DNA from: an uncultured Candidatus Saccharibacteria bacterium
GTDB taxonomy: Bacteria; Patescibacteriota; Saccharimonadia; CAZHVB01
Direction: 5' to 3'
Assembly (NCBI GenBank): GCA_964600295.1
Contig: CAZRIY010000001.1
Span: forward strand, 24,810-88,809
Length of the DNA stretch: 64,000 nucleotides
Part shown: one piece after another, positions 1 through 64,000 of the stretch
Layout: the number at the start of each line of letters is the position of its first letter
Position numbering within the stretch: position 1 is the first letter of the stretch
The notes under the pieces: generated by a model
Databases searched by the model: none
What the model was told of the DNA's origin: nothing
Seen by the model: the letters and a program-made list of their open reading frames with translations, nothing else
Program-made: the position numbers and the translations under genes

Positions 1-1179
1 TTGCAGATACTTTTCTAGGATTCGGGCTTGGCTATTTTTCCGCAGTAGTATAGCGATTTCGGTTGGTGATTGGCCGCGGGACAGGCGCCGTTTAATATCC
101 GTAGCTATCCAGCCGGCTTCTTCTTCATGGGTAAGGAAGGTTTTAAGTTGGGGCGGACTGCTCTGAAATTGTCCGCGAAGCTGCTTATCAATCTGGTAGC
201 GAGCTTCCAGACGATCAGGGTTATTATGTTGTATCAAGCGATATGCACTATCCAAAATTTCTTGGCTTGATCGATAATTTTCAACCAGGGCCAACTGCTT
301 TGCCTTGGGATAGCGTTGCTTAAACTCAAGGACATTGGCTACTGCCGCTCCGCGAAAACGATAGATGGATTGATCATCGTCCCCCACTACCATCACGTTT
401 TTTGCTCGACCCGACAGCAAATCAATCAAGCGGCTCTGAGCCGGGTTGGTATCTTGAAATTCGTCAACCAACAGGTATTTTAATTCGGCCTGGATCTTGC
501 TGGCTACGTTGGCCCGCTTGGTTAATAGTTCCACGGCCAAGGCCACTTGATCGGCAAAGTCGACCAAATTATTCTGGCGCAAAAGTTTTTGGTAGGCACC
601 ATAGGCCCGAGCCAGCTCCAGGTGACGGCCTGCTTCAATTTTTTCTGGTCGGCTTTTGGCCCTAGTCTGGCCGCCTCGCGCAAATTTGGCGTAGGCTTCT
701 GGGTCAATCAACTCGTCCTTCAGTTTGGAGAAATAGGCAGCTAGATCGGCCAACATACCTTCAGGATTTGTAACTGGAGAGTAATAATTTAACTTGAATT
801 GATCTAGATGCTCGCGCATAAAAACCAACTGTTGCGTTTCATTCAACAGACTAAGTTGCTGATTTAATCCCAACTCATAACTAAATCGCCTCAGTAAATT
901 AAACCCGAAAGCATTGAAAGTAGTAATATTTACATCAAAGATATAACTACCCAGCAACTCAATCACCCGGCCTTCCATTTCTCTAGCCGCTTTAGCGGTA
1001 AAAGTGATTGCCAATATTTGGGAAGGTTCTGTTTTTAGTCCATTTATTAGATGAGCAACTCGATTGGTTATGACTTGGGTTTTACCTGTACCAGCCCCAG
1101 CCACCACCAACAACGGCCCCTGGCCGTGCTTAACTGCCGCCTGTTGTTGGGGATTCAGGGCTTTGAAATTTAGCGACAT
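1..1179 (-). CDS. UvrD/PcrA/Rep-family SF1 DNA helicase, partial. N-terminal 393 aa in window; the gene runs past position 1.
   Basis: Start ATG is the complement of 1177-1179. Translation MSLNFKALNPQQQAAVKHGQGPLLVVAGAGTGKT... carries a Walker A motif. The frame stays open, with UvrD-like motifs, all the way to position 1 (checked by hand). Confidence 0.8.
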   Translation of the reverse strand, partial: MSLNFKALNPQQQAAVKHGQGPLLVVAGAGTGKTQVITNRVAHLINGLKTEPSQILAITFTAKAAREMEGRVIELLGSYIFDVNITTFNAFGFNLLRRFSYELGLNQQLSLLNETQQLVFMREHLDQFKLNYYSPVTNPEGMLADLAAYFSKLKDELIDPEAYAKFARGGQTRAKSRPEKIEAGRHLELARAYGAYQKLLRQNNLVDFADQVALAVELLTKRANVASKIQAELKYLLVDEFQDTNPAQSRLIDLLSGRAKNVMVVGDDDQSIYRFRGAAVANVLEFKQRYPKAKQLALVENYRSSQEILDSAYRLIQHNNPDRLEARYQIDKQLRGQFQSSPPQLKTFLTHEEEAGWIATDIKRRLSRGQSPTEIAILLRKNSQARILEKYLQ

Positions 1180-2738
1180 TACATCTTAGTCTTAGGGTGG
1201 ATTCCCAACAATTTCCAATAGGCTTCCATAGCTACTCGAAATTGATCTACTAAGTAGAGTTTGGCGGCCGCTTGAGATTTTGGTAAATCGATAATTCGGT
1301 CTGCCTCATAATATTCGTGGAATAATCGAGCTAGCTCAATTCCATAAAAAGTCAGTTGATGAACCCCATGTGTTTGGGCAATGTCTCGGACTAGCTCGGG
1401 TAGCTGCAAAAGTTGCCGAATCAGCTGCCGTTCATGCACGTCTACCTCTGTTAGTTGCCCGTTTGGTTTTATTCCGAGTCCGCTTGCTCGGCCAAGAATA
1501 GAGTGTGCGCGAGTGTAAGCGTACATCACATAGTAGAAGGGGTTTTTCTGCGATTCTTCTTTGGCCAAGTCCATATCAAAATCCATGTGGGTATTGGCCG
1601 AACGCATCAAGAAGAACCATCGCACTACCTCAGTAGGAATCTCTTCTAATAGCTCATCGACTGTCACGTAAGTTCCGGCCCTTTTACTAATTTTATATTC
1701 CTTACCATCGCGGATAAGTCGCACCCACTGCACAATCACAAACTCTAATACTCTATCTGGCAAAAGTTGTTGTATTGTCAACTTCAAGGAGGGTACCTGG
1801 CCAGCATGATCAGCCCCCCAAACTTTGACTGACCGGTCAAAACCCCTCTCTTTAAATATCTGCCAATGATAGGCTAGATCATTGGCTAAATAGGTTCGAC
1901 CTCCTTGTTTTTTCTCGAGGACGCGGTCGCGCTCGTCGCCCAATTTAGTTGACAACAACCAAATTGCATCATCTCTGGCTGCAACTAATTTGCTGGACTT
2001 AAGTGCCTTTAAAACAGTTTGGTAACTTTGTTCCAGTCCCCGTTCGTTAGTTCTGATGTCAAAACTAACTCCCATACTTTTAATGGCTGGTTCTAAGTAT
2101 TCTTCCCAGATATAAGCGGTCAAAACTTTACTTAAATCAGTTTCTTTAGTTCGACGGTAGAACTTTGTTAAGTCTTTAAGATATTCACCGCGATAGGCTA
2201 TCTCACCTTCCACCTTTTCGCCCGCCGCGGCCTTAATCGATCGTATCAGTTCCTCAATTTGGGTACCTCCGTCGTTGAAATAGTACTCTCGAGTTACTTT
2301 GTTATCAGAGGTAGCCAATACATTTGACAACACGTCACCCACAAAACCGCCGCGGGCATTACCAAGCGTCAATGGACCGGTAGGATTGGCCGAAATAAAC
2401 TCGACCTGGGTTTTTTGTCCTTTACCGCTGTTATTCTGCAGATAATTAGGTTTTATTTGTCCTAATTGACGAATCCAAAAAGCTTGATTCATTACCAGAT
2501 TGATAAAACCGGACCCAGCAACTACAGCCGATTCAATATCGGGGTGTTTTATCTCGGAAACCAGCTGCTTAGCTACCTCTACTGGGGGCTGTTTAAGCTG
2601 TTCTGACAGTTCAAAAGCCACATTGGTGGCAAAATCTCCCAATTGAGCCTCAGGATAGGATATTTTGGGGGTAATATCGATCTTATATGCCCGTTTAACG
2701 GCTTCGGTCACCGCAGTTGTCACCTGCTCACGTATCAT
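1179..2738 (-). CDS. argS: Arginine--tRNA ligase
   Basis: 550-aa ORF at 1179..2831 with ArgS hallmarks (FISANPTGPLTLGNARGG.., class I HIGH/KMSK context). The likely true start is the internal MIREQ.. at 2738, which avoids overlap with smpB. Confidence 0.85.
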   Translation of the reverse strand: MIREQVTTAVTEAVKRAYKIDITPKISYPEAQLGDFATNVAFELSEQLKQPPVEVAKQLVSEIKHPDIESAVVAGSGFINLVMNQAFWIRQLGQIKPNYLQNNSGKGQKTQVEFISANPTGPLTLGNARGGFVGDVLSNVLATSDNKVTREYYFNDGGTQIEELIRSIKAAAGEKVEGEIAYRGEYLKDLTKFYRRTKETDLSKVLTAYIWEEYLEPAIKSMGVSFDIRTNERGLEQSYQTVLKALKSSKLVAARDDAIWLLSTKLGDERDRVLEKKQGGRTYLANDLAYHWQIFKERGFDRSVKVWGADHAGQVPSLKLTIQQLLPDRVLEFVIVQWVRLIRDGKEYKISKRAGTYVTVDELLEEIPTEVVRWFFLMRSANTHMDFDMDLAKEESQKNPFYYVMYAYTRAHSILGRASGLGIKPNGQLTEVDVHERQLIRQLLQLPELVRDIAQTHGVHQLTFYGIELARLFHEYYEADRIIDLPKSQAAAKLYLVDQFRVAMEAYWKLLGIHPKTKM

Positions 2739-2814
2739 ATATCCAGTATCTGGCATCCGGCTATCGGTATCAAGACGCCTGGCTCCTAACTCCTCTATCC
2801 TATATCCTAAAAAT

Positions 2815-3267
2815 ATGAAAGTATTGGCCACTAACCGCCGGGCTAAATATGATTATGAGATCAGTGAACGGCTAGAAGCCGGTATAGTTTTGTCTGGCGC
2901 CGAAGTTAAGAGCGTTAAAGCTGGCCATATTAGCCTTAAGGGCAGCTATATTACCCTGATAGGTGGTGAATTGTATCTGTTAAATGCCCACATTTCGCCC
3001 TATAAGTACGCTAGGCCCAAAAGTTTTGAGGAAACCCGCCGCCGGAAGTTGCTGGTACACAAACGCGAGGCAGACAGACTATCCGGGCTTAAGCAAGCTG
3101 GCCAGGCTTTATTTCCATTGGCTGTTGGAACCAAACATAGCCTGATCAAAGTTGAAGTAGGAGTCGGCCGCGGGCGCCAGCGAACAGACAAGCGCCAAAT
3201 AATTAAAAAACGCCAGGCCGAGCGCGAAATTGCCCGTGCCGTGGCTGCCAAAAACAAAACTCAATAG
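2815..3267 (+). CDS. smpB: SsrA-binding protein SmpB
   Basis: MKVLATNRRAKYDYEISERLEAGIVLSGAEVKSVK...LLVHKRE is canonical SmpB. ATG at 2815. Confidence 0.9.
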   Translation: MKVLATNRRAKYDYEISERLEAGIVLSGAEVKSVKAGHISLKGSYITLIGGELYLLNAHISPYKYARPKSFEETRRRKLLVHKREADRLSGLKQAGQALFPLAVGTKHSLIKVEVGVGRGRQRTDKRQIIKKRQAEREIARAVAAKNKTQ

Positions 3268-3328
3268 ACGAAGATATTATTTGGCAAACTTTTTTTGAAA
3301 AAAAATAGATTTTTTTGTAAAAATGTTA

Positions 3329-3357
3329 TTGACAGGATTTAAGCATTGGCATAATCT
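3329..3357 (+). promoter_or_regulatory. Putative sigma70-type promoter
   Basis: TTGACA at 3329-3334; CATAAT/TAATCT at 3350-3357 with a 15-17 nt spacer. Sits in an AT-rich intergenic region. Confidence 0.35.
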
Positions 3358-3361
3358 GAGG

Positions 3362-3527
3362 TTAGACACCTGAATAAAAAAGGTGTTCAAAAAACAAAAA
3401 CGTAAAATAAAGCTCCCTAAGCAACGGCTCCCCCAAGCCGTTGCTTAACTAAAAAACAAAGCTATATCCAAAAAAAGAATATCCAAATTTCAATTTAAAA
3501 CCCGGCCCAAACAGCCGGGTTTTAAAA
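3362..3527 (+). ncRNA. Candidate small RNA: promoter, three hairpins, intrinsic terminator
   Basis: Hairpins at 3366-3387 and 3421-3444 (GCAACGGC/GCCGTTGC). A GC stem at 3497-3523 (AAACCCGGC..GCCGGGTTT) is followed by a T-run. No ORF covers the region. Confidence 0.3.
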
Positions 3528-3609
3528 TTCTAGTCCACTTTATTTTTTCAAAAATACTATTTATCCTGCAAGATTGTTTCTCTTAGAGGCTGGTGGAAGT
3601 TGATCGTTT

Positions 3610-5271
3610 TTGGAAAATTTGCGGGTGGTGAACTATATTAACCATATGCCTATTGACCAGCGCGATCGCGAAGAAACGGTGGCCCGCCAACGGGCCAGTA
3701 TGCTCAAAGCTATATACACCGATGCCCGCCAAGTTCAGGATCTGGAATCGCTTAGTCAGATTATATCGCTTGATGATATGCAAAAACACCGAATCGTGCC
3801 TCTATTAATGACTTCTCATGATCTGGTACTTGGCTTTACCCAATCAACGCCCCGCCATAACATCAATCAAGTAAAGGCCAAGCTGTCTAGCTTTAATCTA
3901 AGGTTTAATTTGATATCGGATAGTGGTTATAAAGAACTCCTGGACCGCTATACAGCCCTTCTGAAGCCGCCTCGGCCCCCCGACCATAAACAACTGGCAG
4001 ATCGTCTGGCTAGAGCAGTTCTTGAGGCTAAACAAACCGCAGAGGACCCAGATCTTTTCACCAAAAAATTAGCCGATACCAGCCAAAAGGATCTAATCCA
4101 GCTGATCGCCCAGCAAGCCTACTTAATTAACTCGTCCGATATTCATATCGAACCAACGCGTGATGTCATCCGTCTCCGCTTCCGTATCGATGGGGTGTTG
4201 CATCAGGTGGCTACGCTGGCACCCGATCGATTTAACCTGTTGTTGTCGGTGCTCCAGATGCATAGTGGGATTCGTTGGAACGCCAACTATCCGCAGACTG
4301 GACATATGACCGCCGAGTTGGTTAATCACAACGGTGATGTCGGACCAGTCAATATGCGGGTGGAAACCACTCCCACTAACTATGGTAGTGATATTGTCAT
4401 CCGCATCTTTAATCTAGATGTCAGTTATCTCAATCTTGACCACATTGGTCTGAGCCAACGCCACCATCAGGCTATTGAAGAACTAATCAAACATCCCCAC
4501 GGGCTGGGCTTAATTACTGGACCTACCGGTTCGGGTAAAACTTCTACGCTCTATGCCATTTTAAATCGACTAAATACACCGGAAGTCAAAATCATTACTC
4601 TGGAGGATCCGATTGAATACGAGCTTGGCGGATTGACCCAGTTGGCGGTAGATTCTAATCAAGGCCAAAGTTTCGGTGAGCGTTTGCGGGCCGTGCTGCG
4701 CGAAGACCCCGACATTATCATGGTGGGCGAAATTCGCGATCCCGATACTGCTAAGACATCTTTACAATCAGCCTTGACTGGACACTTGGTACTTTCGACC
4801 TTCCACGCCAACTCGGCAGCTGGCGCGGTTAGCCGCTTGATGGACATGATTGGCGCCAATCCGATGGTGGCTTCGGCACTAAAATTAGTAATGACCCAAA
4901 GACTGCTGCGCAAACTTTGTGAACATTGTAAACAAGCCGATAAACCTGGCGAAAAAGAGCTTGAACAAATCAAAAATATCCTGGAAACGCTACCCGAAGG
5001 CCAGCGACCCGACCTAGAAAAAGCCCAGCTCTATAGGAGTAAAGGTTGTGATAAATGCTACCATATTGGCTACAAAGGCCGTTTGATGGTGGCTGAGCAA
5101 TTGATAATGAGCCCAGCCGTTGAGCAACTAATTGCTAGCTTCGCTAGCTCACAGCAAATCCATAGCCAGGCAGTCAAAGAAGGTATGATTACTATCCTCC
5201 AGGATGGCGTGCTCAAAGCCCTAGATGGCTTAACCACGCTCGAAGAAGTTTTTCGCGTCCTGGAAACGTAG
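3610..5271 (+). CDS. pilB: Type IV pilus / type II secretion assembly ATPase (PilB/GspE family)
   Basis: Has the T2SSE N-domain, a Walker A (GPTGSGKTST) and the GspE signature EDPIEY..., plus a C-terminal CxxC..CxxC. The start is TTG at 3610 or ATG at 3645. Confidence 0.85.
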   Translation: MENLRVVNYINHMPIDQRDREETVARQRASMLKAIYTDARQVQDLESLSQIISLDDMQKHRIVPLLMTSHDLVLGFTQSTPRHNINQVKAKLSSFNLRFNLISDSGYKELLDRYTALLKPPRPPDHKQLADRLARAVLEAKQTAEDPDLFTKKLADTSQKDLIQLIAQQAYLINSSDIHIEPTRDVIRLRFRIDGVLHQVATLAPDRFNLLLSVLQMHSGIRWNANYPQTGHMTAELVNHNGDVGPVNMRVETTPTNYGSDIVIRIFNLDVSYLNLDHIGLSQRHHQAIEELIKHPHGLGLITGPTGSGKTSTLYAILNRLNTPEVKIITLEDPIEYELGGLTQLAVDSNQGQSFGERLRAVLREDPDIIMVGEIRDPDTAKTSLQSALTGHLVLSTFHANSAAGAVSRLMDMIGANPMVASALKLVMTQRLLRKLCEHCKQADKPGEKELEQIKNILETLPEGQRPDLEKAQLYRSKGCDKCYHIGYKGRLMVAEQLIMSPAVEQLIASFASSQQIHSQAVKEGMITILQDGVLKALDGLTTLEEVFRVLET

Positions 5272-5296
5272 CCCGATAAGGTGTAGAATGGACTAA

Positions 5297-5524
5297 ATGG
5301 GTATGAAATACGTGGCGGCTATGCCCCTGCGCAAGAATTTATTAGTTAATCCAGACGGCAAGGTTCCGGTAATAGAACACGCCTTTGATGTCCGTATCCT
5401 CGAAACGCTTTGTGGCGATATTAAACAAAAATTGGAAATGCTTAAACACGAGTGGGATCCTATATCGCCCCATACTTGCCGAAAATGTTTACGTCGTTAT
5501 AAAAACGGCTCTATACACCGCTAA
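5297..5524 (+). CDS. Hypothetical small protein
   Basis: 75-aa ORF just downstream of pilB with a weak RBS. C-terminal HTCRKC. Confidence 0.3.
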   Translation: MGMKYVAAMPLRKNLLVNPDGKVPVIEHAFDVRILETLCGDIKQKLEMLKHEWDPISPHTCRKCLRRYKNGSIHR

Positions 5525-5593
5525 GCACCGTTCAATCGAATTGGTTTAGTTGTTTTCGGTCTTCATGAGTTACGGTAAGATCGGAACCAGGCT

Positions 5594-6109
5594 CTACATC
5601 CCAACAATGATCAGCGCTAATGCCATAAGCCCCATGCCAACATCTTCTACGAAACTCACGGTACTTAAAGGAAGTTTGATTACATTCCCCAAGCAGGCAC
5701 AGTGAATACCTGTGCGTCGTCTTATCTCTTGAGCAACGCCAATAGACCCAGCTGCCATTACTGCCAGTGTTATCCAGTCCCTCATTTGGGGAAGTAGGTC
5801 GGCCAGGTAAAGTGTCGCTAAAATCAGTTCGATAAATGGATAGACATAGGCATATGGTTTATAACGCTTGGCTACCACATCATAGCTAGCAAACATCAGC
5901 ACAAACATTCTGTAGCCAATCAATTTAAAAGAACCGAATACCAAGAAGAAAACTCCCATAAACCATCTTATCCAGCCCGAGAATGTGTCTGGGTCGTAGG
6001 CCATAGTTAGTAACCAGGAAGCCGCAATAATCGCCAGGATTACTAAGACAAATTTGATTACTTCTTTAGGTGAGTGCTCACCCTCCACTATGGAAACAGT
6101 AGGTTCCAT
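5594..6109 (-). CDS. DoxX/MauE-like integral membrane protein
   Basis: Four predicted TM segments and a CxC motif (HCACLG), as in MauE/DoxX. Confidence 0.5.
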   Translation of the reverse strand: MEPTVSIVEGEHSPKEVIKFVLVILAIIAASWLLTMAYDPDTFSGWIRWFMGVFFLVFGSFKLIGYRMFVLMFASYDVVAKRYKPYAYVYPFIELILATLYLADLLPQMRDWITLAVMAAGSIGVAQEIRRRTGIHCACLGNVIKLPLSTVSFVEDVGMGLMALALIIVGM

Positions 6110-6146
6110 AGTTAGATCTTAGCAAAGACGTCAAGCGTCTATAAAC

Positions 6147-6185
6147 AAAAAATCCCTAGCACAGGATGTGCTCGGGATTTTTTGG
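6147..6185. terminator. Bidirectional intrinsic terminator-like hairpin
   Basis: ATCCCTAGCACA-GGA-TGTGCTCGGGAT stem flanked by an A-run on the 5' side and a T-run on the 3' side. Confidence 0.4.
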
Positions 6186-6607
6186 TGGAGCTGGGGGGTA
6201 TTGCACCCCCGTCCGCAAGCTAACAACCCACTCCTCTACAGGCATAGTCTGCTTGAAAGCATTTAAATCTTCACGCCTAATGTCTAAAAACAGACCAAAT
6301 AACAGTTGGCGCTAACCTTCTATATTCTCGATAAACTGCGAAGGTAACAATTTATCCAGCCGAAAATATGACACCGGGAATCCTCTATTCGGCGTTGAGG
6401 AACCGATGGCTGTATAACCCTTAGGCTACAGCTGGTGCAAACTGTTGAACGTTAAAAACGTTCGCTAGTTTTGCGAATATAGATTTGGCATCTATAAATG
6501 TCGAGCTTAATAACGCTCGGCTCAGAGCGACCTGCCAAGTAGATTGTAAAAGTACTTACGTCGAAGCTTGTCAGCCCCACAAAAAACTTTACCACATCTG
6601 TCAGCTT

Positions 6608-6664
6608 TTGACAATAGTTAAGTATTATGATACAAATATACCGATTCTCGATCATGAGATCGAG
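6608..6664 (+). promoter_or_regulatory. Promoter plus 5'-UTR palindrome for the 6686 gene
   Basis: TTGACA at 6608-6613, a 17-nt spacer, then an extended -10 (TGaTACAAA, 6628-6636). Palindrome CTCGATC-atga-GATCGAG at 6647-6664. RBS AAGGAG at 6674-6679. Confidence 0.45.
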
Positions 6665-6685
6665 GACGAAACTAAGGAGTTATAA

Positions 6686-6994
6686 ATGGGTGAAGATTTT
6701 AGACCGACAATTGATCCCGAAAATATCCAGACACTTCATGAAGTTAGCGATGAGGTATTGGAAAGCTACCGGCTTTCCGAAAAGCCATTTCGGGTGGCTT
6801 TGGCAACTGATGAACCGGCGGGAGTTTATGAGACTGTAACCGCCTTTATTAGCGCTCAAATTCGAACGGGACAGTGGTTGTGTTTGACCAAAGATCAAGA
6901 TTATTTTTTGTTTGAGGAGCGGCGAAACGGCTGGATGGCTTATCAAAACCAGCTACTACAATATGCAAATCGCGGTTCTAGAACCAAACGTTAA
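6686..6994 (+). CDS. Hypothetical protein
   Basis: 102-aa ORF with a strong AAGGAG RBS 7 nt upstream. Confidence 0.5.
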   Translation: MGEDFRPTIDPENIQTLHEVSDEVLESYRLSEKPFRVALATDEPAGVYETVTAFISAQIRTGQWLCLTKDQDYFLFEERRNGWMAYQNQLLQYANRGSRTKR

Positions 6995-7073
6995 AACTTG
7001 CACGTGGTATTACAATAGATCTAAGTACTTAACGAAAGATGGTTGGGTATTCGTTCCTAAGGGGGAGGTGAAC

Positions 7074-7427
7074 ATGGAAGGTCCAAGAGTAAGGACTAAC
7101 TGCCCGCGTTGTGGTCAGGTCGAGTTTGAAGCCGGATACATCTACCTGGATTTTGACCGACAAACAAACGAAGGCGACTACAGTTTCGTCTGTCCGGTCT
7201 GCGAGGAATTGGTTGTGAAGCCAGTCGATCACAAGATTGCAAAGCTGCTAATGGCTATCGGTGTCGAAATCGGCGAAATTAACATACCGGCCGAATTGCA
7301 TGAAGATCGACCCGAAGGTCCAGTCATTACTCTGGACGATGTAGTCGATTTGCACTTCGATCTCCGCGATGAAGCCAAGGTGGCTCTAGCACTTGATGAG
7401 GCACGCTACCTGATTCTCGGACCGTAG
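7074..7427 (+). CDS. Hypothetical zinc-ribbon protein
   Basis: Internal start MEGPRVRTNCPRCGQ.. preceded by a GGGGGAGGTG RBS. Two CxxC pairs (CPRC...CPVC). Confidence 0.5.
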   Translation: MEGPRVRTNCPRCGQVEFEAGYIYLDFDRQTNEGDYSFVCPVCEELVVKPVDHKIAKLLMAIGVEIGEINIPAELHEDRPEGPVITLDDVVDLHFDLRDEAKVALALDEARYLILGP

Positions 7428-7443
7428 AACCTCCTAAAAAGTA

Positions 7444-7511
7444 CCCAGGTGGGGTAGATGTTGAGTCGGGTCTTCTGTCGACTTCCCGGATTCGCTCCCC
7501 CGCCTGGGTAC
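7444..7511. repeat. GC-rich palindromic repeat, copy 1 (CCCRGGTGGGGTAGAT family)
   Basis: CCCAGGTGGGGTAGATG ... CCCCCGCCTGGGTACC form an imperfect inverted repeat. Confidence 0.5.
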
Positions 7512-7523
7512 CTCCCCAAAACG

Positions 7524-7582
7524 CCCGGGTGGGGTAAGTTGTAGACAGGGTCGTTGTCCCCTGGCTCCTTACCCTACCTGGG
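7524..7582. repeat. GC-rich palindromic repeat, copy 2
   Basis: CCCGGGTGGGGTAAG ... CCTTACCCTACCTGGG. Overlaps the 3' end of the hydrolase gene. Confidence 0.5.
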
Positions 7583-8428
7583 TTGCTCTTTATTACGGGC
7601 TTTTTCTTCCAAATTAGTCAACAACTGCTCGGCGGCCGCAGTGTATTTATCTGGATTACGATGCAATTCATCGTGACCACCCTTGACTGATGCAAAACCG
7701 TCCAAATAACCGCCGTAGCCCTCCAGAGTCTTTTGGATATCACCCATCTTAAATAGTGGATCATCAAAGCCCGCCATCACGGCTACGCCTACTCCATCGC
7801 GATGAAGGCCCTTCAAAGCTTCTTGGATTTGTGAGCGAGAGATAGCCTTAGCTTCAGCGGTAGCCCTACGAACATTGTGGAAGGCATACTTAATACCTTC
7901 TCTTTGCTGCATCAATGAATCCTTGGGTAGTTTTTTCATAAAACGCCTAAACAACTTTGGAAAAGTGTCTGGGCCGCTCATACCGCCAGGATTAACAAAC
8001 ACGATGTTGCGGAACATATCTGGCCGAAGCGAGGCCGCAATCGCAACATCAATTCCGCCCTGGGAATGGGCAATTACGTCTACCTGCTCTAGCCCCCTAT
8101 CCGCTATTACCTGCAAGATATTCAGTGCCTTGGCGTAGCCGGCGGGCGGATAGGTTTTATTTTCTGTTCCGAATTCAAAATCTAGTGGTACGTCTTCTAA
8201 AACGCTGTGGCGAGGATGATCTATGGAGATTACTCGACGATTCTCATTGAGTAGCGTATTGATACTGCCCCTCAAAACAACGGGGCCTTCGCTCCAACCA
8301 GGAGCCAGCAGCACTGGTACTTCACTTTTAGGATGCTCCGGCGATAGATCAATTAGTCGGTTCGGTTCAATGACACTTTCGGGAACCGTGGTTGGCACAT
8401 CTTCGAAGCCGGGAGCCAGTTTTTCCAT
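7574..8428 (-). CDS. Alpha/beta-hydrolase fold protein (lipase/esterase-like)
   Basis: AHSQGG nucleophile-elbow motif (GxSxG). Confidence 0.7.
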   Translation of the reverse strand: MEKLAPGFEDVPTTVPESVIEPNRLIDLSPEHPKSEVPVLLAPGWSEGPVVLRGSINTLLNENRRVISIDHPRHSVLEDVPLDFEFGTENKTYPPAGYAKALNILQVIADRGLEQVDVIAHSQGGIDVAIAASLRPDMFRNIVFVNPGGMSGPDTFPKLFRRFMKKLPKDSLMQQREGIKYAFHNVRRATAEAKAISRSQIQEALKGLHRDGVGVAVMAGFDDPLFKMGDIQKTLEGYGGYLDGFASVKGGHDELHRNPDKYTAAAEQLLTNLEEKARNKEQPR

Positions 8429-8580
8429 TTTTATTTTTTAAGGAAATTTACACTATAACTACACCACAGAACTCTCTTAAGTGCAATTCGACTGGACGCA
8501 AAGCGCTTGGCTGTGCTATTACACTCCTGATACTTGATCGAAACAGGTCGATCGAGTTTATGGCACCTCAGGGGGTGACA

Positions 8581-8919
8581 ATGGGCACTGTATATGAACT
8601 GGAGATTCTGTCGGGACCGAACAAGTCAGAACTCGTTCGGTCGCTCAGTGTTGGCAAGGGTTCCGCTCGGAAAATTGTGGAATTTGATGTCAGGCCACGC
8701 TCACGCAAGGAGAATCCGGCTAAGACCTACACGGTCAGAGTCGTGATCGATGGTTTGAGGCGAAGGTTTGGGAACGATACCGACTTGACCATCTGGGCTG
8801 TGTTCGTGGTTGAGCCGGCCAAGTGGTACCAAGAGCCCAAGCCCTACGCAAGACAAGCCATCAGGGGCATCTATGATGCCAACGGCCATACCGGCTTTTT
8901 CAAGTTTGTGAAATCCTGA
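8581..8919 (+). CDS. Hypothetical protein
   Basis: Internal ATG at 8581 behind a GGGGGTGA RBS. The longer ORF from 8392 probably overextends. Confidence 0.4.
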   Translation: MGTVYELEILSGPNKSELVRSLSVGKGSARKIVEFDVRPRSRKENPAKTYTVRVVIDGLRRRFGNDTDLTIWAVFVVEPAKWYQEPKPYARQAIRGIYDANGHTGFFKFVKS

Positions 8920-8923
8920 AGTG

Positions 8924-8967
8924 CCCGGGTGGGGTAGATATGAGTCTTTGACTTCTCTACCCCACCC
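8924..8967. repeat. GC-rich palindromic repeat, copy 3
   Basis: GGGTGGGGTAGA-17nt-TCTACCCCACCC, a perfect 12-bp stem. Confidence 0.55.
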
Positions 8968-9136
8968 TTTGTTGTATAACTATATTAAGATTATGCTTGA
9001 CCTCCGTTAAAATTGGTCTTAAATTACGCGATCGCTGTTTTTAAAACCAATTTTGAAAGAATATTGTTCTTGTTTGTGATATCACATTGCTAGTATGGGG
9101 TGGTTTGTTTGTTACAATAAGCTAAAGCATTAAGGG

Positions 9137-10093
9137 ATGGGGATGACACCGCAGGATCCGAACGCTAAATCGCAGATTCGGAAGCACTACTATCTGGAGC
9201 AATACGTAGTAATTGCTCCCAAACGCACGCACTCGCTGCACCACGAGGAATTTTCCAAAACTGGTAGCTTGCGCAATCCGCCGCTGGAAGATGAACCCAG
9301 TGTTTATGAAATTCCCGGCGAGGATGGTCATTGGGCAGTCAAAGTTATTAGCAATCTTTACCCTGCCTTCTCTACGGCCAATGACCATGCCTATGGCGCA
9401 CAGGAAGTGGTGCTGATATCTCGCGACCCCACGGATATACCCATCGGACGATTGCCACTTGATCAGATTGAACGTGTATTCAAAGCTTACCAGCACCGCA
9501 TCGCGGCCCTGCGCGGACTAAAGGATATAAACTACGTCAGCGTCTTCCACAATCAAGGTTTGGAAGCCGGAGCCAGCGTTAAACAAACCCATTCTCAAAT
9601 TATTGCCACTCAGCTTATACCGCCAGCTCTCAAGCGTCACGCCGAAGTTTTTAGCCAATTGCGCCGCCGTTATGGCGTTTCACCCATGAGCAGAGCCATA
9701 GCCTGGGAACGCGAGCAGCAGGTCCGGGTAATCTATTCCGATCGTTATATGTCGGCCATCTGCCCTTATGCCAGCCAATACCCTTTTGAGGTTTGGATCG
9801 TACCCAAAGCCCAAGTGAGATCGATCCGCGAGATGTCCCGCAGCCAATTCCACGCCTTGGCTGTTGCCCTCAAAGTAGTGGTGCTGGGGCTAGAAACCGA
9901 GCAGATTAGTTACAATTTTCATCTGATAGAAGACGTTAAGGGCATGGACAACCACTTTATGATCCAGCTGGTCCCCCGGCCAAACATCTGGGCGGGTTTT
10001 GAACTCAATACTGGTGTAGCTATTAACCCAGTGGCGCCCGAAGAGGCCGCATTTTGGTACCGCTCCTTTATTGAAGAACGCGATGCTCTATAG
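9137..10093 (+). CDS. GalT-like nucleotidyltransferase (galactose-1-phosphate uridylyltransferase family, HIT superfamily)
   Basis: FHNQGLEAGASVKQTHSQIIAT aligns with the GalT FENKG...HPHGQI active-site region. About 318 aa. Confidence 0.65.
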   Translation: MGMTPQDPNAKSQIRKHYYLEQYVVIAPKRTHSLHHEEFSKTGSLRNPPLEDEPSVYEIPGEDGHWAVKVISNLYPAFSTANDHAYGAQEVVLISRDPTDIPIGRLPLDQIERVFKAYQHRIAALRGLKDINYVSVFHNQGLEAGASVKQTHSQIIATQLIPPALKRHAEVFSQLRRRYGVSPMSRAIAWEREQQVRVIYSDRYMSAICPYASQYPFEVWIVPKAQVRSIREMSRSQFHALAVALKVVVLGLETEQISYNFHLIEDVKGMDNHFMIQLVPRPNIWAGFELNTGVAINPVAPEEAAFWYRSFIEERDAL

Positions 10094-10104
10094 AAGTAGC
10101 TATT

Positions 10105-10439
10105 ATGCTGGCTAAAGTTTTTGGCGCTGCCAACACCGGTTTTGATTCTCAGCCAGTGGAAGTTGAATGTGATATTGCAGCCGGGCTGCCCAACAGGAAC
10201 GATTCGAAAACTCGCGCAAAACCAATGCTGATATGACAAATGCCGATATTAAACTCTTTTGCGGTCTGGATAATGCCGCCACCCAAATCTTAACCAAAGC
10301 CATGAATGCGCTGGATCTATCTGCCAGGGCCTATATGCGGGTGCTCAAGGTCGCCCGAACCATCGCCGACTTGTCTGGGACAAAAACCATCGCTACACCG
10401 CATCTGACTGAAGCTTTACAGTACCGCGTCAGCCGCTAG
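10105..10439 (+). pseudogene. comM: comM/yifB (Mg-chelatase-like ATPase) remnant: N-terminal 30 aa and C-terminal ~68 aa, frameshifted, with ~1.2 kb internally deleted
   Basis: MLAKVFGAANTGFDSQPVEVECDIAAGLPN is a ComM N-terminus. After a frame change the ComM C-terminus follows (..LSARAYMRVLKVARTIADLSGTKTIATPHLTEALQYR). The AAA+ core is absent. Confidence 0.75.
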
Positions 10440-10448
10440 CTACAACAT

Positions 10449-10751
10449 TCAGATTTGGATCCAGTTGTAGAGCTGCTCGTCGAGCAGGCTTGCGCGAAAA
10501 ACCAGCCAGAGCACAATCTGAGCTGCCAGCAGGCTGCCAAGCACAACTAAACTGATGCGTAAATCGCGGTGAGTTAATGAACGCTTGTTTATGACTGTTG
10601 TAGTTTTCTCGACAGACGGAGTAGTTACTAACGCGGACTTGGGACCGGCTGGCTCGGCTGGTTTTAACAACTTTAAATCTTTGCTAAATTGGAATTGCCG
10701 TCGTTCGGCGGCACGCTGTTTTTGGGCCTTCGTCCGATGCTTTTTTACCAT
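10449..10751 (-). CDS. Hypothetical small membrane protein
   Basis: 100 aa, basic N-terminus, one C-terminal TM. Confidence 0.3.
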   Translation of the reverse strand: MVKKHRTKAQKQRAAERRQFQFSKDLKLLKPAEPAGPKSALVTTPSVEKTTTVINKRSLTHRDLRISLVVLGSLLAAQIVLWLVFRASLLDEQLYNWIQI

Positions 10752-10780
10752 TAAATTGAGTATATCACCAGGATTGATAT

Positions 10781-11287
10781 ATGCTGGGACTAATGGGACA
10801 AGAGCCAGCCAGCTTGGTATGGATAGTGGTAGCCGTCAATTCAGTTGCTATATTGTTCGGCCTCTATTGGGTGGTCCGCCTTAGGCGGCGATTTCAAGCA
10901 GCTCTAGGCAATCTCGATAGCCAACAGGATCTAGCCCAAACCCTGGCCGATTATTTCCACAAATTGGGAGTTACGGCCAAAACTCTGGATAATCTTAAGT
11001 CCAGTTATCAGCACTTGGCCGCTATCGCTGGCCGCTCAATTCAAAAGACTGGTATCGTCCGTTTTAACCCCTTCCGCGATACCGGTGGCGATCAAAGTTT
11101 TGTCCTAGCCCTACTGGATAATCGTGATAATGGTTTTCTGATGACTAGTATCCATGGCCGCGAAGGCACCCGAATTTATGTCAAATCAATCATCTATGGA
11201 GCCAGTCGGCACCAATTATCAACCGAGGAAACCAAAGCCCTGAAGAATGCCAAACTAGGAGCTGTTAAGGAAGCGGGCAATGGCTAA
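10781..11287 (+). CDS. DUF4446-like membrane protein
   Basis: N-terminal TM, then conserved VRFNPFRDTGGDQSF / MTSIHGREGTRIYVK motifs. Confidence 0.5.
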   Translation: MLGLMGQEPASLVWIVVAVNSVAILFGLYWVVRLRRRFQAALGNLDSQQDLAQTLADYFHKLGVTAKTLDNLKSSYQHLAAIAGRSIQKTGIVRFNPFRDTGGDQSFVLALLDNRDNGFLMTSIHGREGTRIYVKSIIYGASRHQLSTEETKALKNAKLGAVKEAGNG

Positions 11288-11642
11288 AAATATTAACCCA
11301 AATACGGAGCAAACCGTGATTGCAACAAAAGTCCAGGTGAAGGGCACGCTGATTTGCCAAAATGATCTGTGGTTCGATGGATTAATTGCCGGAGACATCG
11401 AGGCTGGCGGTGATGTCACCATAGGCCCCAACGCGGTTGTCACCGGTAATATCTCAGGCGTCAATCTAAGCGTTGCTGGGCAAGTCCACGGCAACCTTAA
11501 TGCTTTAGACGCCCTAAGTGTAGCCACCACCGCGATTGTGCAAGGAGATATTAAGACCAAAAAACTAGAGGTAGCTGGCGGTGCCTCTATCTCTGGCAAC
11601 CTGCGCATGGAGCAGGCCGAGCCCACAGGTACCCCGGCCTAG
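11280..11642 (+). CDS. Bactofilin (polymer-forming cytoskeletal protein)
   Basis: Beta-helical bactofilin (DUF583) repeats. The start overlaps the upstream stop (ATGGCTAA). Confidence 0.8.
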   Translation: MAKNINPNTEQTVIATKVQVKGTLICQNDLWFDGLIAGDIEAGGDVTIGPNAVVTGNISGVNLSVAGQVHGNLNALDALSVATTAIVQGDIKTKKLEVAGGASISGNLRMEQAEPTGTPA

Positions 11643-11653
11643 TTTAGTTATCT

Positions 11654-12487
11654 ATGTATTACTACATTGTTAATCCAGCAGCCGGCGGTGGCCTGATTAA
11701 CAGTATCCAGGATCGACTGAAAGCCAATCTAAATGAGTTGAAGATTGATGGAGAATTTGCCAAGACATTGGGACCGGGTGACGCCCTCAAGGTTACCCAA
11801 ACAGCTCTGGAAAAAGGCGCCAAAACCATCGTAGCGGTGGGCGGCGGTGAAACGGTAAATGAAGTCATAGCAGCCATTTATAAAGCTGGTCATCCTGAAG
11901 TTGCCATTGGTATTATTCCCACCGGCAAACAAAACTGGCTGGCCCAATATTTGGGTATTAGTAGCTGGCGTGAAGCGCCCGAAGTCCTAGCAGCCCGGCG
12001 GTTGATGGAGTACAAACTAATGACAGTTAATGACGAGGTTTTTATTCACTTTTTAAACCTGGCGACTCATCTGCCCGAGCCCGAAGATGAAGAACAAAAA
12101 CAGCGGTGGCAAAAAGTTCTCGAACGACCCGAAGCTCCGCCGCCCTTAAATTATAAAATCGAAGTTGATGGTGGCTATAAAATACGTGGCCAGGCAGACT
12201 TAATTACTATCCACAATCAGAAATTTCTCGATCTAGCACAAGATAATCGCTTAATGATGCGTCTACATGCTTCAGCCAATCAATCCCGCCTAAGACAGCA
12301 GCTGAGTCGGTTGAGAAAAAGTGGTCGATCACCCACTCTATCTCAACTTACTGCCGAGAAATTACATTTGCGGCTGCAACGCCCAGCCGAAGCGGTTCTA
12401 GATGGCAAATCAATTATTGGTAAGCACTTCCGAGTGGCTATGACCGATCAACATTTACGATTAATCGCTAAGTCACAGCGAGTTTGA
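11654..12487 (+). CDS. Diacylglycerol-kinase-family lipid kinase (YegS/BmrU-like)
   Basis: DAGK_cat domain: IVAVGGGETVNEV..., IIPTGKQNW. Confidence 0.7.
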   Translation: MYYYIVNPAAGGGLINSIQDRLKANLNELKIDGEFAKTLGPGDALKVTQTALEKGAKTIVAVGGGETVNEVIAAIYKAGHPEVAIGIIPTGKQNWLAQYLGISSWREAPEVLAARRLMEYKLMTVNDEVFIHFLNLATHLPEPEDEEQKQRWQKVLERPEAPPPLNYKIEVDGGYKIRGQADLITIHNQKFLDLAQDNRLMMRLHASANQSRLRQQLSRLRKSGRSPTLSQLTAEKLHLRLQRPAEAVLDGKSIIGKHFRVAMTDQHLRLIAKSQRV

Positions 12488-12550
12488 CAGGGGTAATGGC
12501 TTACTGCTACACTACCCCTGAAAATCGGTACGCATAAGGAGAGGCAAGAG

Positions 12551-13060
12551 ATACAGAACAAACCACCACGGACTAATCAAGAGATTCGGGCGAAAGAGGT
12601 CCGTTTGATTGATGAATCCGGAGCCCAAGCAGGCATTGTACCGATAGCCGAAGCCTTGAATTTAGCCTCATCCGCTGGACTTGATCTTGTAGAAATAGCA
12701 CCCAGCGCCCAACCGCCCGTGGCCAAAATAGTCGATTGGGGCAAGTGGCGCTATCAGCAAACCAAACAAGAGCAAAAAGCCCGCAAGAAACATCGCGTTC
12801 AGGATGTAAAGCAGATGCGATTCGGCCTCAAAATCGGCCAGCATGATCGGGAAGTTAAGCTGCGCAAAGTCCGCCAATTCCTAGAAAACGGCGATAAAGT
12901 AAAACTGTCAGTTTTTTTCCGCGGCCGAGAAATGGCCCATCCTGAAATCGGCCACCAGCTACTAGACCGTCTGGTAGCAGAATTATCCGATATTTCGGTG
13001 GTGGATCAAGCACCTCAGATGCTGGGTAAATACTTGAATCTGACCCTACGCAAAAAATAG
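12551..13060 (+). CDS. infC: Translation initiation factor IF-3, with a non-AUG (ATA) start
   Basis: IF-3 homology (..NQEIRAKEVRLIDESG..) extends upstream of the first ATG/TTG. There is an in-frame ATA at 12551, 6 nt after a GGAGAGG RBS and just after a stop. infC uses an atypical start codon in other bacteria. Confidence 0.8.
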   Translation: MQNKPPRTNQEIRAKEVRLIDESGAQAGIVPIAEALNLASSAGLDLVEIAPSAQPPVAKIVDWGKWRYQQTKQEQKARKKHRVQDVKQMRFGLKIGQHDREVKLRKVRQFLENGDKVKLSVFFRGREMAHPEIGHQLLDRLVAELSDISVVDQAPQMLGKYLNLTLRKK

Positions 13061-13126
13061 GTTGTTTCCAGTTTGGTATCTTTCCAGATATAATTGTCTA
13101 GACTAATTAATGAGCAGGGGTTAGGT

Positions 13127-13321
13127 ATGCCTAAGCTGAAGGTACATCGTGGTACCAAAAAACGGATTAGATTGACTGGCAATGGCAAGATGCTAAGACG
13201 CCGGGCTTTTGGCAATCACTTTTTGGCCAAAAAGAGCTCCTCACGTAAGCGCGGCTTGTCCAAAGAATATCAGCTCAAAACTGGGGATAAGAGCCGGATC
13301 AAGCGCAGTCTTGGAGTCTAG
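13127..13321 (+). CDS. rpmI: 50S ribosomal protein L35
   Basis: MPKLKVHRGTKKRIRLTGNGK... Confidence 0.85.
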   Translation: MPKLKVHRGTKKRIRLTGNGKMLRRRAFGNHFLAKKSSSRKRGLSKEYQLKTGDKSRIKRSLGV

Positions 13322-13324
13322 GGT

Positions 13325-13720
13325 ATGAGAGTTAAACGTGGTGTCACCGCCCGCAAACGCCATAAAAAGCTATTGAAGCAAACCAAAGGTATGAGCCGTG
13401 CTCGGCGCACCAGTTCGCGGCTGGCTCGTCAAGCCGTAACCAAGAGCTTGAGCTACGCTTACCGCGACAGGCGAACCCGCAAACGCGACTTACGCCGGCT
13501 TTGGATTATCCGTATCAACGCAGCGGCTCGCGAGTCTGGAACTTCCTACTCACAACTGGCCGGTCAGCTAAAAACTGCCAATATAAAACTGGATCGCAAA
13601 ATCCTGGCCGAGTTGGCCGTTAACTATCCCAAAGTTTTCGCCGACATAGCCCAAGCCGCTCAAAAACCCGCCCCAAAACTCGCCACGCAGGCAAAAACCA
13701 AGACACCAACTAAAGCTTGA
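13325..13720 (+). CDS. rplT: 50S ribosomal protein L20
   Basis: [22 protein letters not shown].. Conserved infC-rpmI-rplT order. Confidence 0.9.
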
Positions 13721-13745
13721 AAAAGACATTTGCCTCTGTTATAAT
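13717..13745 (+). promoter_or_regulatory. Promoter of rnpB
   Basis: TTGAAA (13717-13722), a 17-nt spacer, TATAAT (13740-13745). About 10 nt before the RNA 5' end. Confidence 0.55.
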
Positions 13746-13754
13746 CGTCAATTG

Positions 13755-14123
13755 CGAGACTGCTGGATGATCGCTTCCGCCTTCGGGTGTGAGAGGAAAG
13801 TCCGGACAGCGTAGGGTAAGGACGGTCGCTAACGGCGACCGGGTGTGAGCCCAGGGAAAGTGCCACAGAGACTATACTAGCCCCGCCATCGGCGGGGCCA
13901 AAGGTGAAAAGTGTCGCCATAGGCGACTCCCGTGTTGGTGACAACACGTGGTGGTAAACCCCGTCCGCTGCAAGGTAGCTGGTTCATTATCTCGGAGCTA
14001 ATCTGGGAATTCTGGTACCCGCCAAGAACCGGCGATATAGAGCCGCACGAGCTCGCGCAGCAATGCGGAGCCAAGATAGATGATCATTCTTGACAGAATC
14101 CGGCTTACAGGCAGTCTCGAGCA
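13755..14123 (+). ncRNA. rnpB: RNase P RNA (bacterial type A)
   Basis: GAGGAAAGTCCGGAC P4 5' strand. ACAGAATCCGGCTTAC P4 3' strand. GGTAAACCCC...GCAAGG element. P1 pairing CGAGACTGC/GCAGTCTCG. Confidence 0.85.
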
Positions 14124-14124
14124 C

Positions 14125-14163
14125 TTTTTTAGACCCGCTCAATTCGAGCGGGTCTTTTATTTC
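14125..14163 (+). terminator. Intrinsic terminator of rnpB
   Basis: T-run, then AGACCCGCTC-AATTC-GAGCGGGTCT hairpin, then TTTTATTT. Confidence 0.5.
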
Positions 14164-14564
14164 TGCGCGTCCAAGATGCGGTTAACCTCGGCGTCGGCCA
14201 GTTGGTTAAACTCCCGTCGCACGTGGGTAAAGGTAACTTTGGGATAAAGTTTGGTCAATTCTTTGATAGCCTCGTGTATCGGCTTTAGCTGTTGATTTTT
14301 AACCTTATATAAACCGTTGAGTTGGCGAACCACCAGCTCACTATCCAGATTGAATTCGATAAGATCGGGCTGAAACTTGGCGACAGCTTCCAGGGCCAAC
14401 TTGACGGCTTGATACTCAGCCTGATTGTTGGTGGTCTCGCCCAAATACTGGCCACCAGTTTCGAGGATTTGGTCCCCCGCCATGATTACATAGCCAGAAG
14501 CAGCCGGCCCGGGATTACCCCGCGCGCCACCATCGCCAAATATCTTTAATGATTTGTATTCCAT
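14157..14564 (-). CDS. rnhA: Ribonuclease HI
   Basis: RNase H fold motifs: KIFGDGGARGNPGPAASG, TNNQAEYQA. Confidence 0.8.
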   Translation of the reverse strand: MEYKSLKIFGDGGARGNPGPAASGYVIMAGDQILETGGQYLGETTNNQAEYQAVKLALEAVAKFQPDLIEFNLDSELVVRQLNGLYKVKNQQLKPIHEAIKELTKLYPKVTFTHVRREFNQLADAEVNRILDAQK

Positions 14565-14574
14565 AATATTGTTG

Positions 14575-14651
14575 TGGTCGGGGATGCCGGATTCGAACCG
14601 GCGACCTCACGGCCCCCAGCCGTGCGCGCTACCAAGCTGCGCCAATCCCCG
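14575..14651 (-). tRNA. tRNA-Pro (anticodon GGG)
   Basis: Cloverleaf folded by hand. Acceptor CGGGGAT/ATCCCCG; anticodon loop CTGGGGG; T-loop GGTTCGAATCC; 3' CCA. Confidence 0.85.
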
Positions 14652-14929
14652 ACTTAATTACGATACCTTTAGCCGCGGATATTTTACAACTTAAAAAGGG
14701 CTCCCGTCTCGTTCACGGTCGCCCCTTTTATGTCTCCACCTCATGGTATACACAGCGGCTTTTCCTATCAATCGATAGGTGGGTGCCAGCAGCCAGCCAC
14801 CAAGGTGGTCGGCTAGCAAAGCCCCCTATTGAGAGTGTTAAACTGGAAAAGCGCACTGCTACACCAATAACGTAGAGACACTTTAATAATAGCAGGCGAT
14901 GTCAAGTTTTTCTAGCTAAATTTTTTGGC

Positions 14930-15559
14930 TTAGATAAACCGAAATCCCGGAATTAACAGAGATACCAAGGCCGAAATAATTCTGCCGATGGTGGGACTAA
15001 TCACCGGAAACAGCAGGAAGATAAATATCATAATCCCTACCAGGCCAAAGCTCTCGATTTGGCGCATTATAGCTCGCAAACCTTCGGGTGCCGTAGCATA
15101 GAGCACTCGACTGCCATCCAACGGCGGGAACGGGATTAGGTTGAAAACAAAGAAACCAATGTTAACTAGAACGAATAACTGCAAGAAATCTGCGGCTAGA
15201 GTGCTAGCGGGCACGAATCGCAACCAAACCGACATTAGCACCGCTACTACCAGGTTGGTTAACGGTCCAGCTACTGCCACCATAGCTGCCCCTAAATCGC
15301 CATGGCGCAGCCGGTGGGGGTTAAATGGTACGGGTTTGGCCGCACCAAAGACTGGTAAGCCAGCCAGAAATAAGATGATTGGCAGTAACACAGTAGCAAA
15401 TGGATCAATGTGTGCCAGCGGATTAAGGGTTAACCGACCGCTCCATTTTGCAGTCTCGTCTCCCAGTCGATAGCTAACGTAGGCGTGCATAAATTCATGA
15501 AATGTAATCGACAGCGCCAGAATAATAATCAGTAGCACCACTCCGGTGACTTGATCCAT
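14930..15559 (-). CDS. Site-2 protease family metallopeptidase (M50)
   Basis: HEFMH zinc motif and a LDG motif. Multi-TM. Confidence 0.8.
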   Translation of the reverse strand: MDQVTGVVLLIIILALSITFHEFMHAYVSYRLGDETAKWSGRLTLNPLAHIDPFATVLLPIILFLAGLPVFGAAKPVPFNPHRLRHGDLGAAMVAVAGPLTNLVVAVLMSVWLRFVPASTLAADFLQLFVLVNIGFFVFNLIPFPPLDGSRVLYATAPEGLRAIMRQIESFGLVGIMIFIFLLFPVISPTIGRIISALVSLLIPGFRFI

Positions 15560-15643
15560 AGGAATCAGTATACAGGTTTGACTGACTCGGGGTGGCTAGC
15601 GTACTATCTACAGAGTCAAAGGATAAAAGTAGGACGGACTAAG

Positions 15644-15874
15644 ATGGCTTACCGCTGTGATATTTGTGCCAAAACTAAGCTTTACGGACATAACGTTAGC
15701 TTTTCTCAACGTAAAACTAACCGCGTTTGGAAACCCAATCTGCAGACTAAGCGTCTAAGCATTGATGGAAGCAAAGTTAAATTAAAGGTTTGTACTCAAT
15801 GCCTGCGCCGCCTCAAAGCCGAGCAAGCCAATACCGTCACGGAAGATAAGCCAAAAATTAAAACCCAGGCTTAA
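15644..15874 (+). CDS. rpmB: 50S ribosomal protein L28
   Basis: MAYRCDICAKTKLYGHNVSFSQRKTNRVWKPNLQ... Confidence 0.85.
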   Translation: MAYRCDICAKTKLYGHNVSFSQRKTNRVWKPNLQTKRLSIDGSKVKLKVCTQCLRRLKAEQANTVTEDKPKIKTQA

Positions 15875-15903
15875 TATATATAAATCCTAGTCAACCCGAA
15901 CAT

Positions 15904-15942
15904 AAAAAAACCGGTTCTTCTATCTGGGCAGTGAAGAAACCG
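15904..15942 (-). terminator. Intrinsic terminator (minus strand)
   Basis: On the minus strand: CGGTTTCTTC...GAAGAACCGG hairpin followed by TTTTTTT. Confidence 0.35.
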
Positions 15943-16132
15943 ATGTGTTTGAGCGGTGAGCTACCGAGTGGCGAGGACTGCTTGAGCGAACGAGTGAGCG
16001 AGTGCCGCAGCCACCCGGCTAGCGAGCAAGCGAAAGAATCTAGAGTTTCTGAGCTCTGCCCGGTGGTTTTACGCAATTTTTGATGGCAAAAATTGCAAAC
16101 ATAATTTGGCTGTCAAAACTGGCAAAAGAAAA

Positions 16133-16771
16133 TTACTTAGTTTGGGGTTCCAGCACTACAACGCTGGTCTCATCGCCAAGTTCTCTGGCACTAACTTTAA
16201 GTTTGGGGATTGGTTTTACGCCCTCACCGCCAACTTCTTTCAAAAATAATTTCAGATCGTCTTGGGGCATGGGATACTTAGTTTTTCCGTCGTTGTAATG
16301 CACTGGTACCACCCACTGCGGTTCGAACTGAGCCACCAGTTTAGCTGCAGCGTTAGCATCAAGTGTTAGCCCATGTCCGCCAATCGGCACAATCATTACA
16401 TTAACCTCGCCAATATTCTCTATCTGAGCCTCGCTAAGTTGACCGCTGATATTGCCAGTGACAAGCAGCCGTAATCCGGCGGTACCAATGGTATACATAA
16501 TGCCCTTGGCTGGTGCTTTGGGATCATCAATATGCAGTTTGGCACCGATGCCCTGGATTTCCACGGTCTTAATTTCGTATTCGCCGGGACTGGCGATCTT
16601 AAAGATATCTTTATGGCTAAAACCGTTTTCGCCTAGCGTAGTAGTCAGTTCAACTTCGGCCTTCAGCTTTGGTAACTTCAAACCGGAGGCAACATCGGGA
16701 GGGTCAATCAGAATATGCAGATGTTTGCTGGCCACCAATACACAGGCAGCGCCATAATGGGTTAATTCCAT
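16133..16771 (-). CDS. MBL-fold metallo-hydrolase (COG2220-like)
   Basis: Beta-lactamase-fold motifs: ILIDPP.., PIGGHG... Confidence 0.6.
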   Translation of the reverse strand: MELTHYGAACVLVASKHLHILIDPPDVASGLKLPKLKAEVELTTTLGENGFSHKDIFKIASPGEYEIKTVEIQGIGAKLHIDDPKAPAKGIMYTIGTAGLRLLVTGNISGQLSEAQIENIGEVNVMIVPIGGHGLTLDANAAAKLVAQFEPQWVVPVHYNDGKTKYPMPQDDLKLFLKEVGGEGVKPIPKLKVSARELGDETSVVVLEPQTK

Positions 16772-16813
16772 ATGTTTGTTTACCTCCTAATTTCAGAATC
16801 TATTGTAGCAGAT

Positions 16814-17446
16814 CTAGGCTTCTAATTCGGCTGGCTCAGGCTGGGGCTTAACCTCTGGTTTATCGAGCTTGGGTATCTCACCAATCAGAACGGTATGTTT
16901 ACCCCCCAATACCATATTCAAGAAGCGATCATTTAGGTCTGAACGATAATCAAAGTCGTCTTTGCTCATAACAGCGTAGCGTAGATCTTTGCCTTCTTCG
17001 ACCTCTAGCTGCTGGATTAACTGTTCCAGCTTGTGACGATTAACATCCCCTACAATAAGTACATCAATTGGTAGGGCCGGTTCGCGAACGAATACTCCGG
17101 ATAATAATGCCAAATCAACTGCCCCCAGTTCTCGCATCCGTTCAGCCAAGTCTCCGCCGCTTTTAGCCACTACTTTTTCCTTCTTGGTTGAAACATCAGT
17201 GAACATATCGCGTAAAGCATCGTAGTGTTTATATTTCTGATTTACTTCGTAGTAAAGTTTATTGCCAGAAACGTCGGATTTGATAATACCAATTGATAAC
17301 AAATTGGAGAGTTCCCGGCGTACGGAATTAATTTGTTCTTCAATTTTACGGGTAATTTCACGTACATAAAATGAACGGTTTGGATTGGTATAAAAGAGAT
17401 GTAGCAATTTTACTCTGGTCTTTGAGCCAAAGAGCTGTTCAATCAT
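16814..17446 (-). CDS. Winged-helix DNA-binding protein, putative transcriptional regulator
   Basis: N-terminal wHTH (FYVREITRKIEEQINSVRRELSNL). Confidence 0.4.
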   Translation of the reverse strand: MIEQLFGSKTRVKLLHLFYTNPNRSFYVREITRKIEEQINSVRRELSNLLSIGIIKSDVSGNKLYYEVNQKYKHYDALRDMFTDVSTKKEKVVAKSGGDLAERMRELGAVDLALLSGVFVREPALPIDVLIVGDVNRHKLEQLIQQLEVEEGKDLRYAVMSKDDFDYRSDLNDRFLNMVLGGKHTVLIGEIPKLDKPEVKPQPEPAELEA

Positions 17447-17599
17447 GGTTAACCCCAGATTACTTGGCTATATTGTACCAAAAAAAGGTTACAAAAATGA
17501 ATAGTAAAGTTACAAATTGGGCAGTTGAATAACTATTGGTACCAACGCTGGTGCGTTGTAGCTACGAAGATGTGAAGATACAACTGATGTGAAATAAAA

Positions 17600-18367
17600 T
17601 TAAAGGCTAATAAAATACTTTGTTAAGGTGTCCGATTTTCCCCAAACTTCTCCCGCAAATCTGTCTTTGGTAACAATTCTACCATCATAAAATCCCTGAT
17701 ATGTTTGTCTGTTATCCGGTAGTACAAAATACTGATCTCCTCGTAATTTCACCGAAAAATCTGCCATGGTCCCTTGGCGGAATGGTTCATCATGGGAGCT
17801 GCCATTGATAAAAACTGTATTGTTTCGAATCTCTATTTCCTCACCGGGTAAACCAATTATTGTACCTATAGCCATCGGCGATTCATCCTTGCGCTTATAG
17901 ACCACTTGGTCACTTCTTTGGAAATCATTTGAAAATTTTCTAACCAGTACGTTATCTCCCTCTTTATAAGTAGGCTCCATACTCTTACCAAAAACTTGGA
18001 AATTTTGATAGCCGGTTATGGCCATGATACTCCCTAATATTACGATTATTATTGCAGCCAGAACACTCCAGCTTATAAGCAGACTTAGTGACTTTGGCCA
18101 GCGAGCTCCCGCAAATTTCTTGAGTAGCCAGTAAAAAATCGCAAAAGATGCCGGCAAGAAAAGTACCTCTATTAAAATTTCAGGTTTCGCGCCTGTTAGA
18201 GTAATCAGCCCCTCTATAGCTATTGTTAATAAGCCTTGAGTGAGAGTTAAGATTATTGCTTGACCAAGGCTCAACTTTAATTTAAAAGTTCTGGCTAGCC
18301 CCCAAAGTAGGGCCACTATAATAATGAAATCAACAAGTAAAAGACCAGTAATTAATGCGATGTCCAT
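17600..18367 (-). CDS. lepB: Signal peptidase I (S26) with a long N-terminal membrane extension
   Basis: GKSMEPTY catalytic Ser box and YFVLPDNRQ box. Confidence 0.8.
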   Translation of the reverse strand: MDIALITGLLLVDFIIIVALLWGLARTFKLKLSLGQAIILTLTQGLLTIAIEGLITLTGAKPEILIEVLFLPASFAIFYWLLKKFAGARWPKSLSLLISWSVLAAIIIVILGSIMAITGYQNFQVFGKSMEPTYKEGDNVLVRKFSNDFQRSDQVVYKRKDESPMAIGTIIGLPGEEIEIRNNTVFINGSSHDEPFRQGTMADFSVKLRGDQYFVLPDNRQTYQGFYDGRIVTKDRFAGEVWGKSDTLTKYFISL

Positions 18368-18387
18368 TGTGTTGATTATATCACCGG

Positions 18388-19110
18388 TTAGCGGGGGCGA
18401 GTTTTGGCTACAGCCGCAGCCCTTAGCTCAAGTTCGTTATCTAGTGGCTTGAGTTCTTTCACGTCATAGCGACGGTGCAGAGCCCGCAGAATCAATCCAT
18501 CGGCGAACTGAGGATTCTTGGGTAAAACAGGACCATGCAGATAGCAGCCAAAGACATTGTTCATGGCCGCTCCCTCAAAACCAGATTGGTCGTTGTTGCC
18601 ATAGCCTTTGATCACCCTGCCTAGTGGCTGCTGATCAGGCTCAAGTATTGTCTGACCGCTGTGGTTTTCGAAGCCTACTAACTCTCCAAATTCGGATTGA
18701 ACTACTAAATTACCGATCATCCTTACGTCGGAGCCTCTGGTTTGGGCCCCGAACAAACCGATGCCCGGAATCATTTTTTGGTCTTTGGTTAAAAAGCCGT
18801 GCCCGAACAGTTGGTAAGTACCGCAAATCGTTAGCATAACCACCCCATCGGCTGCGGCAGCTTGGAGGTCCTGGGCGCGGCTCTGCAGGTCTTTGGCAAT
18901 TAGGGATTGTCCACGATCCTGACCACCGCCGCCAAAGATGATGTCGGCCGATTTAAAGTCGTACTTATCCCCCACTCCTACCTCATCAACGTTCGGGTGC
19001 CAGCCGCGCCAAGCTAGACGCTTAACCAGTGTGATAATATTACCGCGATCACCATAAATGTTCATTTCAGCCGGATATAAGTGCGCGATTCTAACTGGTT
19101 TCATTGCCAA
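18388..19110 (-). CDS. gatD: Lipid II isoglutaminyl synthase, glutaminase subunit GatD
   Basis: CobQ/CobB-type GATase: LTICGTYQLFG catalytic Cys, HGPVLP His. Immediately downstream of murT. Confidence 0.8.
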   Translation of the reverse strand: MAMKPVRIAHLYPAEMNIYGDRGNIITLVKRLAWRGWHPNVDEVGVGDKYDFKSADIIFGGGGQDRGQSLIAKDLQSRAQDLQAAAADGVVMLTICGTYQLFGHGFLTKDQKMIPGIGLFGAQTRGSDVRMIGNLVVQSEFGELVGFENHSGQTILEPDQQPLGRVIKGYGNNDQSGFEGAAMNNVFGCYLHGPVLPKNPQFADGLILRALHRRYDVKELKPLDNELELRAAAVAKTRPR

Positions 19111-20405
19111 ACCTTCTTTACCGCCGATTGTTTGGCTAACAGCTGGCGCAGCGCCAGCATGGCGGTGTAGGTAGGAATAATAAAGCCAATGGCGCCGGCT
19201 GGTATTGAATCGATAAAGTGCTCAAGCGCTCCGGCAAGGTTTAGCTCGGTATTACTTTTGATCTCTGCATATTTTAAACGTACCGCCAGATCATTGCCCC
19301 GAATACCGCTAGCCAAAATCTGGTGATCTTGCCCTGCCATTTGTTCAAAGTCGACATCCCACAGCCAAGAGACATCACGGCCATCGGCGATATTATCATT
19401 GATGGCAATTAGCAGGGGTTGGTGCTTGGTTCCGAGCAGAAAAGTGCGGATGATTTGGTTAAAACCAGCCGGGTTTTTTACCAGCAGCAGCTGCAGCTTT
19501 TTATCGCCTAGTTCAATTAGCTCGGTGCGTCCAAAGGCTGGCTTCACTCGGGCGAGACTTGCGATAGCCGAAGCAATGTCCATTCCCAATGATAGAGCAG
19601 CTCCTAGGGCAGCTAAAGCGTTGTAGGCATTATAAATCCCTTGGATTTGCAGCCTGCCGTGATAGACCTCTCCCTTGTGCTGGATAGTTAAATTTTGCTG
19701 GCCGCCCTTAACCTCCGCAGAACTAAGTCGCAGATCCAGATCTTCAATCGGCTGATCTTTCTCTGACTGATTGTTTCTTGCTAGTTTCCCCCCGAGCAGT
19801 TCTTCGTCGTGGGGTAGTAGAGTCCGGATTTTGTCGCTGGCACCAAAGAAAACTGGCTGGGATTTGCTGGCCTTGGCCAGGCCAGCCACCAGGGGATCGT
19901 CGGCATTTAGAACCGCTTTTTGAGTATAGGGCAGGCCCGTGCCAATCAGTTTGGCGGTTCGATCAAGTTCCCCATACCGATCAAGCTGGTCGCGCAGCAA
20001 ATTTAGCACCACGATGGTGCGGGGATGCAGTTTTTTGGCCACGTCTTCGGTAAAAGCCTCGTCGACCTCAAACAACCCAATATCCGCATCCAGTTTACCC
20101 AGCCAGTTAGCATGCTCAAGCAGAGCCGAAGCTATCCCCCGGCTCATATTGGAACCCGCCCGATTACTAACCGATTTATGTCCGTTGTCCTCCAAGATGC
20201 CCCGGATCATCTTGGTAGTGGTGGTTTTGCCGTTGGTACCAGTTACTAAAATCGAACCATCTTTAAGATCTTTGGCCATACGATTGATAAATTTTGGGTA
20301 GATATTTTCGACGATTAGTCCGGGGAAGGCCGAACCAGCTCCACCCCTTAGACGGGTCAGCCAAAGCAAAGTCTTACCCAGCCAAATTACCGGTAACTTA
20401 AACAT
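19101..20405 (-). CDS. murT: Lipid II isoglutaminyl synthase, Mur-ligase-like subunit MurT
   Basis: VTGTNGKTTTTKM Mur ligase P-loop plus a DUF1727-type C-terminus. Overlaps gatD. Confidence 0.85.
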   Translation of the reverse strand: MFKLPVIWLGKTLLWLTRLRGGAGSAFPGLIVENIYPKFINRMAKDLKDGSILVTGTNGKTTTTKMIRGILEDNGHKSVSNRAGSNMSRGIASALLEHANWLGKLDADIGLFEVDEAFTEDVAKKLHPRTIVVLNLLRDQLDRYGELDRTAKLIGTGLPYTQKAVLNADDPLVAGLAKASKSQPVFFGASDKIRTLLPHDEELLGGKLARNNQSEKDQPIEDLDLRLSSAEVKGGQQNLTIQHKGEVYHGRLQIQGIYNAYNALAALGAALSLGMDIASAIASLARVKPAFGRTELIELGDKKLQLLLVKNPAGFNQIIRTFLLGTKHQPLLIAINDNIADGRDVSWLWDVDFEQMAGQDHQILASGIRGNDLAVRLKYAEIKSNTELNLAGALEHFIDSIPAGAIGFIIPTYTAMLALRQLLAKQSAVKKVWQ

Positions 20406-20415
20406 CTATAATTAA

Positions 20416-21306
20416 TTATACGGATAGAAAATCAGACACCAATTTAAAAGCCTCTTTGGAATCTTCTATCCAATGGATCTGGGGGTGGCGCTTGAACCAA
20501 GTGCGCTGGCGTTTGGCCAGCTCCAGCGTTGACTTAACGATTTTACGCTTAACCTCACCCACGCTGATTTCTCCCTCGAAGTAGGGGTGCCATTCGCGGT
20601 AGCCAATGCCCTTCATAGCTTCATTGTCCCAGCCGTATTGATCGCTCAATCGTTTAATTTCGTGTTTCAAACCGTGCTTGAGCATCTGATTCACGCGTTT
20701 TTCAATGTTGGCTCGGAGCTGTTTGCGCTCCAGTTTTAAACCCAGTAACAGAGTGTTTTGACGAATTGCAGTTTTCTTTGGTCGCCGTCCGCCAGTTTCC
20801 AAAAGCCTAGTTAGCCGACGTTTGTTCCGTAGATCGATACCGGTTGTATCAATGCCTTGCTGGTTAACAAGGGCTAGTAATTCGGGCGTAGTAAACTTGG
20901 ATAGCTCATTCCGAAGACTCGGATCCCCCGGCGGCAAAAAACTAAAGTCAAACAGTACGCCATCGATATATAACCCGGTACCCCCAACCATAATTGGTAG
21001 TTTCTGGCGGCTGGAGATCTCGGTGATGGATTGATTGGCCAGTTCTTTAAAGACGGCGGCCGAGAAGTGGTCAGTTGGCTCAGCGACATCCAGCAGATGG
21101 TGGGGGATCTCGACCCGCTTTGCAGCCGCAGGTTTGGCTGTACCGATATCAAAACCCCTGTAAATCTGCCAAGAATCGGCGTTGATAATTTCGCCGTTGA
21201 AGCGTTTGGCTAGCTCATGGGCAAAGGCCGACTTACCACTGGCAGTCTCGCCAACAATAACAATAAGTCTTGTAGATTTACTGGCCAAAATCTGGATCTT
21301 GTTCAC
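20416..21306 (-). CDS. miaA: tRNA dimethylallyltransferase
   Basis: GETASGKS P-loop, IPHHLLD, MVGGTGLY. Confidence 0.9.
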   Translation of the reverse strand: MNKIQILASKSTRLIVIVGETASGKSAFAHELAKRFNGEIINADSWQIYRGFDIGTAKPAAAKRVEIPHHLLDVAEPTDHFSAAVFKELANQSITEISSRQKLPIMVGGTGLYIDGVLFDFSFLPPGDPSLRNELSKFTTPELLALVNQQGIDTTGIDLRNKRRLTRLLETGGRRPKKTAIRQNTLLLGLKLERKQLRANIEKRVNQMLKHGLKHEIKRLSDQYGWDNEAMKGIGYREWHPYFEGEISVGEVKRKIVKSTLELAKRQRTWFKRHPQIHWIEDSKEAFKLVSDFLSV

Positions 21307-21490
21307 TGGCCGGATAATCTAAAGCCTCGAGTGTTGATGTATCTTCAATTATTTCTTCCTCTAGCTTCATTCGTACGGAATCATCCTTCGTTTCGTGGAG
21401 CTTATCTTCCAAAAAACCAACTCTCAGACGCAAAAACCTGGTTCTTTCTAGCTTCTCTGCTTCGGTTAAAACCGCTTTCAAATTTTCCAT
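21278..21490 (-). CDS. Hypothetical small coiled-coil protein
   Basis: 70-aa ORF overlapping the miaA start by 29 nt. Confidence 0.2.
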   Translation of the reverse strand: MENLKAVLTEAEKLERTRFLRLRVGFLEDKLHETKDDSVRMKLEEEIIEDTSTLEALDYPASEQDPDFGQ

Positions 21491-21574
21491 CTTTACTCTT
21501 CGTTGAATTATAAGCTGATTACCGTGAGGGATAAATTGCTTATGCCTTATTTGAATTGGCTATTATTTACGCGA

Positions 21575-21916
21575 TCACGTATTTTTTGACATGTTTCCGG
21601 CGGGCCACCAAATTAATTGGTCGATATTCACATTGAAGTCCTTGTCCACATCAATGCCCTCAGCTTCAAGGTCGCGCTTATGGGCTGCGTAGCCACCGGG
21701 CGTATAGCCTCGCGCTAAACCGCCATTGCGGTTAACTACCCTCTGCCAAGGCAAATCCTGCGGTCCCCAATGGGCAATTTGGCCCACAATCCTGGCCGAG
21801 CGCGGCCGGCTGCATAGCGCCGCAATCTGCCCATATGTCATCAACCGCCCCTTAGGAATCTTGGCAACTAGCATGTATACCGCCTCCCGAAACTCTTTCT
21901 CAGACTCCACCCTCAT
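21575..21916 (-). CDS. Alkyltransferase-like (ATL) protein: an MGMT DNA-binding domain with Trp in place of the active-site Cys
   Basis: ..TYGQIAAL..RSARIVGQ..PWQRVV.. The usual PCHRV motif reads PWQRV here. Confidence 0.7.
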   Translation of the reverse strand: MRVESEKEFREAVYMLVAKIPKGRLMTYGQIAALCSRPRSARIVGQIAHWGPQDLPWQRVVNRNGGLARGYTPGGYAAHKRDLEAEGIDVDKDFNVNIDQLIWWPAGNMSKNT

Positions 21917-22707
21917 TACACGTTCGCGGTCGCGTAGATTGATTTGGAGATCTGGGCAATCGCCAGTACGCCGGCATTATCAACATGGTATCTTTGATCT
22001 GATAGATCGTTCGACAGAACGCATAGAACATATGGACGATTGGCCCAAACAATAGCTACTTCGTGACGACTATCTTCCCAGGTACCTTCCTTATTCGAGA
22101 CTTCCAGTTTGGTCTTACCGTCTGGCAAGTTTTTCGGTAAATAGCGCTTTATGCCCCAATTTAGGTGGCAGTGCTTCATAATCTCGAGAATCAACTGTGA
22201 ATCAGCACTGCTAAGAAATTGTCCGGTATAAAGGCCACTTAAAAGCTTCGCCATTTCCTCTGGCGTAGTATCGCCGTAATGGAATTTGCCATCGGCCAGT
22301 AATTCCAGTTGGGTTTGTTTCATACCGACTGAGGACAACCAGACATTGATAGCCTGGGCACCAAATTTATTAACCAATAGTTTTGCTGCGGTATTGTCAG
22401 ACTGGGCCAGCATAGTGGTTATTGCATCTTGGATGGTAATCTTTAGCCCGTCATGGAGTAGATTTAAAACACCAGTCCCGGGCATTTTAGCGCCCTTTTC
22501 CAGCGTTAATTCGTCTAATAATTTTGCTTTGCCCTCTTTGATAAATTTCATCACGGCCGTGGCAATCGGCACCTTGGCTAAACTGGCTGCGTAGAATTTT
22601 TGGTTAGAATTCAGCTCAAAGAAAGGTTTATCTTCATTTACGAATTGAGCTTGAATACCCCATTTTCCACCAGCTTTGAAGATAATTTTTTGAATTTCCT
22701 CTTTCAT
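21916..22707 (-). CDS. Class A beta-lactamase-related serine hydrolase
   Basis: ASLAK (SxxK), SDN, KEG (a KTG-like triad). Confidence 0.6.
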   Translation of the reverse strand: MKEEIQKIIFKAGGKWGIQAQFVNEDKPFFELNSNQKFYAASLAKVPIATAVMKFIKEGKAKLLDELTLEKGAKMPGTGVLNLLHDGLKITIQDAITTMLAQSDNTAAKLLVNKFGAQAINVWLSSVGMKQTQLELLADGKFHYGDTTPEEMAKLLSGLYTGQFLSSADSQLILEIMKHCHLNWGIKRYLPKNLPDGKTKLEVSNKEGTWEDSRHEVAIVWANRPYVLCVLSNDLSDQRYHVDNAGVLAIAQISKSIYATANV

Positions 22708-23288
22708 AGCAGCTCCCGAGCAACTGCGTGCCAGTCATTGACCCGTTTTACATTCGGCGGCAATTTATCCGTCTGATTCCAGGGGTAATTACCAAATAAT
22801 AACCCTTTTACGCTGTTTTTTGCTGCCTCAAGAATATGACCCAAATGATCGTCGATTAAAATGCTTGCTCCTAGCTCACGACTCAACTCACCTTTAGATC
22901 TGTAGCCGCTGGTATCGAAATAATACGAATGCACAACGTCTTTAAAAATATCGGGGAAGTGTTCTTTAACCCATTGTTTGGTAGCTTCCTCAATGATGTG
23001 AGGCCTTCCAGTTATCACCACTAATTTATAGACGCGCTTCAAAGCGCTTATGGTAGATATCGCATCCTCAACGGGGGGGATATTCAGATATTCAGGACTA
23101 TTCAGAAACTTGTGGATCCTTTCCACGGCTTTAGCTTTGGTATCCGTTTGCCACCTACCAAGATCTTCAGTATAGAAATCTTCCGTAGTCATGTCGGTGT
23201 CGAAGTTTTGGTTGTAGTATTCAATAATTTTTGGTGCGGTTTCTACAACTACATCATCAAGATCAATCGCGACCGTTTCTTGGACCAT
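22704..23288 (-). CDS. HAD-superfamily hydrolase, 5'(3')-deoxyribonucleotidase-like
   Basis: DLDDVV motif I. Confidence 0.6.
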   Translation of the reverse strand: MVQETVAIDLDDVVVETAPKIIEYYNQNFDTDMTTEDFYTEDLGRWQTDTKAKAVERIHKFLNSPEYLNIPPVEDAISTISALKRVYKLVVITGRPHIIEEATKQWVKEHFPDIFKDVVHSYYFDTSGYRSKGELSRELGASILIDDHLGHILEAAKNSVKGLLFGNYPWNQTDKLPPNVKRVNDWHAVARELL

Positions 23289-23289
23289 T

Positions 23290-25122
23290 TTAAAGCGACG
23301 AGTGGTGGACGTGGGATTTAACTTCGTTAACCACGGTTTGGATAAATTGATTTACGCCAATCGGTCTTTCTTCATGCTTGACCGCCATGTCTAAACGAAC
23401 CCTTGGTACCACTTTGCCACTTTTAACCTCTTTATCACCGACTACCAGAGTATAGGGTACCTTCATAACCTCAGATTCACGAATCTTTTTAGACACCGTT
23501 TGATTACTCAAATCGGCACCAGCACGCAGACCCGCGTCCTTTAGTTGTTCAAGAATTTTTTTAGCATAATCAAGGACTGGTTTTGAGTCATTAATGACTA
23601 CTAGCCGGACTTGTTCGGGTGCTACCCAGACTGGGAAACGCCCCCCGGTATGCTCTAGGTAAACGGCCAGGAAACGTTCAATTGAACCCATCAGGGCATA
23701 ATGAATCATTACCGGGGTTTTGGCAGAGCCATCCTCGGCCGTATATTCGAGCTCGAAGCGGGCAGGCTGGACAAAATCTAACTGAATGGTTGCCAGTTGC
23801 CACTCTCGGCCCAGTGAATCCACCGCAATCATATCAATCTTAGGCCCGTAAAATGCGGCCTCACCCTGATCAATTTGATAATCTAACTTGTTGGCCTTGG
23901 CCACCTTTTCCAGTATGGCTTGCGACTGATCCCATAGCTTTTTATCGCCCAAAAATTTATCAGAGCTGTCGCGGAATGACAGATGAATCTTGAGCCCCAG
24001 GTCAACTGATCGATAAAAGGTTTGGCTAATTTCTAATAGCTCATCGACAATGGCATCAATTTGACCGGCTGTGCAAAAAACGTGGGTGTCATCCTGTGTT
24101 ACCGAGCGAACGCGTGATAAGCCGTGGAGTTCACCAGACTTTTCATCCCGGTAAATAGTGGTAGTTTCCATGTATTTAACGGGTAAGTCGCGGTAACTGC
24201 GCGGCCGTGAGGCGTAAATTTGGGCGTGGTGGGGGCAGTTCATGGGTTTGAGCACCAATTGGTCGGCGGTTTCCTGGCTTTTTACCAAAAACAATTCCTC
24301 GCCAAACTTTTCCCAATGTCCCGAAGCCTCATACAATCGCTGGTGACCGATGTGGGGTACCCACACCCGCTGGTAGCCTCTGGCTCGGCGTAGCCCTTGG
24401 CTTAGTTGGTTGAGCTTATCACGCAGCACAGTGCCTCTGGGCGTAAACAGGGGCAAGCCTTTACCCACTAGATCTGAGAAAGTGAATAAATCGAGCTCCT
24501 GACCCATGCGCCGATGGTCGCGGCGCTCGGCTTCTTCCAGGTTCTGTAGATGCTTATCGACTTCTTCTTGAGTCGCAAAGGCTGCACCGTAAATTCGCTG
24601 TAGCTGTGGGTTCTTTTCGTTTCCACGCCAGTATGCCCCCGCGATTTTTTGGAGTTTGAATGCCCCAACTTGACCGGTCGATTTAACATGCGGCCCACGG
24701 CAGAGGTCTTCAAAATCACCCGTACTGTAAAACGAAATTTTATCTACCGACTTACCTACTATGTGGTCATCTTCAACATCTTTAACTGCCGTAGTACCCT
24801 TGGTTTTCAGATCATTCAACAGCTCCACCTTGTAATCTTGCTTATTGTCTTTAGCCCATTTGATAGCCTTCTCAATATCCAGATCAAATTGCTCAAACGG
24901 CAGGTCGGCATTAATAATCTCGGTCATTTCGTCTTCAATCTTGGGCAAATCTTCAGGTCTTAGGGTGTCTTTACCGAGATCAATATCGTAATAAAAACCA
25001 TCTTCGATAACCGGCCCAACGCCAAACTTAGCTTTGGACCATAGTTTCTGAACCGCAGCTGCCATAATATGCGCCAGCGAATGCCGCATCGCTTGTAGTT
25101 CTTTATCTTTTGTCTCGGCCAT
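23290..25122 (-). CDS. thrS: Threonine--tRNA ligase (no N-terminal TGS domain)
   Basis: HSLAHIMAAAV editing-domain motif, class II aaRS core, C-terminal anticodon-binding domain. Confidence 0.9.
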   Translation of the reverse strand: MAETKDKELQAMRHSLAHIMAAAVQKLWSKAKFGVGPVIEDGFYYDIDLGKDTLRPEDLPKIEDEMTEIINADLPFEQFDLDIEKAIKWAKDNKQDYKVELLNDLKTKGTTAVKDVEDDHIVGKSVDKISFYSTGDFEDLCRGPHVKSTGQVGAFKLQKIAGAYWRGNEKNPQLQRIYGAAFATQEEVDKHLQNLEEAERRDHRRMGQELDLFTFSDLVGKGLPLFTPRGTVLRDKLNQLSQGLRRARGYQRVWVPHIGHQRLYEASGHWEKFGEELFLVKSQETADQLVLKPMNCPHHAQIYASRPRSYRDLPVKYMETTTIYRDEKSGELHGLSRVRSVTQDDTHVFCTAGQIDAIVDELLEISQTFYRSVDLGLKIHLSFRDSSDKFLGDKKLWDQSQAILEKVAKANKLDYQIDQGEAAFYGPKIDMIAVDSLGREWQLATIQLDFVQPARFELEYTAEDGSAKTPVMIHYALMGSIERFLAVYLEHTGGRFPVWVAPEQVRLVVINDSKPVLDYAKKILEQLKDAGLRAGADLSNQTVSKKIRESEVMKVPYTLVVGDKEVKSGKVVPRVRLDMAVKHEERPIGVNQFIQTVVNEVKSHVHHSSL

Positions 25123-25150
25123 TGAGATTGATTATATAATAGTCGGGTTA

Positions 25151-25227
25151 GGGTGCGTAGCTCAGTTGGCTAGAGCGCATGATTCACATTCATGAGGTCG
25201 GAGGTTCGAGTCCTCCCGTACCCACCA
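25151..25227 (+). tRNA. tRNA-Val (anticodon CAC)
   Basis: Acceptor GGGTGCG/CGTACCC; anticodon loop TTCACAT; T-loop GGTTCGAGTCC; CCA encoded. A TATATAAT -10 sits upstream. Confidence 0.85.
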
Positions 25228-25252
25228 GAGGAAGATAGTAATATTTTACTAG

Positions 25253-25648
25253 TTAGTTGTTGCTACTTAACAGAGATAGTTTGATTTCCCTATCTTTTGG
25301 ACCATCTAGTTCAATCAGTACTATGCTTTGCCAGCTTCCAAGCACCACTTTGCCCTTTTCGACTGGCAAAGTTATTGAAGTACCAATCAAAGTTGATAGC
25401 AAATGGGCTGGGACGTGGGCGGGATCGTGCGAATGCCGCCAATTGATATTTGGAATCAGAGACTCCAGAAAATCGAGTAAATCTTTATCGGTGCCGGGGT
25501 CGAGCTCGGCTACTGCCATCGCACAAGTTGTATGAAGAGCGCTAATAACTACTGCACCATCTGTTTTACTGCTACTTGCAGCTCGCTGAACCTGTCCAGT
25601 AATGTCTATAATTTCCTGCGGCTGGCTGGTCTGTGCCTTAATGATCAC
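25253..25648 (-). CDS. YjbQ/UPF0047 family protein (secondary thiamine-phosphate synthase-like)
   Basis: IIDITGQV, ALHTTCA, HVPAHL motifs. Confidence 0.75.
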   Translation of the reverse strand: MIIKAQTSQPQEIIDITGQVQRAASSSKTDGAVVISALHTTCAMAVAELDPGTDKDLLDFLESLIPNINWRHSHDPAHVPAHLLSTLIGTSITLPVEKGKVVLGSWQSIVLIELDGPKDREIKLSLLSSNN

Positions 25649-25880
25649 GACTAAATAGTCTGATTGCAGTTTTGCCGGCCTGGCGGAGCAAATTAGAAAT
25701 ATAAAATGGCCTGTAGGCTTCTGTTAGTCTGGCTGTGACCTCGGCTCTAGCGATTTGATGCTGCCTCTCGCGGGCAAAACGGAAATAATCTTCCGATGAT
25801 AGCTCGCCAGCAATCCAAGCTTCTGATTCTTCTGTAGTCGGTGTCGAGTAACTAACACCAAATTCTTCCCTCTCTGCCAT
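25638..25880 (-). CDS. Hypothetical protein
   Basis: 80-aa ORF between YjbQ and tRNA-Val. Confidence 0.3.
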   Translation of the reverse strand: MAEREEFGVSYSTPTTEESEAWIAGELSSEDYFRFARERQHQIARAEVTARLTEAYRPFYISNLLRQAGKTAIRLFSRDH

Positions 25881-25882
25881 AT

Positions 25883-25959
25883 TGTTATAATACTACCTAC
25901 TCGGGCTCTTAGCTCAGTTGGCTAGAGCGCTTCCTTGACGTGGAAGAGGTCAGAGGTTC
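25883..25959 (+). tRNA. tRNA-Val (anticodon GAC)
   Basis: Acceptor GGGCTCT/AGAGCCC; anticodon loop TTGACGT; CCA encoded. Confidence 0.85.
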
Positions 25960-25998
25960 GAATCCTCTAGAGCCCACCAAAAAGGAGACCACAGAATA

Positions 25999-26193
25999 AT
26001 GAATATTATATTAGTCATCACGTTATTTGCGGCAATTTTAGCCGCTGTGATATTTGGACGCAGCGGGGGCCTTAAACGTCTGTTTGAGCTCCAGCCGGGG
26101 ATTAGGATCGCCTTATCGGTATTGATTGTTGGTGGGGCGCTTGGACTGGGAATTCTGGCTGCTTTTGCGCTGTTGGCTCTGATTCTACAATAG
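25999..26193 (+). CDS. Small hydrophobic membrane protein
   Basis: 64 aa with two TM segments. Strong AAGGAG RBS 8 nt upstream. Confidence 0.45.
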   Translation: MNIILVITLFAAILAAVIFGRSGGLKRLFELQPGIRIALSVLIVGGALGLGILAAFALLALILQ

Positions 26194-26317
26194 CCTTTAC
26201 CGCTTGTGGGGCATTTATGCCTTGACGCCATAATATATTACAGACCGATTGCACAGCTCACCGGTTCGAAACTGACATATATTTTGAAAGCTGATACACT
26301 TTTGGTACACTAATAAT

Positions 26318-26536
26318 ATGTCTACTGCTAAAACCAGAATTAACATTAGTCTACCCGATGAAGTCAAAGAAGCGCTGGTTGAACTAGCTAAGCGTGATCG
26401 TGTTCCGGCTGCTACTAAGGCTGGCAGGTTACTCGAAATTGGTCTTGAACTCGAAGAGGATTTAGTTTGGGACAAAATTGCCGCCAGACGTGATACTAAA
26501 GACGCTAACTTTTTGTCTCACGCCCAAGCTTTTTAG
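26318..26536 (+). CDS. Ribbon-helix-helix antitoxin (RelB/ParD-like)
   Basis: TRINISLPDEVKEAL... RHH motif. Lies 3 nt upstream of the RelE-like gene. Confidence 0.6.
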   Translation: MSTAKTRINISLPDEVKEALVELAKRDRVPAATKAGRLLEIGLELEEDLVWDKIAARRDTKDANFLSHAQAF

Positions 26537-26539
26537 CCG

Positions 26540-26812
26540 ATGTATGAGATCTTCTACCACGAGGGCGTAGTTAGATCGGACATCCCCAAACTAAGCAGCG
26601 AGTGGAAATCTAAAATCCAGAAAGCCATTACGGCCAAGTTAACCAGCCGACCCGAAGTTTACGGTAAGCCGTTGCGCCGTTCGTTAAAAAACTACAGAAA
26701 GTTGCGGGTGGGTGATTATCGGGTAATTTTCCGCATCGAAGGTAAGGCGGTCAAAGTCTTTATTATTCAGCACCGGTCGGTCGTGTATTCATCTGCTCGT
26801 AATCGTATCTAG
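26540..26812 (+). CDS. RelE/ParE-family type II toxin
   Basis: KLRVGDYRVIFRIE..IQHRSVVY, typical of RelE/StbE. Confidence 0.7.
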   Translation: MYEIFYHEGVVRSDIPKLSSEWKSKIQKAITAKLTSRPEVYGKPLRRSLKNYRKLRVGDYRVIFRIEGKAVKVFIIQHRSVVYSSARNRI

Positions 26813-26903
26813 GTTTATTATTTTCAGATTTACTTACCTTAACCCATAGCTCTAAGGAAGAGCGTGGCTACCACGTTTGTATTGTAGACAATTCGCATGA
26901 GTT

Positions 26904-27146
26904 CTAACGCCTTTTAGCTCGACTCACTTCTTTGCCGGCTCGTACGCAGTCCTCATCTGAAACTAGACCAGCTTGCTCGACTATGGCACTGAGTTCGTCA
27001 GCTCCTGCTGCCAGAGCATCCCAGGCTTCAGTGTCTTGGGTGCGCAAGCGGCTAACCACCGCTTGGCGGATGTATTCACTGCGGATGCCATATTGATCCT
27101 TAGCAGCTCTATCTATTTTCTTTACTAATTCCTTGGGGGTTGCCAT
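26904..27146 (-). CDS. Ribbon-helix-helix (CopG/Arc-like) DNA-binding protein
   Basis: SEYIRQAVVSRL RHH signature. Confidence 0.45.
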   Translation of the reverse strand: MATPKELVKKIDRAAKDQYGIRSEYIRQAVVSRLRTQDTEAWDALAAGADELSAIVEQAGLVSDEDCVRAGKEVSRAKRR

Positions 27147-27213
27147 ATAAATCCTACATTAATCGTATGTAAGTTTTGCATGCTCTGGTCGCTTATGGCT
27201 CAATGAGTAATTC

Positions 27214-28062
27214 TCAAGCCTCTTCCCAAATCTGCCCCAGAGCTCCATGCTCTTTCAGCTTCTCTGTTGTCGTAAATCGCATATGTGGCCTGTCTTCGTC
27301 GTCTCGTTCCCAGATGTCTGCTATCAGTCCTCTGGTTCGGCGCTTGGCATAAATCAGGTCAGTGGTGGTTGGACAAATCAACAAGATGATCGGTACCGGG
27401 TCGCCATAGGTTTCGCTCTCCCATTCGTCCATTTCTTCATCTAAATATTCAACATATTTCTTCAGCCTATAGCGCAATCGGTAACGTGGTAGGGTGGCAT
27501 CAAACACCTCCAACAGATAACTTTCAACAGCGTGCGGTTCGCCCAGACCATCGTACTGCTCTTTGGAAAAACACAGGTGCGGATGAATCAGCTCATTGTC
27601 GCTCAAAAAGTGGTAGTAGCTATCACTCAAGTAGTCGGCTTCAGTTTCGTAGAAATACCAGGTTTGGGGATACCCACTCTCATCGCTACCATCTTCAAGA
27701 CTAATGCAAGAATCTGCAATCAGCAGACAGCGATCTATAAAGCTTTGGCTGCGCTCATGTTCTCGGTATCGCTTGCGGATTTCTCCGGCTGGATGGGAAT
27801 CTCTATTCTGCAGCTGCCGTATGCCGTTAATACCTAGATAGTAGATGGCTGGCTTGGTCTTCTCGGCAAAGTGGTCCGGATTGTAGATCCAATTGATATA
27901 CGCCTTGGCTCGTAGGTCTCTTAGCCATAGGTTAATAGTCTTTTTATCTTTATGCTTTAGTATTGTCTGTATTTGTATTCTAATTAAGAATCTATGGGTA
28001 TATAGAAGATCAAGTATCTCTCTTTGTTTCCCGGTTATTTTTGGCGCTTGTTGTAGTTTCAT
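27214..28062 (-). CDS. Replication-relaxation family protein (associated with plasmids and integrative elements)
   Basis: N-terminal ..ITGKQREILDLLYTHRFLIRIQIQ.., the family's wHTH signature. Sits in AT-rich DNA. Confidence 0.45.
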   Translation of the reverse strand: MKLQQAPKITGKQREILDLLYTHRFLIRIQIQTILKHKDKKTINLWLRDLRAKAYINWIYNPDHFAEKTKPAIYYLGINGIRQLQNRDSHPAGEIRKRYREHERSQSFIDRCLLIADSCISLEDGSDESGYPQTWYFYETEADYLSDSYYHFLSDNELIHPHLCFSKEQYDGLGEPHAVESYLLEVFDATLPRYRLRYRLKKYVEYLDEEMDEWESETYGDPVPIILLICPTTTDLIYAKRRTRGLIADIWERDDEDRPHMRFTTTEKLKEHGALGQIWEEA

Positions 28063-28205
28063 TTTGCCAAACCCTCCTACTCCCTATATGTATAAAGGTA
28101 GGTACCACTATAGCTGGAAAATAACAGATTGGCACAAGCGCAATCCTGCCCTCGCCCGTGGGGGCAGAAATAATCGAGCTTTTTTACTCGTGCGGTTGGC
28201 AAGCT

Positions 28206-28269
28206 ATTGAACCATTATGTAGGTTGAAAGTGTCTAAGATGTATGGTGGCTAAATATTGAACCATTACG
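28206..28269. repeat. Two 17-bp direct repeats (ATTGAACCATTAYGT), iteron- or operator-like
   Basis: CTATTGAACCATTATGT at 28206 and ATATTGAACCATTACGT at 28253, upstream of the replication-relaxation gene. Confidence 0.4.
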
Positions 28270-28342
28270 TTCCGTTTGACATAATAGATACTTCCTGCTA
28301 AAGTAATCTGGTTTCCGTGAGGAAAGGAGGTACTTTTAGCTT

Positions 28343-28483
28343 ATGGCTAATAGTCCACAACTGGAAACCTATAAGCTCTTTTATGAGCAGCTTCCAGTCA
28401 TCAAGCCGGCAATAAAAAAGTCGGTTCGCAAGAGCCGATTCCCGCAAGCCGGCCGCAGTCTGCTGGAAACTCCAGCTAAATAG
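28343..28483 (+). CDS. Hypothetical 46-aa protein (below the ORF-track size cutoff)
   Basis: AAAGGAGG RBS 9 nt upstream of the ATG (MANSPQLETYKLFYEQLPVIKPAIKKSVRKSRFPQAGRSLLETPAK). A strong terminator follows. Confidence 0.35.
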   Translation: MANSPQLETYKLFYEQLPVIKPAIKKSVRKSRFPQAGRSLLETPAK

Positions 28484-28494
28484 GCAGACAACAA

Positions 28495-28530
28495 ACCAGA
28501 GGAGCCCCGACATAGTTTCGGGGCTCTTTT
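28495..28530 (+). terminator. Intrinsic terminator
   Basis: GAGCCCCGA-catagtt-TCGGGGCTC followed by TTTTAT. Confidence 0.5.
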
Positions 28531-28623
28531 ATATACCGCTAGCAGTATGGAAGACTGCTAGGCGTTTAACACTGGCAGACGAAGTATGTACGGCCCAAAA
28601 AGGCGTAGCCTATATTTGGGAGC

Positions 28624-29391
28624 TTACTTATCTTCTGCCGGCTGCTTGGCTTCTTTAGCTGATTCTGCGGGCGGTTTGCCGTCTTTGGCCGGTTCGCCAG
28701 TCTGTTTGTCGCCCTTACTATCGTCCGTCTTATCATCGTCTGTAGCGTCATCAGCCGCACCACCTTTTTCGGCTTCTACTTGGGCTACCAATTCTTCCTC
28801 AGACACCTCAATCTCGGGTTCTTCTTCCTCTTCGCGCTCCGCCTCGGTTTTGGCTACTAGCTGGTCTGGGTCGTTAAGGACTGTCACGCCGGATGGGATA
28901 TTAAGATCACCGACCGTAATCTCTTGACCAACTTCTTCGAGGCCGTTCAAATCAACCGTAATGTTCTCTGGCAAATCCTTGGGCAAGGCCTCTATCTCGA
29001 CTGATTCTAGGGGCTGCAGCAGCATGGCATTGAGGTTATAAACCGCCGGTGCTTCACCCTCAAAGTGGAGCGGCACCTCGGTTTTGATTTTTTCATCCAT
29101 GCGTACGGTGTAAAAATCAAAATGGAGAATTTTATCGGTTATCGGATCTAGTTGAACATCGTGAAATAGTACGTTCTTGGGCTTGTCTTCGCCTTCGATA
29201 TTGAGTTCAACTAGTTTAGAGGTACCGGCTTGATGATAGGCCTTGTCCAACGCTCGCTCGTCCGCCTGAATAGAAGTAGCATCTTTACCCTGGCCATATA
29301 CCACGCCAGGCACTAGCCCCTGGCTGCGCACCGCCTTAAGCGCTTTGCCGTAGAGTTGGCGCTTGCTAGTTTTTAGTACAACCTCTTGCAT
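28624..29391 (-). CDS. rplY: Ribosomal protein L25 / general stress protein Ctc, with an acidic C-terminal tail
   Basis: L25/Ctc beta-barrel domains plus an E/D/K-rich extension. Confidence 0.85.
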   Translation of the reverse strand: MQEVVLKTSKRQLYGKALKAVRSQGLVPGVVYGQGKDATSIQADERALDKAYHQAGTSKLVELNIEGEDKPKNVLFHDVQLDPITDKILHFDFYTVRMDEKIKTEVPLHFEGEAPAVYNLNAMLLQPLESVEIEALPKDLPENITVDLNGLEEVGQEITVGDLNIPSGVTVLNDPDQLVAKTEAEREEEEEPEIEVSEEELVAQVEAEKGGAADDATDDDKTDDSKGDKQTGEPAKDGKPPAESAKEAKQPAEDK

Positions 29392-29412
29392 CGGGGCTGA
29401 TTATACCAAATT

Positions 29413-30465
29413 TTAGAGTCGGCGGCTGCCGGTTGGAGCCAAAATGCGGATGACCGATGATATAGCAACCAGCAGCAATATCAACAATACAAAGGCCGCA
29501 GTACCACCGATCACAAAGATAGTTACAGCTACCAGAATAGTTATTAAATAGATAATTAGCACAGCCCGGCGATGGCTGACCAAACCGGAGTCTAAAATTC
29601 GATGGTGGAGGTGCCCGCGATCCGACTTAAAGGGTGATTGTCCTTTTGATATCCTGCGCGCGAAGACCCAAACCATATCGACTACGGCCAGACCCAAAAC
29701 TAGGGCGCCAACGGTGATTTTGGAGCCTGAGTAGATCGATAATACTGCCAGAATTAGCCCAATAACGTAAGCCCCGCTATCGCCCATGAAAATGCGGCTA
29801 GGGTAAAAATTATAGGGTAGGAAGCCCATTAGTGAGCCCAGCAATCCGATGGCTAGGATAGCTACAGTGGCATGGGCCATCCCCGGCGTGATGGCCATGA
29901 TAAATAGCACCAGCGCCGCGATAGCCGACACGCCGCCGGCCAATCCATCCAAACCATCCAACAAATTGACGGCGTTGATCATACCGACAATCCACAACAG
30001 GCTGACGAAATTGGCTAGCGGTATCAAGTTGAAGTTAAAGCCGAATAACTCTAGTGGAATGCGCCAACCATCCAGAGCAATGGCGCCGCCTAAAGGATTG
30101 CTAATATAGATAATGCCCAAACCCCCCGCTAACACCACGCCAGCAGCCATAAACTGCCAAATTAACTTGGTGGGAGCACTCAAGCCGCGAATATCATCAA
30201 TTATGCCAACAGCTAACAAAATCAATAAACCGCCGAGCAGACCTAGCAAAGGTCGGTCGAGTTTGACAAAAAATAGCAGCGGCAGCAGCCAACCGGCGAT
30301 GATGGCTATTCCACCTAGTCGTGGTGTGGGTTTGTTGTGCAATTTACGCCGCTTATCCGGCTTATCAACCGCTCCCCAGCGGAATGCCAAACGCTTAGCC
30401 AGTGGTGTCACCAGCAAGCTAGCAACAAAGGCCCAACCAAAAGCCATAATATATGTAGAATTCAC
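29413..30465 (-). CDS. Polyprenyl-phosphate HexNAc-1-phosphate transferase (WecA/TagO/MraY superfamily, WecA-like)
   Basis: IIDDIRGL, NAVNLLDGLDGLAGG, FMGDSGAY, DRGHLHHRIL. Ten or more TM segments. Confidence 0.75.
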   Translation of the reverse strand: MNSTYIMAFGWAFVASLLVTPLAKRLAFRWGAVDKPDKRRKLHNKPTPRLGGIAIIAGWLLPLLFFVKLDRPLLGLLGGLLILLAVGIIDDIRGLSAPTKLIWQFMAAGVVLAGGLGIIYISNPLGGAIALDGWRIPLELFGFNFNLIPLANFVSLLWIVGMINAVNLLDGLDGLAGGVSAIAALVLFIMAITPGMAHATVAILAIGLLGSLMGFLPYNFYPSRIFMGDSGAYVIGLILAVLSIYSGSKITVGALVLGLAVVDMVWVFARRISKGQSPFKSDRGHLHHRILDSGLVSHRRAVLIIYLITILVAVTIFVIGGTAAFVLLILLLVAISSVIRILAPTGSRRL

Positions 30466-32108
30466 TTCTTGACCGCCTTCTCGGTAACATCAAATTCCAG
30501 GTACTTGCCTAGCATTAATCGAGTCATGGCGTTTAGCGCCGCCACGGAATGCATACCGATGGCTACAAATGGCAGCAGCCCCCATTGAAAGATCATTGCC
30601 AGATGGCGGTGGCGACGATAACGAGCCGGACGTGGGGGCAAGGTAGCTAGGCTAACCAGAAGTGTAGCAATGGCACCAACCATGGCCACAGTTTGGATGT
30701 AACTGGCTAGTACTGGCAGCTGGTGAGCAATTACCTGATTACTGAAATCGGAATTCAATAACAGAGGTATCCAAGCCCCAAAAGCCAAGATTAACGGAGC
30801 CGTTGCCCAGGTGAAGAAGCCCTCGAAAAGGCGCAGGAAGTACCACCATTTGGTCGCCCAATTAATTTTTTTGTGGCGTAAATTGCTAACAAAAACATAG
30901 GAGATATCACTGCTCCCCCAGGCCCAGCGGCGTAGCTGCTTAAACTGGGCACGGAAGGTTCTGAAATAGCTATTGGCCAGTACAGCATCCTGATAAACCG
31001 GTATATATATCGGAATGGCTTGGTGGTCGCCCTCATACCGATAATAGGTGCGCCAAAACTGGTGACCATCCTCCACGATCGAACGCACGTTCCAATAATC
31101 GGTGTCGATAAGAGTTTGCAGGCTTTGGGCGTGTGAAGAAAAATTGCGCAGTCGATGCGGTCGGGTGGCTTCAGATAAAATCCAAAATGAGTTCCACGAA
31201 GCCACCACTCGCATGGCCGCCGGCACATCCCAAATATTATTCAAGAACATGGGTAGTGGTTGGTAGGATTTGCGAACCCGGTTTGGCGTTGAAGCATAGA
31301 TAAAAGTTAAGTGAGAAAAATATTGGGGGTGTGGTCGGTTATCCGCATCGAGCGTGGTCACCAAGATATGGTCTGGCTTTATTCCTCGACTGGCCGCATA
31401 TTCGGTTAACTTCCGAGCCGCATAAGTAATGTTTCCCGCCTTGGCTTTAACTTCACCGGGAATGTTTTGGGGGTGCTTGATCGCCCGAGCGTAACCAAAC
31501 TGGGAGCCATATTTCTTGATTAGATATTCGGCGTTGCGCTGACTTTCGGGCCCACCACGCTCTTCATAAGCAATAACTAGCCAAACCCGATCAAGACGGT
31601 GGGTAGTTTTGAGAATGTAAAGAATAGTACCTTCAAGGATCTCTAGAGGTTCATTGAGGGTGGCCACTATGGCGGCGTGGTAGATGCTGTCGGGCTTAAG
31701 TATCTGGATATCTGACCCCATTAACTGCTTCAAGTACCGCAGGTATTCGCGTAGTTCCTGACGGCTTAAGGCATTCAGTCGGCCATTTTTGAGTTGCTGT
31801 CCAACGCGAACCATAGCGGCAGCAGGATCTTCTAGATCGGCTAGACGGTCTTGCCAGAGAGCACGGCTAATTCGCCGCATGCGCGCGTAACCTCTTAGCA
31901 AACGTGTGGCATTACCAAAGTTCTTGGACAGCCACAACAAATCGTAAGCAATGATCAGATATACCACCAGGATTGGCTCAATAAAGCTGAGGATAATCGG
32001 TGACAGTAAGAATAGCCACGCCAAAGCTCCGGGCAGAATTTCCCACAGCCTAGCCAGCCATCGGCCGCCGTGCGCCAGGTCTTCGGCAGATAGAGTTTGG
32101 GTGCTCAT
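30462..32108 (-). CDS. Processive family-2 glycosyltransferase (cellulose/hyaluronan-synthase-like), membrane-embedded
   Basis: TTLDADNRP (D,D,D) and QLRRWAWG (QxxRW) motifs, flanked by TM segments. Confidence 0.75.
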   Translation of the reverse strand: MSTQTLSAEDLAHGGRWLARLWEILPGALAWLFLLSPIILSFIEPILVVYLIIAYDLLWLSKNFGNATRLLRGYARMRRISRALWQDRLADLEDPAAAMVRVGQQLKNGRLNALSRQELREYLRYLKQLMGSDIQILKPDSIYHAAIVATLNEPLEILEGTILYILKTTHRLDRVWLVIAYEERGGPESQRNAEYLIKKYGSQFGYARAIKHPQNIPGEVKAKAGNITYAARKLTEYAASRGIKPDHILVTTLDADNRPHPQYFSHLTFIYASTPNRVRKSYQPLPMFLNNIWDVPAAMRVVASWNSFWILSEATRPHRLRNFSSHAQSLQTLIDTDYWNVRSIVEDGHQFWRTYYRYEGDHQAIPIYIPVYQDAVLANSYFRTFRAQFKQLRRWAWGSSDISYVFVSNLRHKKINWATKWWYFLRLFEGFFTWATAPLILAFGAWIPLLLNSDFSNQVIAHQLPVLASYIQTVAMVGAIATLLVSLATLPPRPARYRRHRHLAMIFQWGLLPFVAIGMHSVAALNAMTRLMLGKYLEFDVTEKAVKK

Positions 32109-32509
32109 ATTTCTAGGTGGCTAGTTAGGGTAAAGACAATTATGAGAGCAAAGAGATTAAAAATGACCGCACCCATAACTAGGAAAAAACTGGCAATGCG
32201 GCTTTTATCATACCCTAGCGCCGCCAGAGCTAGATTGCCGGCCGTTATCATTACCATAAATGCGCCATAGATAACCACCTGATACCAGGCACCCAACGCG
32301 TCGAAGCCCTGAAGACTGGAATATTGGTAAGGTACGGCGAAATCACGCGGCCGCAGCCTCCAAATGAGCAGCAATACCCCGCTTGTTGCTAATACGATAG
32401 CTGTCACCAAAAAACCGATAAACAAGCGATCGTTGAACAACCGCTTTAGGCTGCGCCCAAAGCTCGGCTTATCTGAACTTGGAATCTGGGGGGTTGAATT
32501 ATCTGCCAT
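32105..32509 (-). CDS. Hypothetical membrane protein
   Basis: 134 aa with 3-4 TM segments. Overlaps the GT2 start. Confidence 0.4.
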   Translation of the reverse strand: MADNSTPQIPSSDKPSFGRSLKRLFNDRLFIGFLVTAIVLATSGVLLLIWRLRPRDFAVPYQYSSLQGFDALGAWYQVVIYGAFMVMITAGNLALAALGYDKSRIASFFLVMGAVIFNLFALIIVFTLTSHLEI

Positions 32510-32518
32510 TTTTTAAAA

Positions 32519-32596
32519 CTGGCGGGCCCGACCGGATTTGAACCGGCGATCTCCTCCGTGACAGGGAGGCGTGTTAACCAAGCTACACCACGAGCC
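32519..32596 (-). tRNA. tRNA-Asp (anticodon GTC)
   Basis: Acceptor GGGCTCG/CGGGCCC; anticodon loop CTGTCAC; discriminator G; CCA. Confidence 0.85.
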
Positions 32597-32641
32597 CACT
32601 TCGTTACTCAGTATAAGTTATCATATAAACTGGGCAAAGTT

Positions 32642-32717
32642 GCCGCCTTAGCTCAGTTGGTAGAGCGGCGCTTTCGTAAAGCGCAGGTCTCCGGTTCGAT
32701 CCCGGAAGGCGGCTCCA
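32642..32717 (+). tRNA. tRNA-Thr (anticodon CGT)
   Basis: Acceptor GCCGCCT/AGGCGGC; anticodon loop TTCGTAA; CCA. Confidence 0.85.
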
Positions 32718-32791
32718 GCGGGATTAGTACAGTGGTAGTATACCTGCTTCCCAAGCAAGAGACGCGGGTTCGATTCCCGCATCCCGCACCA
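32718..32791 (+). tRNA. tRNA-Gly (anticodon CCC)
   Basis: Starts directly after the CCA of tRNA-Thr. Acceptor GCGGGAT/ATCCCGC; loop TTCCCAA; one C-A mismatch in the anticodon stem. Confidence 0.8.
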
Positions 32792-32798
32792 GCTGCAG

Positions 32799-34271
32799 CT
32801 AGTCTAAGCCCTGGCGAATGGTAGCACGTCGATTTGCGCCGGCGGCAGCCTGGCTTTCGTTATATCCGGCCGCAATATCATAGAAACCGCTCCACCATTG
32901 TTCTAGAAACATCGTCTCGCTGACCAGAGCTGCAGAACCGCTAAACATCCTCTGATGTGGTCCGCCCCCCGACATGGGAACGGTTAATATTTCCGATTTG
33001 GCCGAACTAGTACGAACGTTATCAGCGCTTACCCTGACACCACCAGTAAATGAAGGAGCGTAGGCGTAAAAACTTCTAAGCTCAGTTCCATTGGACTCCA
33101 ACACTCGTACATGCGGACCGCCGCCCGGGCCAGCCGCTACAATTACCTCAGCCGATAAAGAGCCCGTGACGTCGGCCGAAGCCACATCAACCCCACCGGT
33201 AAAATCGGGTGCGTAGGCATAGAAACCGCCAACTTCGGTACCGTTGACCCGTAGTACCCGCACATGCGGCGCACCATGGATGGTGCCAGTAATAATTTCA
33301 TCTATCCCATCTCCATCAACATCTCCGGCAGCTACTCTTACACCGCCCGTGAAGGAAGGATCATAAGCATAGAAGCCGCCAACTTCGGTACCGTTGGTCT
33401 TTAAAATACGAACGTGGGGGCCACCACCCGGGCCGGCAGCAGTAATAATTTCATCTATTCCATCACCATCAACATCTCCGGCCGCCACATCAACTCCGCC
33501 GTAAAACTGGGGGTGATAGGCATAAAAGCCCCCACCATCGATTGGAACATTGTTGCTATCGAATATTCGCACATGCGGACCGCCACCGCGCCCAGCTCCA
33601 ACCACCGTCTCTGACTCCTGGTTGCCACCGAACTCACCCCTAGATATATTAATTCCACCACCATAGACGGGCCCATAAGGCAAAAGCTCATTGGGTAATT
33701 GCGGATAATAGGCAATTGGGGCAGATCGATGCTCGGCATGTATTAGCGAGTCGTAAGGATTATCACGACCACCATCAGGGTTTATGATTTCAAAATGCAG
33801 GTGGGAAGAGGTATCCTCGGCATTACCGGAATCCCCCACCCAACCAATCAACTGCCCTTTAAAAACCTGGTTTCCCACTTTCATATCGGCCGCATAGGCA
33901 TTCATCGGGTTACCGCTACCATCGTCTGTCCCGAGCGTATCGTTGTTGATATGAAGATAATTATAGGTGTAACCCTCATTATCCCGGAGTCCGATCATAT
34001 ACCCCCATGACGGCTGGGGGTAGGCAACATAGCTCACCACCCCATCAATTGCCGACAACAACGGACGCATTTTTGGAGCAAAAATATCCGTAGCAGCGTG
34101 TATGCCGCCAGAACGAGGCGAGTTGTAATCATTACTAAAGCTAGCAGGGCCGGCCACTGGAAAGACTATTGATCGAGCAGCTAGCACAGTCGCCGGACTA
34201 AATAGCCAAACAAAATCAAGAAGAATAATGCAAGCAGTTGTAAGAATGGAAAGAATCTTTTGTTTTTTCAT
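32799..34271 (-). CDS. Secreted M23 family metallopeptidase fused to FG-GAP/VCBS-like repeats
   Basis: Signal peptide. M23 motifs (HxxxD, HLHFE). Then 4-5 repeats of FYAY.P.FTGGV.VA.GDVDGDGIDEII.A.GPGGGPHVRV. Confidence 0.75.
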   Translation of the reverse strand: MKKQKILSILTTACIILLDFVWLFSPATVLAARSIVFPVAGPASFSNDYNSPRSGGIHAATDIFAPKMRPLLSAIDGVVSYVAYPQPSWGYMIGLRDNEGYTYNYLHINNDTLGTDDGSGNPMNAYAADMKVGNQVFKGQLIGWVGDSGNAEDTSSHLHFEIINPDGGRDNPYDSLIHAEHRSAPIAYYPQLPNELLPYGPVYGGGINISRGEFGGNQESETVVGAGRGGGPHVRIFDSNNVPIDGGGFYAYHPQFYGGVDVAAGDVDGDGIDEIITAAGPGGGPHVRILKTNGTEVGGFYAYDPSFTGGVRVAAGDVDGDGIDEIITGTIHGAPHVRVLRVNGTEVGGFYAYAPDFTGGVDVASADVTGSLSAEVIVAAGPGGGPHVRVLESNGTELRSFYAYAPSFTGGVRVSADNVRTSSAKSEILTVPMSGGGPHQRMFSGSAALVSETMFLEQWWSGFYDIAAGYNESQAAAGANRRATIRQGLD

Positions 34272-34423
34272 TTATGTTTGTAGAATTAGTTTACCGCGTA
34301 GTGTAATTTCTTGCTATGTAATTTCATAATACTAAGAGGTCAATTGGGACCAATTCCCCTTGTTTAGTTCTGACTGACCGAATTAGTGAAGCGGAGTATA
34401 ATTTACCGCGCCGAGGTCGCCTA

Positions 34424-34801
34424 GTGAAAAATAATCAAGTCTTCAAAATTTTCTTGAATAGCAAAAATATCGCCGAGGTGCGTTTTATCGGCGATCAAAC
34501 CGAAGCCACGGTGGATCAAGCCATCAAATCTATTGTCGCCTTCGCCAACAGACTGGTTACCCCGCATCGGAAACCGGTTTTCTTAATTGATTACGCAGAG
34601 ATGGGAAAGTCCACCATGGCCTCTAGACAGCGCGCCATCAGGGGCATGAAAGAGATCCCATTTCAGAAAATGGCCGGAATTAATGCTGGCGCGGTTATAA
34701 AATTCTTCACCAATGCTATTGCTGGTATTACCGGTAATTCAGATCGTGCTAGGCACTTTTCCACCAGAGCTGAGGCGGAGCGCTGGTTGCTCGAAACTTA
34801 A
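34424..34801 (+). CDS. Hypothetical protein (possibly STAS/SpoIIAA-like)
   Basis: 125-aa ORF. Weak resemblance only. Confidence 0.35.
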   Translation: MKNNQVFKIFLNSKNIAEVRFIGDQTEATVDQAIKSIVAFANRLVTPHRKPVFLIDYAEMGKSTMASRQRAIRGMKEIPFQKMAGINAGAVIKFFTNAIAGITGNSDRARHFSTRAEAERWLLET

Positions 34802-35310
34802 GCCGGCTGAATAATCCCGCAGGCCAGGCGGGGGCCGCCAGAAACACCGGAACCGGATTCGCCGCCGTGGTAGGGATCTTCATTGGCGTGAATCATCAGT
34901 GAAGTCCCTTCTTCGGGATCAAGAATCGACAGTGGGCCGGATGATAAGGTGATTCGAGTAGTAATTGCAGAGAGTGTGCCTTGGCCTTTGGAGTTGATCA
35001 CAATATTCGGCAGATCGCCGGCGTGGAAAGGATGGTTAACGTCGGGATCAGAATTGCCTGCCGGCCCGGGATCAAAATGACCGCCGGCGCATTTAAAACC
35101 GCCCGAACAATCGGCTTTTTCGTGGATATGGACCCCATGTTTACCTGGCACTAGCTTAGCCGGATCACCATTGAGCTTAAGGGTGACCTCAACGATAGTT
35201 TGGGTACCAATTAGGTACTCCCTAAATTCGGCGTTACCAGCAATACCGTCGCCCTCGATTTTAGCATTGGCTTTAGCTGTTTGGCGCTTATCGCCAGCTA
35301 CGATTTCCAT
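34798..35310 (-). CDS. sodC: Cu/Zn superoxide dismutase
   Basis: GVHIHE, GGHFDP, HAGDLPN, HANEDP, GGPRLACGII (metal-binding His residues and the disulfide Cys). Confidence 0.85.
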   Translation of the reverse strand: MEIVAGDKRQTAKANAKIEGDGIAGNAEFREYLIGTQTIVEVTLKLNGDPAKLVPGKHGVHIHEKADCSGGFKCAGGHFDPGPAGNSDPDVNHPFHAGDLPNIVINSKGQGTLSAITTRITLSSGPLSILDPEEGTSLMIHANEDPYHGGESGSGVSGGPRLACGIIQPA

Positions 35311-35313
35311 TGG

Positions 35314-36405
35314 TTAACTCTCTTGAGGTGGGGTTTCTTCTTGGTTTTCGGGTTGTGGCAGTTTGATGTAGTCGCTGCTTTTTGACTGATCGAGTTGCTC
35401 TTCGAGGAAACTATTCATATCCTTGGCGTATTTAATCAAAATGTGAGAAACCTTGATCTCATTGTCCTTTTTTTCGGTAGCCTTGATAATGTGATAGCCG
35501 AAGCTGGTAGTCACAATCTCGGAAACCTGACCCAGTTCTAGCTTCAGGGCCGCGTCCTTGAACTCCTGCACAAATTGAGTTTCGGCCGATACAAACCCCA
35601 AATCACCGCCGTTGTCCTTACTGCCAGTATCTTGAGATGTCTCTTTGGCCAGCGAAGCGAAGTCTTCTCCAGCGCGAGCTCGGGACAACAGGCTTTCTGT
35701 TAGCTGTTTTTGCTCGCTACTGATATCTGGCAGTAATTTTTGCTCCAGCTTTTGAGTCAGCAACTGGAGACGATATTCGCGGCGGAAATCTTCCATATCC
35801 CACCCATAAAATTGCTCGATGGCGGTCATGAATTTATCCTCTCCACCTTGTTTCTTGATAATCTCGTCCATGGCTTGGTCCAGGTCGTTTCGGCTAACTG
35901 CAATATCGTATTTATCGGCTAGTTGTCGCATTAGCACTTTCATCTTGGCACGTCGCAGAGAGGATTGTTGTATTTCTAACAATAAGTTCCGATTGGCGGG
36001 CGAACTAAAATCAATTGGCTCTTGGCTACTGGCGGCCGGACCGGTGGGATGCTCATAGATATTTTTGCGATAACGGACTTCAAACAGGTAGTCGGAATAT
36101 TGAACGAAGTCGCCATTAACTTTGGCCATGGGATAAGGAATAATCTTTGATACGCCATAGACCAAGCTGTTATCTTCATGCCTGAGGTACACCAGCAGCG
36201 TAATTACGCAGATAAAAATCCCCAGGATCGAGATCAAAATCCCGGCTGTCAACTTTACAACTCGATGACGGGCTAAAGTCTGCGGCTTGACGTGTTTATA
36301 GCCTTGGTCTAGAACCTCTTGCCTTGTTTCATCTAAAGCGGCTTCGCCTTTGGCGGCTAAGCTTTTAGTAGACTTACTGGGGGTTTTGTTAGTCTTCTTG
36401 ACCAT
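35314..36405 (-). CDS. Membrane-anchored parvulin-type peptidyl-prolyl isomerase (PrsA/SurA-like foldase)
   Basis: N-terminal TM. PpiC domain (GGDLGFV...FGYHIIK). Confidence 0.7.
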   Translation of the reverse strand: MVKKTNKTPSKSTKSLAAKGEAALDETRQEVLDQGYKHVKPQTLARHRVVKLTAGILISILGIFICVITLLVYLRHEDNSLVYGVSKIIPYPMAKVNGDFVQYSDYLFEVRYRKNIYEHPTGPAASSQEPIDFSSPANRNLLLEIQQSSLRRAKMKVLMRQLADKYDIAVSRNDLDQAMDEIIKKQGGEDKFMTAIEQFYGWDMEDFRREYRLQLLTQKLEQKLLPDISSEQKQLTESLLSRARAGEDFASLAKETSQDTGSKDNGGDLGFVSAETQFVQEFKDAALKLELGQVSEIVTTSFGYHIIKATEKKDNEIKVSHILIKYAKDMNSFLEEQLDQSKSSDYIKLPQPENQEETPPQES

Positions 36406-36940
36406 GTTCCTCCTGATCCGTGCCAGTCAACTCGGCCGGACTACCTGATTTAACACTTCTCATCTGTTTGACCATTAATTGGTGCACCCGTTCTGGTTTG
36501 TGAATGTAGTTCAGCAGCAGGTCACCAACATACGTCTGAACCGTAATTGTACCATAGCCAAACATAGTCGCTTGCAAGCCCTTAATTTCATAATTTACGC
36601 TCTGGATCTTGTTATGGCTAATGTCCACCACCTTGCGGTTAAAAAAGCCTTTTTGAATGATCTGGATCAGTCGCTCGCTACTGATGATATACAGGCTGAA
36701 GTACCAACCTATCATGCGGTGGCCAAAGACTAGCAATGCCACCATAAAACCAATTAGTAGCCCCCACCAAGGCCAGCCGGACAGGGGCCAGATCGATAAC
36801 GGCACGGCGGATAGCGTCAGGACCACCAGGGAAGCAATTAGGCGGCGGCGCATAACAATCGGATGTTGGCGAAAAACCATTTCCACCGCTTCGCCCTCAT
36901 GCTGACCGGCAAATTCGTAGGTTTTAAGATCTTTGGTCAT
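36389..36940 (-). CDS. Bacterial PH-domain (YdbS/YdbT-like) membrane protein
   Basis: Two TM segments followed by a bPH_2-like domain. Confidence 0.5.
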   Translation of the reverse strand: MTKDLKTYEFAGQHEGEAVEMVFRQHPIVMRRRLIASLVVLTLSAVPLSIWPLSGWPWWGLLIGFMVALLVFGHRMIGWYFSLYIISSERLIQIIQKGFFNRKVVDISHNKIQSVNYEIKGLQATMFGYGTITVQTYVGDLLLNYIHKPERVHQLMVKQMRSVKSGSPAELTGTDQEEHGQED

Positions 36941-37178
36941 AAGTACTCCTTCAAGTATAGAAGTTATGGGTCCTGATTTCTAATTCTAAAGCGGCTATCG
37001 AGTAAACAAATCTCCGTTTCGAGCCGAGGACTGTCTGAGTGTGCTGTAGGCGGACGAGTTCCGCAAGCTAAGAGATTTGTTGAGAGAGCACATAGTGTTT
37101 GTGAGCTCTAGTCGAGAGCTTGGCGCCACCTTATCGGCACAAAGTGGCAAAAATTCTTTTGATAGACTGTAGAGATAC

Positions 37179-37254
37179 GCCCTGGTAGCTCAGCGGATAG
37201 AGCGCCTCCGTCCTAAGGAGGGCGTCGCAGGTTCGAATCCTGCCCAGGGCGCCA
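37179..37254 (+). tRNA. tRNA-Arg (anticodon CCT)
   Basis: Acceptor GCCCTGG/CCAGGGC; anticodon loop GTCCTAA; T-loop GGTTCGAATCC; CCA. Confidence 0.85.
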
Positions 37255-37397
37255 TGGTTCGACACGCTCACCATCGGTGAGGTTGGTGAACCATAATGAT
37301 TTGGATAGAACCGTCGAGCGAAGCGGAGGTTCGGTGTAGCGAACAGGCGCGCAGATTTTTATATCGAGCACCTGTAAGTGGAGAAGGCAAAGCCGCT

Positions 37398-37415
37398 ATC
37401 CTGCCCGGGGCGCCA
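37398..37415 (+). repeat. 18-nt direct repeat of the tRNA-Arg 3' end (att-like scar)
   Basis: ATCCTGCCCGGGGCGCCA matches ATCCTGCCCAGGGCGCCA (37237-37254) at 17 of 18 positions. A third GGCGCCACCTT copy is at 37122-37132. Confidence 0.45.
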
Positions 37416-37506
37416 CCTTGAATTTGAGACCTTTGTGCAGACTTCCTTATATATTTTCTAGTGTAGACAAGTTGATACTTAATATATCTATTTCTGATAA
37501 AGCGAC

Positions 37507-37764
37507 TTAATCATATAGCTGAGGGTGGGTACCAATGATATCAAATATGGCTTCATCGTTTCGCAGTAGATACAAAGCCCTATAATCGCCAGTGATGTCT
37601 ATGCTGCGATACTGTTTGTACTTGCCTTTGAGCTGGTGGTTTCTTAATTGGGAATCAAGTGGGTTGATGCTGAATAACCTGATCCTTTGAACGAGGCGGT
37701 TTCGCAGGGTTGGATCTAGTTTCTTTGATTGTTTGATGAAATGTTTGGAATAAGCAACCTTCAT
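37507..37764 (-). CDS. YafQ/RelE-family type II toxin
   Basis: ..GDYRALY..IIGTH, RelE/YafQ fold. Overlaps the antitoxin gene by 4 nt. Confidence 0.7.
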   Translation of the reverse strand: MKVAYSKHFIKQSKKLDPTLRNRLVQRIRLFSINPLDSQLRNHQLKGKYKQYRSIDITGDYRALYLLRNDEAIFDIIGTHPQLYD

Positions 37765-38042
37765 TCTAGTTCGGCAGCAAGAAAGTCCAAGGCTTTCTTG
37801 TTATTGTTGAACTTGTGGTAATGACCCTTATCAATTTCGGCTTGAGAGATTTGCATCAACTTCTGGGTCGCCTCGTTGGGAGCTTCAGGCAAATCAAAGA
37901 CAACGCTCTGCTCAGTGGCAAATCGGCGTAATTCATTATTTAAGACCGCACTAATACTCACCCCGAGCTTACTGGCAGTCTCCCTCGCTAACTTCTTAAG
38001 TTTGGGGTCAGTTTTTAAATTGATAACAGCATACTTGCTCAT
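37761..38042 (-). CDS. DinJ/RelB-family antitoxin
   Basis: MSKYAVINLKTDPKLKKLARETASKLGVSISAVLN.., DinJ-like. Confidence 0.7.
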   Translation of the reverse strand: MSKYAVINLKTDPKLKKLARETASKLGVSISAVLNNELRRFATEQSVVFDLPEAPNEATQKLMQISQAEIDKGHYHKFNNNKKALDFLAAELE

Positions 38043-38101
38043 ACCAAAAGTGTATACTTCTGCCTAAATGGTGTCAAAAACATCGTATCCTGATTCCAAG
38101 C

Positions 38102-38659
38102 TTAATCTGATCGGAAGCGCTGCCATTCGATAGCTTTACCGCGAGCCACATAGTCGGACATCACCAGCTCGTCGTAGATGCCGTCGATCAAGTCGTAATC
38201 CTTGGCCTCTTCCAGATTTACCCAGGCCGAATCTACAGTTTCACCCTGCTGCAGCCTTATCTTTCCACCCGCGTAATCGGCCAGGCATGAGATGACTAGG
38301 GTGGGGGCGCCATCTTCATGGATTCTGGCTAGGCTGGTAACATAGCGCACATTGGCTATTTTGAGACCAGATTCTTCGTCGACTTCCCTCGTTAAGGTTT
38401 TTTCCAGGACGTTGTACCAATAATCCTCGGTGTCTTTGGGCTGGTTGATAAAATCGCTAACCTCCAGCTTGCCACCCGGGACGGTCCAGCGGTTGGGGAA
38501 GCGTTTTTTATCCGGCGAACGTTGTAAAATTAAGTATTTATCGCCGCGGGCTACAATAGCGGTGGTGACAACTTCAAACTGGTCATTATCTTCAGGTTGC
38601 GCTATCACTTCTTGGGCTTTGGCTTTGGCTTTGGCTTTGGCTTTGGCTTTTGCTGCCAC
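38102..38659 (-). CDS. NUDIX hydrolase with an N-terminal (AK)n tract; GTG start
   Basis: Nudix box GGKLE...REVDEESGL. The N-terminus VAAKAKAKAKAKAKAQ is encoded by the hexanucleotide repeat. Confidence 0.7.
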   Translation of the reverse strand: MAAKAKAKAKAKAKAQEVIAQPEDNDQFEVVTTAIVARGDKYLILQRSPDKKRFPNRWTVPGGKLEVSDFINQPKDTEDYWYNVLEKTLTREVDEESGLKIANVRYVTSLARIHEDGAPTLVISCLADYAGGKIRLQQGETVDSAWVNLEEAKDYDLIDGIYDELVMSDYVARGKAIEWQRFRSD

Positions 38660-39273
38660 TGCTTGCTGTAAATTACATGATCAATGGCTGTGTCGTAGTC
38701 GTGGAGCTCGCCGGGACTAAACCAAAGAGCAATTTCGGCTTCGGCGGTTTTGGGGCTATCACTGGCATGGACCACGTTCTTGGTGGCCCAGTCCCCCGCA
38801 TCGGATAGTTCGTAAGAGTCGATCGTATAGTCAAAACCAATGCTGCCAACATCGGCGCTGCGCGGGCTGGTGCTGCCGCGCATTTTGCGCACTAGCTCCA
38901 CCACATGGGCTCCCTCCAAAACTAATGCAATAACCGGACCAGCAGTAATATGTTCCATCAGTTTGCGACGGGTATTTAAGCCCAGATCTCGAGGTTTTAA
39001 CGGTGGTTTTACACCTTTTGCAAGATAATTTTCATAGGTTCGAGTGCCAGTACCCACTAACCAATCTTCGCTATCTGTGTAATGCTCGGCGGCTAATTTA
39101 TCATCTGGCCAGAGCATCTTGAGGCCAATGATTTTGAAACCCTTGCGTTCAAAACGCTGAATGATTTCCCCTGTCAGTTTGCGTATTACCGCATCGGGTT
39201 TTAGCAGTACCAAAGTTCGTTCGCGACGAATTTGCTCTAGCTTCTTTGGATCAGGCTGTAATCGTTTAGGCAT
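38605..39273 (-). CDS. ndk: Nucleoside diphosphate kinase with an N-terminal extension and a C-terminal (KP)6 tail
   Basis: ERTLVLLKPDAV.., NVVHASDS (catalytic His region), ..QQKPKPKPKPKPKPKK end. Confidence 0.8.
   Translation of the reverse strand: MPKRLQPDPKKLEQIRRERTLVLLKPDAVIRKLTGEIIQRFERKGFKIIGLKMLWPDDKLAAEHYTDSEDWLVGTGTRTYENYLAKGVKPPLKPRDLGLNTRRKLMEHITAGPVIALVLEGAHVVELVRKMRGSTSPRSADVGSIGFDYTIDSYELSDAGDWATKNVVHASDSPKTAEAEIALWFSPGELHDYDTAIDHVIYSKQWQQKPKPKPKPKPKPKK
38615..38650. repeat. Hexanucleotide microsatellite (GGCTTT)6 (CAAAGC on the coding strand)
   Basis: Six perfect tandem units plus partial flanking units. They lie in the overlap of ndk (KP repeat) and the NUDIX gene (AK repeat). 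Confidence 0.85.
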
Positions 39274-39278
39274 TTTAA

Positions 39279-40070
39279 CTATCTTAGCAAGCCAATGGCT
39301 ATAACCAGAATGGCCAAGCCAATGCGGTAATAGGCAAAGACGGCTAGTTTATGCTTGGCCAAGAATTTTAGCAAGAAATCTATGGCTAAATAGCCACTAA
39401 TGGCAGCAGCTAGGATACCGACCATAAAAACGCTTATGTTTGATGTTATATTACCAACGTTACCGCTGAAGCTAAGCTTTAATATTGCCCCAAAAGTTAC
39501 CGGTATCGCCAACAAAAATGAGAACCTAGCTGCAGCTTCGCGGCTAAACCCCAGCCACCTACCGGCCACAATGGTAATACCAGACCGCGATACGCCGGGG
39601 ATTAGGGCTAAACCTTGAGCCGCACCGATTGCCAGGGCGCTAGGGTTGTTCATTTTTTCTACGTCTTTAGAGCCGGGTAAACGATCTACCCAAAGCATCA
39701 CTAAGCCGACTACTAATAGGTTGAATGCCACAAGACCAGTGGAACGCAGCGAATCTTCGGCCAGCGGCTGGAGCAATAACCCCAAAATTATTGCCGGTAC
39801 AGTGCCCAAGGCTATATATAACCCCAACCGCCGGTCTCCTCCCTTGAAAACTGCAGTTAAGATCCCGGCGATCTCTTTGCGGAAATAGATAACCAGGGCC
39901 GCCAGCGTTCCGATATGCAACATGACGTCAAACAATAAGTCGCCAACTGGCGCGTTAAACAGCTTCTCGGCCAGGATCAAATGGCCAGAGCTGGATACCG
40001 GAATAAACTCGGTCAACCCCTGGATAATCCCCAAAATGAGCGCCCACAGTAACATAGTTACAAGATACAA
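39279..40070 (-). CDS. uppP: Undecaprenyl-diphosphatase
   Basis: GLTEFIPVSSSGH and PGVSRSG motifs. Eight TM segments. Confidence 0.85.
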   Translation of the reverse strand: MYLVTMLLWALILGIIQGLTEFIPVSSSGHLILAEKLFNAPVGDLLFDVMLHIGTLAALVIYFRKEIAGILTAVFKGGDRRLGLYIALGTVPAIILGLLLQPLAEDSLRSTGLVAFNLLVVGLVMLWVDRLPGSKDVEKMNNPSALAIGAAQGLALIPGVSRSGITIVAGRWLGFSREAAARFSFLLAIPVTFGAILKLSFSGNVGNITSNISVFMVGILAAAISGYLAIDFLLKFLAKHKLAVFAYYRIGLAILVIAIGLLR

Positions 40071-40085
40071 GAGACAAGAAGCAAG

Positions 40086-40439
40086 TTACAACTTTTTGCC
40101 CGTATTAATTATCATGCTCGATAGGATGTTCTTTAACTCATTCGCCTCTGTTTTAAGCCGATTGATTTCTAAGGCAACCTTCTGATTGGCAGCCTCCAAA
40201 AGTTCTAGCCAATGCATAACTTCCTTAGCTTCTTTACGAGCGATCTTCAGCCTATGTAGGAAGTCGTTCTTGCCGAGTGCATCATTGGCCTCTCGATAGT
40301 TGGCCCCAACGGAGCCGGCAGAACCTACCAGCTGAGAGATTAGACGACTATTAACAACATCTTTTGGCAGCTTCTTGCAGAAACGGACCACCTCAACGCC
40401 AAAGTCGGTACTTCGTTTCTCGAAGTCATAGCTAGCCAA
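40086..40439 (-). CDS. Four-helix-bundle protein (23S rRNA intervening-sequence protein family)
   Basis: About 117 aa, all alpha-helical, with the conserved GS.GANY.EA core. Confidence 0.7.
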   Translation of the reverse strand: MASYDFEKRSTDFGVEVVRFCKKLPKDVVNSRLISQLVGSAGSVGANYREANDALGKNDFLHRLKIARKEAKEVMHWLELLEAANQKVALEINRLKTEANELKNILSSMIINTGKKL

Positions 40440-40476
40440 TTTGTATCCTTGTATCTTGTTGCTTGGAACTTACCAA

Positions 40477-41049
40477 CTACTGTTGGTTGAGACCTTCGTA
40501 GCAGGCCTTGGTGGAATCGTCGGTCTTGAGGTACTCGTTGATGGCTTGAACCACCTTGGATTCAGGCTTTAGCTCTTCCCAGAACAACACCTGATCGCGA
40601 TTGATGGTCATCTTATCTACCGGGCAATGCAATTCCGAGCGTCCAAGCTTGACCAGGGATACGCCGGGCTGCTCAGTTTGCTGCTGGCTGGCGGGCGGCT
40701 GTACCCTCTCCTGAACCTGGAGATAGTAGATGTTGGCTAGTTGCAACTGATCGGCTTCGACAGTTGGCAGATGGCCAAAATAGACCTGGCCATTGGTTAG
40801 AAAAACGGCAAACCATTTATCGGTAGTTTTCTGGCTGGTGGTAGTGCCAGTTGAGCTATCTTCGTTGTTCTTCATCATCGAGAACAGCAGAATTCCGCCT
40901 ACCAGTAGCACTACGGCTGCAACCAATAACAGTCCCAAAGAGCCTACTGAACGCCGACGCACAGGTGGTGGTAAAGGTCGGTGGTGCTGCGGGCTGGGTT
41001 CGCTGCTATTAGATTGATTGACGGTCGGCATGTCCGGCTCGTTATCCAT
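40477..41049 (-). CDS. Hypothetical membrane-anchored protein
   Basis: Pro-rich N-terminus, one TM, extracellular domain containing Cys. Confidence 0.4.
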   Translation of the reverse strand: MDNEPDMPTVNQSNSSEPSPQHHRPLPPPVRRRSVGSLGLLLVAAVVLLVGGILLFSMMKNNEDSSTGTTTSQKTTDKWFAVFLTNGQVYFGHLPTVEADQLQLANIYYLQVQERVQPPASQQQTEQPGVSLVKLGRSELHCPVDKMTINRDQVLFWEELKPESKVVQAINEYLKTDDSTKACYEGLNQQ

Positions 41050-41133
41050 ACAACTCCTTTTGTCTCTTAAAGCTTATGTATTGCTTATAATTTTCTAGCT
41101 TAAAGGATCAAGCCTATTGATGCAACCCTGGAA

Positions 41134-44100
41134 CTAGCCCTGAACCTGATAATTGAATATCAGATCAATAGTAGCCGGTTCTTCCAGGTAGATGGTGAAG
41201 CCGGTGGCCGTGGCTTCAATGCGGTAGCGCGGCGCAAAACCGTTGGTGGGGCTAGCTACCACATTCGGCAGGTTGCTGTAGGCTCGAGCAAAGTCGAAAT
41301 GGACCGAGGTGGCCCCAGCCGGAATCGTCAGCTGACCGCGGGTGTCGTTGTTACCCACAGTATGACCCAGGACCTTGAGATCTTGCACAGTAGCCAGTCC
41401 GCTGACAGTCAGCGGGCCAGCCAGCGTAGTCGAACCAGTTACCTTAAGATCAGCCACAGTTGCCAAACCCGTCACTTTAAGATCCTTGGTGGTGGTGAGA
41501 TCGCTAACACTAAGAGATGTAAAGTTGCCGTCGGTCGATTGGGGACTGGTTTGGGCGGGCTGCACGTTATTGGCATTCGAGAGGGTAAACCAACCTGGGT
41601 TAACAAATACCTCAATTGTGCCAGTACCGCCTGCGCTGTATGCCTGTAAAGCCACGCCAACGATTCGGCCAGATGCAGTAGCTTTCATACCAACCCCAGC
41701 TAGTGACGAAGCCGTGATCGGATCGCCCACCGCGATGCTACCACCCTCTGTTGAAACTTTAGTGGGTACCCGACCGATTAGGGCAATTGGATAACCGCCG
41801 TCGCCGCTCCCTAAAACTTGGTGAGGCTGAGTAGACACAATGCCAATAGCACTGGCTTGATAAGCATTGGTAGTCTTAACGACTGAGCTATTGCCACTGG
41901 TTGCCACCAGCTCGCCCGGATGGAGATTTTCATTTGAGGTGTAATTTTCAGCAATATCCGCTCCGTTGGCCGTACAAGTACCAGCCGTCACAATCCCGCC
42001 CTTAACCGCTATGCCATTGAGGGTTTCTCCCGCCGCGCAAGTGGCGGTTATACCCGAAGTACCGCCGTTGCGATAAACGCCTGTTGCATTAATATCGCCA
42101 GTTACATCCAGCGCATAGGCTGGCGCCGAGGCCGTACCGATTGCTAAGCTACCAGCTGAATCAAAGTGGCTAAGTACGGTTCCGGATGAATTTTGCAGCT
42201 GCAGCAGATCAGCGGCCTGCGAAGCTATGCCTCTTATACGGATACCTACATCGTTGACACCTACGCTAGTTACTCGGAGAGTGGCACTAGCATCTATTGC
42301 GTTTGTGCCAGCGGTTAAACGTAAGTTGTTAACCGAATTTCCAGCTACCTGAAAATTATCATCAGTCTTCAAGCTATCAACAGCCGACCGATAGAGGTTG
42401 GTGTCGCCGCCAAAATTAATCCCACCACCTGCGCTAGTGGATGCAACGAAGTTCAGTTTTGCATTACTCGTAACTCCACTACCAATACCCAGATTAGAGT
42501 CGGTAACTAAAAAGCTGGCAGCCGACCGGTAGAGGTTCGTGTCGTTATCGGCCGCTCCGGTGCCGCCAAAGTAGAGTTTGCCTGAACCTTCGATACGGGT
42601 ATCGCCGGCTACATCAAGCTTGAAATCTGGACTGGTGGTACCGATACCGACGTTTCCATTCGATTTAACCGTCAATGTAACATTGGGCGTGAATAATGCG
42701 TCTGCAGTGGTGGCACCTGTCCCGCCGATAAATCTAATGTCTCCTGCCGCACCTGGATAGCTCGCAACCATACCCGAGTAGCCAATTGATGCGTGGGTAA
42801 TGGTGTATCTAAATACTCCACCAGCATCTACATAAAAGTTTGAACCAAATCCGCCTGAGCCGCTATCGGCCCCCGATGTAGTCGCCCAAGAACCGGTAGT
42901 TAGTCTTCTATTGTTCCCGCTCAATATCGCATTTCCTGCAACGTCTAGGCTTGCGCTAGGTGCGGTAGTACCAACACCGACGCGACCATCACCCCTAACC
43001 GTTAGAGCATTGTTAACGTAGCTAGCGCCATAATTGATTGATAACAGGTCATAGCCAGTGCCAGTAGCTCCACTGCCGATCCAGACAATATCGTCGTTTT
43101 GCGTGCCGGAAGGCGCCTCAAAGCGGGCAATTACTGCATTGGCAGCACCATTCTCAACGTGCAATCTGGCCGATGGGACTGTTTCGCCGATGCCGACGTT
43201 GCCGTCGTTGCGAACATAGAGTTTTGAACTATCGGCAGAGTCAGTTACATTCAAGGCCGCAGCTGTATTATCCGCAGTACTGCCCTTTACTACTAGCCTG
43301 GCCGAGGTGGGAGAGGTATTGCCGATGCCCAAATTCCCAGAACCCAGTATCGTCAGTCTTTCGTCTGGAGTTCCCCCACCATTAAAGGTATAAAGGGCCG
43401 TTCTTATTGGTGAACGTCCAGCTACTAAAATATTTTGACCAGATTGTTGCAATGCCAAGGAAGTTACATCATCGTAATTCGCCATCAGATCTACCCTATA
43501 TGATGTAGGGTTATCTGCAGCGGATAATCTTAATTTTGCCCCACCGGCAGCAACAGAACGCTGCAAATGCAATAACACTGACGGATCTGTAGTCCCGATG
43601 CCGACGCTTCCTGCAGGCGTAATGTTTACAACATCGCTTCCACCGACGGTGACCCGAAGATTACCTTCGCTAGTACCATTGGTTTCTTGGATGCCAAAGG
43701 CCCAGTCACGAGCCGTTGTGGTTTCGGCTGCTGTGGATTGGATGTGGAGACTCGTTGGTCCCAGGTAAAGATCGCGCCAACGAGCAGGGGCTGAGCCAAG
43801 ATCGTAGGTATCATCGACTCCGGGCAAGATGTGGCCGGTGACCGTCAGGTTGCCCGTTATGTTCTGACCACCGTTGACAGTAAGAGCACCCCCAACAATG
43901 AAGTTATCGTCGGTTTTGAGAGTATTAGCAGCCGAGCGGTAGAGGTTGGTATCACCCGACGAGTTAGCGTCAAAGATGATTCCCGCAGGACCAACGACGC
44001 CAAAGTCCGATGCATGGAATGAATCGTCGGTCTTGAGAAGGCTAGCACTTGCTCGGTAGAGGTTAGTATCTAAAGCATTGGTGCCGTCTCCCCATTGCAG

Positions 44101-47100
44101 AGTTCCGCCAGCCTGCGCTAGCCATCGAGGAAGAGCATCGCCCGAGACTATGGTAGATAGACCGGTAGCTGCGCTGGTGCTTCTATTGACCCGGAGTTGA
44201 TCATCGGTCTGCAGTAAATCTGCTCCTGCGCGATAAAGATTTGTGTCAATCGTAGTACCATTACCCCATTCCAAAGTACCACCAGATAGAACTCTTAAAC
44301 GCGCAGCTGTATCGCCAATGAGTTTTATGTGTTGGGCCCAGTCACCAGCCGCACTGTTGGTAATATTAACGTAGCTAGCACTGGAGTCTGTCTGAAGTCT
44401 GATTTCTTCGCCAGCTGCATTTGAAACTCGTAGATCATCATCATTTCCCAAGGAAAGCGTGTCAGCAGCGCTGCGGTAAAGATTGGTATCGCCAGCAGAT
44501 CCAAAAAGAATCGTGGGTGATCCCGAAGGTCCAGTCGTTCCGATCCCAACTTGACCTGCTCCAATAGATGCATAGATAGGCTGGCTTGACCAGAATTCAT
44601 CATCAGTACGCAGATTGTTAGCTGCATTGCGGTAGAGATTAGTATCGCCGCCGATCAAAAGACCGCCACTCCCACCCGGGACTGATAGTTGAAGTTGGCC
44701 AGCACCCGAAAGTGTCATAGGGTTGCTAGCATCAGCGAACTGCCACCGGTGGGCCCCACCAGTCGGAGCCCAATAGCGCATAGCAAGCCCTTCACTAGAC
44801 AGACCATAGCCGCTGTCTCCAATCTGGACTGTTGGAACCGTATTAGAATAATTTCCAGAGGAGAGTAATACGGTTGAATTGTTTCGTAGAGTACCATTTA
44901 TATCCAGTTTATAGGTGGGTCCAGTAGTCCCAATCCCAACGTTGCCAACACCATCAATCCGCATTCTTTCGCTATTACCTCCTATAGCAGTTGTGGTGAA
45001 GAACTTCAGCAACCCTTGGTAGTCATCGGCCGTCGCCGACCCCTTAGCCCCCTGAATAGTAGCGAATGAATAAGGGTTAGCGGTATTACCACTCTCACCG
45101 GCAAAACGAAGCGATGGACCAATGTCTACCGCAGCAGCAGTATTGGAAACAAGGGTGACTGCGGAGGTGTCGAAGTTAGCGTTCGGACTGGTACCGACGC
45201 TAATTACTTGTAGTTTGCTTGTCGGCCCTATAGTGCCGATCCCAACATTGCCACTAGATAGAACTGTAATGTGCTGAGATCCGCTACCGTTAGCTCCCAG
45301 ATAAATAGGTCCCGTATTAGAATTCATGTACAGGTTGTGCCCAGAAGCAGATTGGTAAATATTTGCGGCTTGTGCACCAGAGAAGTACAGCTCAAAACCT
45401 GAACCATTTCCGATGTTCAGGGTGCCAGATACATCAGAGGTTGCAATGGAGGCGACTGCGCCCACTCTAAGGTTACCCGAAGATGCCACACAACCTGTAT
45501 CGCTAGCTTCGATGCAAACTCCACCGCCGACTACGTGGAGCCTTGAATCTGGCCCAGTGGTACCGACTCCGACATTGCCACTTGATGCACTTATGGCTAG
45601 AGGAACAGTTCCCGAGAATCCTGAACCTATACCGATCTTAAAGGTATCAAGATCGGCTCCTTGGGCGCCTATGGTCCAGCGGGCTACGCTAGAGTTCTCT
45701 ATAAGCCGAAGGCCGACTTCGTCGGGAGTCGCCGTTTCGGTGCCTATATCGGTATAAGCATCAGCGCCAGCGCCGCCATTATTAAGTAACTGGCCCACTA
45801 CAGAGCCGCTGCTACGTACGTCTAGCGTACGAGCCGGCCCAGTAGTCCCAATCCCCACATTGCCACTAGGCGTGATGTTTACGACATCACTTCCTCCGAC
45901 AGTAACTCTAAGGTTACCTTCGCTGACGCCATCGGTTTCTTGGATGCCAAAGGCCCAGTCCCGAGCGGTGGTGGTTTCGGCGGCTGTGGATTGCAGGTGT
46001 AAGCTGGTTGGTCCAAGGTAAAGATCTCGCCAGCGGGCAGAGGCTGAGCCGAGGTCATAAGTATCATCGGCTCCCGGGAGAATGTGCCCGGTAACGCTCA
46101 AGTTACCGCCCGAGGTTATGCCACCGTCTGCGTAGAAATTACCATCAACCTCCAGGTCGCCCTCTATGAACAAATCATCATCCGAAGCCAGACCATGGCT
46201 GGTGGCTCCGCCCGAATCCGAAATCGCGTTGTAGGCTAGGCCAGTTACCCCACCAATGTTCAGAGTATCCGTATCTGCAAGATAAACTTGTCCGCCCGCT
46301 GGATTTACCGTTAAATCTGCATCCGACGTAATATCGTCTCCATTGACAGTTAAGTCTCCCGTAATCGTAACGTCACCTGTAGTACCGACCGTTACAGCAG
46401 TTAAGACATCGGATTCATTGCGGATTGAGAAACTACCGCCGGGATCGGAACGCAATCGCCAATTTTTAGCAGCAGTATTATTTAGCCCCAAGAAGACCCC
46501 TGGGCTACTTCCCTGTGAAGCTGTTACCGACACTGAGCGTGCAGCGAAATCGGCATCGGCGCCGGACGGAGTTATGGTTAGATCGCCAACATTATCAGTT
46601 CTAAAATCTGTGTAATTAGTGCTGTCCGTATGGGTTAATCGCAACTGGGGATTGGTGGTATCAAGCACCTCGAATTTACGATCCGGGCCTATGGTGTTTA
46701 TGCCCACATTGCCGGTATTTAAGACTGTTAGTCTTTCTTGGAATGCTGACGTGTCAGACGACGAGATTGCCAAGCGGCCCGCTGGTGCCGCACCCTCTGC
46801 ACCCCGTACCTGCCTGAGGGCGCCACCTACGTAGGAGTCTGCGCTAGATGGTGTTAGTAGCAATTCGGCAAACGAACTATTGTTTGTGGTATCACTGTTT
46901 TCGATACGTGCGCCTACGCCGCCCCCAACATTACTGGCCTGTACTTCCAGTTTTTGTGATGGCGAGGTCGTGCCGATACCGAGATTACCAAAACTGTTTA
47001 GGCGCATGCCTTCAACTTGGTCATTACCGCTACCGTACCCAAAAACCAAATCTCCAGGCGCGGTTGAGGCAGTACGATCATGGAAGACCGCCCCTATAGT

Positions 47101-49779
47101 TGGGCCCTTACGAAGAGTGCCGCCAGTGTCATATGTCAGGAAGCCTAGGAGTGCGAGATTGTTGTTTGTGATGTCGCTATTGACTATTTGAGCATAGCGA
47201 TTGGCGGCCGAAGTATATGTAGTAAGAGTGTTGGCCTTTTCAACATGTAGAAGTGCTCCGGGACCTGTGGTACCGATGCCAACGTTGCCACTAGCATCGA
47301 CTACGAACGGGGTTGAATCGGTAAAAGTGCCATCGTCGTTGACACGGAAGGCAGCCGCAGTGCCGGCTTGAGTGATCTCGAAGGTGGTATCGGTAGTAGT
47401 ATCGGTTAGTGTAATCTCAATATCCCGGCCGTCAGAAGTAGCAATGGTATTACCATTGGCATAGGCGTTTTGTAGCGTTACTGAGGGGTCAGAACCGCCA
47501 GAACCGGAACAGGTCGAGAGTTGATTGGAACCGTTGCGGCAGACCGAGGTAGAGCCGGCGGCACCGAGGGTGGTCACCGCCAGAGTACCGGTAAAGTTGG
47601 CAGCGGAAGTGATAGTTTGACCATTGATCGTACCAGAAACCAGCAGATTATCTTGGATATCCACCGTGCCACCAGCATTGACGATTAAAGTGGCGGCAGT
47701 ACTAGTAATATCTCCACCGTTGACGGCCAGATCGCCCGAACCGGCCGCGCAGGCGGTATCACTAGATTCGATACAAACTCCCCCACCAACCACGTGAAGC
47801 TTGGAATCCGGTCCTGCCGTACCGATACCGACGTTGCCGCCATCTTTAACAGCGAGAACGGTGTTGGTACCATCCTGCAAAGTTAAGATATCGCCAGTGC
47901 CATCTTGACGAACATTGAGAGCGGTTTTGTCAAACAGCGCATTATCAGCCCAAAAGATGCCCAGGGCACTTGTTGAGGTTGTTGTGTTGTTCGAATAAGC
48001 GCGAAATACCTGATCGGTTGAAATAGTGCCGTCGATTTCTAATAAAGCGCTGGGGCTATCCAGCCCGTCACCAATGACCACTCGACCGTCGGTATTGATA
48101 CGCATATGTTCGGTGCCACTAGTTTCAAATCCAAGGTCAAAACTATCATTTGTACCGAGCATAGCTACTTCGCCAAAGGAATTGCCGCCCTGGACAAAGG
48201 CTACGCCACTGCCGCTGGTGAAACCGCAGGATGCTGCACCCTGCAGGCAGACTGTACCGCTTTCGTTGGGTAAGGCGTAAGCCCGATTATCTGTTAATGT
48301 TGTGGTCTGTACAGCGCCGGTGAAACCGGAGTTGGTTAGATTTAAGAGGGGTGTGGTTACTGAGGTGCCGAAGGTGGGGTTAGCCACCGTCGCCACCGCA
48401 ATATTACCGTTGGCTCCCCCATCGCTGAGCAACAGGTTAGCACCGGCCGTTAACACCCGCTCGTTGGTTAAACTGGGATTAAGACTGAGGGTAACGTAAT
48501 CGGCACCGGCTGGGGCTGAACCGCCTCCGCCGATGCAGTTGCCAAAATTGGTACAGAAGTCGTAAACCCCAGCGGGATGGGCCGGTACCCGGTAGGTGGC
48601 ATCAGCTACCGGTGGAATGAAGGCTAAGGTGCTGGTAAAGCCACCGCTGGTGGCGGTGAGAGTGGTGGAAGCGTTGCCTTGGAGGGTTAGGGCTTGGTCG
48701 CTGGCACCGATGGTTAAGTCGGCGGTGGGGGTTAGAGTATTAGCGTAAAGAATATCGCCGACTGTTAGGCTGGCCTGGAAAGTATTATTACCGCTGAAGA
48801 CTTGGTCGGCGCGGTCGAGCAGGGCGACGTTGGGGGTCAGACGGGCATCGGCCAGGGTGCCGTGGCTGATGCTGCTGGCATTGAGGTTGGTAATACCAGC
48901 GCCGTCGCCAGCAATAGTAGTAGCACTCAGAGCCTGGAGGTTGGTATTGCCCTGGACGGTTAGATCACCTTCCAGCAAGGAATCCCCATGGACTAGCAGG
49001 CTGCCAAATTCTCCCTCTCCAGAGGTAGTTACGCTGTCAGAACTAAAATCATTAACCGTGACATCACCGAGGTTGCTGGTGCCGGTGACCTCGAGGTTGT
49101 TGATGGTGGCCAGACCGCTGACGTTGAGATCGATGAAATTAGCCAGCCGTCCATCCACTTGATCAACTTTGAGGTTGTTAATCTCAGCCTGATCTTTCAG
49201 ACCAGCCAGGCGGGCTTCAAGCTCGGCTTGCTGCTGTTTCTGGCGCTGGGCCAATTGATTAAGCTTGGTAACTGTACCGAAGATTAGCCAAGCTAATAGG
49301 CCGGCCGATAGCAGAATCAGTAGGATAAGCCAGAGGTGGCGCTTGCGGCTGGGTTCCGGCTCGTCATTGGTTGATTCCCCTGGAGGTTCTGGGGGTGGAG
49401 GCGACGGCTGAGGAATTATTGGCGGTTCTTCCACCATGGGATGGAATACGGGGGGTTGTCCAGTAGTAGAACTTGGATAAGCTACGCTTTGGTCTAGAGA
49501 TCCAACTTCACTACTGGATTGGACGGGCGCAGGTGTAAGCGGCGGAGTTGGGGAGGGCTCTGGAATGGGCTGGCTAGGAACAGTTGGCGGAGGGGTTTCC
49601 GGGGAAGTGGCAGATTGAGCCAGAGGTACTGCTGGAAATTGCGAATTTGTAGGCGGTGAGGGCTGATAAGTTTGGGGAACTGGCGGTAATTGAACCGGAG
49701 CTTCTCGAAAACCGGCAGATGCCCCTCCAATAGTTGAAGGGGCACCGTGAATTTGGCCGAAGATGTTTGTTTCAGTCAT
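41134..49779 (-). CDS. Giant (2881 aa) membrane-anchored repetitive surface fibre protein, tail-fibre-like
   Basis: Pro-rich N-terminus (~150 aa), one TM (HLWLILLILLSAGLLAWLIFG), a coiled coil, then at least 13 GNVGIGTTxPxxKLxV modules. Duplicated ..GHILPGADDTYDLGSAxxRWRDLYLGPTSLH.. units. C-terminal ~110-aa lectin-like domain shared with the next gene. Confidence 0.8.
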   Translation of the reverse strand: MTETNIFGQIHGAPSTIGGASAGFREAPVQLPPVPQTYQPSPPTNSQFPAVPLAQSATSPETPPPTVPSQPIPEPSPTPPLTPAPVQSSSEVGSLDQSVAYPSSTTGQPPVFHPMVEEPPIIPQPSPPPPEPPGESTNDEPEPSRKRHLWLILLILLSAGLLAWLIFGTVTKLNQLAQRQKQQQAELEARLAGLKDQAEINNLKVDQVDGRLANFIDLNVSGLATINNLEVTGTSNLGDVTVNDFSSDSVTTSGEGEFGSLLVHGDSLLEGDLTVQGNTNLQALSATTIAGDGAGITNLNASSISHGTLADARLTPNVALLDRADQVFSGNNTFQASLTVGDILYANTLTPTADLTIGASDQALTLQGNASTTLTATSGGFTSTLAFIPPVADATYRVPAHPAGVYDFCTNFGNCIGGGGSAPAGADYVTLSLNPSLTNERVLTAGANLLLSDGGANGNIAVATVANPTFGTSVTTPLLNLTNSGFTGAVQTTTLTDNRAYALPNESGTVCLQGAASCGFTSGSGVAFVQGGNSFGEVAMLGTNDSFDLGFETSGTEHMRINTDGRVVIGDGLDSPSALLEIDGTISTDQVFRAYSNNTTTSTSALGIFWADNALFDKTALNVRQDGTGDILTLQDGTNTVLAVKDGGNVGIGTAGPDSKLHVVGGGVCIESSDTACAAGSGDLAVNGGDITSTAATLIVNAGGTVDIQDNLLVSGTINGQTITSAANFTGTLAVTTLGAAGSTSVCRNGSNQLSTCSGSGGSDPSVTLQNAYANGNTIATSDGRDIEITLTDTTTDTTFEITQAGTAAAFRVNDDGTFTDSTPFVVDASGNVGIGTTGPGALLHVEKANTLTTYTSAANRYAQIVNSDITNNNLALLGFLTYDTGGTLRKGPTIGAVFHDRTASTAPGDLVFGYGSGNDQVEGMRLNSFGNLGIGTTSPSQKLEVQASNVGGGVGARIENSDTTNNSSFAELLLTPSSADSYVGGALRQVRGAEGAAPAGRLAISSSDTSAFQERLTVLNTGNVGINTIGPDRKFEVLDTTNPQLRLTHTDSTNYTDFRTDNVGDLTITPSGADADFAARSVSVTASQGSSPGVFLGLNNTAAKNWRLRSDPGGSFSIRNESDVLTAVTVGTTGDVTITGDLTVNGDDITSDADLTVNPAGGQVYLADTDTLNIGGVTGLAYNAISDSGGATSHGLASDDDLFIEGDLEVDGNFYADGGITSGGNLSVTGHILPGADDTYDLGSASARWRDLYLGPTSLHLQSTAAETTTARDWAFGIQETDGVSEGNLRVTVGGSDVVNITPSGNVGIGTTGPARTLDVRSSGSVVGQLLNNGGAGADAYTDIGTETATPDEVGLRLIENSSVARWTIGAQGADLDTFKIGIGSGFSGTVPLAISASSGNVGVGTTGPDSRLHVVGGGVCIEASDTGCVASSGNLRVGAVASIATSDVSGTLNIGNGSGFELYFSGAQAANIYQSASGHNLYMNSNTGPIYLGANGSGSQHITVLSSGNVGIGTIGPTSKLQVISVGTSPNANFDTSAVTLVSNTAAAVDIGPSLRFAGESGNTANPYSFATIQGAKGSATADDYQGLLKFFTTTAIGGNSERMRIDGVGNVGIGTTGPTYKLDINGTLRNNSTVLLSSGNYSNTVPTVQIGDSGYGLSSEGLAMRYWAPTGGAHRWQFADASNPMTLSGAGQLQLSVPGGSGGLLIGGDTNLYRNAANNLRTDDEFWSSQPIYASIGAGQVGIGTTGPSGSPTILFGSAGDTNLYRSAADTLSLGNDDDLRVSNAAGEEIRLQTDSSASYVNITNSAAGDWAQHIKLIGDTAARLRVLSGGTLEWGNGTTIDTNLYRAGADLLQTDDQLRVNRSTSAATGLSTIVSGDALPRWLAQAGGTLQWGDGTNALDTNLYRASASLLKTDDSFHASDFGVVGPAGIIFDANSSGDTNLYRSAANTLKTDDNFIVGGALTVNGGQNITGNLTVTGHILPGVDDTYDLGSAPARWRDLYLGPTSLHIQSTAAETTTARDWAFGIQETNGTSEGNLRVTVGGSDVVNITPAGSVGIGTTDPSVLLHLQRSVAAGGAKLRLSAADNPTSYRVDLMANYDDVTSLALQQSGQNILVAGRSPIRTALYTFNGGGTPDERLTILGSGNLGIGNTSPTSARLVVKGSTADNTAAALNVTDSADSSKLYVRNDGNVGIGETVPSARLHVENGAANAVIARFEAPSGTQNDDIVWIGSGATGTGYDLLSINYGASYVNNALTVRGDGRVGVGTTAPSASLDVAGNAILSGNNRRLTTGSWATTSGADSGSGGFGSNFYVDAGGVFRYTITHASIGYSGMVASYPGAAGDIRFIGGTGATTADALFTPNVTLTVKSNGNVGIGTTSPDFKLDVAGDTRIEGSGKLYFGGTGAADNDTNLYRSAASFLVTDSNLGIGSGVTSNAKLNFVASTSAGGGINFGGDTNLYRSAVDSLKTDDNFQVAGNSVNNLRLTAGTNAIDASATLRVTSVGVNDVGIRIRGIASQAADLLQLQNSSGTVLSHFDSAGSLAIGTASAPAYALDVTGDINATGVYRNGGTSGITATCAAGETLNGIAVKGGIVTAGTCTANGADIAENYTSNENLHPGELVATSGNSSVVKTTNAYQASAIGIVSTQPHQVLGSGDGGYPIALIGRVPTKVSTEGGSIAVGDPITASSLAGVGMKATASGRIVGVALQAYSAGGTGTIEVFVNPGWFTLSNANNVQPAQTSPQSTDGNFTSLSVSDLTTTKDLKVTGLATVADLKVTGSTTLAGPLTVSGLATVQDLKVLGHTVGNNDTRGQLTIPAGATSVHFDFARAYSNLPNVVASPTNGFAPRYRIEATATGFTIYLEEPATIDLIFNYQVQG
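48370..49140. repeat. About 0.75-kb segment ~98% identical to 60777-61547 (direct repeat between the two giant genes)
   Basis: Identical antisense ORF peptides appear in the ORF track at 48830 and 61063. One 60-nt comparison (48841-48900 against 61248-61307) shows a single mismatch. Confidence 0.7.
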
Positions 49780-50033
49780 TTTGCCGATTTTTGTTTACAA
49801 GCATAAGTTTAATCCTGGTAGGGCGGAATGTAAACAATTTTTATTCAAAAAAATATGGGGTAATTTTGCGAGTATGTAACGTTTATTGTCGGTAATAAGT
49901 TTGACCAAAATGGGTTCTGGGGCACTACTGATCGGCCCAAACGGTCGAAATTGAAATGTTCGTTTAGATGTAGGGTTGTGGCTTCGACTACAAAACCCTC
50001 TAATTTCGGTTTTTTCGGCAGTTTCGCGATTTA

Positions 50034-53000
50034 TCATTGTTGCACCATATAATCGAACGTTAGATCGGCGGTTGTAGGTTCGGCAAGATGGATGACAAAA
50101 CCGGTGGCAGTTTTTTCAACCCAGTAAAAGCTGCCGGGGTTGGCTTGAGCGCTAACCACCACGTGGGGTACCCCACCGTAGGCGCGGCTAAAACTGTAGC
50201 TGGCGCTAGTAGCCCCGGCGGGAATTGTGAGAGTCCCTCGTGTATCAGCGTTGCCAATCACGTGGCCACTGATGACGATGTCGCCCACGCTGGTTAAGCC
50301 GGTAACCTTGAGTTCGGCTATGGTGGCTAGGCCAGTAACTTCCAACTTGGCAGAGGTTACCAGCTGCACCACCTTCAGTTCGTTGGCGGTAATGGTGTTG
50401 GCTACATTAAGATCGCTAAAGTCGGAGTTGTTCTGAATCGCCTCAGCATCCGTTTCGGCCTGGGCTGGGCCTTCAGTCTCCGCCTGAGCCTCATCACCTG
50501 GCTGGGCGTCCTCAACTGGTTCGAGTTGGCTCAGCCGTTGATCTAGCTCATCCACCCGCAGCTTAAGTTCGGCGGTGGCCTGGATGTTGTAGATGGGCAG
50601 GGCGCTGAAATTAATTTGTTTAAAGCCTAGGGAGTCCATGGAGACCAATTCTGGGAACAGGGCCTCAACTTCTTGGGCAATCAAACCTTGTTGGGTGGCG
50701 GTCCCCAGGTGACGATCGGGGAATTCCTCGGCCCGCCAGTTGTAAGTAACCGCCCGCAGCTGGCCAAAACGGTCCAGAATCGGTTCGAAGCCTTGAATGT
50801 TGGTCTTGAGGCGTTCGTCTGAGGAACAGGTGCCGGCAATCACGGTACCGTCCGCATCCTCCACACAGCCGTCCGTACCTATACCAACTCGCACATTTCC
50901 GGCCACCACTAATTTTTGAGCCGAGGGATCCGTAGTGCCGATGCCGACGTTGCCAGTACTATCAATGCGCATTCGTTCGGCATTATTTGTACCAAATAAC
51001 AAAGGTGTAGCTCCGAACGTGCCTATACCAAGCGAGGTATCACCTGCAGATACAATGTTAGTGGTGTCGGTAGCTGCCCGTCCGAAGTAACTAACCCCAG
51101 TGTAGGTGGGACCAAAGGCATACGTTTCTAGACTTGCTCCGCCGCTGGCGGTGTTTCTAACGGTCGATGCAGCGTATTTGGTGGTGGAGGTCGCTGTGAG
51201 GAATTGCAGAACATTGGCATCGGTTGATTCGGAAACCTCGAGTTTACCGGCAGGTCCAGTTGTGCCAATGCCGACGTTGCCGGCGCTTGTGACACGCATG
51301 CGCTCCGCAAGCGTGCCCGTGTTGGGATTTGTGTAAAATAGCAATGCCCCTGATTCATCTCCAGCTGTGGCATTTTCTTTTTGTCCCCAAATCCCGGCGA
51401 AGACAGCTTGGGCTGATTGAGCAGTTTTATAACCCTTAAATAACAAGCTTCCGCCGACACCAGCTGCTGCGGTTCGAGTATCATTGAGGATTTGGCTCCA
51501 GCCAGTACCGGTTAAACTTGGTGCTGTACCCGAAGCCACTTCCAGCCTAGCGGCGGGAGTAATAGTGCCGATGCCGACGTTGCCATCGCCCCTGAGCACT
51601 AGGATATTATCTGTGTTTAAGCCTCGAAACCCTAATAAATCATTCGGCGTTGATGCGTCTAGGTCGGTCTCGATAAAGAATCGATCTGTTTTATCACTGG
51701 CGGCAAAAATTAATCTTTTATCATCAACAGTTTCTCCGCCAGCGATTTCAATCTCACCGTTTACTTCTAGTTCTTCACTCGGACTATTAGTGCCAATACC
51801 GACTAGACCACCATTGAGAATCGTCATGTTAACGGCTGAACCGGTACCAAACTGTAAGGCAAAATTACCGGCCTTGGCACCTAATAGAGTGGCGTTTGCT
51901 AATGCATTGGTAAAGCTTGCGCCCGATGAATCTTGGCCAGCAGTTTGGATAGTACCAAGTATCGAGGTAACCCCGGCATTATCCTGCGAGAAAGATATAT
52001 AGGATGTACCAACTTCGCCCCCGTCGTTATCTGTATCTGCAGTTAGTAGTAAGGCGCTGTTGGCTCCGCTTTGGACCGCTATAGTTTCATTAGCAGTGGT
52101 ATTGGTACCCACTACTAAACGGCCCTCGGTAGGTGTGCTGTCACCGATCCCAACATTGCCTGAAGATTCCAGAACAGTTAGGTGGGTAGTTGCCGCACCA
52201 GCGTTGCGGACATTAAAGCTACTGCCGGCCCCCAAATCGTTAAAGATGCCGGGGGCCGTCAGGATGATTGAACCATTGGTTCCCGTAATGAAGTTGTTTG
52301 TAGCCCCTGCACTAACGGTAAGCCCTTGGGTCGTTCCATCAGAGCGATAGAAGCGAAGTGTGCCCGCGTTATTCAGACGGACATCACCGGTCACATCAAG
52401 TTTGAACCCAGGACCCGTATTACCAATACCAACGTTGCCGGTTGCACCATCGCCATATAGGAAGGTGGTGGCAAAGGTATTGGGAGTTGACTGATCGACT
52501 ACTCCCAGTTGGAAGTCGGCACCTGTACCTCCGCCGAAGGCAGAACTGAGTTTTATGGCTGAGGTACCGAGTGTGCCACTATCGCTATTTGTGAGTAGCA
52601 GACCGCCCTCAAAAGCCGTGCCGCTATCTGAAAGTATGGTTGTGTGATCGGCATACGCTGGCGTGGCACTAACATTGCCAAGTTTGGAACCACCGGAAAC
52701 CCTTAAGTTGCCGCTGGCAGATGCGCATCCAGTGTCACTAGATTCAATACAAACTCCGCCCCCAACGACATGTAATCGAGAATCTGGCCCCGTGGTGCCA
52801 ATCCCGACGTTGCCGTTTTCATCAATCCTCATCCTTTCTGTTGGTGATCCACCATTGGCAGTAGAAAAGCGTAAAGAACCAACGGGATTGACAGTCAGAG
52901 CATCCTCTTTATTACTACAAATATTAGCAGTTCTTTTATCTGCTCCGCTCAATCCGGTAGAACCAAACTGCATGCAACCCATAAGTGAGGTGTCCCCAGT

Positions 53001-56000
53001 CGCGGCGCTGGAAAGGACGAGATTACCGAAGGACGCTGTAGTAGTACCCGCGTTATGAACTTGAAGGTCTGTTCTAGTACCGCCCCCTCCCAGGCCACCT
53101 GGCGCAGTAGTCCCGATGCCGACGTTGTTACCAGCAGTTACATATAGCGCATTGTTATTGACATTGAAGATACCGTTAGTGTTTGCGCTAACAGCGACCG
53201 TACCGCCATCGCTATTTAAGTGTAAGGTACTGGCGGCACCGTTGTTTCGCGCCAGGATTTCGTTATCATCCATGGTTATGTTAGTGCTAGTAGTGGATCC
53301 GGTTACCAAGTAACCTCCACTGGCCAAGGCAGAATCTGTACCACCAACTACGTGAAGTTTTGCGGACGGATCGATAGTGCCTATGCCAACGTTGCCACCC
53401 GATGGCTGCAGATTTAGATTGTAGGCAGTTGCGGTACCATCAGTTCTTTGCGCCTGTAGCCACGGGTCGCCATCTCCGGCAACTCCAGCTAGCAAACCGT
53501 AGTTCACATCAGTATTCGTTAGGTAAAAACCTCCGCTTGCTGAACCTAGTGTGGGTGAGTTTACGGCTGTCGAACCAGTGATTTGCAGCCGCACTTTTGG
53601 TGCAGCAGTACCAATACCTACATTGCCGGTTACATTCAGTGAGGCCGTATGGGCGGAGTTGGTGATTAGTCCGGTGGCTACAGTGGGCGAGCCACCCTGC
53701 AAGGTATCGGCATAAACCGCAGCAGTAGTGCCGGCATGGAACTGGACGTTATCCAGGCGAATGGTCTCGGCTATACCTTCGGTGAATCGCAATTTGGCAT
53801 AGGCAGTATTGGCCGGGGCGGTGCCAGTAACGGTAACTTTTTGCCAGCCACTGACACCAGTAGTGGCAGTGATGGTAGCACTTTCGCCCAATGATACTTG
53901 ACTAGCATCAAACCAAAGAATTCTGACCCGCCAGTTGCCCCCAAGACTGCCATCTTGGGCCTTCAGCCAATAGTTGCCGATATAGTCGGCGGCGGCGGTA
54001 GCAGGCATAAAGTCGCTCTCAAGAAAGTGAGTGCCCGTAGCATCGCTGACCATTTCCAGGGCGTAGCGGCCGCCGCCGCCCGTTTCGGCCACGGCAGTGG
54101 GTCCGCCGGACAGGGACCAGTTGGTGGTGTTACCGCTTTCAAAGCCAGAATTGGGTACTAGGTTGGTGGTGTCGCTATTTACAAAACCGGCGAGACCATT
54201 GAGAACCTGGACATTACCGGCCACATCTAATTTATAGGTGGGGGTGGTTGTACCGACTCCTACGTTACCGGTGGAATCTATCACCAATCTTGCAGTACCT
54301 TCATCGGCAATGGCAAAGCCACCCGGGAAGGAATTACCCGATCCTCCAATTGTAAGATCCCAGTTGCTGCCTTCGGTGCCATGAGTTAGACGCATACCAT
54401 TTAATCCAGTGCCGCCGGCTCCTTGGACTTGGAGACGAGTACCAGTACCGGTGATAGAAGTAGTGCCTATGCCGATGTTGCCAGCAAAGTATGAGTTCCC
54501 AATACCGGTTACGGTGAGTTCTCCGATAGTGGTTAAACCTTTGGGCACAGCAGTTGAAAGTGGGCTAAAGGCTAGCGGAGTACTACCAGTGTTAACCTGT
54601 ACGTTATCGAAATAAACAAATTTGCCAACTGTGGGTGCACTTGTTGTACGTATATGTATTGTCCCGGTATTGTCACTTGCAGTTGTAAGGATCATGGTAA
54701 CCCGCTGCCACTGATCTCGCAGACTCATATCAGCGTTGTATTTAGTTTGGGTAGAACCGGCAAAACCTCCATCATCTCCGATAGTTATTTGGCCACCGTC
54801 CCAATCTGCTGGCACGTATACATAGAAATACATTGAGTAAGTAGTGGTTGCGGCCAAGACCAGTGTAGGTGGAAGGGCTAGCCGGTTATCATCTTGATAT
54901 GTAGCCTTTAGTGAGTAGAGGCCGTGAAGAGCTTGATCAGTAACTGAGGCAATAGTATTGGTTCCCCGCTGCGCCCAACCGCTGGTGGAGGCATTTTCGA
55001 CGCTTGGATTTGATATTAAGTTGGTTAACCCACCACCAAAGCCACCATATGTTTGTACAAAATCATGATCAGTTTGTGATTGCAGGATATCCCCTCCTTG
55101 CAAGTCAAGCTTAGCTTGGGGAGCAGTAGTGCCAATTCCGACATTGCCACCAGGAGTGATATTTACAAGATCAGATCCACCCATGGTGACTCTCAGGTTA
55201 CCTTCGCTGGCCCCATCAGTCTCTTGAATGCCAAAGGCCCAGTCCCGGGCCGTGGTGGTTTCAGCGGCAGTAGATTGAATATGCAAGCTAGTGGGTCCGA
55301 GATAAAGATCTCGCCAACGGGCTGCCGCTGAGCCCAGATCGTATGTATCATCGGCTCCGGGCAGAATGTGGCCAGTGACGGTTAGGTTGCCGCCAGAGGT
55401 TATACCGCTATCCGCATACAGTGTGCCGTTAACTTCTAGATCGCCCTCGATAAATAGGTCGTCATCCGAAGCCAAACCATGGCTGGTAACTCCGCCTGAA
55501 TCCGAAATTGCGTTGTATCCAAGCGCGGTTACCCCGCCGATATTCAAGGTATCACCATCCGCAAAATAGACTTGCCCGCCGGAAGGATTAACAGTTAGGT
55601 CTCCGCCACTATCGGCCTGGAATTCGGTGTAAACCGAGCCATCGGTGTGTGTGAGGCGCAGCTGAGGGTTGGAGGCATCCAGTACATCCAGCTTGCGATC
55701 TGGCCCTGTCGTATTGATGCCGACGTTTCCGGCATTATTTATACGCATACGCTCGGCTTCAGTCGCAGAACCATCTGGCGTTGTATAAAACTGCAAACGG
55801 CCAGGCATATCGCCATCCCCAGGAGTCGCATCAACTGCAGCAACTATTCTAGCGGCCGTTTCGTATGAATTGGCATCATAGCCGGTAAATGAGAGCCCTC
55901 CAATGGAGTCGCCAGAAGATACAACAGCTGGGGACCCAAGGCTACCACGAGATTTTCTGACTTGAAGCGCTACACCGTTGGCGTCCGCACTGGCGCGCTC

Positions 56001-59000
56001 AAACAGACCATTGGTACCCGAACTCAAAGCCGTGTGCAGTAAGGCTCCTGGACTAGTCGTACCGATACCCACATTACCGCTGTTGAGAATTGTCAGGATC
56101 TCTGCCGCTCCAAGGTTGTTTATGAAATGATAATCATTTGCTTGAAAGCGCAGAGCGGTGTTGGCTGTGCCCGCATCGTTGAGCGCACTCAGCCGTACCT
56201 GCGAAGCGGAGGTAGATATTGTGAAGTTTTGGTCGGTTCCAACCCTCACATGAAGAGGTGCTTGAGGAGTGATAACCCCAACACCAACACCACCCGAAGC
56301 TTTCAAAGTAAGGATGTTAGCGGTATTAAAAGCAGTACCCGCATCATTAGTGGAGTTGAACGAAAGGATACCATCAGTGGTGCCGTTATCAACAAAGAAT
56401 ACTCGTTGCCCCGAAGTAGAACCCGTGTTTTCAAAATATAGCCTGTTTTTGCCGCTGGTTCCCGAGCTTGAAGTTAGAATCAACCCTTCGTCAGCATTGG
56501 GAATCGTTATACCACTTGAACCACTGCCCACTACGTGTATTTTTCCTAGAGGGCTGGTGGTGCCAACGCCCAGTTTGCCTGAAGCATCTACCACAAAGGG
56601 CGTGGAATCCGAGAAGGTTCCGTCATCGTTAACTCTGAAAGCCGTAGCAGTACCAGCTTGGGTAATCTCGAAGGTGGTATCGGTAGTTTGATCAGTCAAT
56701 GTAATTTCAATATCCCGCCCATCGGTTGTCGAGATAGTATTGCCATTGGCATAGGCGTTCTGCAATGTTACCGAGGGGTCAGAACCGCCCGAACCCGAGC
56801 AAGTGGCAAGTTGATTTGAACCGTTGCGGCAGACTGAGGTGGAGCCGGCGGCGCCTAGCGCGGTGACGATTACATTACCGGAAGAGTTAACCCCAAAAAG
56901 ATCGCCAGATCCGACGGTAAGTAGATATGCAGGAGAGGTATCACCAATGCCGACCCTGCCTGTGTTATCTATCCGTAACCTCTCAGCATTACCATCGCGG
57001 TAAACAAATGGAATAACTGATGTGCTGCTAGTTGATGAGATGCCCTGTAAACCATTTATATTGTCGACAAAAATGCCAAGCCGACGATTATTTGTGCCGT
57101 CATTAAGGTAAGTAGAAATACCGGCGATACCGGACGTTTGGCTGTTTATAACTTGCGGAGTAAATCCTGTGCCTACTCCATCAGGTAGAGTTGAAGTCAA
57201 CCCTGCACCAATCTGGAGTGCAACACCAGGGTTAGTTGTACCAATGCCGACATTACCGTTTTGATCTATTGTCATCCGCACGCTCGGGGTTGGAGATGCC
57301 CCAGCATCATTAGGGGTAGTATAGAATGCTAACTTCGCACCCGAATCGGTATCAGCACCATATCCTTCAGTAGTTAAAGCTTCTATTTTGGCTACAACCT
57401 TGGGATTGGTTGTAGTAAAACTGGTATCATTTGAAGCAAATTGAATAACACCCAAGACATCATCTGTTGCACTGCTCGACACATCCCCACCTAGTCGAAG
57501 AATCGCTGAAGAACCGGGATTTGCAGATACATCCAATTTTACCGCCGGGCTTGTAGTACCGATGCCGACGAAACCTAAATCTGATCCGGCACCACCTTTA
57601 ATCGTCACTCGAGTTCCGGTAGTATCGCCTGTTCTGAAAATTAAATCATCGCTAGAAGTTCCTCCCTGAAGCTGCAACGGACCACCCGAAGACATGACAG
57701 TGAGCGACCCTGTGCCTGTACTATCTATCTTGTAGTTCCCAACAGAAGTATGCGTTATATCAACCCCATCGGATCGGCCCGCCCCCTGTGAGCGAATGCC
57801 CGTATCGCTTCTTACGTGTAGCGAGGTGCCAGGCGCTGTGGTGCCGATGCCGACGTTGCCGGTTGGTGTTACGTTAATTACATCGCTTCCCCCGACGATT
57901 ACCCGTAGGTTGCCTTCGCTGACTCCATCGGTTTCTTGGATGGCAAAGGCCCAATCTCTAGCTGTTGTGGTTTCAGCCGCGGTAGATTGAAGATGCAAGC
58001 TAGTGGGTCCCAAGTAGAGATCGCGCCAGCGGAGGGCGGCAGACCCCAGATCGTAGGTATCGTCGGTAGCAGGTAGCAAATTGCCTGCTAGAGTCGTGGC
58101 GGAACTAGTTACCGCTAAGTAGCTGGTGCTACCAGCATTGTTCTGGACTTCCAGCAGGTTGGCACCAATGGGTGTGGCGTTGTCCCGAACCGTTAGGGCA
58201 CCACGAGTAGCGTCTAGAGTGATTTCGGGAGAGGTTGAAGCGTTGTAGGCGGTTTGGAGGGTGGCAGCACCACCCCCAGTTAGACAGTTACCAGCAGTGG
58301 AACAAAGATCGTAGGTGCCGGCAGCGGCATCAGCCAGGCGGTAGGTAATGTCGGCAGTGGGGTTAACAACCGACAGTACGGTTTCACTGGCATCAGCACT
58401 GGTCCCTTCCCAAATCAAGCTAGCATCGCTCTGGACACCAAAGAGGTCACCATTACCGACGGTTAGAAGATAAGCCGGAGTTGTATCGCCGATACCAATG
58501 CTGCCACCGTTAGCGGAGTCAACTGTTAGTACCCGCACGTAGTTGGTAACTCCGCCAGTGGTGTCCGTATCTATATCAAAGCCGAGCTCGTCGTCGGCGC
58601 CATTTATATCACCAGTACGAAGAACCATGGAACGATTAATTGGGCCAGTTATGTTGTTGACTAAATCCGCTGTATTACTAAGCACCAAATCACCCGCGCT
58701 GGTAATCTTTAGGCTTTGCTCCATTACATCGTCCAGTCGGGTATTAAACACCAAATCGGCATCCGCCGTGCTGGCCGATCCCGTTGTCCAAGTATCAGTC
58801 TTGACCGCGTCGATTTGTGCGGCCGAGCGAAATGCACTAGCTCCCGACAGAGATAAACCAAAATCTATCCTTGTCCCAGCCGAGGTACCAACATCGATAT
58901 TTGCTATCCTTAGGGCCGTTGCGGTTGAGTTAGCGCTAGTGGGGTATACTTCTAGTTTTGCTGTGGGGCTGGCGGTACCTATGCCGACGTTGCCGGTAGC

Positions 59001-62000
59001 AGAATTTGCATAAAAGGTAGAGGCAGCGGTCGATTTATTGTGTAGGTTTAAGATTGGGTGATTACCAGTGCTATCTAGTGTAATTCTAAACGCACTATCG
59101 GTACTGGCATTACCACTGGCATCGAAAAGCAATTGGTTTGTACTGCGCCCTATTGAGGCAATCTGCCCGCCATCGCTATAATTATACGCATCTGAATTCA
59201 ATTCCCCCGCTATAAGTTGAGTGGCCTGCACCTGTAGGGTGCGTCCAGAGTTGGTATTGTCAACCATACGGATCAAGCCCGCTTCAATACGTACTGGATT
59301 ATTTGCCGCTACATCAGCACCCAACCAGGATGTCCCGTTTACGTTGAGTTTCGCTCCTGGAGCGGCGGTACCAATTCCGACGTTGCCGGCGGCATCAATC
59401 ACAAATGGAGTGGTGTCAGTGAAAGTACCGTCATCATTGACCCGAAAAGCATCAGTAGTACCGGCTTGGGTAATTTCGACAGTTTGATCAGTGGCAGTGT
59501 TGTTAAGAGTAATCTGGATATTGCGCCCATCGGTGGTAGAGATGGTATTACCGTTGGCATAGGCATTTTGCAGTGTTACCGAGGGATCGGAACCGCCGGA
59601 GCCGGAGCAAGTGGCCAGCTGGTTTGAGCCATTGCGGCACACCGAGGTGGAGCCAGCTGCGCCCAGGGCGGAAACCCGAATACTGCCGGTGACATCCAGG
59701 ACATCAGCCGGAGCGGAAGCTGAACCTAAAGCCAAGCTGCCAGCACTATTAAAGTGACTCAAGACAGTTCCGGATGAATTTTGCAGCTGCAGCAGATCGG
59801 CGGTTTGAGAAGCCGCAGCTTTAACTACAAGAGCTTTGCGGGTTGAAGATGTGGCCTGAACAATAAGCGCTGTTGTGTAGTCAACATTAGCTGCATTGAA
59901 GCCCAGACTGACCTGAGGTAGTTCAATATTAACACCGCCCCAGTCCGTCCTGACTCCATTGCTATTTGAACCGCTAAAATAGAGGTATTGCTGATTTGTA
60001 CCGCCAGATCCAATCGAATAATAACGTCCATCGGCAGCCAGGGTTGGAAACTTAATACCGCCAGATGTGGCTGAGCCTGGATAATCCACTCCGACGCCAA
60101 CGGTGAGCTTACCTGCGTTACTTAGGGAAGCAAGAATTGCCCCTGTCGAATTTTGCCATTCCTGGAGGTTGGCTGTTTGCAAAGCAATTCCCTGTACAAC
60201 TAATCCTTTGTTAGTAGTAGCACCAGTTGATATAGCCACCTGGGCCAGGTTATCGGCTGTAGTGAGAGGGTTAATCCGTAAGGCATTCGCAGTACCGTTT
60301 TGGGTAATGGTTACTGTTTGATCAGTAGCGGTATCTGATAGCGTGATTGCTATATTTCTACCATCGGTGGTGGTGATAGTGTTGCCGTTGTTGTAAGCGT
60401 TTTGCAGGGTTACCGATGGGTCGCTACCCCCAGAGCCGGAGCAGGTTGAGAGTTGGTTGGAGCCGTTGCGGCAGAGCGAGGTGGAACCGGCGGACCCGAG
60501 TGTCGCCACAGCCAGAGTGCCGGTAAAGGTAGCGGCAGAGGTGATGGTTTGGCCGTTAATTGTGCCGCTTACAACATTACCACTGGTATCAACTTGGAAG
60601 GCATTGCCTGTACCGATAGCTAGGGTGGTGCTGACGTCAAGCGCGCCAGTGATATTGGTGGCACCTTGAAGCTCAATGGTATCGGCTGAGTTCAGAACGA
60701 TATCGTTACCGACGCCGCTACTGGTGAGAGTCAAAGTACCGCTACTTTGCACCAGCGGGGTGGTTACCGAGGTGCTAAACGTCGGATCACTCACCGTAGC
60801 AATCGTAATATTACCGTTGGCTCCCCCATCGCTGAGTAACAGGTTAGCACCGGCGGTTAGTACCCGTTCGTTGGTGAGAGAGGGGTTGAGGCTAAGGGTA
60901 ACGTAGTCCGCACCAGCCGGGGCTGAACCCCCTCCGCCGATACAGTTGCCAAAGTTGGTGCAGAAGTCGTAAACCCCAGCGGGGTGGGCCGGAATACGGT
61001 AGATAGCGTCGGCCACTGGGGGTATAAAAGCCAGGGTACTGGTAAAACCACCGCTGGTAGCGGTGAGAATGGTCGAGCTGTTGCCCTGGAGGGTTAGGGC
61101 TTGGTCGCTGGAACCGATGGCGAGGTCCCCGGTGGGGGTAAGGGTATTGGTAAAGAGGGTTTGCCCGACGCTGAGGTTAGATTGGAAGGTATTGTTGCCG
61201 CTGAAGACTTGGTTATTACGGTCGAGCAGGGCGACATTAGGGGTTAGACGGGCATCGGCTAGGGTGCCGTGGCTGATGCTGCTGGCATTGAGGTTGGTAA
61301 TACCAGCGCCGTCGCCGGCAATAGTAGTAGCACTCAGGGCTTGGAGACTGGTATTGTCCTGGACGGTTAGATCACCCTCGAGCAAGGAATCACCGTGGAC
61401 CAGCAGGCTGCCGAATTCGCCTTCACCAGAGGTAGTTACGCTGTCAGAACTAAAATCATTAACCGTGACATCACCCAGATTGCTGCTGCCGGTAACCTCG
61501 AGGTTGTTGATAGTGGCCAGACCGCTGACATTAAGATCTACGAAATCGGCCAGTTGGCCACTAATATGGTTGACGGTTAGCTGATCAATATGCATCTGCT
61601 GTTCGGAGGCCTCTTGGCGCTGCTGTTCTAGGCTGGCCAGCTGGTCCAGGCCCACTGCCAGGCCATGAATCAACCACCCCAGGGCGCCGGTGACCAGTAA
61701 TATTAGTAACAGGGGTGCTAATGCCCAGCGGCGAGGAGTGGGATGGTCTGATTCTTCCGAGAGGGTTTCCTCTGGTGGAATAATGGGTGGCTGGCCAGCC
61801 GATTGATCGGGGGAAAAGATGTTGGGCTCTGCCGGAGAAGTATTGGGCGTTTGCGTATCTAAACTATAGGGAGCATATATCTGAGGTGTGTCGGCGGGCT
61901 GTGGATTATTATTCGCTTCTGGTCCGGTTAGAGACCACCCTGCCGCCGGCACGACTGCGACCGCCTCGGGGCGATCGGCTTCTATCGGGGCTGGTGGGGG

Positions 62001-62942
62001 CCAATAGGTATTGGGCTGGATTTCCGGTTCAGGGGCAGGCGTTGGTTTTGTTTCCTCAAATTCTGTGGGTGGAATTGGCAACACCGGAGAAGCCGATGTA
62101 TTTTCGGGGTTAGCTGAGCCGATTGCCGTCGAATGGATGGCGTGACTGGGATTTGGTCTCGTTTCAGATGGTGAAACCGGAGTTTCGGGCGCAATTAATT
62201 GTGCTGGCGGGATTTCAGTTAACTGAGGTGATGCAACTATCGGGTTTGGTAATGCTTCGTGGGGTGGGGTGGATTCTACGGGCTGAGAAACTGGAGGATC
62301 CTGCCCATGGTAGCTAGCTGGAGTAGCAAGAGGATCGGCTACGGGATTGGCTGGTTCTTCGGAGGTAGATGGAACCTGTTCTGCCGCAAAGGCTGTTTGA
62401 TTTTCGGAAACTAGGGCTGATGCGGGAACCGGAATTTCGGTTGCATCCAGAGGAGCAACGTTAGCTGGGGGGATAGCAGGTGCAGACTGCACATCAGATC
62501 CTGACACATTAGCGGAATCGGGATTTGTACTTCTAAGAGCTTGGTCAGAGATCGGTGAAGGCGGTTTAGATGAAACAACTTGTGTCTCATCTGGGATAGG
62601 GGGATTGGTTTGCTCTGGTGATCCCACTTCACTGCGCGATTGGACGACGGGTGGGGGTTGAGTAGCCCGAGCCTCTTCTATCACCGCAGTGATGGGGTGC
62701 GAAGCAATCTGGCTGTTAGTAGTGGGGTTAGACTTACCCGCTTCCAGGGGCGACGGCGTAACTGCAGCTACCTTGAGAAAACCACTCTGGGATGATTCGC
62801 CGGGGCTGTTATCAGCTTTAACATGTGAATAATTAAACTGTTTAGTTAAACGGTGTAGACGGGTACGACAGCGGTCAGAGCAAGTTTTGGCTCCTCTGCG
62901 ACCGCTAAAATTAGTTCCGCAAACCTGGCAATTTGTACTCAT
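50034..62942 (-). CDS. Giant (4302 aa) membrane-anchored repetitive surface fibre protein: zinc ribbon, Pro-rich cytoplasmic region, TM, coiled coil, tail-fibre modules, intramolecular-chaperone (S74-like) domain, C-terminal lectin-like domain
   Basis: N-terminal CQVCG..CSDRC. About 400-aa P/S/T-rich region. TM at ~61660-61735. Three ..LCRNGSNQLxTCSGSGGSDPSVTLQNAY.. modules. SSDERLKTNIQGFE...VTYNWR...GLIAQEVE motif (~50560-50830). Terminal ..DTRGTLTIPAGATS...TATGFVIHL..DLTFDYMVQQ. Confidence 0.8.
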   Translation of the reverse strand: MSTNCQVCGTNFSGRRGAKTCSDRCRTRLHRLTKQFNYSHVKADNSPGESSQSGFLKVAAVTPSPLEAGKSNPTTNSQIASHPITAVIEEARATQPPPVVQSRSEVGSPEQTNPPIPDETQVVSSKPPSPISDQALRSTNPDSANVSGSDVQSAPAIPPANVAPLDATEIPVPASALVSENQTAFAAEQVPSTSEEPANPVADPLATPASYHGQDPPVSQPVESTPPHEALPNPIVASPQLTEIPPAQLIAPETPVSPSETRPNPSHAIHSTAIGSANPENTSASPVLPIPPTEFEETKPTPAPEPEIQPNTYWPPPAPIEADRPEAVAVVPAAGWSLTGPEANNNPQPADTPQIYAPYSLDTQTPNTSPAEPNIFSPDQSAGQPPIIPPEETLSEESDHPTPRRWALAPLLLILLVTGALGWLIHGLAVGLDQLASLEQQRQEASEQQMHIDQLTVNHISGQLADFVDLNVSGLATINNLEVTGSSNLGDVTVNDFSSDSVTTSGEGEFGSLLVHGDSLLEGDLTVQDNTSLQALSATTIAGDGAGITNLNASSISHGTLADARLTPNVALLDRNNQVFSGNNTFQSNLSVGQTLFTNTLTPTGDLAIGSSDQALTLQGNSSTILTATSGGFTSTLAFIPPVADAIYRIPAHPAGVYDFCTNFGNCIGGGGSAPAGADYVTLSLNPSLTNERVLTAGANLLLSDGGANGNITIATVSDPTFSTSVTTPLVQSSGTLTLTSSGVGNDIVLNSADTIELQGATNITGALDVSTTLAIGTGNAFQVDTSGNVVSGTINGQTITSAATFTGTLAVATLGSAGSTSLCRNGSNQLSTCSGSGGSDPSVTLQNAYNNGNTITTTDGRNIAITLSDTATDQTVTITQNGTANALRINPLTTADNLAQVAISTGATTNKGLVVQGIALQTANLQEWQNSTGAILASLSNAGKLTVGVGVDYPGSATSGGIKFPTLAADGRYYSIGSGGTNQQYLYFSGSNSNGVRTDWGGVNIELPQVSLGFNAANVDYTTALIVQATSSTRKALVVKAAASQTADLLQLQNSSGTVLSHFNSAGSLALGSASAPADVLDVTGSIRVSALGAAGSTSVCRNGSNQLATCSGSGGSDPSVTLQNAYANGNTISTTDGRNIQITLNNTATDQTVEITQAGTTDAFRVNDDGTFTDTTPFVIDAAGNVGIGTAAPGAKLNVNGTSWLGADVAANNPVRIEAGLIRMVDNTNSGRTLQVQATQLIAGELNSDAYNYSDGGQIASIGRSTNQLLFDASGNASTDSAFRITLDSTGNHPILNLHNKSTAASTFYANSATGNVGIGTASPTAKLEVYPTSANSTATALRIANIDVGTSAGTRIDFGLSLSGASAFRSAAQIDAVKTDTWTTGSASTADADLVFNTRLDDVMEQSLKITSAGDLVLSNTADLVNNITGPINRSMVLRTGDINGADDELGFDIDTDTTGGVTNYVRVLTVDSANGGSIGIGDTTPAYLLTVGNGDLFGVQSDASLIWEGTSADASETVLSVVNPTADITYRLADAAAGTYDLCSTAGNCLTGGGAATLQTAYNASTSPEITLDATRGALTVRDNATPIGANLLEVQNNAGSTSYLAVTSSATTLAGNLLPATDDTYDLGSAALRWRDLYLGPTSLHLQSTAAETTTARDWAFAIQETDGVSEGNLRVIVGGSDVINVTPTGNVGIGTTAPGTSLHVRSDTGIRSQGAGRSDGVDITHTSVGNYKIDSTGTGSLTVMSSGGPLQLQGGTSSDDLIFRTGDTTGTRVTIKGGAGSDLGFVGIGTTSPAVKLDVSANPGSSAILRLGGDVSSSATDDVLGVIQFASNDTSFTTTNPKVVAKIEALTTEGYGADTDSGAKLAFYTTPNDAGASPTPSVRMTIDQNGNVGIGTTNPGVALQIGAGLTSTLPDGVGTGFTPQVINSQTSGIAGISTYLNDGTNNRRLGIFVDNINGLQGISSTSSTSVIPFVYRDGNAERLRIDNTGRVGIGDTSPAYLLTVGSGDLFGVNSSGNVIVTALGAAGSTSVCRNGSNQLATCSGSGGSDPSVTLQNAYANGNTISTTDGRDIEITLTDQTTDTTFEITQAGTATAFRVNDDGTFSDSTPFVVDASGKLGVGTTSPLGKIHVVGSGSSGITIPNADEGLILTSSSGTSGKNRLYFENTGSTSGQRVFFVDNGTTDGILSFNSTNDAGTAFNTANILTLKASGGVGVGVITPQAPLHVRVGTDQNFTISTSASQVRLSALNDAGTANTALRFQANDYHFINNLGAAEILTILNSGNVGIGTTSPGALLHTALSSGTNGLFERASADANGVALQVRKSRGSLGSPAVVSSGDSIGGLSFTGYDANSYETAARIVAAVDATPGDGDMPGRLQFYTTPDGSATEAERMRINNAGNVGINTTGPDRKLDVLDASNPQLRLTHTDGSVYTEFQADSGGDLTVNPSGGQVYFADGDTLNIGGVTALGYNAISDSGGVTSHGLASDDDLFIEGDLEVNGTLYADSGITSGGNLTVTGHILPGADDTYDLGSAAARWRDLYLGPTSLHIQSTAAETTTARDWAFGIQETDGASEGNLRVTMGGSDLVNITPGGNVGIGTTAPQAKLDLQGGDILQSQTDHDFVQTYGGFGGGLTNLISNPSVENASTSGWAQRGTNTIASVTDQALHGLYSLKATYQDDNRLALPPTLVLAATTTYSMYFYVYVPADWDGGQITIGDDGGFAGSTQTKYNADMSLRDQWQRVTMILTTASDNTGTIHIRTTSAPTVGKFVYFDNVQVNTGSTPLAFSPLSTAVPKGLTTIGELTVTGIGNSYFAGNIGIGTTSITGTGTRLQVQGAGGTGLNGMRLTHGTEGSNWDLTIGGSGNSFPGGFAIADEGTARLVIDSTGNVGVGTTTPTYKLDVAGNVQVLNGLAGFVNSDTTNLVPNSGFESGNTTNWSLSGGPTAVAETGGGGRYALEMVSDATGTHFLESDFMPATAAADYIGNYWLKAQDGSLGGNWRVRILWFDASQVSLGESATITATTGVSGWQKVTVTGTAPANTAYAKLRFTEGIAETIRLDNVQFHAGTTAAVYADTLQGGSPTVATGLITNSAHTASLNVTGNVGIGTAAPKVRLQITGSTAVNSPTLGSASGGFYLTNTDVNYGLLAGVAGDGDPWLQAQRTDGTATAYNLNLQPSGGNVGIGTIDPSAKLHVVGGTDSALASGGYLVTGSTTSTNITMDDNEILARNNGAASTLHLNSDGGTVAVSANTNGIFNVNNNALYVTAGNNVGIGTTAPGGLGGGGTRTDLQVHNAGTTTASFGNLVLSSAATGDTSLMGCMQFGSTGLSGADKRTANICSNKEDALTVNPVGSLRFSTANGGSPTERMRIDENGNVGIGTTGPDSRLHVVGGGVCIESSDTGCASASGNLRVSGGSKLGNVSATPAYADHTTILSDSGTAFEGGLLLTNSDSGTLGTSAIKLSSAFGGGTGADFQLGVVDQSTPNTFATTFLYGDGATGNVGIGNTGPGFKLDVTGDVRLNNAGTLRFYRSDGTTQGLTVSAGATNNFITGTNGSIILTAPGIFNDLGAGSSFNVRNAGAATTHLTVLESSGNVGIGDSTPTEGRLVVGTNTTANETIAVQSGANSALLLTADTDNDGGEVGTSYISFSQDNAGVTSILGTIQTAGQDSSGASFTNALANATLLGAKAGNFALQFGTGSAVNMTILNGGLVGIGTNSPSEELEVNGEIEIAGGETVDDKRLIFAASDKTDRFFIETDLDASTPNDLLGFRGLNTDNILVLRGDGNVGIGTITPAARLEVASGTAPSLTGTGWSQILNDTRTAAAGVGGSLLFKGYKTAQSAQAVFAGIWGQKENATAGDESGALLFYTNPNTGTLAERMRVTSAGNVGIGTTGPAGKLEVSESTDANVLQFLTATSTTKYAASTVRNTASGGASLETYAFGPTYTGVSYFGRAATDTTNIVSAGDTSLGIGTFGATPLLFGTNNAERMRIDSTGNVGIGTTDPSAQKLVVAGNVRVGIGTDGCVEDADGTVIAGTCSSDERLKTNIQGFEPILDRFGQLRAVTYNWRAEEFPDRHLGTATQQGLIAQEVEALFPELVSMDSLGFKQINFSALPIYNIQATAELKLRVDELDQRLSQLEPVEDAQPGDEAQAETEGPAQAETDAEAIQNNSDFSDLNVANTITANELKVVQLVTSAKLEVTGLATIAELKVTGLTSVGDIVISGHVIGNADTRGTLTIPAGATSASYSFSRAYGGVPHVVVSAQANPGSFYWVEKTATGFVIHLAEPTTADLTFDYMVQQ
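60777..61547. repeat. Partner copy of the ~0.75-kb inter-gene direct repeat
   Basis: See 48370-49140. Confidence 0.7.
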
Positions 62943-63007
62943 ATTTTTGGTTTTTGTCTAAATTATTTGTTCGTTTATATGTGTCATTATCAAGCATAAC
63001 CGTTACA

Positions 63008-63047
63008 CTTGTCAAGATCATTTGTGTGGCATTTCAGGCTTTTGGGT
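63008..63047 (-). promoter_or_regulatory. Putative strong promoter for the 4302-aa gene
   Basis: On the minus strand: TTGACA, a 17-18 nt spacer, then TGATAAT, about 70-100 nt upstream of the start codon. Confidence 0.4.
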
Positions 63048-63414
63048 CAGTTGTAGCACAACAATCGTCTGCGGATCCGTTTTGGGGGCAGATATGAGGA
63101 AAACTTAGTAGCGTATAGATTAATGTAGATATAATATCAACACCTTTCCTCTGTTGCAGAATGAAATAATAACCATCTGAGTAATACTTGTGTCTTATCG
63201 GTAATAAGCGCATTTTTGGTATTGTAGGATAAATAACAACGATACTAACAGGGGTGTCAAATAATATGTGCTGGTGAGATTTGGTGTGGCTAAACGATCT
63301 TTGTATTACTAGTTTATGTATGTGGCTTTCTATGTGTATTAGTTGAATACATAATGTGTCGTACAATCTAGATTTTGGTTTTTTAATGTCGTACAATCAG
63401 GTAGTGAGCCTCCG

Positions 63415-63688
63415 ATGATGTTCAAATATGTTTACGTTCTTCGTTCAGAATCCAACGGTTATCTGTATATCGGTAAGACTTCAGATCTGAAGCGACGCTA
63501 TATTGAACATCAAAAAGGTATAAGTGGGTTCACCAAGAAGTTCGCCCCCTGGAAGTTAATCTATTACGAAGCCCATACGGATGCAAAAGATGCTGCAAGG
63601 CGTGAAGGATATCTAAAGACTACTCTCGGTAATCGGGCACTTAAGCGTATGCTTCGCAATAGATTGAATCGGAGGTCTACTACCTGAT
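63415..63688 (+). CDS. GIY-YIG nuclease family protein
   Basis: YVYVLRS...GYLYIGKTSDLKRRYIEH GIY-YIG motif. 90 aa. Confidence 0.75.
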
Positions 63689-64000
63689 GCAGATCAATAC
63701 TCTCCTACTTGATTGGCTGGAACACTTGGAAATCGAGCAAAACCGCTCCCAGCGGACAATCACCAATTATCATCACTATTTGCAACGGTTCGTCGAATTC
63801 TCCGGTGATATAGCGGTAACTAAGATTGATTCGGAACTTATACGGCGTTGGCGGTTATGGCTCAACCGCTTGGCCGATGACACCGGCCGCCCCCTGGGTA
63901 AAGCCACCCAAAACTACCATCTGATAGCCTTGAGGTCATTCCTCCGCTATCTGGCCAAGCGTGATATTGACAGTTTAGCTTCAGATAAGATAGAGCTGGC
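63687..64000 (+). CDS. Tyrosine recombinase (XerC/XerD/phage-integrase family), N-terminal SAM-like domain; partial, continues past the window end
   Basis: ..WLEHLEIEQNRSQRTITNYHHYLQRFVEF.....LRSFLRYL.. matches the integrase N-terminal core-binding domain. The ATGA overlaps the GIY-YIG gene. Confidence 0.7.
   Translation, partial: MQINTLLLDWLEHLEIEQNRSQRTITNYHHYLQRFVEFSGDIAVTKIDSELIRRWRLWLNRLADDTGRPLGKATQNYHLIALRSFLRYLAKRDIDSLASDKIEL

What the first reader, a model, noticed from the sequence alone, without database searches (positions are those of the whole stretch)
10105..10439. comM (Mg-chelatase-like ATPase) reduced to a ~330-bp frameshifted stub
A recognisable ComM N-terminus (30 aa) is fused, after a frame change and a short junk stretch, to the ComM C-terminal ~68 aa. 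The entire AAA+ core (~1.2 kb) is missing.

This is a snapshot of reductive gene loss. comM is also a classic integration target for genomic islands in other bacteria, so this could be an excision scar.
Basis: partly seen in the sequence, partly recalled or inferred. Interest (0 to 1): 0.5.

Follow-up and report, generated by a model that had tools for sequence, protein, structure and literature searches.

The report
Recently deleted comM gene remnant
This is the dead remnant of comM, a DNA-recombination helicase gene used in natural transformation, in an uncultivated Patescibacteria genome: one recent 1.17-kb internal deletion removed the whole motor, which makes it an ordinary but cleanly documented gene loss.

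Summary
Window 10105-10439 carries codons 1-29 of comM (10105-10191) joined directly to codons 419-500 plus the stop (10191-10439, one frame back). The "junk stretch" is C-terminal coding sequence read in the wrong frame, so the C-terminal remnant is 82 aa, not 68.

A single deletion of about 1168 bp (1 mod 3) explains both the missing Lon-like and AAA+ domains and the frameshift.

- Eight related contigs have an intact roughly 500-aa comM at the same place (galT, 11-bp spacer, comM, small minus-strand ORF, DUF4446, bactofilin, DAGK, infC).
- The closest relative (GalT 83% identical) has no comM at all.
- The remnant keeps 35 of 35 strongly conserved residues and has no internal stops, while synonymous sites between the window and that closest relative are saturated. 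The deletion is therefore recent, and the relative's loss was independent.
- No foreign DNA, recombinase or duplication sits at the junction, so an island excision scar is not supported.
- An independent assembly of run SRR6868922 has the identical sequence.

Verdict: an ordinary pseudogene, reductive loss of a transformation gene. Interest is low.

The parts
10105..10191 (+). comM N-terminal remnant, codons 1-29 (start of the Lon-protease-like domain), frame 1
   Evidence: Aligns to residues 1-29 of intact syntenic ComM. tblastn gives 80% identity over 30 aa. All 8 strongly conserved columns are kept. The ATG lies 11 nt after the galT stop, as in L003, L006 and L004.
10179..10192 (+). Deletion junction zone. 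The stretch AGCCGGGCTGCCC reads as A-G-L-P (residues 26-29) in frame 1 and as (S)R-A-A in frame 3, which resembles the 'AR..' residues 415-418 that precede Q..RF in intact orthologues. It is a possible short direct repeat at which the deletion occurred.
   Evidence: Codon-level comparison with L003, L005, L006 and L091. tblastn extends the C-terminal match back to 10179. The closest intact relative has GCCAAAGGCT at the 5' site and GCCAGGGCT at the 3' site. The repeat in the ancestor of the window is inferred, not seen.
10191..10439 (+). comM C-terminal remnant, codons 419-500 plus TAG stop (most of the Mg_chelatase_C domain), frame 3
   Evidence: Pfam PF13335 E=2e-26. TIGR00368 positions 419-499. 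Ungapped alignment to L003, L005 and L091 at 70-71% aa identity. 27 of 27 strongly conserved columns are kept.
10105..10236 (+). 43-aa ORF made of 29 ComM residues plus 14 out-of-frame codons, ending in TGA
10233..10439 (+). 68-aa ORF called as a gene in the public record. It starts at an internal, ancestrally conserved Met codon, and its ATG overlaps the TGA of the 43-aa ORF (ATGA).
   Evidence: The exact protein P0001 is present in NCBI and Logan. The Met is conserved in NADMT/NADMS of L003, L005 and L091.
9137..10093 (+). galT-like (GalP_UDP_transf/DUF4931) gene, upstream syntenic anchor, probably co-transcribed with the remnant
   Evidence: Promoter-like sites occur only upstream of it, at 8985-9025.
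10449..10751 (-). Conserved 100-aa small ORF convergent with comM, downstream syntenic anchor
   Evidence: A homologous 100-aa ORF is present in L002. Minus-strand small ORFs of 92-116 aa sit at this position, between comM and DUF4446, in L003, L005, L089, L091 and L092; their homology to the window ORF was not tested.
10781..11287 (+). DUF4446 gene, downstream syntenic anchor, followed by bactofilin, DAGK, infC, rpmI and rplT

Best explanation
The locus is a comM (YifB-family AAA+ branch-migration helicase) pseudogene created by one recent internal deletion of about 1168 bp. The deletion joined codon 29 to codon 419 one nucleotide out of frame. It removed nearly all of the Lon-like hexamerisation domain, the linker, and the whole AAA+ ATPase with its zinc finger, so no helicase can be made.

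The break probably happened by slippage or illegitimate recombination at a short GC-rich direct repeat of the GCCGGGCT type (inferred).

The remnant is still transcribed passively behind galT (inferred). At most it yields a 43-aa peptide and perhaps a 68-aa C-terminal fragment with no expected activity.

The lineage has lost the ComM step of natural transformation, that is, three-strand branch migration after RecA/DprA-mediated invasion. A sister lineage lost the whole gene independently, which fits relaxed selection on comM and the deletional bias of reduced Patescibacteria genomes.
For: Shown:
- Identity of both ends with ComM.
- The intact orthologue L005 is a full TIGR00368 member (596.8 bits against a cutoff of 362.4) and matches Legionella ComM PDB 8RXD at E=3e-122.
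- Intact comM at the same syntenic position in L003, L005, L089, L090 and L092 (499-500 aa), in L006+L091 (two unitigs of one run that overlap by 30 nt and together give 500 aa), and in L007 and L008 (open to the contig end).
- galT-comM adjacency also holds in 6 of the 15 more distant Patescibacteria loci scanned (L009-L023), and 4 more have comM within about 2.5 kb.
- L002 (GalT 83% identical, closest to the window by GalT identity) has only 39 unalignable bp between galT and the small ORF.
- 335 bp remain of an expected 1503 bp, so 1168 bp are deleted (1 mod 3), which accounts for the frameshift by itself.

Recency:
- 35 of 35 strongly conserved residues are kept, with no stop or indel in either piece.
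- dN of the C-terminal piece against L003 and L005 (0.26, 0.27) equals dN between L003 and L005 (0.27).
- dS between the window and L002 is at least 1.5, i.e. saturated.
- Simulation: P=0.013 of keeping these residues after 0.05 neutral substitutions per site.

Not an assembler quirk of one pipeline: the Logan contig of SRR6868922 is 100% identical over 6207 bp, including the junction.

ComM function and domain layout come from PMC6158740 and PMC11612176.
Against: - The ancestral allele of this strain is not available, so the exact breakpoints and the repeat are inferred.
- Reads were not inspected, so a minority or heterogeneous allele cannot be excluded.
- The good preservation of the pieces would also fit continued selection on the remnant.
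- The rest of the genome was not available. A second comM copy or a compensating radA cannot be ruled out beyond these 64 kb, where tblastn found only the stub.
Confidence: 0.85

Rival explanations
1. The remnant is still functional. The 68-aa Mg_chelatase_C fragment (10233-10439) would be translated by termination-reinitiation at the ATGA overlap with the 43-aa ORF and retained for some role, for example binding a ComM partner.
For: Both pieces are free of stops and keep all conserved residues. An ATGA stop/start overlap exists. The ORF is called as a gene in the public record. Rare N+C 'mini-ComM' ORFs exist in other metagenomes (P0074, P0255, P0267).
Against: - The closest relative lacks the whole gene.
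- The Met and the overlapping TGA are inherited from the ancestral NADMT codons, so the ATGA is a by-product.
- The mini-ComM ORFs are singletons with different junctions, not a family.
- In the ComM structure the Mg-chelatase domains decorate the ATPase ring and do not contact each other (PMC11612176), so an isolated fragment has no evident role.
- Preservation is equally explained by recency.
Confidence: 0.06
2. Assembly or population artefact: the organism, or most of its population, has an intact comM, and the contig shows a collapsed or minority deletion allele.
For: The sequence comes from a metagenome assembly and the reads were not examined here. The NCBI contig and the Logan contig may derive from the same run.
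Against: Two different assemblers give the identical junction. The possible repeat at the junction is at most about 13 nt, far below assembly k-mer sizes, so a repeat collapse is not expected. Complete loss in the sister lineage shows that comM is dispensable in this clade.
Confidence: 0.06
3. Excision scar of a comM-targeting genomic island: an element once sat in comM and took the gene core with it on imprecise excision.
For: comM is the preferred target of AbaR-type islands in Acinetobacter baumannii (PMC11441513).
Against: - There are no foreign nucleotides, duplication, inverted repeat, integrase or transposase at or near the junction.
- Flanks are collinear with relatives.
- None of the 18 intact related comM loci examined carries an insertion.
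- A deletion at a short direct repeat explains the junction without any element.
- The nearest element-like genes lie 16 kb away, at 26.3-28.1 kb.
Confidence: 0.02

Closest known systems
ComM / YifB family Mg-chelatase-like AAA+ ATPase (TIGR00368; Pfam ChlI + Mg_chelatase + Mg_chelatase_C; Legionella pneumophila ComM, PDB 8RXD)
   Same: Both ends of the stub are orthologous to this family by sequence and by synteny. Intact neighbours' genes are full members.
   Different: Only residues 1-29 and 419-500 remain, out of frame. There is no Lon-like ring, no Walker A/B motifs, no zinc finger and no DNA-binding loops. It is a pseudogene, not a member protein.
comM disrupted by AbaR-type resistance islands in Acinetobacter baumannii (PMC11441513)
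   Same: The same gene is inactivated. The expected phenotype is the same: reduced recombination of transforming DNA with DNA uptake left intact.
   Different: There the gene is split by an inserted island and both halves persist. Here 1.17 kb of the gene is deleted and no element is present.
Competence-gene decay in host-associated or reduced bacteria (for example comEC interrupted in Piscirickettsia salmonis, PMC12955456, abstract only seen), and deletional pseudogenisation in reduced genomes generally (general knowledge)
   Same: A transformation gene is lost through mutation in a lineage with a reduced genome, and the loss recurs independently in a sister lineage.
   Different: The mechanism here is a simple internal deletion, not IS insertion. 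The host clade is Patescibacteria, where competence is thought to be widespread (PMC10633639).

Membership tests
ComM/YifB (TIGR00368) | Whole-protein score above the curated cutoff (362.4 bits) | tested here: not met
   The fused stub scores 80.6 bits and matches profile positions 419-499 only. The intact orthologue L005 scores 596.8 bits.
ComM/YifB (TIGR00368) | N-terminal Lon-protease-like (ChlI, PF13541) domain of about 170 residues | tested here: not met
   Only the first 29 residues remain and there is no Pfam hit. They align to residues 1-29 of the orthologues.
ComM/YifB (TIGR00368) | AAA+ core (PF01078) with Walker A GPPGAGKT, Walker B and the embedded Cys zinc finger | tested here: not met
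   Absent. The alignment shows residues 30-418 missing and no PF01078 hit.
ComM/YifB (TIGR00368) | C-terminal Mg_chelatase_C domain (PF13335) | tested here: met
   E=2e-26, 92.8 bits against a cutoff of 26, profile positions 18-94 of 94.
ComM/YifB (TIGR00368) | Orthology by conserved gene neighbourhood in relatives | tested here: met
   The order galT, comM, small minus-strand ORF, DUF4446, bactofilin, DAGK, infC is seen in L003, L005, L089, L090, L092 and L006+L091.
ComM/YifB (TIGR00368) | Helicase / branch-migration activity and a role in transformation | not testable with these tools
   Needs biochemistry or genetics. Absence of the ATPase makes activity impossible in principle.
Genomic-island insertion or excision scar in comM | Element remnants at the junction (terminal repeats, target-site duplication, att site, recombinase or transposase gene) | tested here: not met
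   The gene ends abut directly. The neighbouring ORFs are housekeeping genes and syntenic with relatives.
Programmed -1 frameshift gene | In-frame X XXY YYZ slippery heptamer in the overlap of the two frames (10173-10233) | tested here: not met
   None found. The intact orthologues are single ORFs.

The most novel reading that the evidence does not exclude
comM loss in this small Patescibacteria clade is not neutral decay but repeated, selected inactivation of the recombination branch of natural transformation while DNA uptake and pili are kept: two independent deletions in sister lineages, with the PilB-like ATPase retained nearby. A variant of this reading is that the surviving 68-aa Mg_chelatase_C ORF, coupled through an ATGA overlap, is expressed and has acquired a role of its own.
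Probability: 0.08. Interest if true: 0.4.

Novelty: new member of a known kind. Interest (0 to 1): 0.2.

Why it matters
The finding is modest.

- It corrects the public annotation, where a 68-aa "Mg_chelatase_C" ORF is called as a gene although it is a fragment of a pseudogene.
- It gives a well-dated example of deletional gene loss in a reduced genome, with intact, stub and absent states in close relatives.
- It shows that ComM is conserved next to galT across many Saccharibacteria-like Patescibacteria, and can still be lost. This bears on how general recombination-competent natural transformation is in this phylum, where competence is the basis of the only genetic tools (PMC10633639).

It does not reveal a new mechanism.

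Tried and rejected
- A GTDB scan with the single GalT protein found nothing. The alignment-based scan reached only relatives with at most 48% GalT identity.
- Two exact-pattern scans of JGI metagenome contigs found nothing, so the pre-deletion allele was not recovered. One used the comM 5' flank and the other the conserved galT 3' end.
- Alignment of the 39-bp L002 spacer to the stub gave only scattered matches, with no recognisable comM residue.
- The cluster look-up gave no accession or organism name for the source.
- Programmed frameshifting was rejected: there is no slippery heptamer.
- Island scar was rejected: there are no element features.
- A 'mini-ComM family' was rejected: only three singleton ORFs with different junctions appear among 270 listed hits.
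- The first dN/dS run on the C-terminal piece used a slice one nucleotide off and was redone correctly.
- The library search found no paper that mentions ComM together with Patescibacteria and competence.

Full report
**1. What is in the sequence**

Window 10105-10439 holds two short ORFs.
- The first runs 10105-10236 (43 aa, frame 1).
- The second runs 10233-10439 (68 aa, frame 3).

The first 29 residues of the 43-aa ORF are MLAKVFGAANTGFDSQPVEVECDIAAGLP. Frame 3 is open further upstream than the ATG at 10233. From 10191 it reads QQERFENSRKTNADMTNADIKLFCGLDNAATQILTKAMNALDLSARAYMRVLKVARTIADLSGTKTIATPHLTEALQYRVSR*.
- This 82-aa stretch matches Pfam Mg_chelatase_C at E=2e-26 (92.8 bits, profile positions 18-94 of 94).
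- It matches positions 419-499 of TIGR00368, "YifB family Mg chelatase-like AAA ATPase".
- The N-terminal 29 aa are too short for a Pfam hit.
- They are 76-83% identical to residues 1-29 of intact syntenic orthologues, and tblastn gives 80% over 30 aa.
- In an exhaustive search of 1.8 billion representative proteins, full-length (about 500-520 aa) ComM proteins match the fused query in two stretches, with the main one at about 418-506.

The "short junk stretch" is not junk: 10192-10232 is the C-terminal coding sequence (QERFENSRKTNAD) seen in the wrong frame.

**2. The orthologous locus in relatives**

I used the upstream neighbour, a GalT-like protein at 9137-10093, to find relatives and fetched their contigs. 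The states of comM are as follows.
- Full-length comM of 499-500 aa directly after galT, followed by one or two small minus-strand ORFs and, where the contig extends that far, DUF4446: L003 (GCA_016204215.1, GalT 60% identical), L005 (58%), L089, L090 and L092. Bactofilin, DAGK, infC, rpmI and rplT follow in L003 and L089.
- L006 (GalT 78%) carries the first 198 codons up to the contig end.
- L091, from the same run, starts with the last 311 codons. It overlaps L006 by an exact 30 nt, so the two give a complete 500-aa gene.
- L007 and L008 are open to their contig ends.
- L005's ComM is a full TIGR00368 member (596.8 bits against a cutoff of 362.4). It matches the solved Legionella ComM (PDB 8RXD) at E=3e-122.
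- Of the 15 more distant Patescibacteria and Saccharibacteria species representatives scanned (L009-L023), 6 also have comM directly after galT and 4 more have it within about 2.5 kb; the other 5 show none in the fetched flank.

The closest relative is different. L002 (GalT 83% identical, DUF4446 76%) has no comM. Only 39 bp separate the galT stop from the stop of the conserved minus-strand 100-aa ORF. Those 39 bp do not align to the stub.

GalT identities are 83% (window-L002), 78% (window-L006) and 76% (L002-L006). L002 is therefore the window's closest relative by GalT identity; no tree was built.

**3. Anatomy of the deletion**

The intact genes are 1503 bp and the stub is 335 bp, so 1168 bp are missing. 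That is 1 mod 3, so a single event accounts for both the missing core and the frame change.
- Codons 1-29 occupy 10105-10191.
- Codons 419-500 plus the stop occupy 10191-10439.
- The two parts share one nucleotide.

The junction may be wider than that.
- The stretch 10179-10191 (AGCCGGGCTGCCC) reads A-G-L-P in frame 1 and (S)R-A-A in frame 3.
- Intact orthologues have A-R-x-x at residues 415-418 before Q..RF (ARAI in L091, ARRR in L003, ARNR in L005).
- tblastn extended the C-terminal match back to 10179.
- The closest intact relative has GCCAAAGGCT at the 5' site and GCCAGGGCT at the 3' site.

A short GC-rich direct repeat in different frames at the two sites is therefore a plausible substrate for slippage or illegitimate recombination. 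This is inference, because the ancestral allele was not recovered.

**4. Age of the deletion**
- The two pieces contain no stop or indel. They keep 8 of 8 (N) and 27 of 27 (C) columns that are conserved in at least 9 of 11 intact homologues.
- dN of the C-terminal piece against L003 (0.262) and L005 (0.271) equals dN between L003 and L005 (0.270), so there is no excess change on the stub lineage.
- Synonymous divergence between the window and L002 is saturated: dS is 1.5-3 in four flanking genes.
- In a simple simulation, the probability of keeping these residues and open frames falls to 0.013 at 0.05 neutral substitutions per site, and to about 0 at 0.1. The 27 C-terminal positions were approximated by positions identical in the stub, L003 and L005.

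If the stub is neutral, the deletion is much younger than the window/L002 split. The complete loss in L002 is then a separate event. So comM was lost twice in this small clade.

**5. Artefact check**

A contig from the Logan assembly of run SRR6868922 is 100% identical to window 7233-13439, junction included. The 68-aa ORF is also recorded from an NCBI contig of 236,763 bp. A repeat of at most 13 nt cannot cause a k-mer collapse. Read-level support could not be checked.

**6. Consequences and mechanism**

ComM is a hexameric AAA+ helicase that drives branch migration of transforming DNA (PMC6158740).
- The N-terminal Lon-like domain forms the hexamer scaffold.
- The AAA+ ring with its zinc finger binds and moves DNA.
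- The C-terminal Mg-chelatase domains decorate the ATPase ring without touching each other (PMC11612176).

The stub lacks everything needed for ring formation, ATP hydrolysis and DNA binding, so it is non-functional as ComM.

It sits 11 nt behind galT, and promoter-like sites occur only upstream of galT. It is therefore probably still transcribed (inferred). There is no slippery heptamer that would fuse the frames. The ATGA overlap between the two ORFs derives from the ancestral NADMT codons.

Saccharibacteria are naturally competent through ComEC (PMC10633639). The window keeps a PilB-like T2SSE ATPase at 3610-5271. Whether comEC, dprA and the other competence genes persist elsewhere in the genome could not be examined.

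**7. Excision-scar idea**

AbaR islands target comM in Acinetobacter (PMC11441513). Here there is no inserted or leftover foreign sequence, no recombinase, and perfect collinearity of the flanks with relatives. None of the intact related loci carries an insertion. The idea is not supported.

**8. Source organism**

No close species representative exists in the GTDB-based collection. The best matches are MAGs titled Candidatus Saccharibacteria, Patescibacteria or "Microgenomates". The window is typical of such genomes, with housekeeping genes, tmRNA and SmpB, RNase P RNA, and two giant ORFs.

**9. Verdict**

This is a real, correctly located comM remnant: an ordinary pseudogene made by one recent internal deletion, with independent complete loss in the sister lineage. 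It is a known kind of feature and of low general interest. It is useful mainly for correcting the annotation and as a data point on the dispensability of ComM in Patescibacteria.

Noticed in passing
window 25980-28100: Directly 3' of tRNA-Val(gac) (25903-25979) lies a small cluster that looks like a mobile-element remnant. It holds an RHH-like 72-aa ORF (26318-26536) with an adjacent RelE/ParE-like 90-aa ORF (26540-26812), a CopG-like 80-aa ORF (26904-27146, minus strand) and a Replic_Relax (PF13814) protein (27214-28062, minus strand). No att-like repeat of the tRNA end was found.
   Followed up: partly
window 41134-49779 (-) and 50034-62942 (-): Two giant ORFs of 2881 aa and 4302 aa. The first has no Pfam match. 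The second has a CBM_4_9 carbohydrate-binding domain and a C-terminal Peptidase_S74 (endosialidase intramolecular chaperone) domain, so it is probably a huge surface or fibre protein.
   Followed up: partly
metagenome proteins P0074 (142 aa), P0255 (126 aa), P0267 (162 aa): Unrelated metagenome contigs encode in-frame 'mini-ComM' ORFs. These join about 40-90 N-terminal residues directly to the last 50-85 residues (in P0255 the junction is just before 'AERF', close to the one here). All are singletons with different junctions, so they look like sporadic independent internal deletions or assembly chimeras rather than a family.
   Followed up: partly
L091 1244-2746 (-): The closest relative with an intact comM has an extra 500-aa minus-strand ORF with no Pfam match. 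It is inserted between the small ORF downstream of comM and DUF4446, and it is absent from the window and from L002.
   Followed up: no
window 2665-3267 (+), 6183-6578 (-), 13755-14123 (+): SmpB, tmRNA (tag AKSIFAKLANVFNVQQFAPAVA) and class-A RNase P RNA all lie within 12 kb of the stub. The ORF as listed overlaps the argS ORF (1179-2831, minus strand) by about 165 nt, and the SmpB match starts at residue 55, so the true SmpB start is probably internal.
   Followed up: no
window 3610-5271 (+): A PilB-like type II/IV secretion ATPase (T2SSE, E=6e-107) is retained a few kb upstream of galT. The same arrangement is seen in relatives L005, L089 and L090. The pilus machinery therefore persists although comM is dead.
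   Followed up: partly

Follow-up and report, generated by a model that had tools for sequence, protein, structure and literature searches.

A probable transposase-less remnant of a cargo-carrying IS1595-family transposon, with an intact Replic_Relax gene, in a Saccharibacteria genome

Genes and features between tRNA-Val(GAC) and rplY

The window, by which we mean the whole stretch of 64,000 nucleotides from an uncultured Candidatus Saccharibacteria bacterium, contains between tRNA-Val(GAC) and rplY an islet of small genes and repeats (Table 1), which was compared with 97 Saccharibacteria loci carrying RR, the Replic_Relax protein (17 genome and 80 metagenome loci). ARAGORN and Rfam both recover the tRNA named in the first-pass annotation, and the RelB/RelE pair that it described is present as well, with an RHH_5 protein followed after 3 nt by a RelE/ParE-superfamily toxin. 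The match of the antitoxin to RHH_5, at 25.1 bits, is slightly below the 26-bit cut-off; the toxin scores 30.5 bits against a cut-off of 23 for PF05016, and also matches PHROG 1213, RelE-like (E=2.9e-14) and, under the cut-off, NCBIfam RelE_StbE (E=7e-4). A RelE/ParE-fold toxin with a small DNA-binding antitoxin gene directly upstream makes the pair a type II toxin-antitoxin module, and nothing about it is unusual beside RelBE/ParDE systems, with which it shares the RHH antitoxin immediately upstream of the toxin. It differs from the usual modules in being cargo, and none of the other 97 loci has the same pair.

The CopG-like RHH protein of the first-pass annotation exists as an 80-aa gene, but its family assignment is less firm: there is no Pfam match, and the RHH-type matches of residues 4-38 are all sub-threshold (NCBIfam aCcr1, 1e-4, and VapB, 2e-3; PHROG CopG-like, 7e-3). 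Homologues with 45% (L078) and 43% (L087) identity lie outside the elements of those loci, and apart from these two weak matches none of the other islet genes is found beside RR in the 17 genome and 80 metagenome loci. The replication-relaxation family protein is confirmed, with a match to PF13814 that passes the curated threshold and aligns residues 17-208 with profile positions 1-177 of 191. RR combines a MarR-like winged helix at its N-terminus with a restriction-endonuclease-like (PD-(D/E)XK) domain at its C-terminus.

Table 1. Features of the islet and its flanks, with positions counted from the first letter of the window
Feature	Position	Strand	Evidence or remark
tRNA-Val(GAC)	25903-25979	+	ARAGORN + Rfam; flank, outside element
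64-aa ORF, two hydrophobic stretches	25999-26193	+	between tRNA and transposon end; outside element
Terminal inverted repeat GGCATTTATGCCTTGACGCCATA	26210-26232	+	reads inward to RR; sole element end in window
RHH antitoxin, 72 aa, cargo	26318-26536	+	Pfam RHH_5 E=1.5e-5; RHH_1 E=5.5e-3
RelE/ParE-superfamily toxin, 90 aa, cargo	26540-26812	+	Pfam ParE_toxin (PF05016) E=5.6e-7
Probable RHH protein, 80 aa, cargo	26904-27146	-	67 bp downstream of RR, same strand
RR, 282 aa, Replic_Relax (PF13814)	27214-28062	-	E=4.4e-12, 46.9 bits vs cut-off 25.3
Whole conserved RR-linked module, 125 nt	28053-28177	-	blastn + covariance model
Hairpin 2, 5'-leader stem-loop	28076-28102	-	-12.9 kcal/mol
Promoter-like GTGCCA-17-TATAGT inside module	28107-28135	-	consensus scan
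Hairpin 1 (palindrome) TGCCCCC-ACGGGC-GAGGGCA	28144-28169	-	single match in window
Direct repeats TGGCnAnnTATTGAACCATTAyGT	28197-28220, 28247-28270	+	two copies, 24 nt at 83%
Orphan transcription unit	28276-28531	+	TTGACA-17-(TG)cTAAAGT promoter-like site, consensus scan
46-codon ORF	28343-28483	+	AGGAGG at 28325-28330, 12 nt upstream
Terminator	28502-28526 plus T-run, to 28531	+	strong hairpin, 3' of 46-codon ORF
rplY/ctc (ribosomal protein L25)	28624-29391	-	ORF; flank

The islet had been described as AT-rich, which is barely borne out against the rest of the window: GC over 25980-28623 is 0.456, compared with 0.491 ± 0.026 for windows of the same size, 10.6% of which are lower, and its tetranucleotide distance ranks 11 of 48. 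Its composition is host-like and its AT-richness marginal. The junction itself was compared with L019, the nearest relative judged by ThrRS (67%), where the order is MraY-like, rplY, 151 bp, tRNA-Val(GAC), YjbQ, tRNA-Val(CAC) and ThrRS, and where the syntenic rplY homologue is a Pfam Ribosomal_L25p protein. From tRNA-Val(GAC) to the rplY stop codon there are 151 bp in L019 and 2,644 bp in the window, and the islet is thus extra DNA. As L019 is a distant relative (47% identity for rplY, 57% for the MraY-like protein), this comparison does not time an insertion in the window against a loss in L019. L019 also lacks two segments for which the putative remnant described below does not account, one of 450 bp (28175-28623) and one of 230 bp (25980-26209). 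The latter segment holds the 64-aa ORF, which has no family match, is missing from L019 and all related loci, and is lineage-specific. Compared across relatives, as the first-pass annotation had suggested, the islet genes have no conserved order, and the conserved synteny, combined with host-like composition, that would speak against a mobile element is not seen.

Related IS1595-type elements and the conserved 125-nt module

Of the 97 related loci, 45 have an IS1595-family transposase no more than 5 kb from RR, and in 40 of these its gene is immediately upstream of RR in the same orientation. The transposases match DDE_Tnp_IS1595 (PF12762, E=1e-37 and 2e-30), Zn_ribbon_IS1595 (PF12760, E=1.6e-8) and NCBIfam NF033547 (E=1.6e-52). 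Complete elements of 2,983-6,714 bp, with the order inverted repeat, transposase, RR, cargo, inverted repeat, are present in 13 loci, and a perfect 8-bp target duplication is found in 13/13 elements that have both ends on the contig. The two terminal inverted repeats of an element agree at 19-29 of their first 25-30 positions. The repeat alignments mostly score far above shuffles, as with 59 against a shuffle maximum of 26, while a few score no higher than shuffles and are defined by their matching 8-bp duplication. The related loci show the features looked for in IS1595 elements, namely a DDE transposase with zinc ribbon, inverted repeats and the 8-bp duplication. The cargo of intact elements is diverse, including toxin-antitoxin pairs, diversity-generating retroelements and enzymes. 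As judged from these comparisons, RR is the conserved gene of the transposon family, and its presence in elements with perfect repeats and duplications, such as L014, where 28/28 aligned positions of the inverted repeats are identical, indicates that these elements were recently mobile.

The partners of RR vary. A large serine recombinase adjoins RR, and is divergent from it, in 14/97 loci, with an Xre-type HTH gene between the two in at least three (L040, L056 and L062), and in L026, L034 and L054 the transposase is convergent with RR.

Upstream of RR lies a 125-nt module with two hairpins. A covariance model of it scores 133 bits in the window and matches 88 related loci, just upstream of RR and on the RR strand; its only other matches in what was searched are two weak antisense ones (E about 3e-3) beside the module. 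In hairpin 1, compensatory changes occur in 5/8 pairs, and the loop varies from 4 to 8 nt; we count 36 double-changed cells, compared with 14.6 ± 2.7 in shuffles, and 0/500 shuffles are as high. Hairpin 2 is paired in 98% of cells in 83 distinct sequences, its sole variation being C<->U opposite G, a sense-strand-specific pattern, and its 3' arm includes the first bases of the Shine-Dalgarno sequence GUAGGAGG. The promoter-like region between the hairpins includes a conserved box, GCTTGTG(T/C)CAATCTGTTA, which is kept in the close clade, with CTCATGGTTTAAC... in its place in distant clades. Rfam gave no match at E<=1 over 25950-28700 on either strand, a range that covers the module and the 46-codon region. 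The module is the sole candidate for a cis element that RR might nick as its oriT.

The closest described counterparts of these elements are MTnSag1 (tISSag10, from Streptococcus agalactiae) and tISCpe8 (Clostridium perfringens), IS1595-type mobilizable elements with 25-bp inverted repeats and 8-bp duplications (PMC5704250). They share with the Saccharibacteria elements the IS1595-family DDE transposase, repeats of ~25 bp, 8-bp duplications, passenger genes, low target specificity and several copies per genome. They differ in measuring 1.7-2.0 kb and carrying one resistance gene, no relaxase and an oriT inside the cargo gene (PMC5704250), whereas the Saccharibacteria elements measure 3-6.7 kb and have diverse cargo; RR together with the conserved 125-nt module is found in each of the 13 complete elements and in almost every RR locus. 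In the window copy, unlike MTnSag1 and tISCpe8, the transposase is missing altogether. Among the papers listed in our literature search on IS1595 together with Patescibacteria, Saccharibacteria or CPR, none mentions IS1595, and the transposon family, widespread in Saccharibacteria, appears to be undescribed in the searchable literature. The '+' subgroups of IS1595 in ISfinder (such as ISPna2+ and ISNwi1+) have the same transposase family, ends and 8-bp duplication, with passenger genes downstream. We know of no described IS1595 subgroup in which Replic_Relax is the constant second gene and is accompanied by a cis module.

The copy in the window

One end of such an element is recognizable in the window. 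The repeat at 26210-26232 is 21/23 identical to GGCAATTATCCCTTGACGCCATA, the transposase-side end of the elements in L002, L018, L024, L031, L058 and L061, from which the ends in L003/L006 differ by one base, and 0/100 shuffled windows contain a match with three mismatches or fewer. It lies on the 3' side of RR and is oriented inward as in intact elements; the element boundary within the window is set by this single 23-nt repeat. There is no second copy of the repeat in the window, the flanking 8-mer GCTTGTGG has no duplicate in 28063-28800, and tblastn with 12 transposases gave nothing below E=0.29 in the window and nothing at the locus. Homology to relatives in blastn ends at 28164-28174 in 17/17 genome loci, and at the RR stop codon on the other side. 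By this alignment, the outer edge of the module (~28174) marks the truncation point, and the DNA beyond it is unrelated.

With no transposase, one end and no target duplication, the window copy is a remnant rather than a member of the IS1595 transposons. We consider it probable that the segment from 26210 to ~28174 is what is left of a cargo-carrying IS1595-family transposon whose transposase has been lost; retaining a single end and lacking that enzyme, it would be unable to move. The core of the first-pass reading, an old and trimmed mobile element without integrase or att duplicate, is upheld and made specific. In intact elements, the IS1595 DDE transposase would recognize the terminal repeats, as inferred from its family, and its insertions leave the 8-bp duplications seen; downstream of it come the two-hairpin module and RR, then variable cargo. 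On this reading the window copy retains the 3'-side end, the RelE/ParE-RHH pair and the RHH gene as cargo, an intact RR and the complete module, and has lost the transposase and the other end. The toxin-antitoxin pair would serve to stabilize the element. The repeat at 26210 contains TTGAC and is closer to the transposase-side than to the cargo-side end of its nearest clade, which makes the original architecture ambiguous, with the transposase either upstream of RR or convergent. Convergent ancestry, as in L026, L034 and L054, requires two losses rather than one. The window copy itself is ordinary. Another solo remnant, L104, has an RR 78% identical, among ruvA/ruvC/rimK genes, and judged by eye a sequence ~35 nt from its module, GACTATCCCTTGA..., resembles the L026/L054 element ends.

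Possible roles of RR and the DNA beyond the conserved block

The family of RR, PF13814, corresponds to MOBC relaxases (PMC5357655), and it has also been called a predicted transcriptional regulator (Steczkiewicz et al. 2012). RR shares with the MOBC relaxases TraX (pAD1) and MobC (CloDF13) the PF13814 domain and the winged helix plus PD-(D/E)XK fold (PMC5357655, PMC12857230, PMC6736028), as well as a length of ~260-280 aa and a gene preceded by a cis region containing inverted repeats. It differs from the plasmid proteins in having no BLAST-level similarity to them and in presenting H162, E185 and F187 opposite the TraX-like D..ExE triad, so that the catalytic 'DEE' motif of the window RR is incomplete by an hhalign alignment of low confidence (E=7e-4, probability 26%). 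The canonical catalytic Asp, at position 162, is His in the window, and the close clade has N in 16, H in 15, D in 11 and Q in 5 members; family-wide, D is found at 162 in 42/63 and E at 185 in 36/63, and position 187 is hydrophobic throughout. Other conserved acidic residues (E139, E141, D143, D188) could substitute in catalysis. In contrast to MOBC systems, no coupling-protein gene lies near RR, and the direct repeats bound by TraX have no conserved counterpart near RR. In the 14 loci with a serine recombinase, its divergence from RR is the typical one-end layout of Tn4451-type serine-recombinase IMEs (PMC5704250); the window has no recombinase.

We infer a role as relaxase-like protein or regulator. 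RR would be a site-specific DNA-binding protein, most likely acting on the module beside its own gene. We prefer a reading in which it autoregulates and/or nicks at that site, as the transfer or replication module of an integrative mobilizable element, since the integration enzymes with which RR pairs are of two unrelated kinds.

Two other origins of the islet, proposed in the first-pass annotation, appear very unlikely. An island integrated at the 3' end of tRNA-Val(GAC) by a tyrosine or serine integrase, with later loss of the integrase and att repeat, would fit extra DNA that starts right after the tRNA and the recombinase beside RR in the 14 loci. However, the islet has no integrase ORF, a repeat of the tRNA 3' end is absent in 26000-28700 (best alignment scores of 18 and 23, where shuffles average 18 and reach 23), 230 bp separate the tRNA from the recognizable element end, and close-clade intact relatives insert at many unrelated sites, each with 8-bp duplications. 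It is equally hard to credit an integrated plasmid-derived replication/mobilization module made up of relaxase, RHH accessory, iterons or oriT and addiction module. TraX and MobC, both plasmid relaxases, do belong to PF13814; the direct repeats to which TraX binds lie 70-120 bp away from nic, and the accessory proteins of relaxosomes are usually of the RHH type (PMC12857230). In the window, two direct repeats lie at a distance of 30-125 bp from hairpin 1, and RR is followed downstream by an RHH gene. Set against this, neither the 72,556 plasmids nor the 50,697 phages searched contain a tblastn match to RR (E<=0.01), and the named-source homologues among the matches listed all come from Saccharibacteria or Patescibacteria, many of them located on contigs of 0.2-1.0 Mb. 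Moreover, the repeats and RHH gene are not conserved beside RR in any of the 97 loci, and intact elements have the transposase gene where the window has the repeats.

What RR does at present is a separate matter, and here it is possible, though we would not favor it, that RR and the module have been domesticated by the host and are maintained for a function in the cell, RR being a winged-helix regulator whose nuclease domain is catalytically dead and the transposon context marking only where it came from. This is compatible with the remnant reading of the window and concerns the present role of RR only. Intact RR genes without transposase stand among housekeeping genes in the window, in L007/L010 after yidC-jag and in L104, where RR has ruvC on one side and rimK on the other, and constraint is strong: mean pairwise identity is 62% for RR and 44% for the adjacent transposase, and the best RR match to the window is 78% identical, against 67% for ThrRS. 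The catalytic Asp is replaced in 36/47 close-clade members, and the regulator annotation of the family agrees. On the other side, the nuclease domain, no less conserved than the winged helix, has newly fixed E139, E141 and D188, which would be unusual if it were dead, and RR is still carried by the recently mobile elements noted above. A further alternative would have RR assist the DDE transposase as a nuclease that cuts the second strand at the element ends, like TnsA in Tn7; TnsA combines a restriction-endonuclease fold with a winged-helix-type domain, and a DDE transposase and a protein of that fold are adjacent and co-oriented in 40 loci. We find this improbable: RR also pairs with serine recombinases and stands alone, RR genes of one clade (87-90% identical) have neighboring transposases from clades with only 30-38% identity, and this holds even inside a single MAG (L008/L012). 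The cis element that accompanies RR lies in the interior of the transposon, away from the ends, and the catalytic motif of RR is incomplete.

In its full form, the mobilizable-element reading would make RR and the module the relaxase/oriT pair of an unrecognized family of Saccharibacteria IMEs that integrate by IS1595 transposase or serine recombinase and ride the type IV secretion system, a proposal that we regard as speculative and rather doubtful. That secretion system is found throughout Saccharibacteria, is essential in the one species tested, and has been reported to lack relaxases. If the proposal is true, the cargo that these elements carry from one ultrasmall epibiont to another would include diversity-generating retroelements, toxin-antitoxin pairs and, in addition, an aminoacyl-tRNA synthetase; the window would hold a stranded copy with RR and module still intact.

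Finally, two features lie past the block conserved in relatives. The direct repeats of the first-pass annotation are real and upstream of RR, 143-208 bp from its start codon, but their exact cores, TATTGAACCATTAYGT at 28205-28220 and 28255-28270, are 50 bp apart start to start rather than 47. None of the 22 loci searched for it contains a match to the core, and exact repeats of at least 11 nt are absent at the equivalent position in 80 related loci; on these searches the repeats are unique to the window locus. With two copies outside the conserved block, they fall short of the three or more phased repeats conserved beside an initiator gene that would define iterons, and the iteron-like label does not apply. 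The 46-codon ORF does have the ribosome-binding site and terminator ascribed to it, as Table 1 shows. In a search of 5.8 billion proteins its only match is itself, the orphan unit has no similarity to any related locus, and it is not demonstrably part of the element. The 194 nt at 28305-28498 fold on either strand, z being -5.0 for + and -3.9 for -, and the unit may specify a small protein or a structured RNA.

Gene content of the tRNA-Val/rplY junction

All homologues listed with a source name in protein searches with RR, the 282-aa Replic_Relax protein of the islet, and with ThrRS belong to Saccharibacteria or Patescibacteria, and the best ThrRS match among 5.8 billion proteins is only 67% identical; judged by these sequences, the host of the window DNA is a Saccharibacterium. 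The closest relative by ThrRS, locus L019, has in common with the window a backbone of MraY-like, rplY, tRNA-Val(GAC), YjbQ, tRNA-Val(CAC) and ThrRS genes. The tRNA-to-rplY gap measures 151 bp in L019 versus 2,644 bp in the window, and by this sequence comparison the islet is extra DNA relative to L019. Because L019 is distant (rplY 47% and MraY-like protein 57% identical to the window), it fixes neither the direction nor the age of the difference. tRNA-Val(CAC) is inverted in orientation compared with L019, and two small ORFs are absent from that locus: the lineage-specific 64-aa ORF, which matches no family and adjoins tRNA-Val(GAC) outside the transposon remnant, and an 80-aa ORF that overlaps the yjbQ start. 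Elsewhere in the window, the tmRNA (tag AKSIFAKLANVFNVQQFAPAVA) and the class A RNase P RNA are RNAs with an ordinary housekeeping role, as would fit a chromosomal location.

Features of the window locus and its surroundings (window positions)
Feature	Position	Strand	Basis
tmRNA	6183-6578	-	
RNase P RNA, class A	13755-14123	+	
tRNA-Val(CAC)	25151-25227		ARAGORN, Rfam
80-aa ORF overlapping yjbQ start	25638-25880		weak VbhA-antitoxin match, E=0.014
tRNA-Val(GAC)	25903-25979	+	ARAGORN, Rfam
64-aa ORF, two hydrophobic stretches, good ribosome-binding site	25999-26193	+	ORF list
72-aa RHH_5 protein	26318-26536	+	profile match
90-aa RelE/ParE-superfamily toxin, start 3 nt after RHH_5 gene	26540-26812	+	profile match
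80-aa ORF, possible RHH	26904-27146	-	three sub-threshold RHH matches
282-aa PF13814 Replic_Relax protein (RR)	27214-28062	-	profile match
Two direct repeats	28197-28220 and 28247-28270		
46-codon ORF, AGGAGG 12 nt upstream	28343-28483	+	
Strong terminator after 46-codon ORF	28502-28531	+	
rplY	from 28624	-	

The gene inventory of the first-pass annotation was largely right. Profile matches make its RelE/ParE toxin solid, and the 80-aa ORF that it called a CopG-like RHH protein is present, its RHH identity being less than firm with sub-threshold matches only. The direct repeats, described there as iteron-like, exist with a spacing of 50 bp and in two copies only. The description of the islet as AT-rich is weak: same-size windows average 0.491 ± 0.026 in GC content and the islet, at 0.456, falls at their 10.6th percentile; its tetranucleotide usage is unremarkable. 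Since neither test sets the islet apart, composition was dropped as a mark of foreign DNA. PADLOC finds no defence-system match for any islet protein. The ORF list and a repeat search bear out the reported lack of an integrase and an att duplicate: no ORF of the islet encodes an integrase, no repeat of the tRNA end rises above shuffle level, and a T-arm-like match of 13/16 at 26255-26270 is at chance level. With no tRNA-derived repeat beyond chance, the att site of a tRNA-targeted island was rejected.

IS1595-family transposons carrying RR

RR has 813 homologues among 90%-identity clusters (59-78% identity in the best 120 of the 813) and 982 representatives at 50% identity in a profile search, and contigs of 0.2-1.0 Mb carry many of them. 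A tblastn search of 72,556 plasmids and 50,697 phages gave no match to RR, and a plasmid or phage origin is rejected on this basis. Beside RR, none of the other islet genes recurs in 97 related loci (17 from genomes, 80 from metagenomes); DNA similarity to each genome locus is confined to the RR gene and some 105-110 nt of its upstream DNA, stopping at window 28164-28174. Clustering of flanking ORFs shows that the dominant neighbour is an IS1595-family DDE transposase (45/97 loci), which lies directly upstream of RR on the same strand in 40 loci and downstream on the opposite strand in five.

By blastn, window 26210-26235 matches DNA that in several loci immediately precedes the transposase gene, and a motif search places inverted copies several kb off, beyond RR. 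An initial search for inverted repeats covering only 350 nt downstream of RR found none; the element ends appeared only after the whole downstream flank was searched, and terminal inverted repeats were then found systematically in most transposase-bearing loci. Both ends and perfect 8-bp target duplications are present in 13 elements (L003, L006, L009, L012, L013, L014, L015, L018, L057, L061, L073, L078 and L100), which span 2,983 to 6,714 bp and are ordered end, transposase, module, RR, cargo, end, the module being the two-hairpin cis element directly upstream of RR. In three of the five loci with a reversed transposase (L026, L034 and L054) an end-like repeat adjoins the module, which fits an order of end, module, RR, cargo, reversed transposase, end. 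The family thus consists of transposons that moved as units, with RR and the module as the constant core.

The cargo includes MazEF, complete diversity-generating retroelements (reverse transcriptase, bAvd and target genes), an AraC regulator with an epoxide hydrolase and an AlkZ-like glycosylase, an HD/Schlafen/RadC set, and a 1,029-aa class I aminoacyl-tRNA synthetase. The last of these (tRNA-synt_1 + Anticodon_1) is the sole cargo of a 5.6-kb element, L078:3576-9215, whose ends are 22/25 identical and whose duplication is AAATTTAT. Complete retroelements lie inside transposons with 8-bp duplications at L014:3783-9345, where the ends are perfect (28/28), and at L009:49-6303 (ends 20/30), which argues that Saccharibacteria transposons have carried these retroelements along as cargo.

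Two known IS1595-type mobilizable elements, MTnSag1 and tISCpe8, have ~25-bp inverted repeats and 8-bp duplications (PMC5704250). The Saccharibacteria elements resemble them in both respects and differ in carrying RR, whereas MTnSag1 and tISCpe8 are without any relaxase (PMC5704250). In the literature searched we found no description of a family combining transposase, module, Replic_Relax and cargo. It is a defined, recently active Saccharibacteria transposon family with known ends and 8-bp duplications, combining 3-6.7 kb of exchangeable cargo with a fixed second gene and a fixed cis element. It offers a concrete route for accessory genes, including whole diversity-generating retroelements, in a phylum whose mobile elements are poorly charted, and a native transposon with known ends is a possible genetic tool for these hard-to-manipulate bacteria, of which Southlakia epibionticum and Nanosynbacter lyticus can be transformed or cultivated.

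The transposase is not the only partner of RR. In 14 loci (L040, L052, L056, L062, L064, L088, L090, L097, L102 and others) RR and the module are accompanied by a divergent large serine recombinase (Resolvase + Zn_ribbon_recom), with an Xre-type HTH gene between the two in at least three (L040, L056 and L062); these loci look like a second type of integrative element with RR. Transposase and RR co-diverge only moderately (r=0.40) and modules have clearly been swapped, so that a single vertically inherited transposase-RR operon is rejected. One RR clade (87-90% identical) sits beside transposases merely 30-38% identical, even within one MAG, and the serine recombinases adjoin other RR clades; the integration enzyme of RR-bearing elements is therefore exchangeable. 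Two RR copies per MAG occur in CALCZR01 (L008 and L012) and JAGQMZ01 (L005 and L016). The L008 and L012 RR proteins are 89% identical and their adjacent transposases only 30%, a sequence mismatch that points to module swapping or to gene conversion of RR only.

RR of the window is 78% identical to its best match, versus 67%, 57%, 50% and 47% for host genes, and no housekeeping gene is common to the window and the 20 kb compared from the genome of that match, L104. This high conservation may hint at horizontal transfer. Where loci share genuinely syntenic genes around RR, these are at least as conserved as RR, and conservation was dropped as proof of transfer.

The upstream module and the role of RR

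Alignment of upstream regions resolves the module into four parts. Two are hairpins, TGCCCyC-loop-GrGGGCA (hairpin 1) and CCTACC...GGTGTAGG (hairpin 2); between them lies a promoter-like stretch whose box differs by clade and reads GCTTGTGTCAATCTGTTA in the close clade, and the fourth part is an invariant GTAGGAGGGTTTGGCA. A covariance model finds it in 88 related loci and the window, always just upstream of RR and on the RR strand, and finds none in four loci without RR (L019-L022) or in the rest of the window. The model's sole other two matches, both weak (E about 3e-3) and antisense, adjoin the L004 and L034 modules. No Rfam family matches the module.

In hairpin 1, 5/8 pairs show compensatory changes, with 36 double-changed cells against 14.6 ± 2.7 in shuffles (0/500 as high), and loop lengths of 4-8 nt are tolerated. 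The variable loop and compensatory changes favour an extruded hairpin over a fixed-spacing dimer site. C<->U opposite G is the sole variation in hairpin 2, which marks it as sense-strand-specific; in the window copy the initial bases of the Shine-Dalgarno sequence are paired within it. In distant RR clades the module lies 80-165 nt upstream of the start codon, with a G-poor, A-rich spacer between, which argues that it is not merely a ribosome-binding site. This spacer separates the invariant GTAGGAGGGTTTGGCA from the start codon in L036, L045, L049-L052, L054, L062, L064 and L071, and in such loci the RR start codon has no Shine-Dalgarno sequence.

The fold of RR, a winged helix with a restriction-endonuclease-like domain, is in line with a 2012 study that placed Replic_Relax in the PD-(D/E)XK superfamily. 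The family assignment of RR likewise agrees with PF13814 as the MOBC relaxase family of TraX and MobC (PMC5357655). RR has no BLAST-level similarity to plasmid or phage proteins and no solved-structure relatives by sequence. By hhalign, RR aligns weakly with the TraX-like pTEF1 protein (E=7e-4, probability 26%), whose D..ExE motif is then matched to H162, E185 and F187 in the window copy of RR. Position 162 is Asp in 42/63 diverse members and N/H/D/Q in the close clade, which fixes E139, E141 and D188 instead. Membership of RR among the MOBC relaxases is, by these alignments, not clean.

RR, a putative DNA-binding protein with a nuclease fold, stays constant together with its own cis element, and integration modules and cargo are interchanged around it. 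This suggests the layout of integrative mobilizable elements, whose constant part would be a transfer (relaxase/oriT) or replication module. By analogy, RR more likely acts at the module, where it would autoregulate and might nick, than at the element ends in the manner of TnsA. That RR is purely regulatory and domesticated is a serious alternative, and both its degraded catalytic motif and the solo RR copies count in its favour. According to the literature, type IV secretion systems are ubiquitous in Patescibacteria, have proved essential in one species and usually lack a relaxase; among the few relaxase matches, MOBC was the most frequent. This literature makes the relaxase reading of RR worth testing without itself being evidence; with its module, RR is a candidate for addressing whether the Patescibacteria type IV system ever moves DNA, and with which relaxase.

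The window copy and its flank

The window locus is very probably a decayed IS1595-type cargo transposon, ordinary in itself. At 26210-26232, GGCATTTATGCCTTGACGCCATA agrees at 21/23 positions with the element end shared by L002, L018, L024, L031, L058 and L061, from which the L003/L006 end differs by one base; no shuffle of the window matches the end motif with 3 or fewer mismatches. The repeat lies 3' of RR and reads inward on the opposite strand, which is the geometry of an element end, and the toxin-antitoxin pair and the 80-aa gene occupy the cargo position between it and RR. Homology on the module side ends about 8 nt past hairpin 1. No transposase was found in the window locus by tblastn, nor any remnant of one in 28175-28623 by tblastn and tblastx; seven different end sequences located no second end in the window, and the 8-mer flanking the 26210 end has no copy in 28063-28800. 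The element is thus truncated. An original transposase upstream of RR would need one contiguous loss and a convergent one two; given the transposase-side look of the 26210 repeat (it contains TTGAC), either architecture may have been the original. The earlier interpretation was accordingly right in spirit, the decayed mobile element standing and its specifics now being those of an IS1595-type cargo transposon. The dead copy with its toxin-antitoxin pair is of interest mainly because it leads to a more useful family.

The locus with the closest RR (78%), L104, carries a solo RR at 10001-10852 between ruvC/yebC and rimK genes, with ruvA also near. One end-like sequence is left there, GAGACTATCCCTTGAGCTCAAGG at L104:9843-9868, about 35 nt from the module, its resemblance to the L026/L054 ends being judged by eye. 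From its sequence L104 appears to be another transposase-less remnant, so that decay with retention of RR recurs.

The direct repeats at 28197-28270 have no counterpart in the related loci searched and, not being conserved, were rejected as family operators; a 5-nt core, TCAAT, that the eye picks out in both repeats and promoter box is too short to count. The adjoining unit at 28276-28531 (+), with a near-consensus promoter, the 46-codon ORF and the strong terminator, likewise lacks a counterpart in related loci. Its 46-aa product has no homologue in 5.8 billion proteins and was rejected as a conserved protein. A 194-nt stretch within the unit, 28305-28498, has no Rfam match and an unusually stable predicted fold (+ strand z=-5.0, - strand z=-3.9); the unit may encode a structured small RNA rather than a protein.

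Follow-up and report, generated by a model that had tools for sequence, protein, structure and literature searches.

A hairpin-rich module downstream of tRNA-Arg(CCT) and tRNA-Asp(GTC) genes in Patescibacteria: a candidate junction of small tRNA-anchored cassettes

The locus described here raises the question of what produced a partial copy of the tRNA-Arg(CCT) 3' end a short distance downstream of the intact gene and close to a type II toxin-antitoxin (TA) pair. The window, by which we mean the whole 64,000-nt stretch of DNA that was analysed, had been given a first-pass annotation that read this region as a decayed integrative element. A tRNA gene with an att-like repeat and a TA pair would, on their own, be routine. 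What is unusual is a module of constant size and conserved structure that is common to two tRNA genes and to many genome-reduced, largely uncultured lineages, and that in some of these lineages separates arrays of small unknown genes.

The repeat and the module in the window

The features of the locus are the following.

36389..36940, minus strand: bPH, a bacterial PH-domain membrane protein, the left syntenic anchor (Pfam)
37103..37132, plus strand: upstream partial copy, consisting of a hairpin at 37103-37121 (6-bp stem, 7-nt loop) and then GGCGCCA+CCTT at 37122-37132 (fold, sequence match)
37179..37254, plus strand: tRNA-Arg(CCT), intact, CCA encoded (ARAGORN; Rfam tRNA, 62 bits)
37255..37293, plus strand: hairpin directly 3' of the tRNA, TGGTTC...GAACCA (fold)
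37294..37397, plus strand: conserved module body, U (nhmmer E 1.6e-14; covariance model R1, 80.3 bits)
37303-37312, plus strand: inverted T-arm-like motif GGATAGAACC in the body (comparison with relatives)
37308-37332, plus strand: hairpin P2 in the body (fold, covariation)
37343-37375, plus strand: hairpin P3, with an internal loop that appears K-turn-like (fold, strict descriptor, covariation)
37378-37396, plus strand: hairpin P4 in the body (fold)
37398..37415, plus strand: 18 nt repeating the end of the tRNA, with a single A-to-G mismatch (sequence match, 17/18)
37507..37764, minus strand: YafQ/RelE-family toxin, 85 aa (Pfam PF15738 YafQ_toxin, 36.5 bits against a cutoff of 30, 6e-9)
37761..38042, minus strand: RelB/DinJ-family antitoxin, 93 aa (Pfam PF04221 RelB, 30.5 bits against 22.4, 3e-7)
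38077-38049, minus strand: promoter of the TA operon, TTGACA-17-TACACT, near-consensus (promoter scan; conserved in a DNA alignment with the TA modules of three other genomes)
38102..38659, minus strand: NUDIX gene, the right boundary of the variable gap (Pfam)

The last 18 nt of the tRNA, ATCCTGCCCAGGGCGCCA (37237-37254), recur with the single mismatch at 161 nt, start to start, and the positions reported in the first-pass annotation were confirmed. The downstream copy spans the end of the T loop, the 3' strand of the T stem, the 3' strand of the acceptor stem, the discriminator and CCA, and it was thus aptly described as an att-like duplicate of the tRNA 3' end. Its G variant is the acceptor allele of the tRNAs of two related loci, L014 and L015, and the window tRNA is 1-2 nt different from the tRNAs of L011 and L012. 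The annotation had also considered that the 18-mer might turn out to be a common GC-rich motif. A search of the 64-kb window allowing up to 3 mismatches returned just the two copies, with 0.04 matches expected, and two matches were obtained in 0 of 100 shuffles.

A third partial copy had been placed about 50 bp upstream of the tRNA. The 11-mer GGCGCCACCTT is indeed found exactly at 37122-37132 and at 37409-37419, the upstream copy ending 46 nt 5' of the tRNA. The final four bases of this copy, CCTT, equal the flank of the downstream repeat and are unlike the flank of the tRNA. With one mismatch allowed, the 11-mer gives 5 matches against 1.3 expected, and the upstream copy taken alone is statistically weak. 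A putative third decayed repeat beside the NUDIX stop codon (38087-38101; 12/18 in L012) was rejected, since matches of this quality occur as background about once every 5-10 kb. A Logan contig break inside the tRNA was likewise set aside; it probably reflects assembly-graph branching at a conserved tRNA rather than polymorphism.

The two repeats bracket 143 bp of noncoding DNA, for which nested hairpins and no ORF had been claimed; several hairpins were obtained on folding, and the sole ORF between the copies is a mechanically listed one of 41 aa. Positions 37255-37415 make up one copy of the module, composed of the hairpin that follows the tRNA, a body of about 105 nt and the copy of the tRNA 3' end. 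The first hairpin is terminator-like with no U tract, and the terminator scan was negative here; its equivalents in L022, L075, L017, L067 and L069 are true intrinsic terminators. The inverted T-arm-like motif that comes after the tRNA reads GGATTCGAACC in several relatives and GGATAGAACC in the window. P2 is closed by GAACC/GGTTC, and its 3' strand copies the 5' strand of the T stem of the neighbouring tRNA together with TTCG. The loop of P3 is conserved and asymmetric; it combines a GC stem of two pairs with a 3-nt RCA bulge on one strand and GA on the opposite one, and by eye it looks K-turn-like. The spacer of the window taken alone has an MFE z-score of -1.4, which is not significant. Rfam searches gave no match other than the tRNA, at thresholds of E 10 for the window region and E 1 for seven loci. 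Most copies lack both an acceptor and an anticodon arm, and for this reason a pseudo-tRNA or an intron-bearing second tRNA was discarded as an explanation.

Recurrence of the module in relatives

Every distinct tRNA-Arg(CCT) locus was scanned for its own 3' 18-mer, with matches of at least 14/18 counted and 12/18 taken as background. A same-strand copy at this level lies 114-154 nt downstream of the tRNA in 8 lineages, scoring 17/18 in the window, 18/18 in L015 and L025, 16 in L018, 15 in L022, L043 and L075, and 14 in L017. The opposite strand gave one comparable match, an inverted copy in L022 (15/18, offset 35), and no comparable 3'-end copy was found upstream of the tRNA at the tRNA-Arg(CCT) loci. 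The same layout follows 6 of the 32 distinct tRNA-Asp(GTC) genes, at offsets of 119-181; scans after tRNA-Gly(CCC) and tRNA-Thr(CGT) found it in 0/14 and 0/16. As judged both by the repeat scan and by the covariance model described below, the module is on the strand of the tRNA in all cases.

The spacers between tRNA and copy are homologous, about 145 nt in length, and have a common anatomy of hairpin, T-arm-like motif, P2-P4 and copy. The homology extends across the two tRNA types, with AAGGCAAAGCCGCTATCC being identical in the window and in the Asp-type module of L067. Arg and Asp modules diverge solely at the tRNA-specific segments, where the copies of the T stem and of the acceptor end switch with the tRNA. 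The tRNA-end copies have decayed to different degrees, from 18/18 down to 14/18, and are in this respect scar-like; in L018 the tRNA-like end has changed from CCA to TTA. Each 3'-end copy in L022, L025, L054 and L067 is followed by a terminator of its own, as expected if the copies were once real gene ends. Several copies carry the tRNA allele of a sister lineage: the copy in L043 equals the tRNA end of L066 (17/17) and differs from the resident allele, that in L017 carries the T stem of L067, and copies f2 and f3 of L069 have the allele of L054/L024. Such copies would be expected if incoming DNA had displaced an older 3' end.

Covariation was assessed on a 10-sequence alignment. The P2/P3 pairing holds in 83.9% of cells, compared with 67.7% in shuffles, and was reached by 0 of 500 shuffles, a comparison inflated somewhat by the use of a hand-drawn structure taken from the same sequences. 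Changes on both sides were seen in 13 of the 18 P2/P3 pairs, with slid controls at 25-44%. Unguided RNAalifold on MAFFT alignments gave no usable result. A strict descriptor of P3, searched on both strands of 1.29 Mb, matched in the window, L015 and L022/L023 only, in each case inside the module and with no false positives, and the stems differ among these matches (ACAGG/CCTGT, GCTCG/CGAGC and ACCCA/TGGGT). The covariance model R1, built from the same alignment, found one copy in the window, at 37292-37405 (80.3 bits, E 8e-24), which is its sole significant match there, and further copies that had not been used for training in L069 (two), L059, L054, L067 and L075. Matches to the profile and to the covariance model are confined to positions downstream of these tRNAs or inside arrays. 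In the hairpins of the 13 best copies we counted 11 G-U and 13 A-C mismatches.

A free or viral form of the module was also sought in viral contigs and phage records. Scanning the viral contigs with the tRNA 3' 25-mer and three module motifs revealed no module, and two modules searched by BLAST had no counterpart among phage records. Eleven matches to a 17-mer in viral contigs lie in coding DNA and were dismissed as chance.

Modules occur in tandem in L069, L054 and L067. The array in L069 consists of tRNA-Asp followed by three modules, with cassettes of promoter plus ORF between them that encode proteins of 277 and 200 aa without a Pfam match. These cassettes end in a pseudo T-arm hairpin and the last 9 nt of the tRNA (called 'x' here), and then a terminator, so that the module stands at the cassette junctions and its body is located between the terminator and the next promoter. 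L054 and L067 each have two modules in tandem, the second tRNA-end copy of L054 being split by a 38-nt hairpin, and L083 has a module followed by several small ORFs, one of them with an x-like end after it. The window itself has a single module and no array, in distinction to L069, L054 and L083. The hairpin and GGCGCCA upstream of its tRNA resemble 'x', and by this sequence likeness the upstream partial copy at 37103-37132 may be a counterpart of the 'x' elements of L069 and L083, made up of a pseudo T arm and a remnant of a tRNA end. In relatives, such sites show tandem or repeated insertion, in line with the repeated integration that the first-pass annotation had proposed from its multiple copies.

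The variable gap and the toxin-antitoxin pair

The locus is flanked by PPIase and bPH genes on one side and by NUDIX, NDK and UppP genes on the other (Pfam). The order UppP-NDK-NUDIX, then the gap, then bPH-PPIase, is kept in relatives, and homologues come from sources named Candidatus Microgenomates or Saccharibacteria, which places the organism in the Patescibacteria. A PPIase search of genome contigs yielded distant rotamase domains alone among the matches listed. In 69 of the related loci fetched, tRNA-Arg(CCT) adjoins bPH, in either orientation, and on a rough tree the orientation switches between sister lineages.

Comparison with related genomes, which had been suggested as a check, showed the gap between tRNA and NUDIX to be empty in the closest relative, L011 (bPH 81% identical), where just 1 nt separates the CCA of the tRNA from the stop codon of NUDIX. 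Relative to that state, positions 37255-38101 of the window (847 bp) are an insertion, and the gap is an insertion hot spot. The empty site concerns the whole 847-bp gap rather than the module alone. In the next relative, L012 (78%), the gap contains a TA pair and, besides a terminator, some 290 bp of unrelated DNA; a search for remnants of the module in it gave no significant similarity, and no repeat was found. The two closest relatives are thus both without the module. In L013 and L014 the tRNA points the other way and is accompanied by other small ORFs. No flank homology was detected between L017 (occupied) and L067 (empty), and among the loci compared we found no occupied and empty pair with alignable flanks that showed precise insertion of the module alone. 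Elsewhere, old tRNA-Arg genes have been split near the anticodon loop by inserts with a complete new tRNA-Arg. Both old halves are present in L108; in L046 the new tRNA-Arg gene is enclosed by an inverted repeat of 9 nt, and L041 has kept the 5' half of the old gene. These cases indicate that the locus has been targeted repeatedly, at two classical tRNA sublocations.

The TA pair was correctly recognized as a type II DinJ/YafQ system, both Pfam domains being above their curated cut-offs and the antitoxin gene overlapping the toxin start by 4 nt. By its sequence it is like other RelB/DinJ-YafQ/RelE modules in gene order, sizes, 4-nt overlap, Pfam membership and the possession of its own promoter, and nothing about it appears unusual. 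The toxin has 185 homologues, many of them 65-81% identical and several from sources named Candidatus Saccharibacteria. The three nearest TA homologues, L109, L111 and L112 (toxin 76-81% identical), have unrelated genes on either side, no tRNA in the 4 kb around them and no copy of the module. Homology at the DNA level is confined to about 38080-37507 of the window, a stretch that starts at the promoter and finishes with the stop codon of the toxin, and to judge from the alignment the promoter is the outer edge of a mobile TA module. The pair in L012 is a distant one (antitoxin 33% identical to that of the window) that occupies the same gap with no repeat.

It had been proposed that the TA pair is the surviving cargo of a repeat-bounded element. 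The pair, which is on the strand opposite to the tRNA, lies outside the repeats and is therefore not the last cargo of an element that the repeats bound. Its nearest homologues have neither tRNA nor repeat; a TA pair present in other strains where the repeat is absent was the observation named beforehand as telling against a link between the two, and it is what L109, L111 and L112 display. The pair moves as a compact unit of about 0.6 kb among Saccharibacteria-type genomes, independently of the module, and has come to occupy the same permissive gap.

Readings of the module and its relation to known systems

We favour, with moderate confidence, a reading in which small non-autonomous cassettes integrate at the 3' end of the tRNA and the module is their att-bearing junction. 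The recurrence of the module, its homology between two tRNA types, the covarying hairpins, the position at cassette junctions within arrays and the empty site of a close relative are observed; that recombination is the mechanism, where the crossover lies, a role at the DNA level and mobilisation in trans are inferred. The module would be either the junction left by a miniature non-autonomous integrative cassette or the whole of one, and recombination between the cassette and the 3' part of the tRNA gene would be site-specific. The incoming DNA would bring a replacement tRNA 3' end and a terminator, and the previous 3' end would be pushed downstream, which would give the direct repeat. The hairpin-rich body would serve as the accessory (arm) part of the attachment site, with T-arm-like sequences that match the target tRNA. 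Integron attC sites act in folded or single-stranded form, and by analogy the body may also work folded or single-stranded. The crossover would lie in the T loop, as the 18-21-nt identity suggests, or at the extreme 3' end, as the 'x' elements suggest, the two indications leaving its position ambiguous.

The recombinase would be supplied in trans. A recombinase gene was found neither within nor beside any of the modules. The one tyrosine recombinase encountered is Xer-like and syntenic; in some relatives its gene is at a distance of 0.6-3 kb, and the nearest tyrosine recombinase homologue in the window is at 63681-63998, about 26 kb from the module. A circular element of about 160 bp would be very small compared with any known integrative element.

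The strongest competitor is that the body and the tRNA-end copy encode a small structured RNA that descends from the 3' portion of a tRNA, an explanation that we regard as unlikely. Such an RNA, with three or four hairpins and among them a K-turn-like loop, would finish in a CCA end resembling that of a tRNA, which would serve processing, stability or mimicry. Transcription would read through from the tRNA gene or start at a weak promoter of the RNA's own. The strong covariation of P2 and P3 and the conserved internal loop, K-turn-like by eye, are what one would look for in an RNA, as are the constant position on the tRNA strand, the terminators after the unit in L022 and L025, and the ability of the 5' part in L022 and L043 to pair with the copy of the acceptor and T stem in a minihelix-like manner. 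The covarying hairpins, however, fit a structured RNA and a folded DNA site equally, and G-U pairs are in no excess over A-C (11 against 13). A strong terminator stands before the body in L022, L075, L017, L067 and L069, no convincing promoter was found where one was sought, and the tRNA-like end decays freely, as with the change from CCA to TTA in L018. The distribution is patchy, with the module missing from the two closest relatives, there is no Rfam match, and the register of the closing helix is not conserved. The equal numbers of G-U and A-C, the place of the body between a terminator and the next promoter, and the freely decaying tRNA-like end favour action as DNA, none of them being decisive.

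The explanation that stood behind the first-pass annotation, a large tRNA-integrated island or prophage that decayed and left att repeats and a TA addiction module, is in our view quite improbable. Repeats of a tRNA 3' end are a classic mark of integration, as is well established and described for tycheposons (10.1101/2020.12.28.424599), the site is empty in L011, and TA pairs are found in the same gap in both the window and L012. But the repeats enclose just 143 bp and exclude the TA pair, and a homologous, structured spacer of the same size in 14 lineages is impossible by independent random decay. Neither tRNA nor repeats accompany the TA module in other places, and homology does not reach past its promoter on one side and its stop codon on the other. 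The putative third decayed copy at 38087-38101 is at the background level, and there is no integrase remnant in the gap, where the ORF list and Pfam scan gave the TA pair only. What survives of the decayed integrative element is therefore an att-like duplicate at an insertion hot spot; the decay does not, as the 143-bp spacer belongs to a conserved structured family. Mere coincidence, or a simple local duplication without further meaning, is hardly credible as the origin of the repeat, since the G+C-rich sequence and the weak significance of the 11-mer GGCGCCACCTT are outweighed by two matches found against 0.04 expected, by the repeat at the same offset in 14 tRNA loci and by the conserved body between the copies. 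To our knowledge, readings as a PBS-like site, T-box, Y RNA, retron, IS200/605 PATE, IS110 bridge RNA or casposon TSD each call for a defining protein or motif that is absent here.

Returning to the cassette junction, a broader and more speculative proposal, which we hold to be rather unlikely, is that Patescibacteria possess an undescribed tRNA-anchored cassette system. In it, a multi-hairpin junction of about 105 bp, with T-arm-like segments re-matched to Arg-CCT or Asp-GTC, would let cassettes, empty ones as well as ones with an ORF and a promoter, build up at the 3' end of the tRNA. Such a platform would resemble an integron but have no integron integrase; its sites might be folded single strands and its recombinase a host enzyme of the Xer type. 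If the module is a recombination site, it would show where and how minimal genomes acquire and shuffle accessory genes, and the covariance model would become a searchable marker of variable regions. If it is an RNA, it would represent a new tRNA-derived RNA family. By either reading, the module accounts for partial tRNA matches that confuse annotation.

Among the systems to which the module may be compared, group I introns in tRNA-Asp/Asn genes of Patescibacteria, which interrupt the anticodon loop at position 35/36 and self-splice (PMC13011429), are likewise structured noncoding elements tied to tRNA genes, tRNA-Asp included, in the same phylum. Here, by contrast, the tRNA is intact and the module is downstream of it, and neither the window region nor seven loci gave an Intron_gpI match in Rfam. 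The introns are thus a different phenomenon.

Accretion of the CIME type offers a nearer parallel. CIMEs are cis-mobilisable, att-flanked deletion derivatives of ICEs and are kilobases long. They resemble the arrangement here in being non-autonomous segments bounded by att copies at a tRNA-type site, for which tandem accretion is expected, but the module is conserved in size and structure and has no known parent element.

The closest known systems are integron attC arrays and tRNA-targeted islands with tandem partial tRNAs. With the former, including integrase-less attC clusters, the arrays share small, mostly unannotated ORF cassettes between elements that look like recombination sites, a junction whose structure is conserved beyond its sequence, TA modules in or beside the array region, and noncoding junction elements without a nearby integrase. 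The arrays differ in being anchored on a tRNA 3' end instead of attI/intI (no IntI-type integrase or attI was found beside the array in the loci read), in having junctions that include copies of tRNA segments, and in having cassettes with their own promoters and terminators. The tRNA-targeted islands, or tycheposons, of Prochlorococcus (10.1101/2020.12.28.424599) share the direct repeat of the 3' part of a tRNA downstream of the intact gene, the tandem build-up in which newer insertions push older ones outward, the partial tRNAs scattered in a variable region, and the empty site in relatives. Unlike these islands, the module is only about 160 bp long, has no integrase or replication genes, and is found with array cassettes that are single small ORFs, while its covarying multi-hairpin body abuts every repeat and serves two tRNAs.

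Orientation and interruption of tRNA-Arg(CCT) genes

The position of tRNA-Arg(CCT) adjoining the gene for the bacterial PH-domain membrane protein (bPH; 36389-36940, minus strand, in the window) is constant, and its orientation has been repeatedly reversed among loci fetched from related genomes (L011-L094, each with its own coordinates). The orientation differs even within pairs of sister lineages, for example, L018/L041, L064/L065, and L039/L055.

At three of the fetched loci, an old tRNA-Arg(CCT) gene is interrupted close to its anticodon loop; the inserted DNA, ~110–150 bp long, carries a complete tRNA-Arg(CCT) of a different allele.

Split tRNA-Arg(CCT) genes, each with the new tRNA-Arg(CCT)
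L108:1897-2118
L046:4750-4940
L041:1930-2101

In L046, a perfect 9-nt inverted repeat, TCCAGCACC/GGTGCTGGA, is found on either side of the new tRNA-Arg gene. A reversed tRNA was also observed in L054 (6800-9884), where tRNA-Asp has the opposite orientation to that in the usual Asp/Thr-Gly divergent cluster and ~3 kb separates it from tRNA-Thr; this interval contains two copies of the module, the ~160-bp non-coding multi-hairpin element that ends in a copy of a tRNA 3' end, together with further DNA.

Non-coding DNA and the NUDIX gene around the window's tRNA

Upstream of the window's tRNA-Arg(CCT) (37179-37254, plus strand) and 5' of the x-like element (a pseudo T-arm hairpin followed by the last nucleotides of the tRNA; candidate at 37103-37132), there is a long hairpin at 36995-37100, closed by AAACAAATCTC/GAGATTTGTT. 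The covariance model built from the module alignment gave no match to this hairpin, and when the entire stretch between bPH and the tRNA (36941-37178), which includes the hairpin, is folded, its stability does not exceed that of shuffled sequences (z = −0.05).

On the other side of the tRNA, the 12-mer TTCCAAGCTTAA lies just ahead of the NUDIX stop codon (38094-38105); in L083 (around 4970-4990), an identical stretch precedes the GGCCCGCCA of the x-like element. This identity may be due to chance, because an AAGCTT palindrome forms part of the 12-mer. The ORFs of NDK and NUDIX share 55 nt (38605-38659) within a tandem hexamer, (CTTTGG)n, which gives NDK a C-terminal (KP)n and NUDIX, as listed, an N-terminal (AK)n; the actual NUDIX start may be further inward than the listed GTG.

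Other genes and structural RNAs of the window

The presence of tmRNA and RNase P RNA confirms that the genome is bacterial.

Structural RNAs and further genes in the window
6183-6578, tmRNA (112 bits)
13755-14123, class A bacterial RNase P RNA (231 bits)
40086-40439, 23S rRNA intervening-sequence protein family gene (PF05635, 69 bits), solitary, adjoining UppP
41134-49779, minus strand, ORF of 2881 aa
63681-63998, Xer-like tyrosine recombinase, N-terminal 112 aa only

The protein encoded by the 2881-aa ORF is repetitive, and its N-terminus is proline-rich and of low complexity; the ORF is located between UppP and the region holding the Xer-like gene in relatives. The recombinase gene continues past the end of the window, and its fragment is 57% identical to a gene found 0.6–3 kb from tRNA-Arg in L013, L014, L028, and L106.

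Follow-up and report, generated by a model that had tools for sequence, protein, structure and literature searches.

A hexanucleotide microsatellite at the ndk/NUDIX junction of an uncultured saccharibacterium: an in-frame repeat in the Ndk tail and a probably miscalled gene overlap

The 3′ end of ndk in an uncultured Candidatus Saccharibacteria bacterium carries a perfect hexanucleotide microsatellite, a genuine but unremarkable in-frame repeat within a protein tail that varies. A first-pass annotation of the window (the whole 64-kb stretch of DNA that was analyzed) had proposed that this repeat is read in two frames within a 55-bp gene overlap, as (KP)6 at the C-terminus of nucleoside diphosphate kinase (Ndk) and as (AK)6 at the N-terminus of a downstream NUDIX hydrolase. 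The Ndk half of the proposal is supported, and the 55-bp dual-coding overlap is, by comparison with homologs, most likely a start-codon miscall resulting from the longest-ORF rule. Judging from the same comparisons, NUDIX translation quite likely starts mainly or only at a second GTG, at 38608, which gives a shorter protein. The features at the junction are as follows.

38615–38650, minus strand (coding): perfect hexanucleotide microsatellite (AAAGCC)6, found by regex scan; it reads (GGCTTT)6 on the plus strand
38605–39273, minus strand: ndk, nucleoside diphosphate kinase, 222 aa (Pfam NDK 1.1e-36; NCBIfam Ndk models; 1630 homologs)
38605–38607, minus strand: TGA stop codon of ndk, forming GTGA with the proposed NUDIX start
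38102–38659, minus strand: longest NUDIX ORF, 185 aa, GTG start (Pfam NUDIX 6e-12)
38657–38659, minus strand: first in-frame GTG, from which the longest NUDIX ORF runs
38102–38608, minus strand: NUDIX hydrolase, preferred model, 168 aa, starting at GTG 38608–38606 with a 4-bp ndk overlap

Within the 64-kb window, (GGCTTT)6 is the sole perfect tandem repeat of at least 18 bp with a unit of 2–9 bp. It forms the core of an imperfect array at 38611–38654 (7.3 copies, 94% match) whose score of 74 is the highest that TRF assigned in the window. A search with the repeat 36-mer allowing up to three mismatches matched a single locus in the window, in three offset alignments, and none of 100 dinucleotide-preserving shuffles contained any match to the 36-mer. 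The repeat thus consists of perfect head-to-tail copies of a unit within the 1–6 bp range of microsatellites, far beyond what chance produces, and is not a chance feature. The regex scan, TRF, and the shuffles bear out the first-pass annotation on this point, and its sequence facts on the repeat, the ORFs, and their frames were all correct. The AAAGCC repeat is free of stop codons in all three frames, which read KP, AK, and SQ.

The product of ndk is a member of the NDK family: it matches Pfam PF00334 with 126 bits (cutoff 27), and the catalytic H169, located in KNVVHASDS (NxxH[GA]SD motif), is invariant across 60 sequences. The best of the 1630 homologs is named as a Saccharimonadia Ndk. The protein ends in ...YSKQWQQKPKPKPKPKPKPKK*, and the array precedes the stop codon in the (KP)6 frame, as originally described. 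Past the conserved Trp206, the tail is QQ(KP)6KK, with 16 residues and a net charge of +8. Matches to solved Ndk structures stop near residues 200–205, and the AlphaFold2 (AF2) model of Ndk (pLDDT 91.7) has no regular secondary structure after residue 202. The tails of the 12 closest Ndk relatives (62–88% identity) are 10–18 residues long, non-repetitive, mostly basic, and rich in Lys, Arg, His, Pro, Ser, and Gly (for instance, QQKSKRRSNGKTADPRRK, QQHHKRSAKPKKT, and QQNHKRPANPKKAL); the median tail across 117 homologs is 6 residues. Two relatives, L015 and L016, have no NUDIX gene 3′ of ndk, yet their Ndk tails are basic (HHKRSAKPKKT and AHKRQGKSPKS, respectively). The basic tail thus appears to belong to the Ndk of this clade and not to be a by-product of an overlapping gene. 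Since the relatives' tails are non-repetitive, including the two that lack a downstream NUDIX gene, the repeat is, on sequence comparison, a species-specific in-frame version of a fast-evolving Ndk tail. As a matter of speculation, a (KP)n run would lend itself to electrostatic interaction with nucleic acids or membranes.

The Ndk proteins of this clade have 204–222 residues vs the usual length of about 140–150. An insertion of ~35–45 residues (Ndk residues ~56–103) splits the Pfam/NCBIfam NDK match into two stretches and is modeled by AF2 with high confidence as helices at residues 69–85 and 94–109. The best solved relatives are archaeal-type enzymes (2cwk and 1xqi), and the 195-aa 1xqi chain aligns in one stretch.

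The downstream gene encodes a NUDIX family member (Pfam PF00293, 46 bits vs a cutoff of 21.1), and every NCBIfam score for a NUDIX equivalog was below its cutoff. Its REVDEESGL segment matches the REUxEExGU part of the Nudix box, with R91, E92, E95, and E96 invariant. The box (residues ~63–98, long numbering) is atypical in that an insertion of ~14 residues interrupts the canonical Gx5Ex7 spacing. This insertion, FINQPKDTEDYWYNV, separates GGKLE...D69 from REVDEESGL and is highly conserved, with P74, K75, Y80, W81, Y82, and N83 invariant in 51 sequences. The NUDIX homologs number more than 3000 and come mostly from Patescibacteria; the best homologs of both Ndk and NUDIX come from Saccharibacteria/Saccharimonadia (TM7, Patescibacteria).

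Ahead of the NUDIX fold there are only two start codons that could be used, GTG 38659–38657 and GTG 38608–38606. From the first, the longest ORF reads M/V-AAKAKAKAKAKAKAQ, begins MAAKAKAKAKAKAKAQEV..., and shares 38605–38659 with ndk in a different frame; the GTG-opened 55-bp overlap of these two ORFs was therefore given with correct coordinates and frames in the first-pass annotation. The second GTG, which had not been weighed there, is codon 18 of the long ORF and gives the N-terminus M-IAQPEDNDQFEVV (M-IAQPEDND...). At the resulting junction, aagaaGTGAtag, GTG 38608–38606 overlaps the TGA at 38607–38605 in the geometry of an NTGA pair.

The lengths and N-termini of NUDIX homologs favor the second start. 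Among the best 120 of the more than 3000 homologs, all have 153–171 residues except one with 192, and they cover 83–89% of the 185-aa query, leaving its first ~17–25 residues unmatched. The number of residues ahead of a conserved E (FEVV/HEVV) is 5–15 in 118 of the 120 homologs; it is 28 in the long model and 11 in the short one. In the single long homolog (P0209, 192 aa), an internal Met lies where proteins of the family typically start, and its long N-terminus is thus itself evidently an over-call. Apart from this protein, none of the best 120 homologs has a comparable N-terminal extension. A genuine long dual-coding pair would show both the extension and the protein length conserved in orthologs, and neither is found here. 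AF2 models residues 2–17 of the long form as a detached helix with a pLDDT of 56–76 and has the fold start from residue 29. The (AK)6 N-terminus had been read from the longest ORF; with the extension absent from homologs and the short start typical of the family, it is probably not made.

The upstream GTG has the appearance of an accident. It takes its first base from the end of a Gln codon and the other two from the start of the codon for the conserved Trp (caG TGg), and in the closest relative (L001) the equivalent sequence is caT TGg, with a stop after 5 more codons. In the window, an in-frame stop lies only 8 codons 5′ of GTG 38659. Downstream of it, the NUDIX frame is open through the array because AAAGCC is stop-free in every frame. 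The apparent 55-bp overlap would thus arise because a repeat open in all three frames happens to follow a chance GTG just upstream, and GTG 38659 is probably not a functional start.

The called ndk/NUDIX overlaps in relatives are 32, 14, 11, 8, and 4 bp, with one 3-nt gap, and none is 55 bp. The position and length of this junction differ in every genome examined, and the junction is therefore, as far as these genomes represent the clade, fast-evolving. When the DNA is aligned, L001 and L014, the two closest relatives, have their NUDIX ATG ~5 nt from GTG 38608. Among the 41 same-strand junctions of the window, −4 is the commonest overlap and −55 an extreme outlier, followed by −29 and −17. The description of the overlap as unusually long is thus accurate for the two ORFs as called, but the outlier is probably a miscall, and the GTGA start gives an overlap of 4 bp. 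Taken together, homolog lengths, N-termini, the junctions of relatives and of the window, and the accidental-looking GTG 38659 favor the short NUDIX start. On these comparative grounds, NUDIX translation probably begins 3′ of the repeat, the outcome that the first-pass annotation had itself set against dual coding.

In most relatives, the Shine–Dalgarno (SD) sequence of NUDIX lies inside the ndk tail (GAAGGAG in L001, GGAGG in L003, and AAAGGAGG in L018), and the microsatellite sits where the relatives carry this SD. The relatives' NUDIX SD is written in Lys, Gly, Glu, and Arg codons of the Ndk tail (L001 880–935, L003 1225–1256, L018 1145–1174, and L017 2630–2660). In the window, no SD-like motif precedes GTG 38608 (caaagcccaagaaGTG), which counts somewhat against the short start, and no SD precedes GTG 38659. 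The SD core is likewise absent in five of the six other NTGA junctions of the window, and the gene at 29413–30465 has a start context, CAAGAAGTGA, identical to that of GTG 38608.

Several other properties were considered as discriminators and set aside. The presence of an SD does not separate the starts, as it is missing before both GTGs and also at most NTGA junctions of the window. Codon usage is uninformative as well: both frames use common codons, and in the window Lys and Ala are most often encoded by AAA and GCC. In predicted RNA folds, both GTGs are paired, and the fold is not significant (z = −1.19). Promoter-like sites that could serve an internal NUDIX promoter occur at chance level (4 found, 4.6 expected). 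Programmed frameshifting or an Ndk–NUDIX fusion was rejected, since canonical slippery heptamers and homopolymer runs are both absent and the homologs occur as separate proteins. A plus-strand ORF at 38430–38720 with an (AL)n stretch is spurious, being antisense to two genes with conserved homologs.

True dual coding, in which NUDIX is translated from GTG 38659 and the repeat encodes both (KP)6 and (AK)6, is an unlikely reading, also in a version with two NUDIX isoforms. The ORF is indeed open from 38659 and has a canonical GTG, AAA and GCC are preferred codons for Lys and Ala, and the short start is equally without an SD; relatives have called overlaps at the same junction that reach 32 bp, and the (AK) stretch is modeled by AF2 as a plausible amphipathic helix. 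Against this, the extension is missing from the best 120 homologs apart from one over-call, and GTG 38659, itself without an SD and inside a translated ORF, is a by-product of a conserved Trp codon; in the closest relative the position reads TTG and meets a stop after 5 more codons. In addition, the NUDIX frame stays open solely because the repeat lacks stops, and an overlap of 55 bp would exceed every other one in the window by a wide margin. Among the spurious long co-directional overlaps in a survey of 338 genomes, the most numerous were 5′ extensions of the downstream gene, a class that covers mispredicted start codons or 5′-end frameshifts (PMC2478687); the survey used a threshold of 60 bp, and the ndk/NUDIX overlap of 55 bp falls just under it. 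It is doubtful that the long NUDIX form is made at a meaningful level, and quite improbable that NUDIX or a minor isoform of it starts from GTG 38659 with the microsatellite being truly dual-coding. If this were nevertheless the case, one slippage event would resize the Ndk (KP)n tail and the NUDIX (AK)n helix together, and a single mutable tract would tune two nucleotide-pool enzymes in a reduced episymbiont genome.

It is very unlikely that the repeat is a contingency locus, a high-frequency switch akin to phase variation that acts on the expression or function of Ndk, NUDIX, or both. Perfect repeats of six units are prone to slippage, and this one lies directly 5′ of the probable NUDIX start, where a change in copy number would alter the upstream context. 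However, slippage of a 6-bp unit cannot turn a frame on or off, six copies are a modest number, and the spacing of stop and start codons is independent of copy number. The unit lies inside the ndk coding sequence, and no promoter-like site spans the repeat, which sets it apart from phase-variable loci. Furthermore, ndk and NUDIX encode housekeeping nucleotide-pool enzymes and not surface antigens, and no same-species sequence that could show variation was found. Exact-protein lookup returned no same-species sequence, the best matches in a search of 5.8 billion proteins had 88% identity for Ndk and 85% for NUDIX, and the best representative in a scan of GTDB genomes was 68% identical. A degenerate DNA pattern for W-Q-Q-K-P-K-P-K-P gave three matches in JGI metagenomes, all of them unrelated non-ndk sequences. 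That the repeat or its copy number is an assembly or sequencing artefact is scarcely credible. Metagenome bins can mis-assemble repeats, and nothing specific to this locus points that way; an array of 36–44 bp fits within any modern read, the reading frames on either side are undisrupted, and the 16-aa Ndk tail is within the length range of the relatives.

In the preferred reading, a repeat that codes for the Ndk tail is followed by a NUDIX gene that starts at GTG 38608. The microsatellite would be a slippage-generated, in-frame sequence encoding a lineage-specific, strongly basic (KP)6KK tail of Ndk, in place of the non-repetitive 10–18-residue tail, rich in Lys, Arg, His, Pro, Ser, and Gly, of its relatives. 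It probably arose when slipped-strand mispairing expanded a KPK-type proto-repeat (AAG CCn AAG). KPK and PKK motifs in the relatives' tails make such a proto-repeat plausible, and the identity of all six units suggests that the expansion was recent. Ribosomes that finish translating ndk would then reinitiate at GTGA and go on to translate NUDIX. We infer this termination–reinitiation coupling from the GTGA geometry, given that ATGA-type overlaps support such coupling, with SD motifs often, although not always, raising reinitiation efficiency (PMC6728339). In this single-coding model, each slippage step would add or remove two residues of the Ndk tail and leave the NUDIX protein as it is. The first-pass annotation had expected slippage to resize both tails in two-residue steps while keeping the frame; this should hold for Ndk, since the unit is a multiple of three, but not for NUDIX, as the repeat is probably outside it. 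A change in copy number would keep the stop/start geometry and affect only the A/C-rich stretch, free of an SD, that precedes the NUDIX start, and slippage would be unable to switch either ndk or NUDIX on or off.

The genes around the junction and other content of the window are listed below.

39279–40070, minus strand: uppP/bacA, undecaprenyl-diphosphatase (NCBIfam TIGR00753, 225.8 bits vs a cutoff of 217.5)
37761–38042, minus strand: RelB/DinJ-family antitoxin gene, directly downstream of NUDIX
37507–37764, minus strand: RelE/YafQ-family toxin gene, with a 4-bp overlap with the antitoxin gene
41134–49779, minus strand: giant ORF, 2881 aa, no Pfam match
49795–50037: small ORF between the giant ORFs, with a 4-bp overlap
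50034–62942, minus strand: giant ORF, 4302 aa, with CBM_4_9 (aa 2641–2765) and Peptidase_S74
6183–6578, minus strand: tmRNA gene
13755–14123, plus strand: bacterial class A RNase P RNA gene

The locus is a co-directional row of uppP (bacA), ndk, and NUDIX followed by the RelB/RelE pair, and uppP ends 5 nt before ndk. The order BacA–NDK–NUDIX recurs in L002 and L017, and L014 likewise has a RelB-like gene 3′ of NUDIX. About one-third of the window is filled by the two giant co-directional ORFs, the larger of which has its Peptidase_S74 "chaperone of endosialidase" domain near the C-terminus (aa 4041–4100); they are possibly giant surface or adhesin proteins of an episymbiont. The window also has seven tRNA genes, which together with the tmRNA and RNase P RNA genes are ordinary chromosomal content.

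The value of this locus is mainly for annotation: a repeat open in all frames beside a chance GTG can give the false appearance of a 55-bp dual-coding overlap, and annotation should place the NUDIX start at GTG 38608 (168 aa). The comparison also shows that the basic Ndk tail of this clade evolves quickly and that, in relatives with NUDIX next to ndk, the tail doubles as the site of NUDIX translation initiation. Should this species turn up in further samples, the locus would offer a convenient marker of strain-level repeat variation. The finding bears on no long-standing open question.

The locus resembles several known systems in part. The Lys-Pro spacer of TonB has an extended conformation. 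The proline-rich spacer of this protein contains (Glu-Pro)n and (Lys-Pro)n dipeptide repeats (PMC10666116), and the Ndk tail shares the Lys-Pro run, which is expected to be extended and positively charged; in the AF2 model, the tail has no regular structure. The two proteins belong to unrelated families, one run being a periplasmic spacer and the other the tail of a cytoplasmic enzyme with presumably another role, and the likeness is one of composition and not of homology. A further parallel is offered by in-frame coding microsatellites and VNTRs of bacteria, in which, as here, the unit is a multiple of three and encodes a dipeptide repeat in an unstructured terminal part of the protein. Slippage in these loci changes the length and keeps the frame, as would be expected for ndk. 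The practical hallmark of a VNTR is copy-number polymorphism, and for ndk the searches turned up no same-species sequence to compare; the repeat is also in a housekeeping enzyme as opposed to a surface protein.

The GTGA at the ndk/NUDIX junction matches the 4-nt ATGA/GTGA coupled pairs of same-strand genes (Huber et al., 2019, PMC6728339), although the 3′ end of ndk, unlike that of most relatives, has no SD, and coupling at this junction is putative. The apparent overlap itself resembles those attributed to mispredicted starts (Palleja, Harrington and Bork, 2008, PMC2478687): compared with its orthologs, the longest NUDIX ORF has ~17 extra residues at the 5′ end, and the ortholog length is regained from an alternative in-frame start, with the difference that the 55 bp here are just under the 60-bp cut-off of that study. 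The extension also crosses a microsatellite without stops in any frame, and this would be a specific reason for the probable overlap artefact at this junction.
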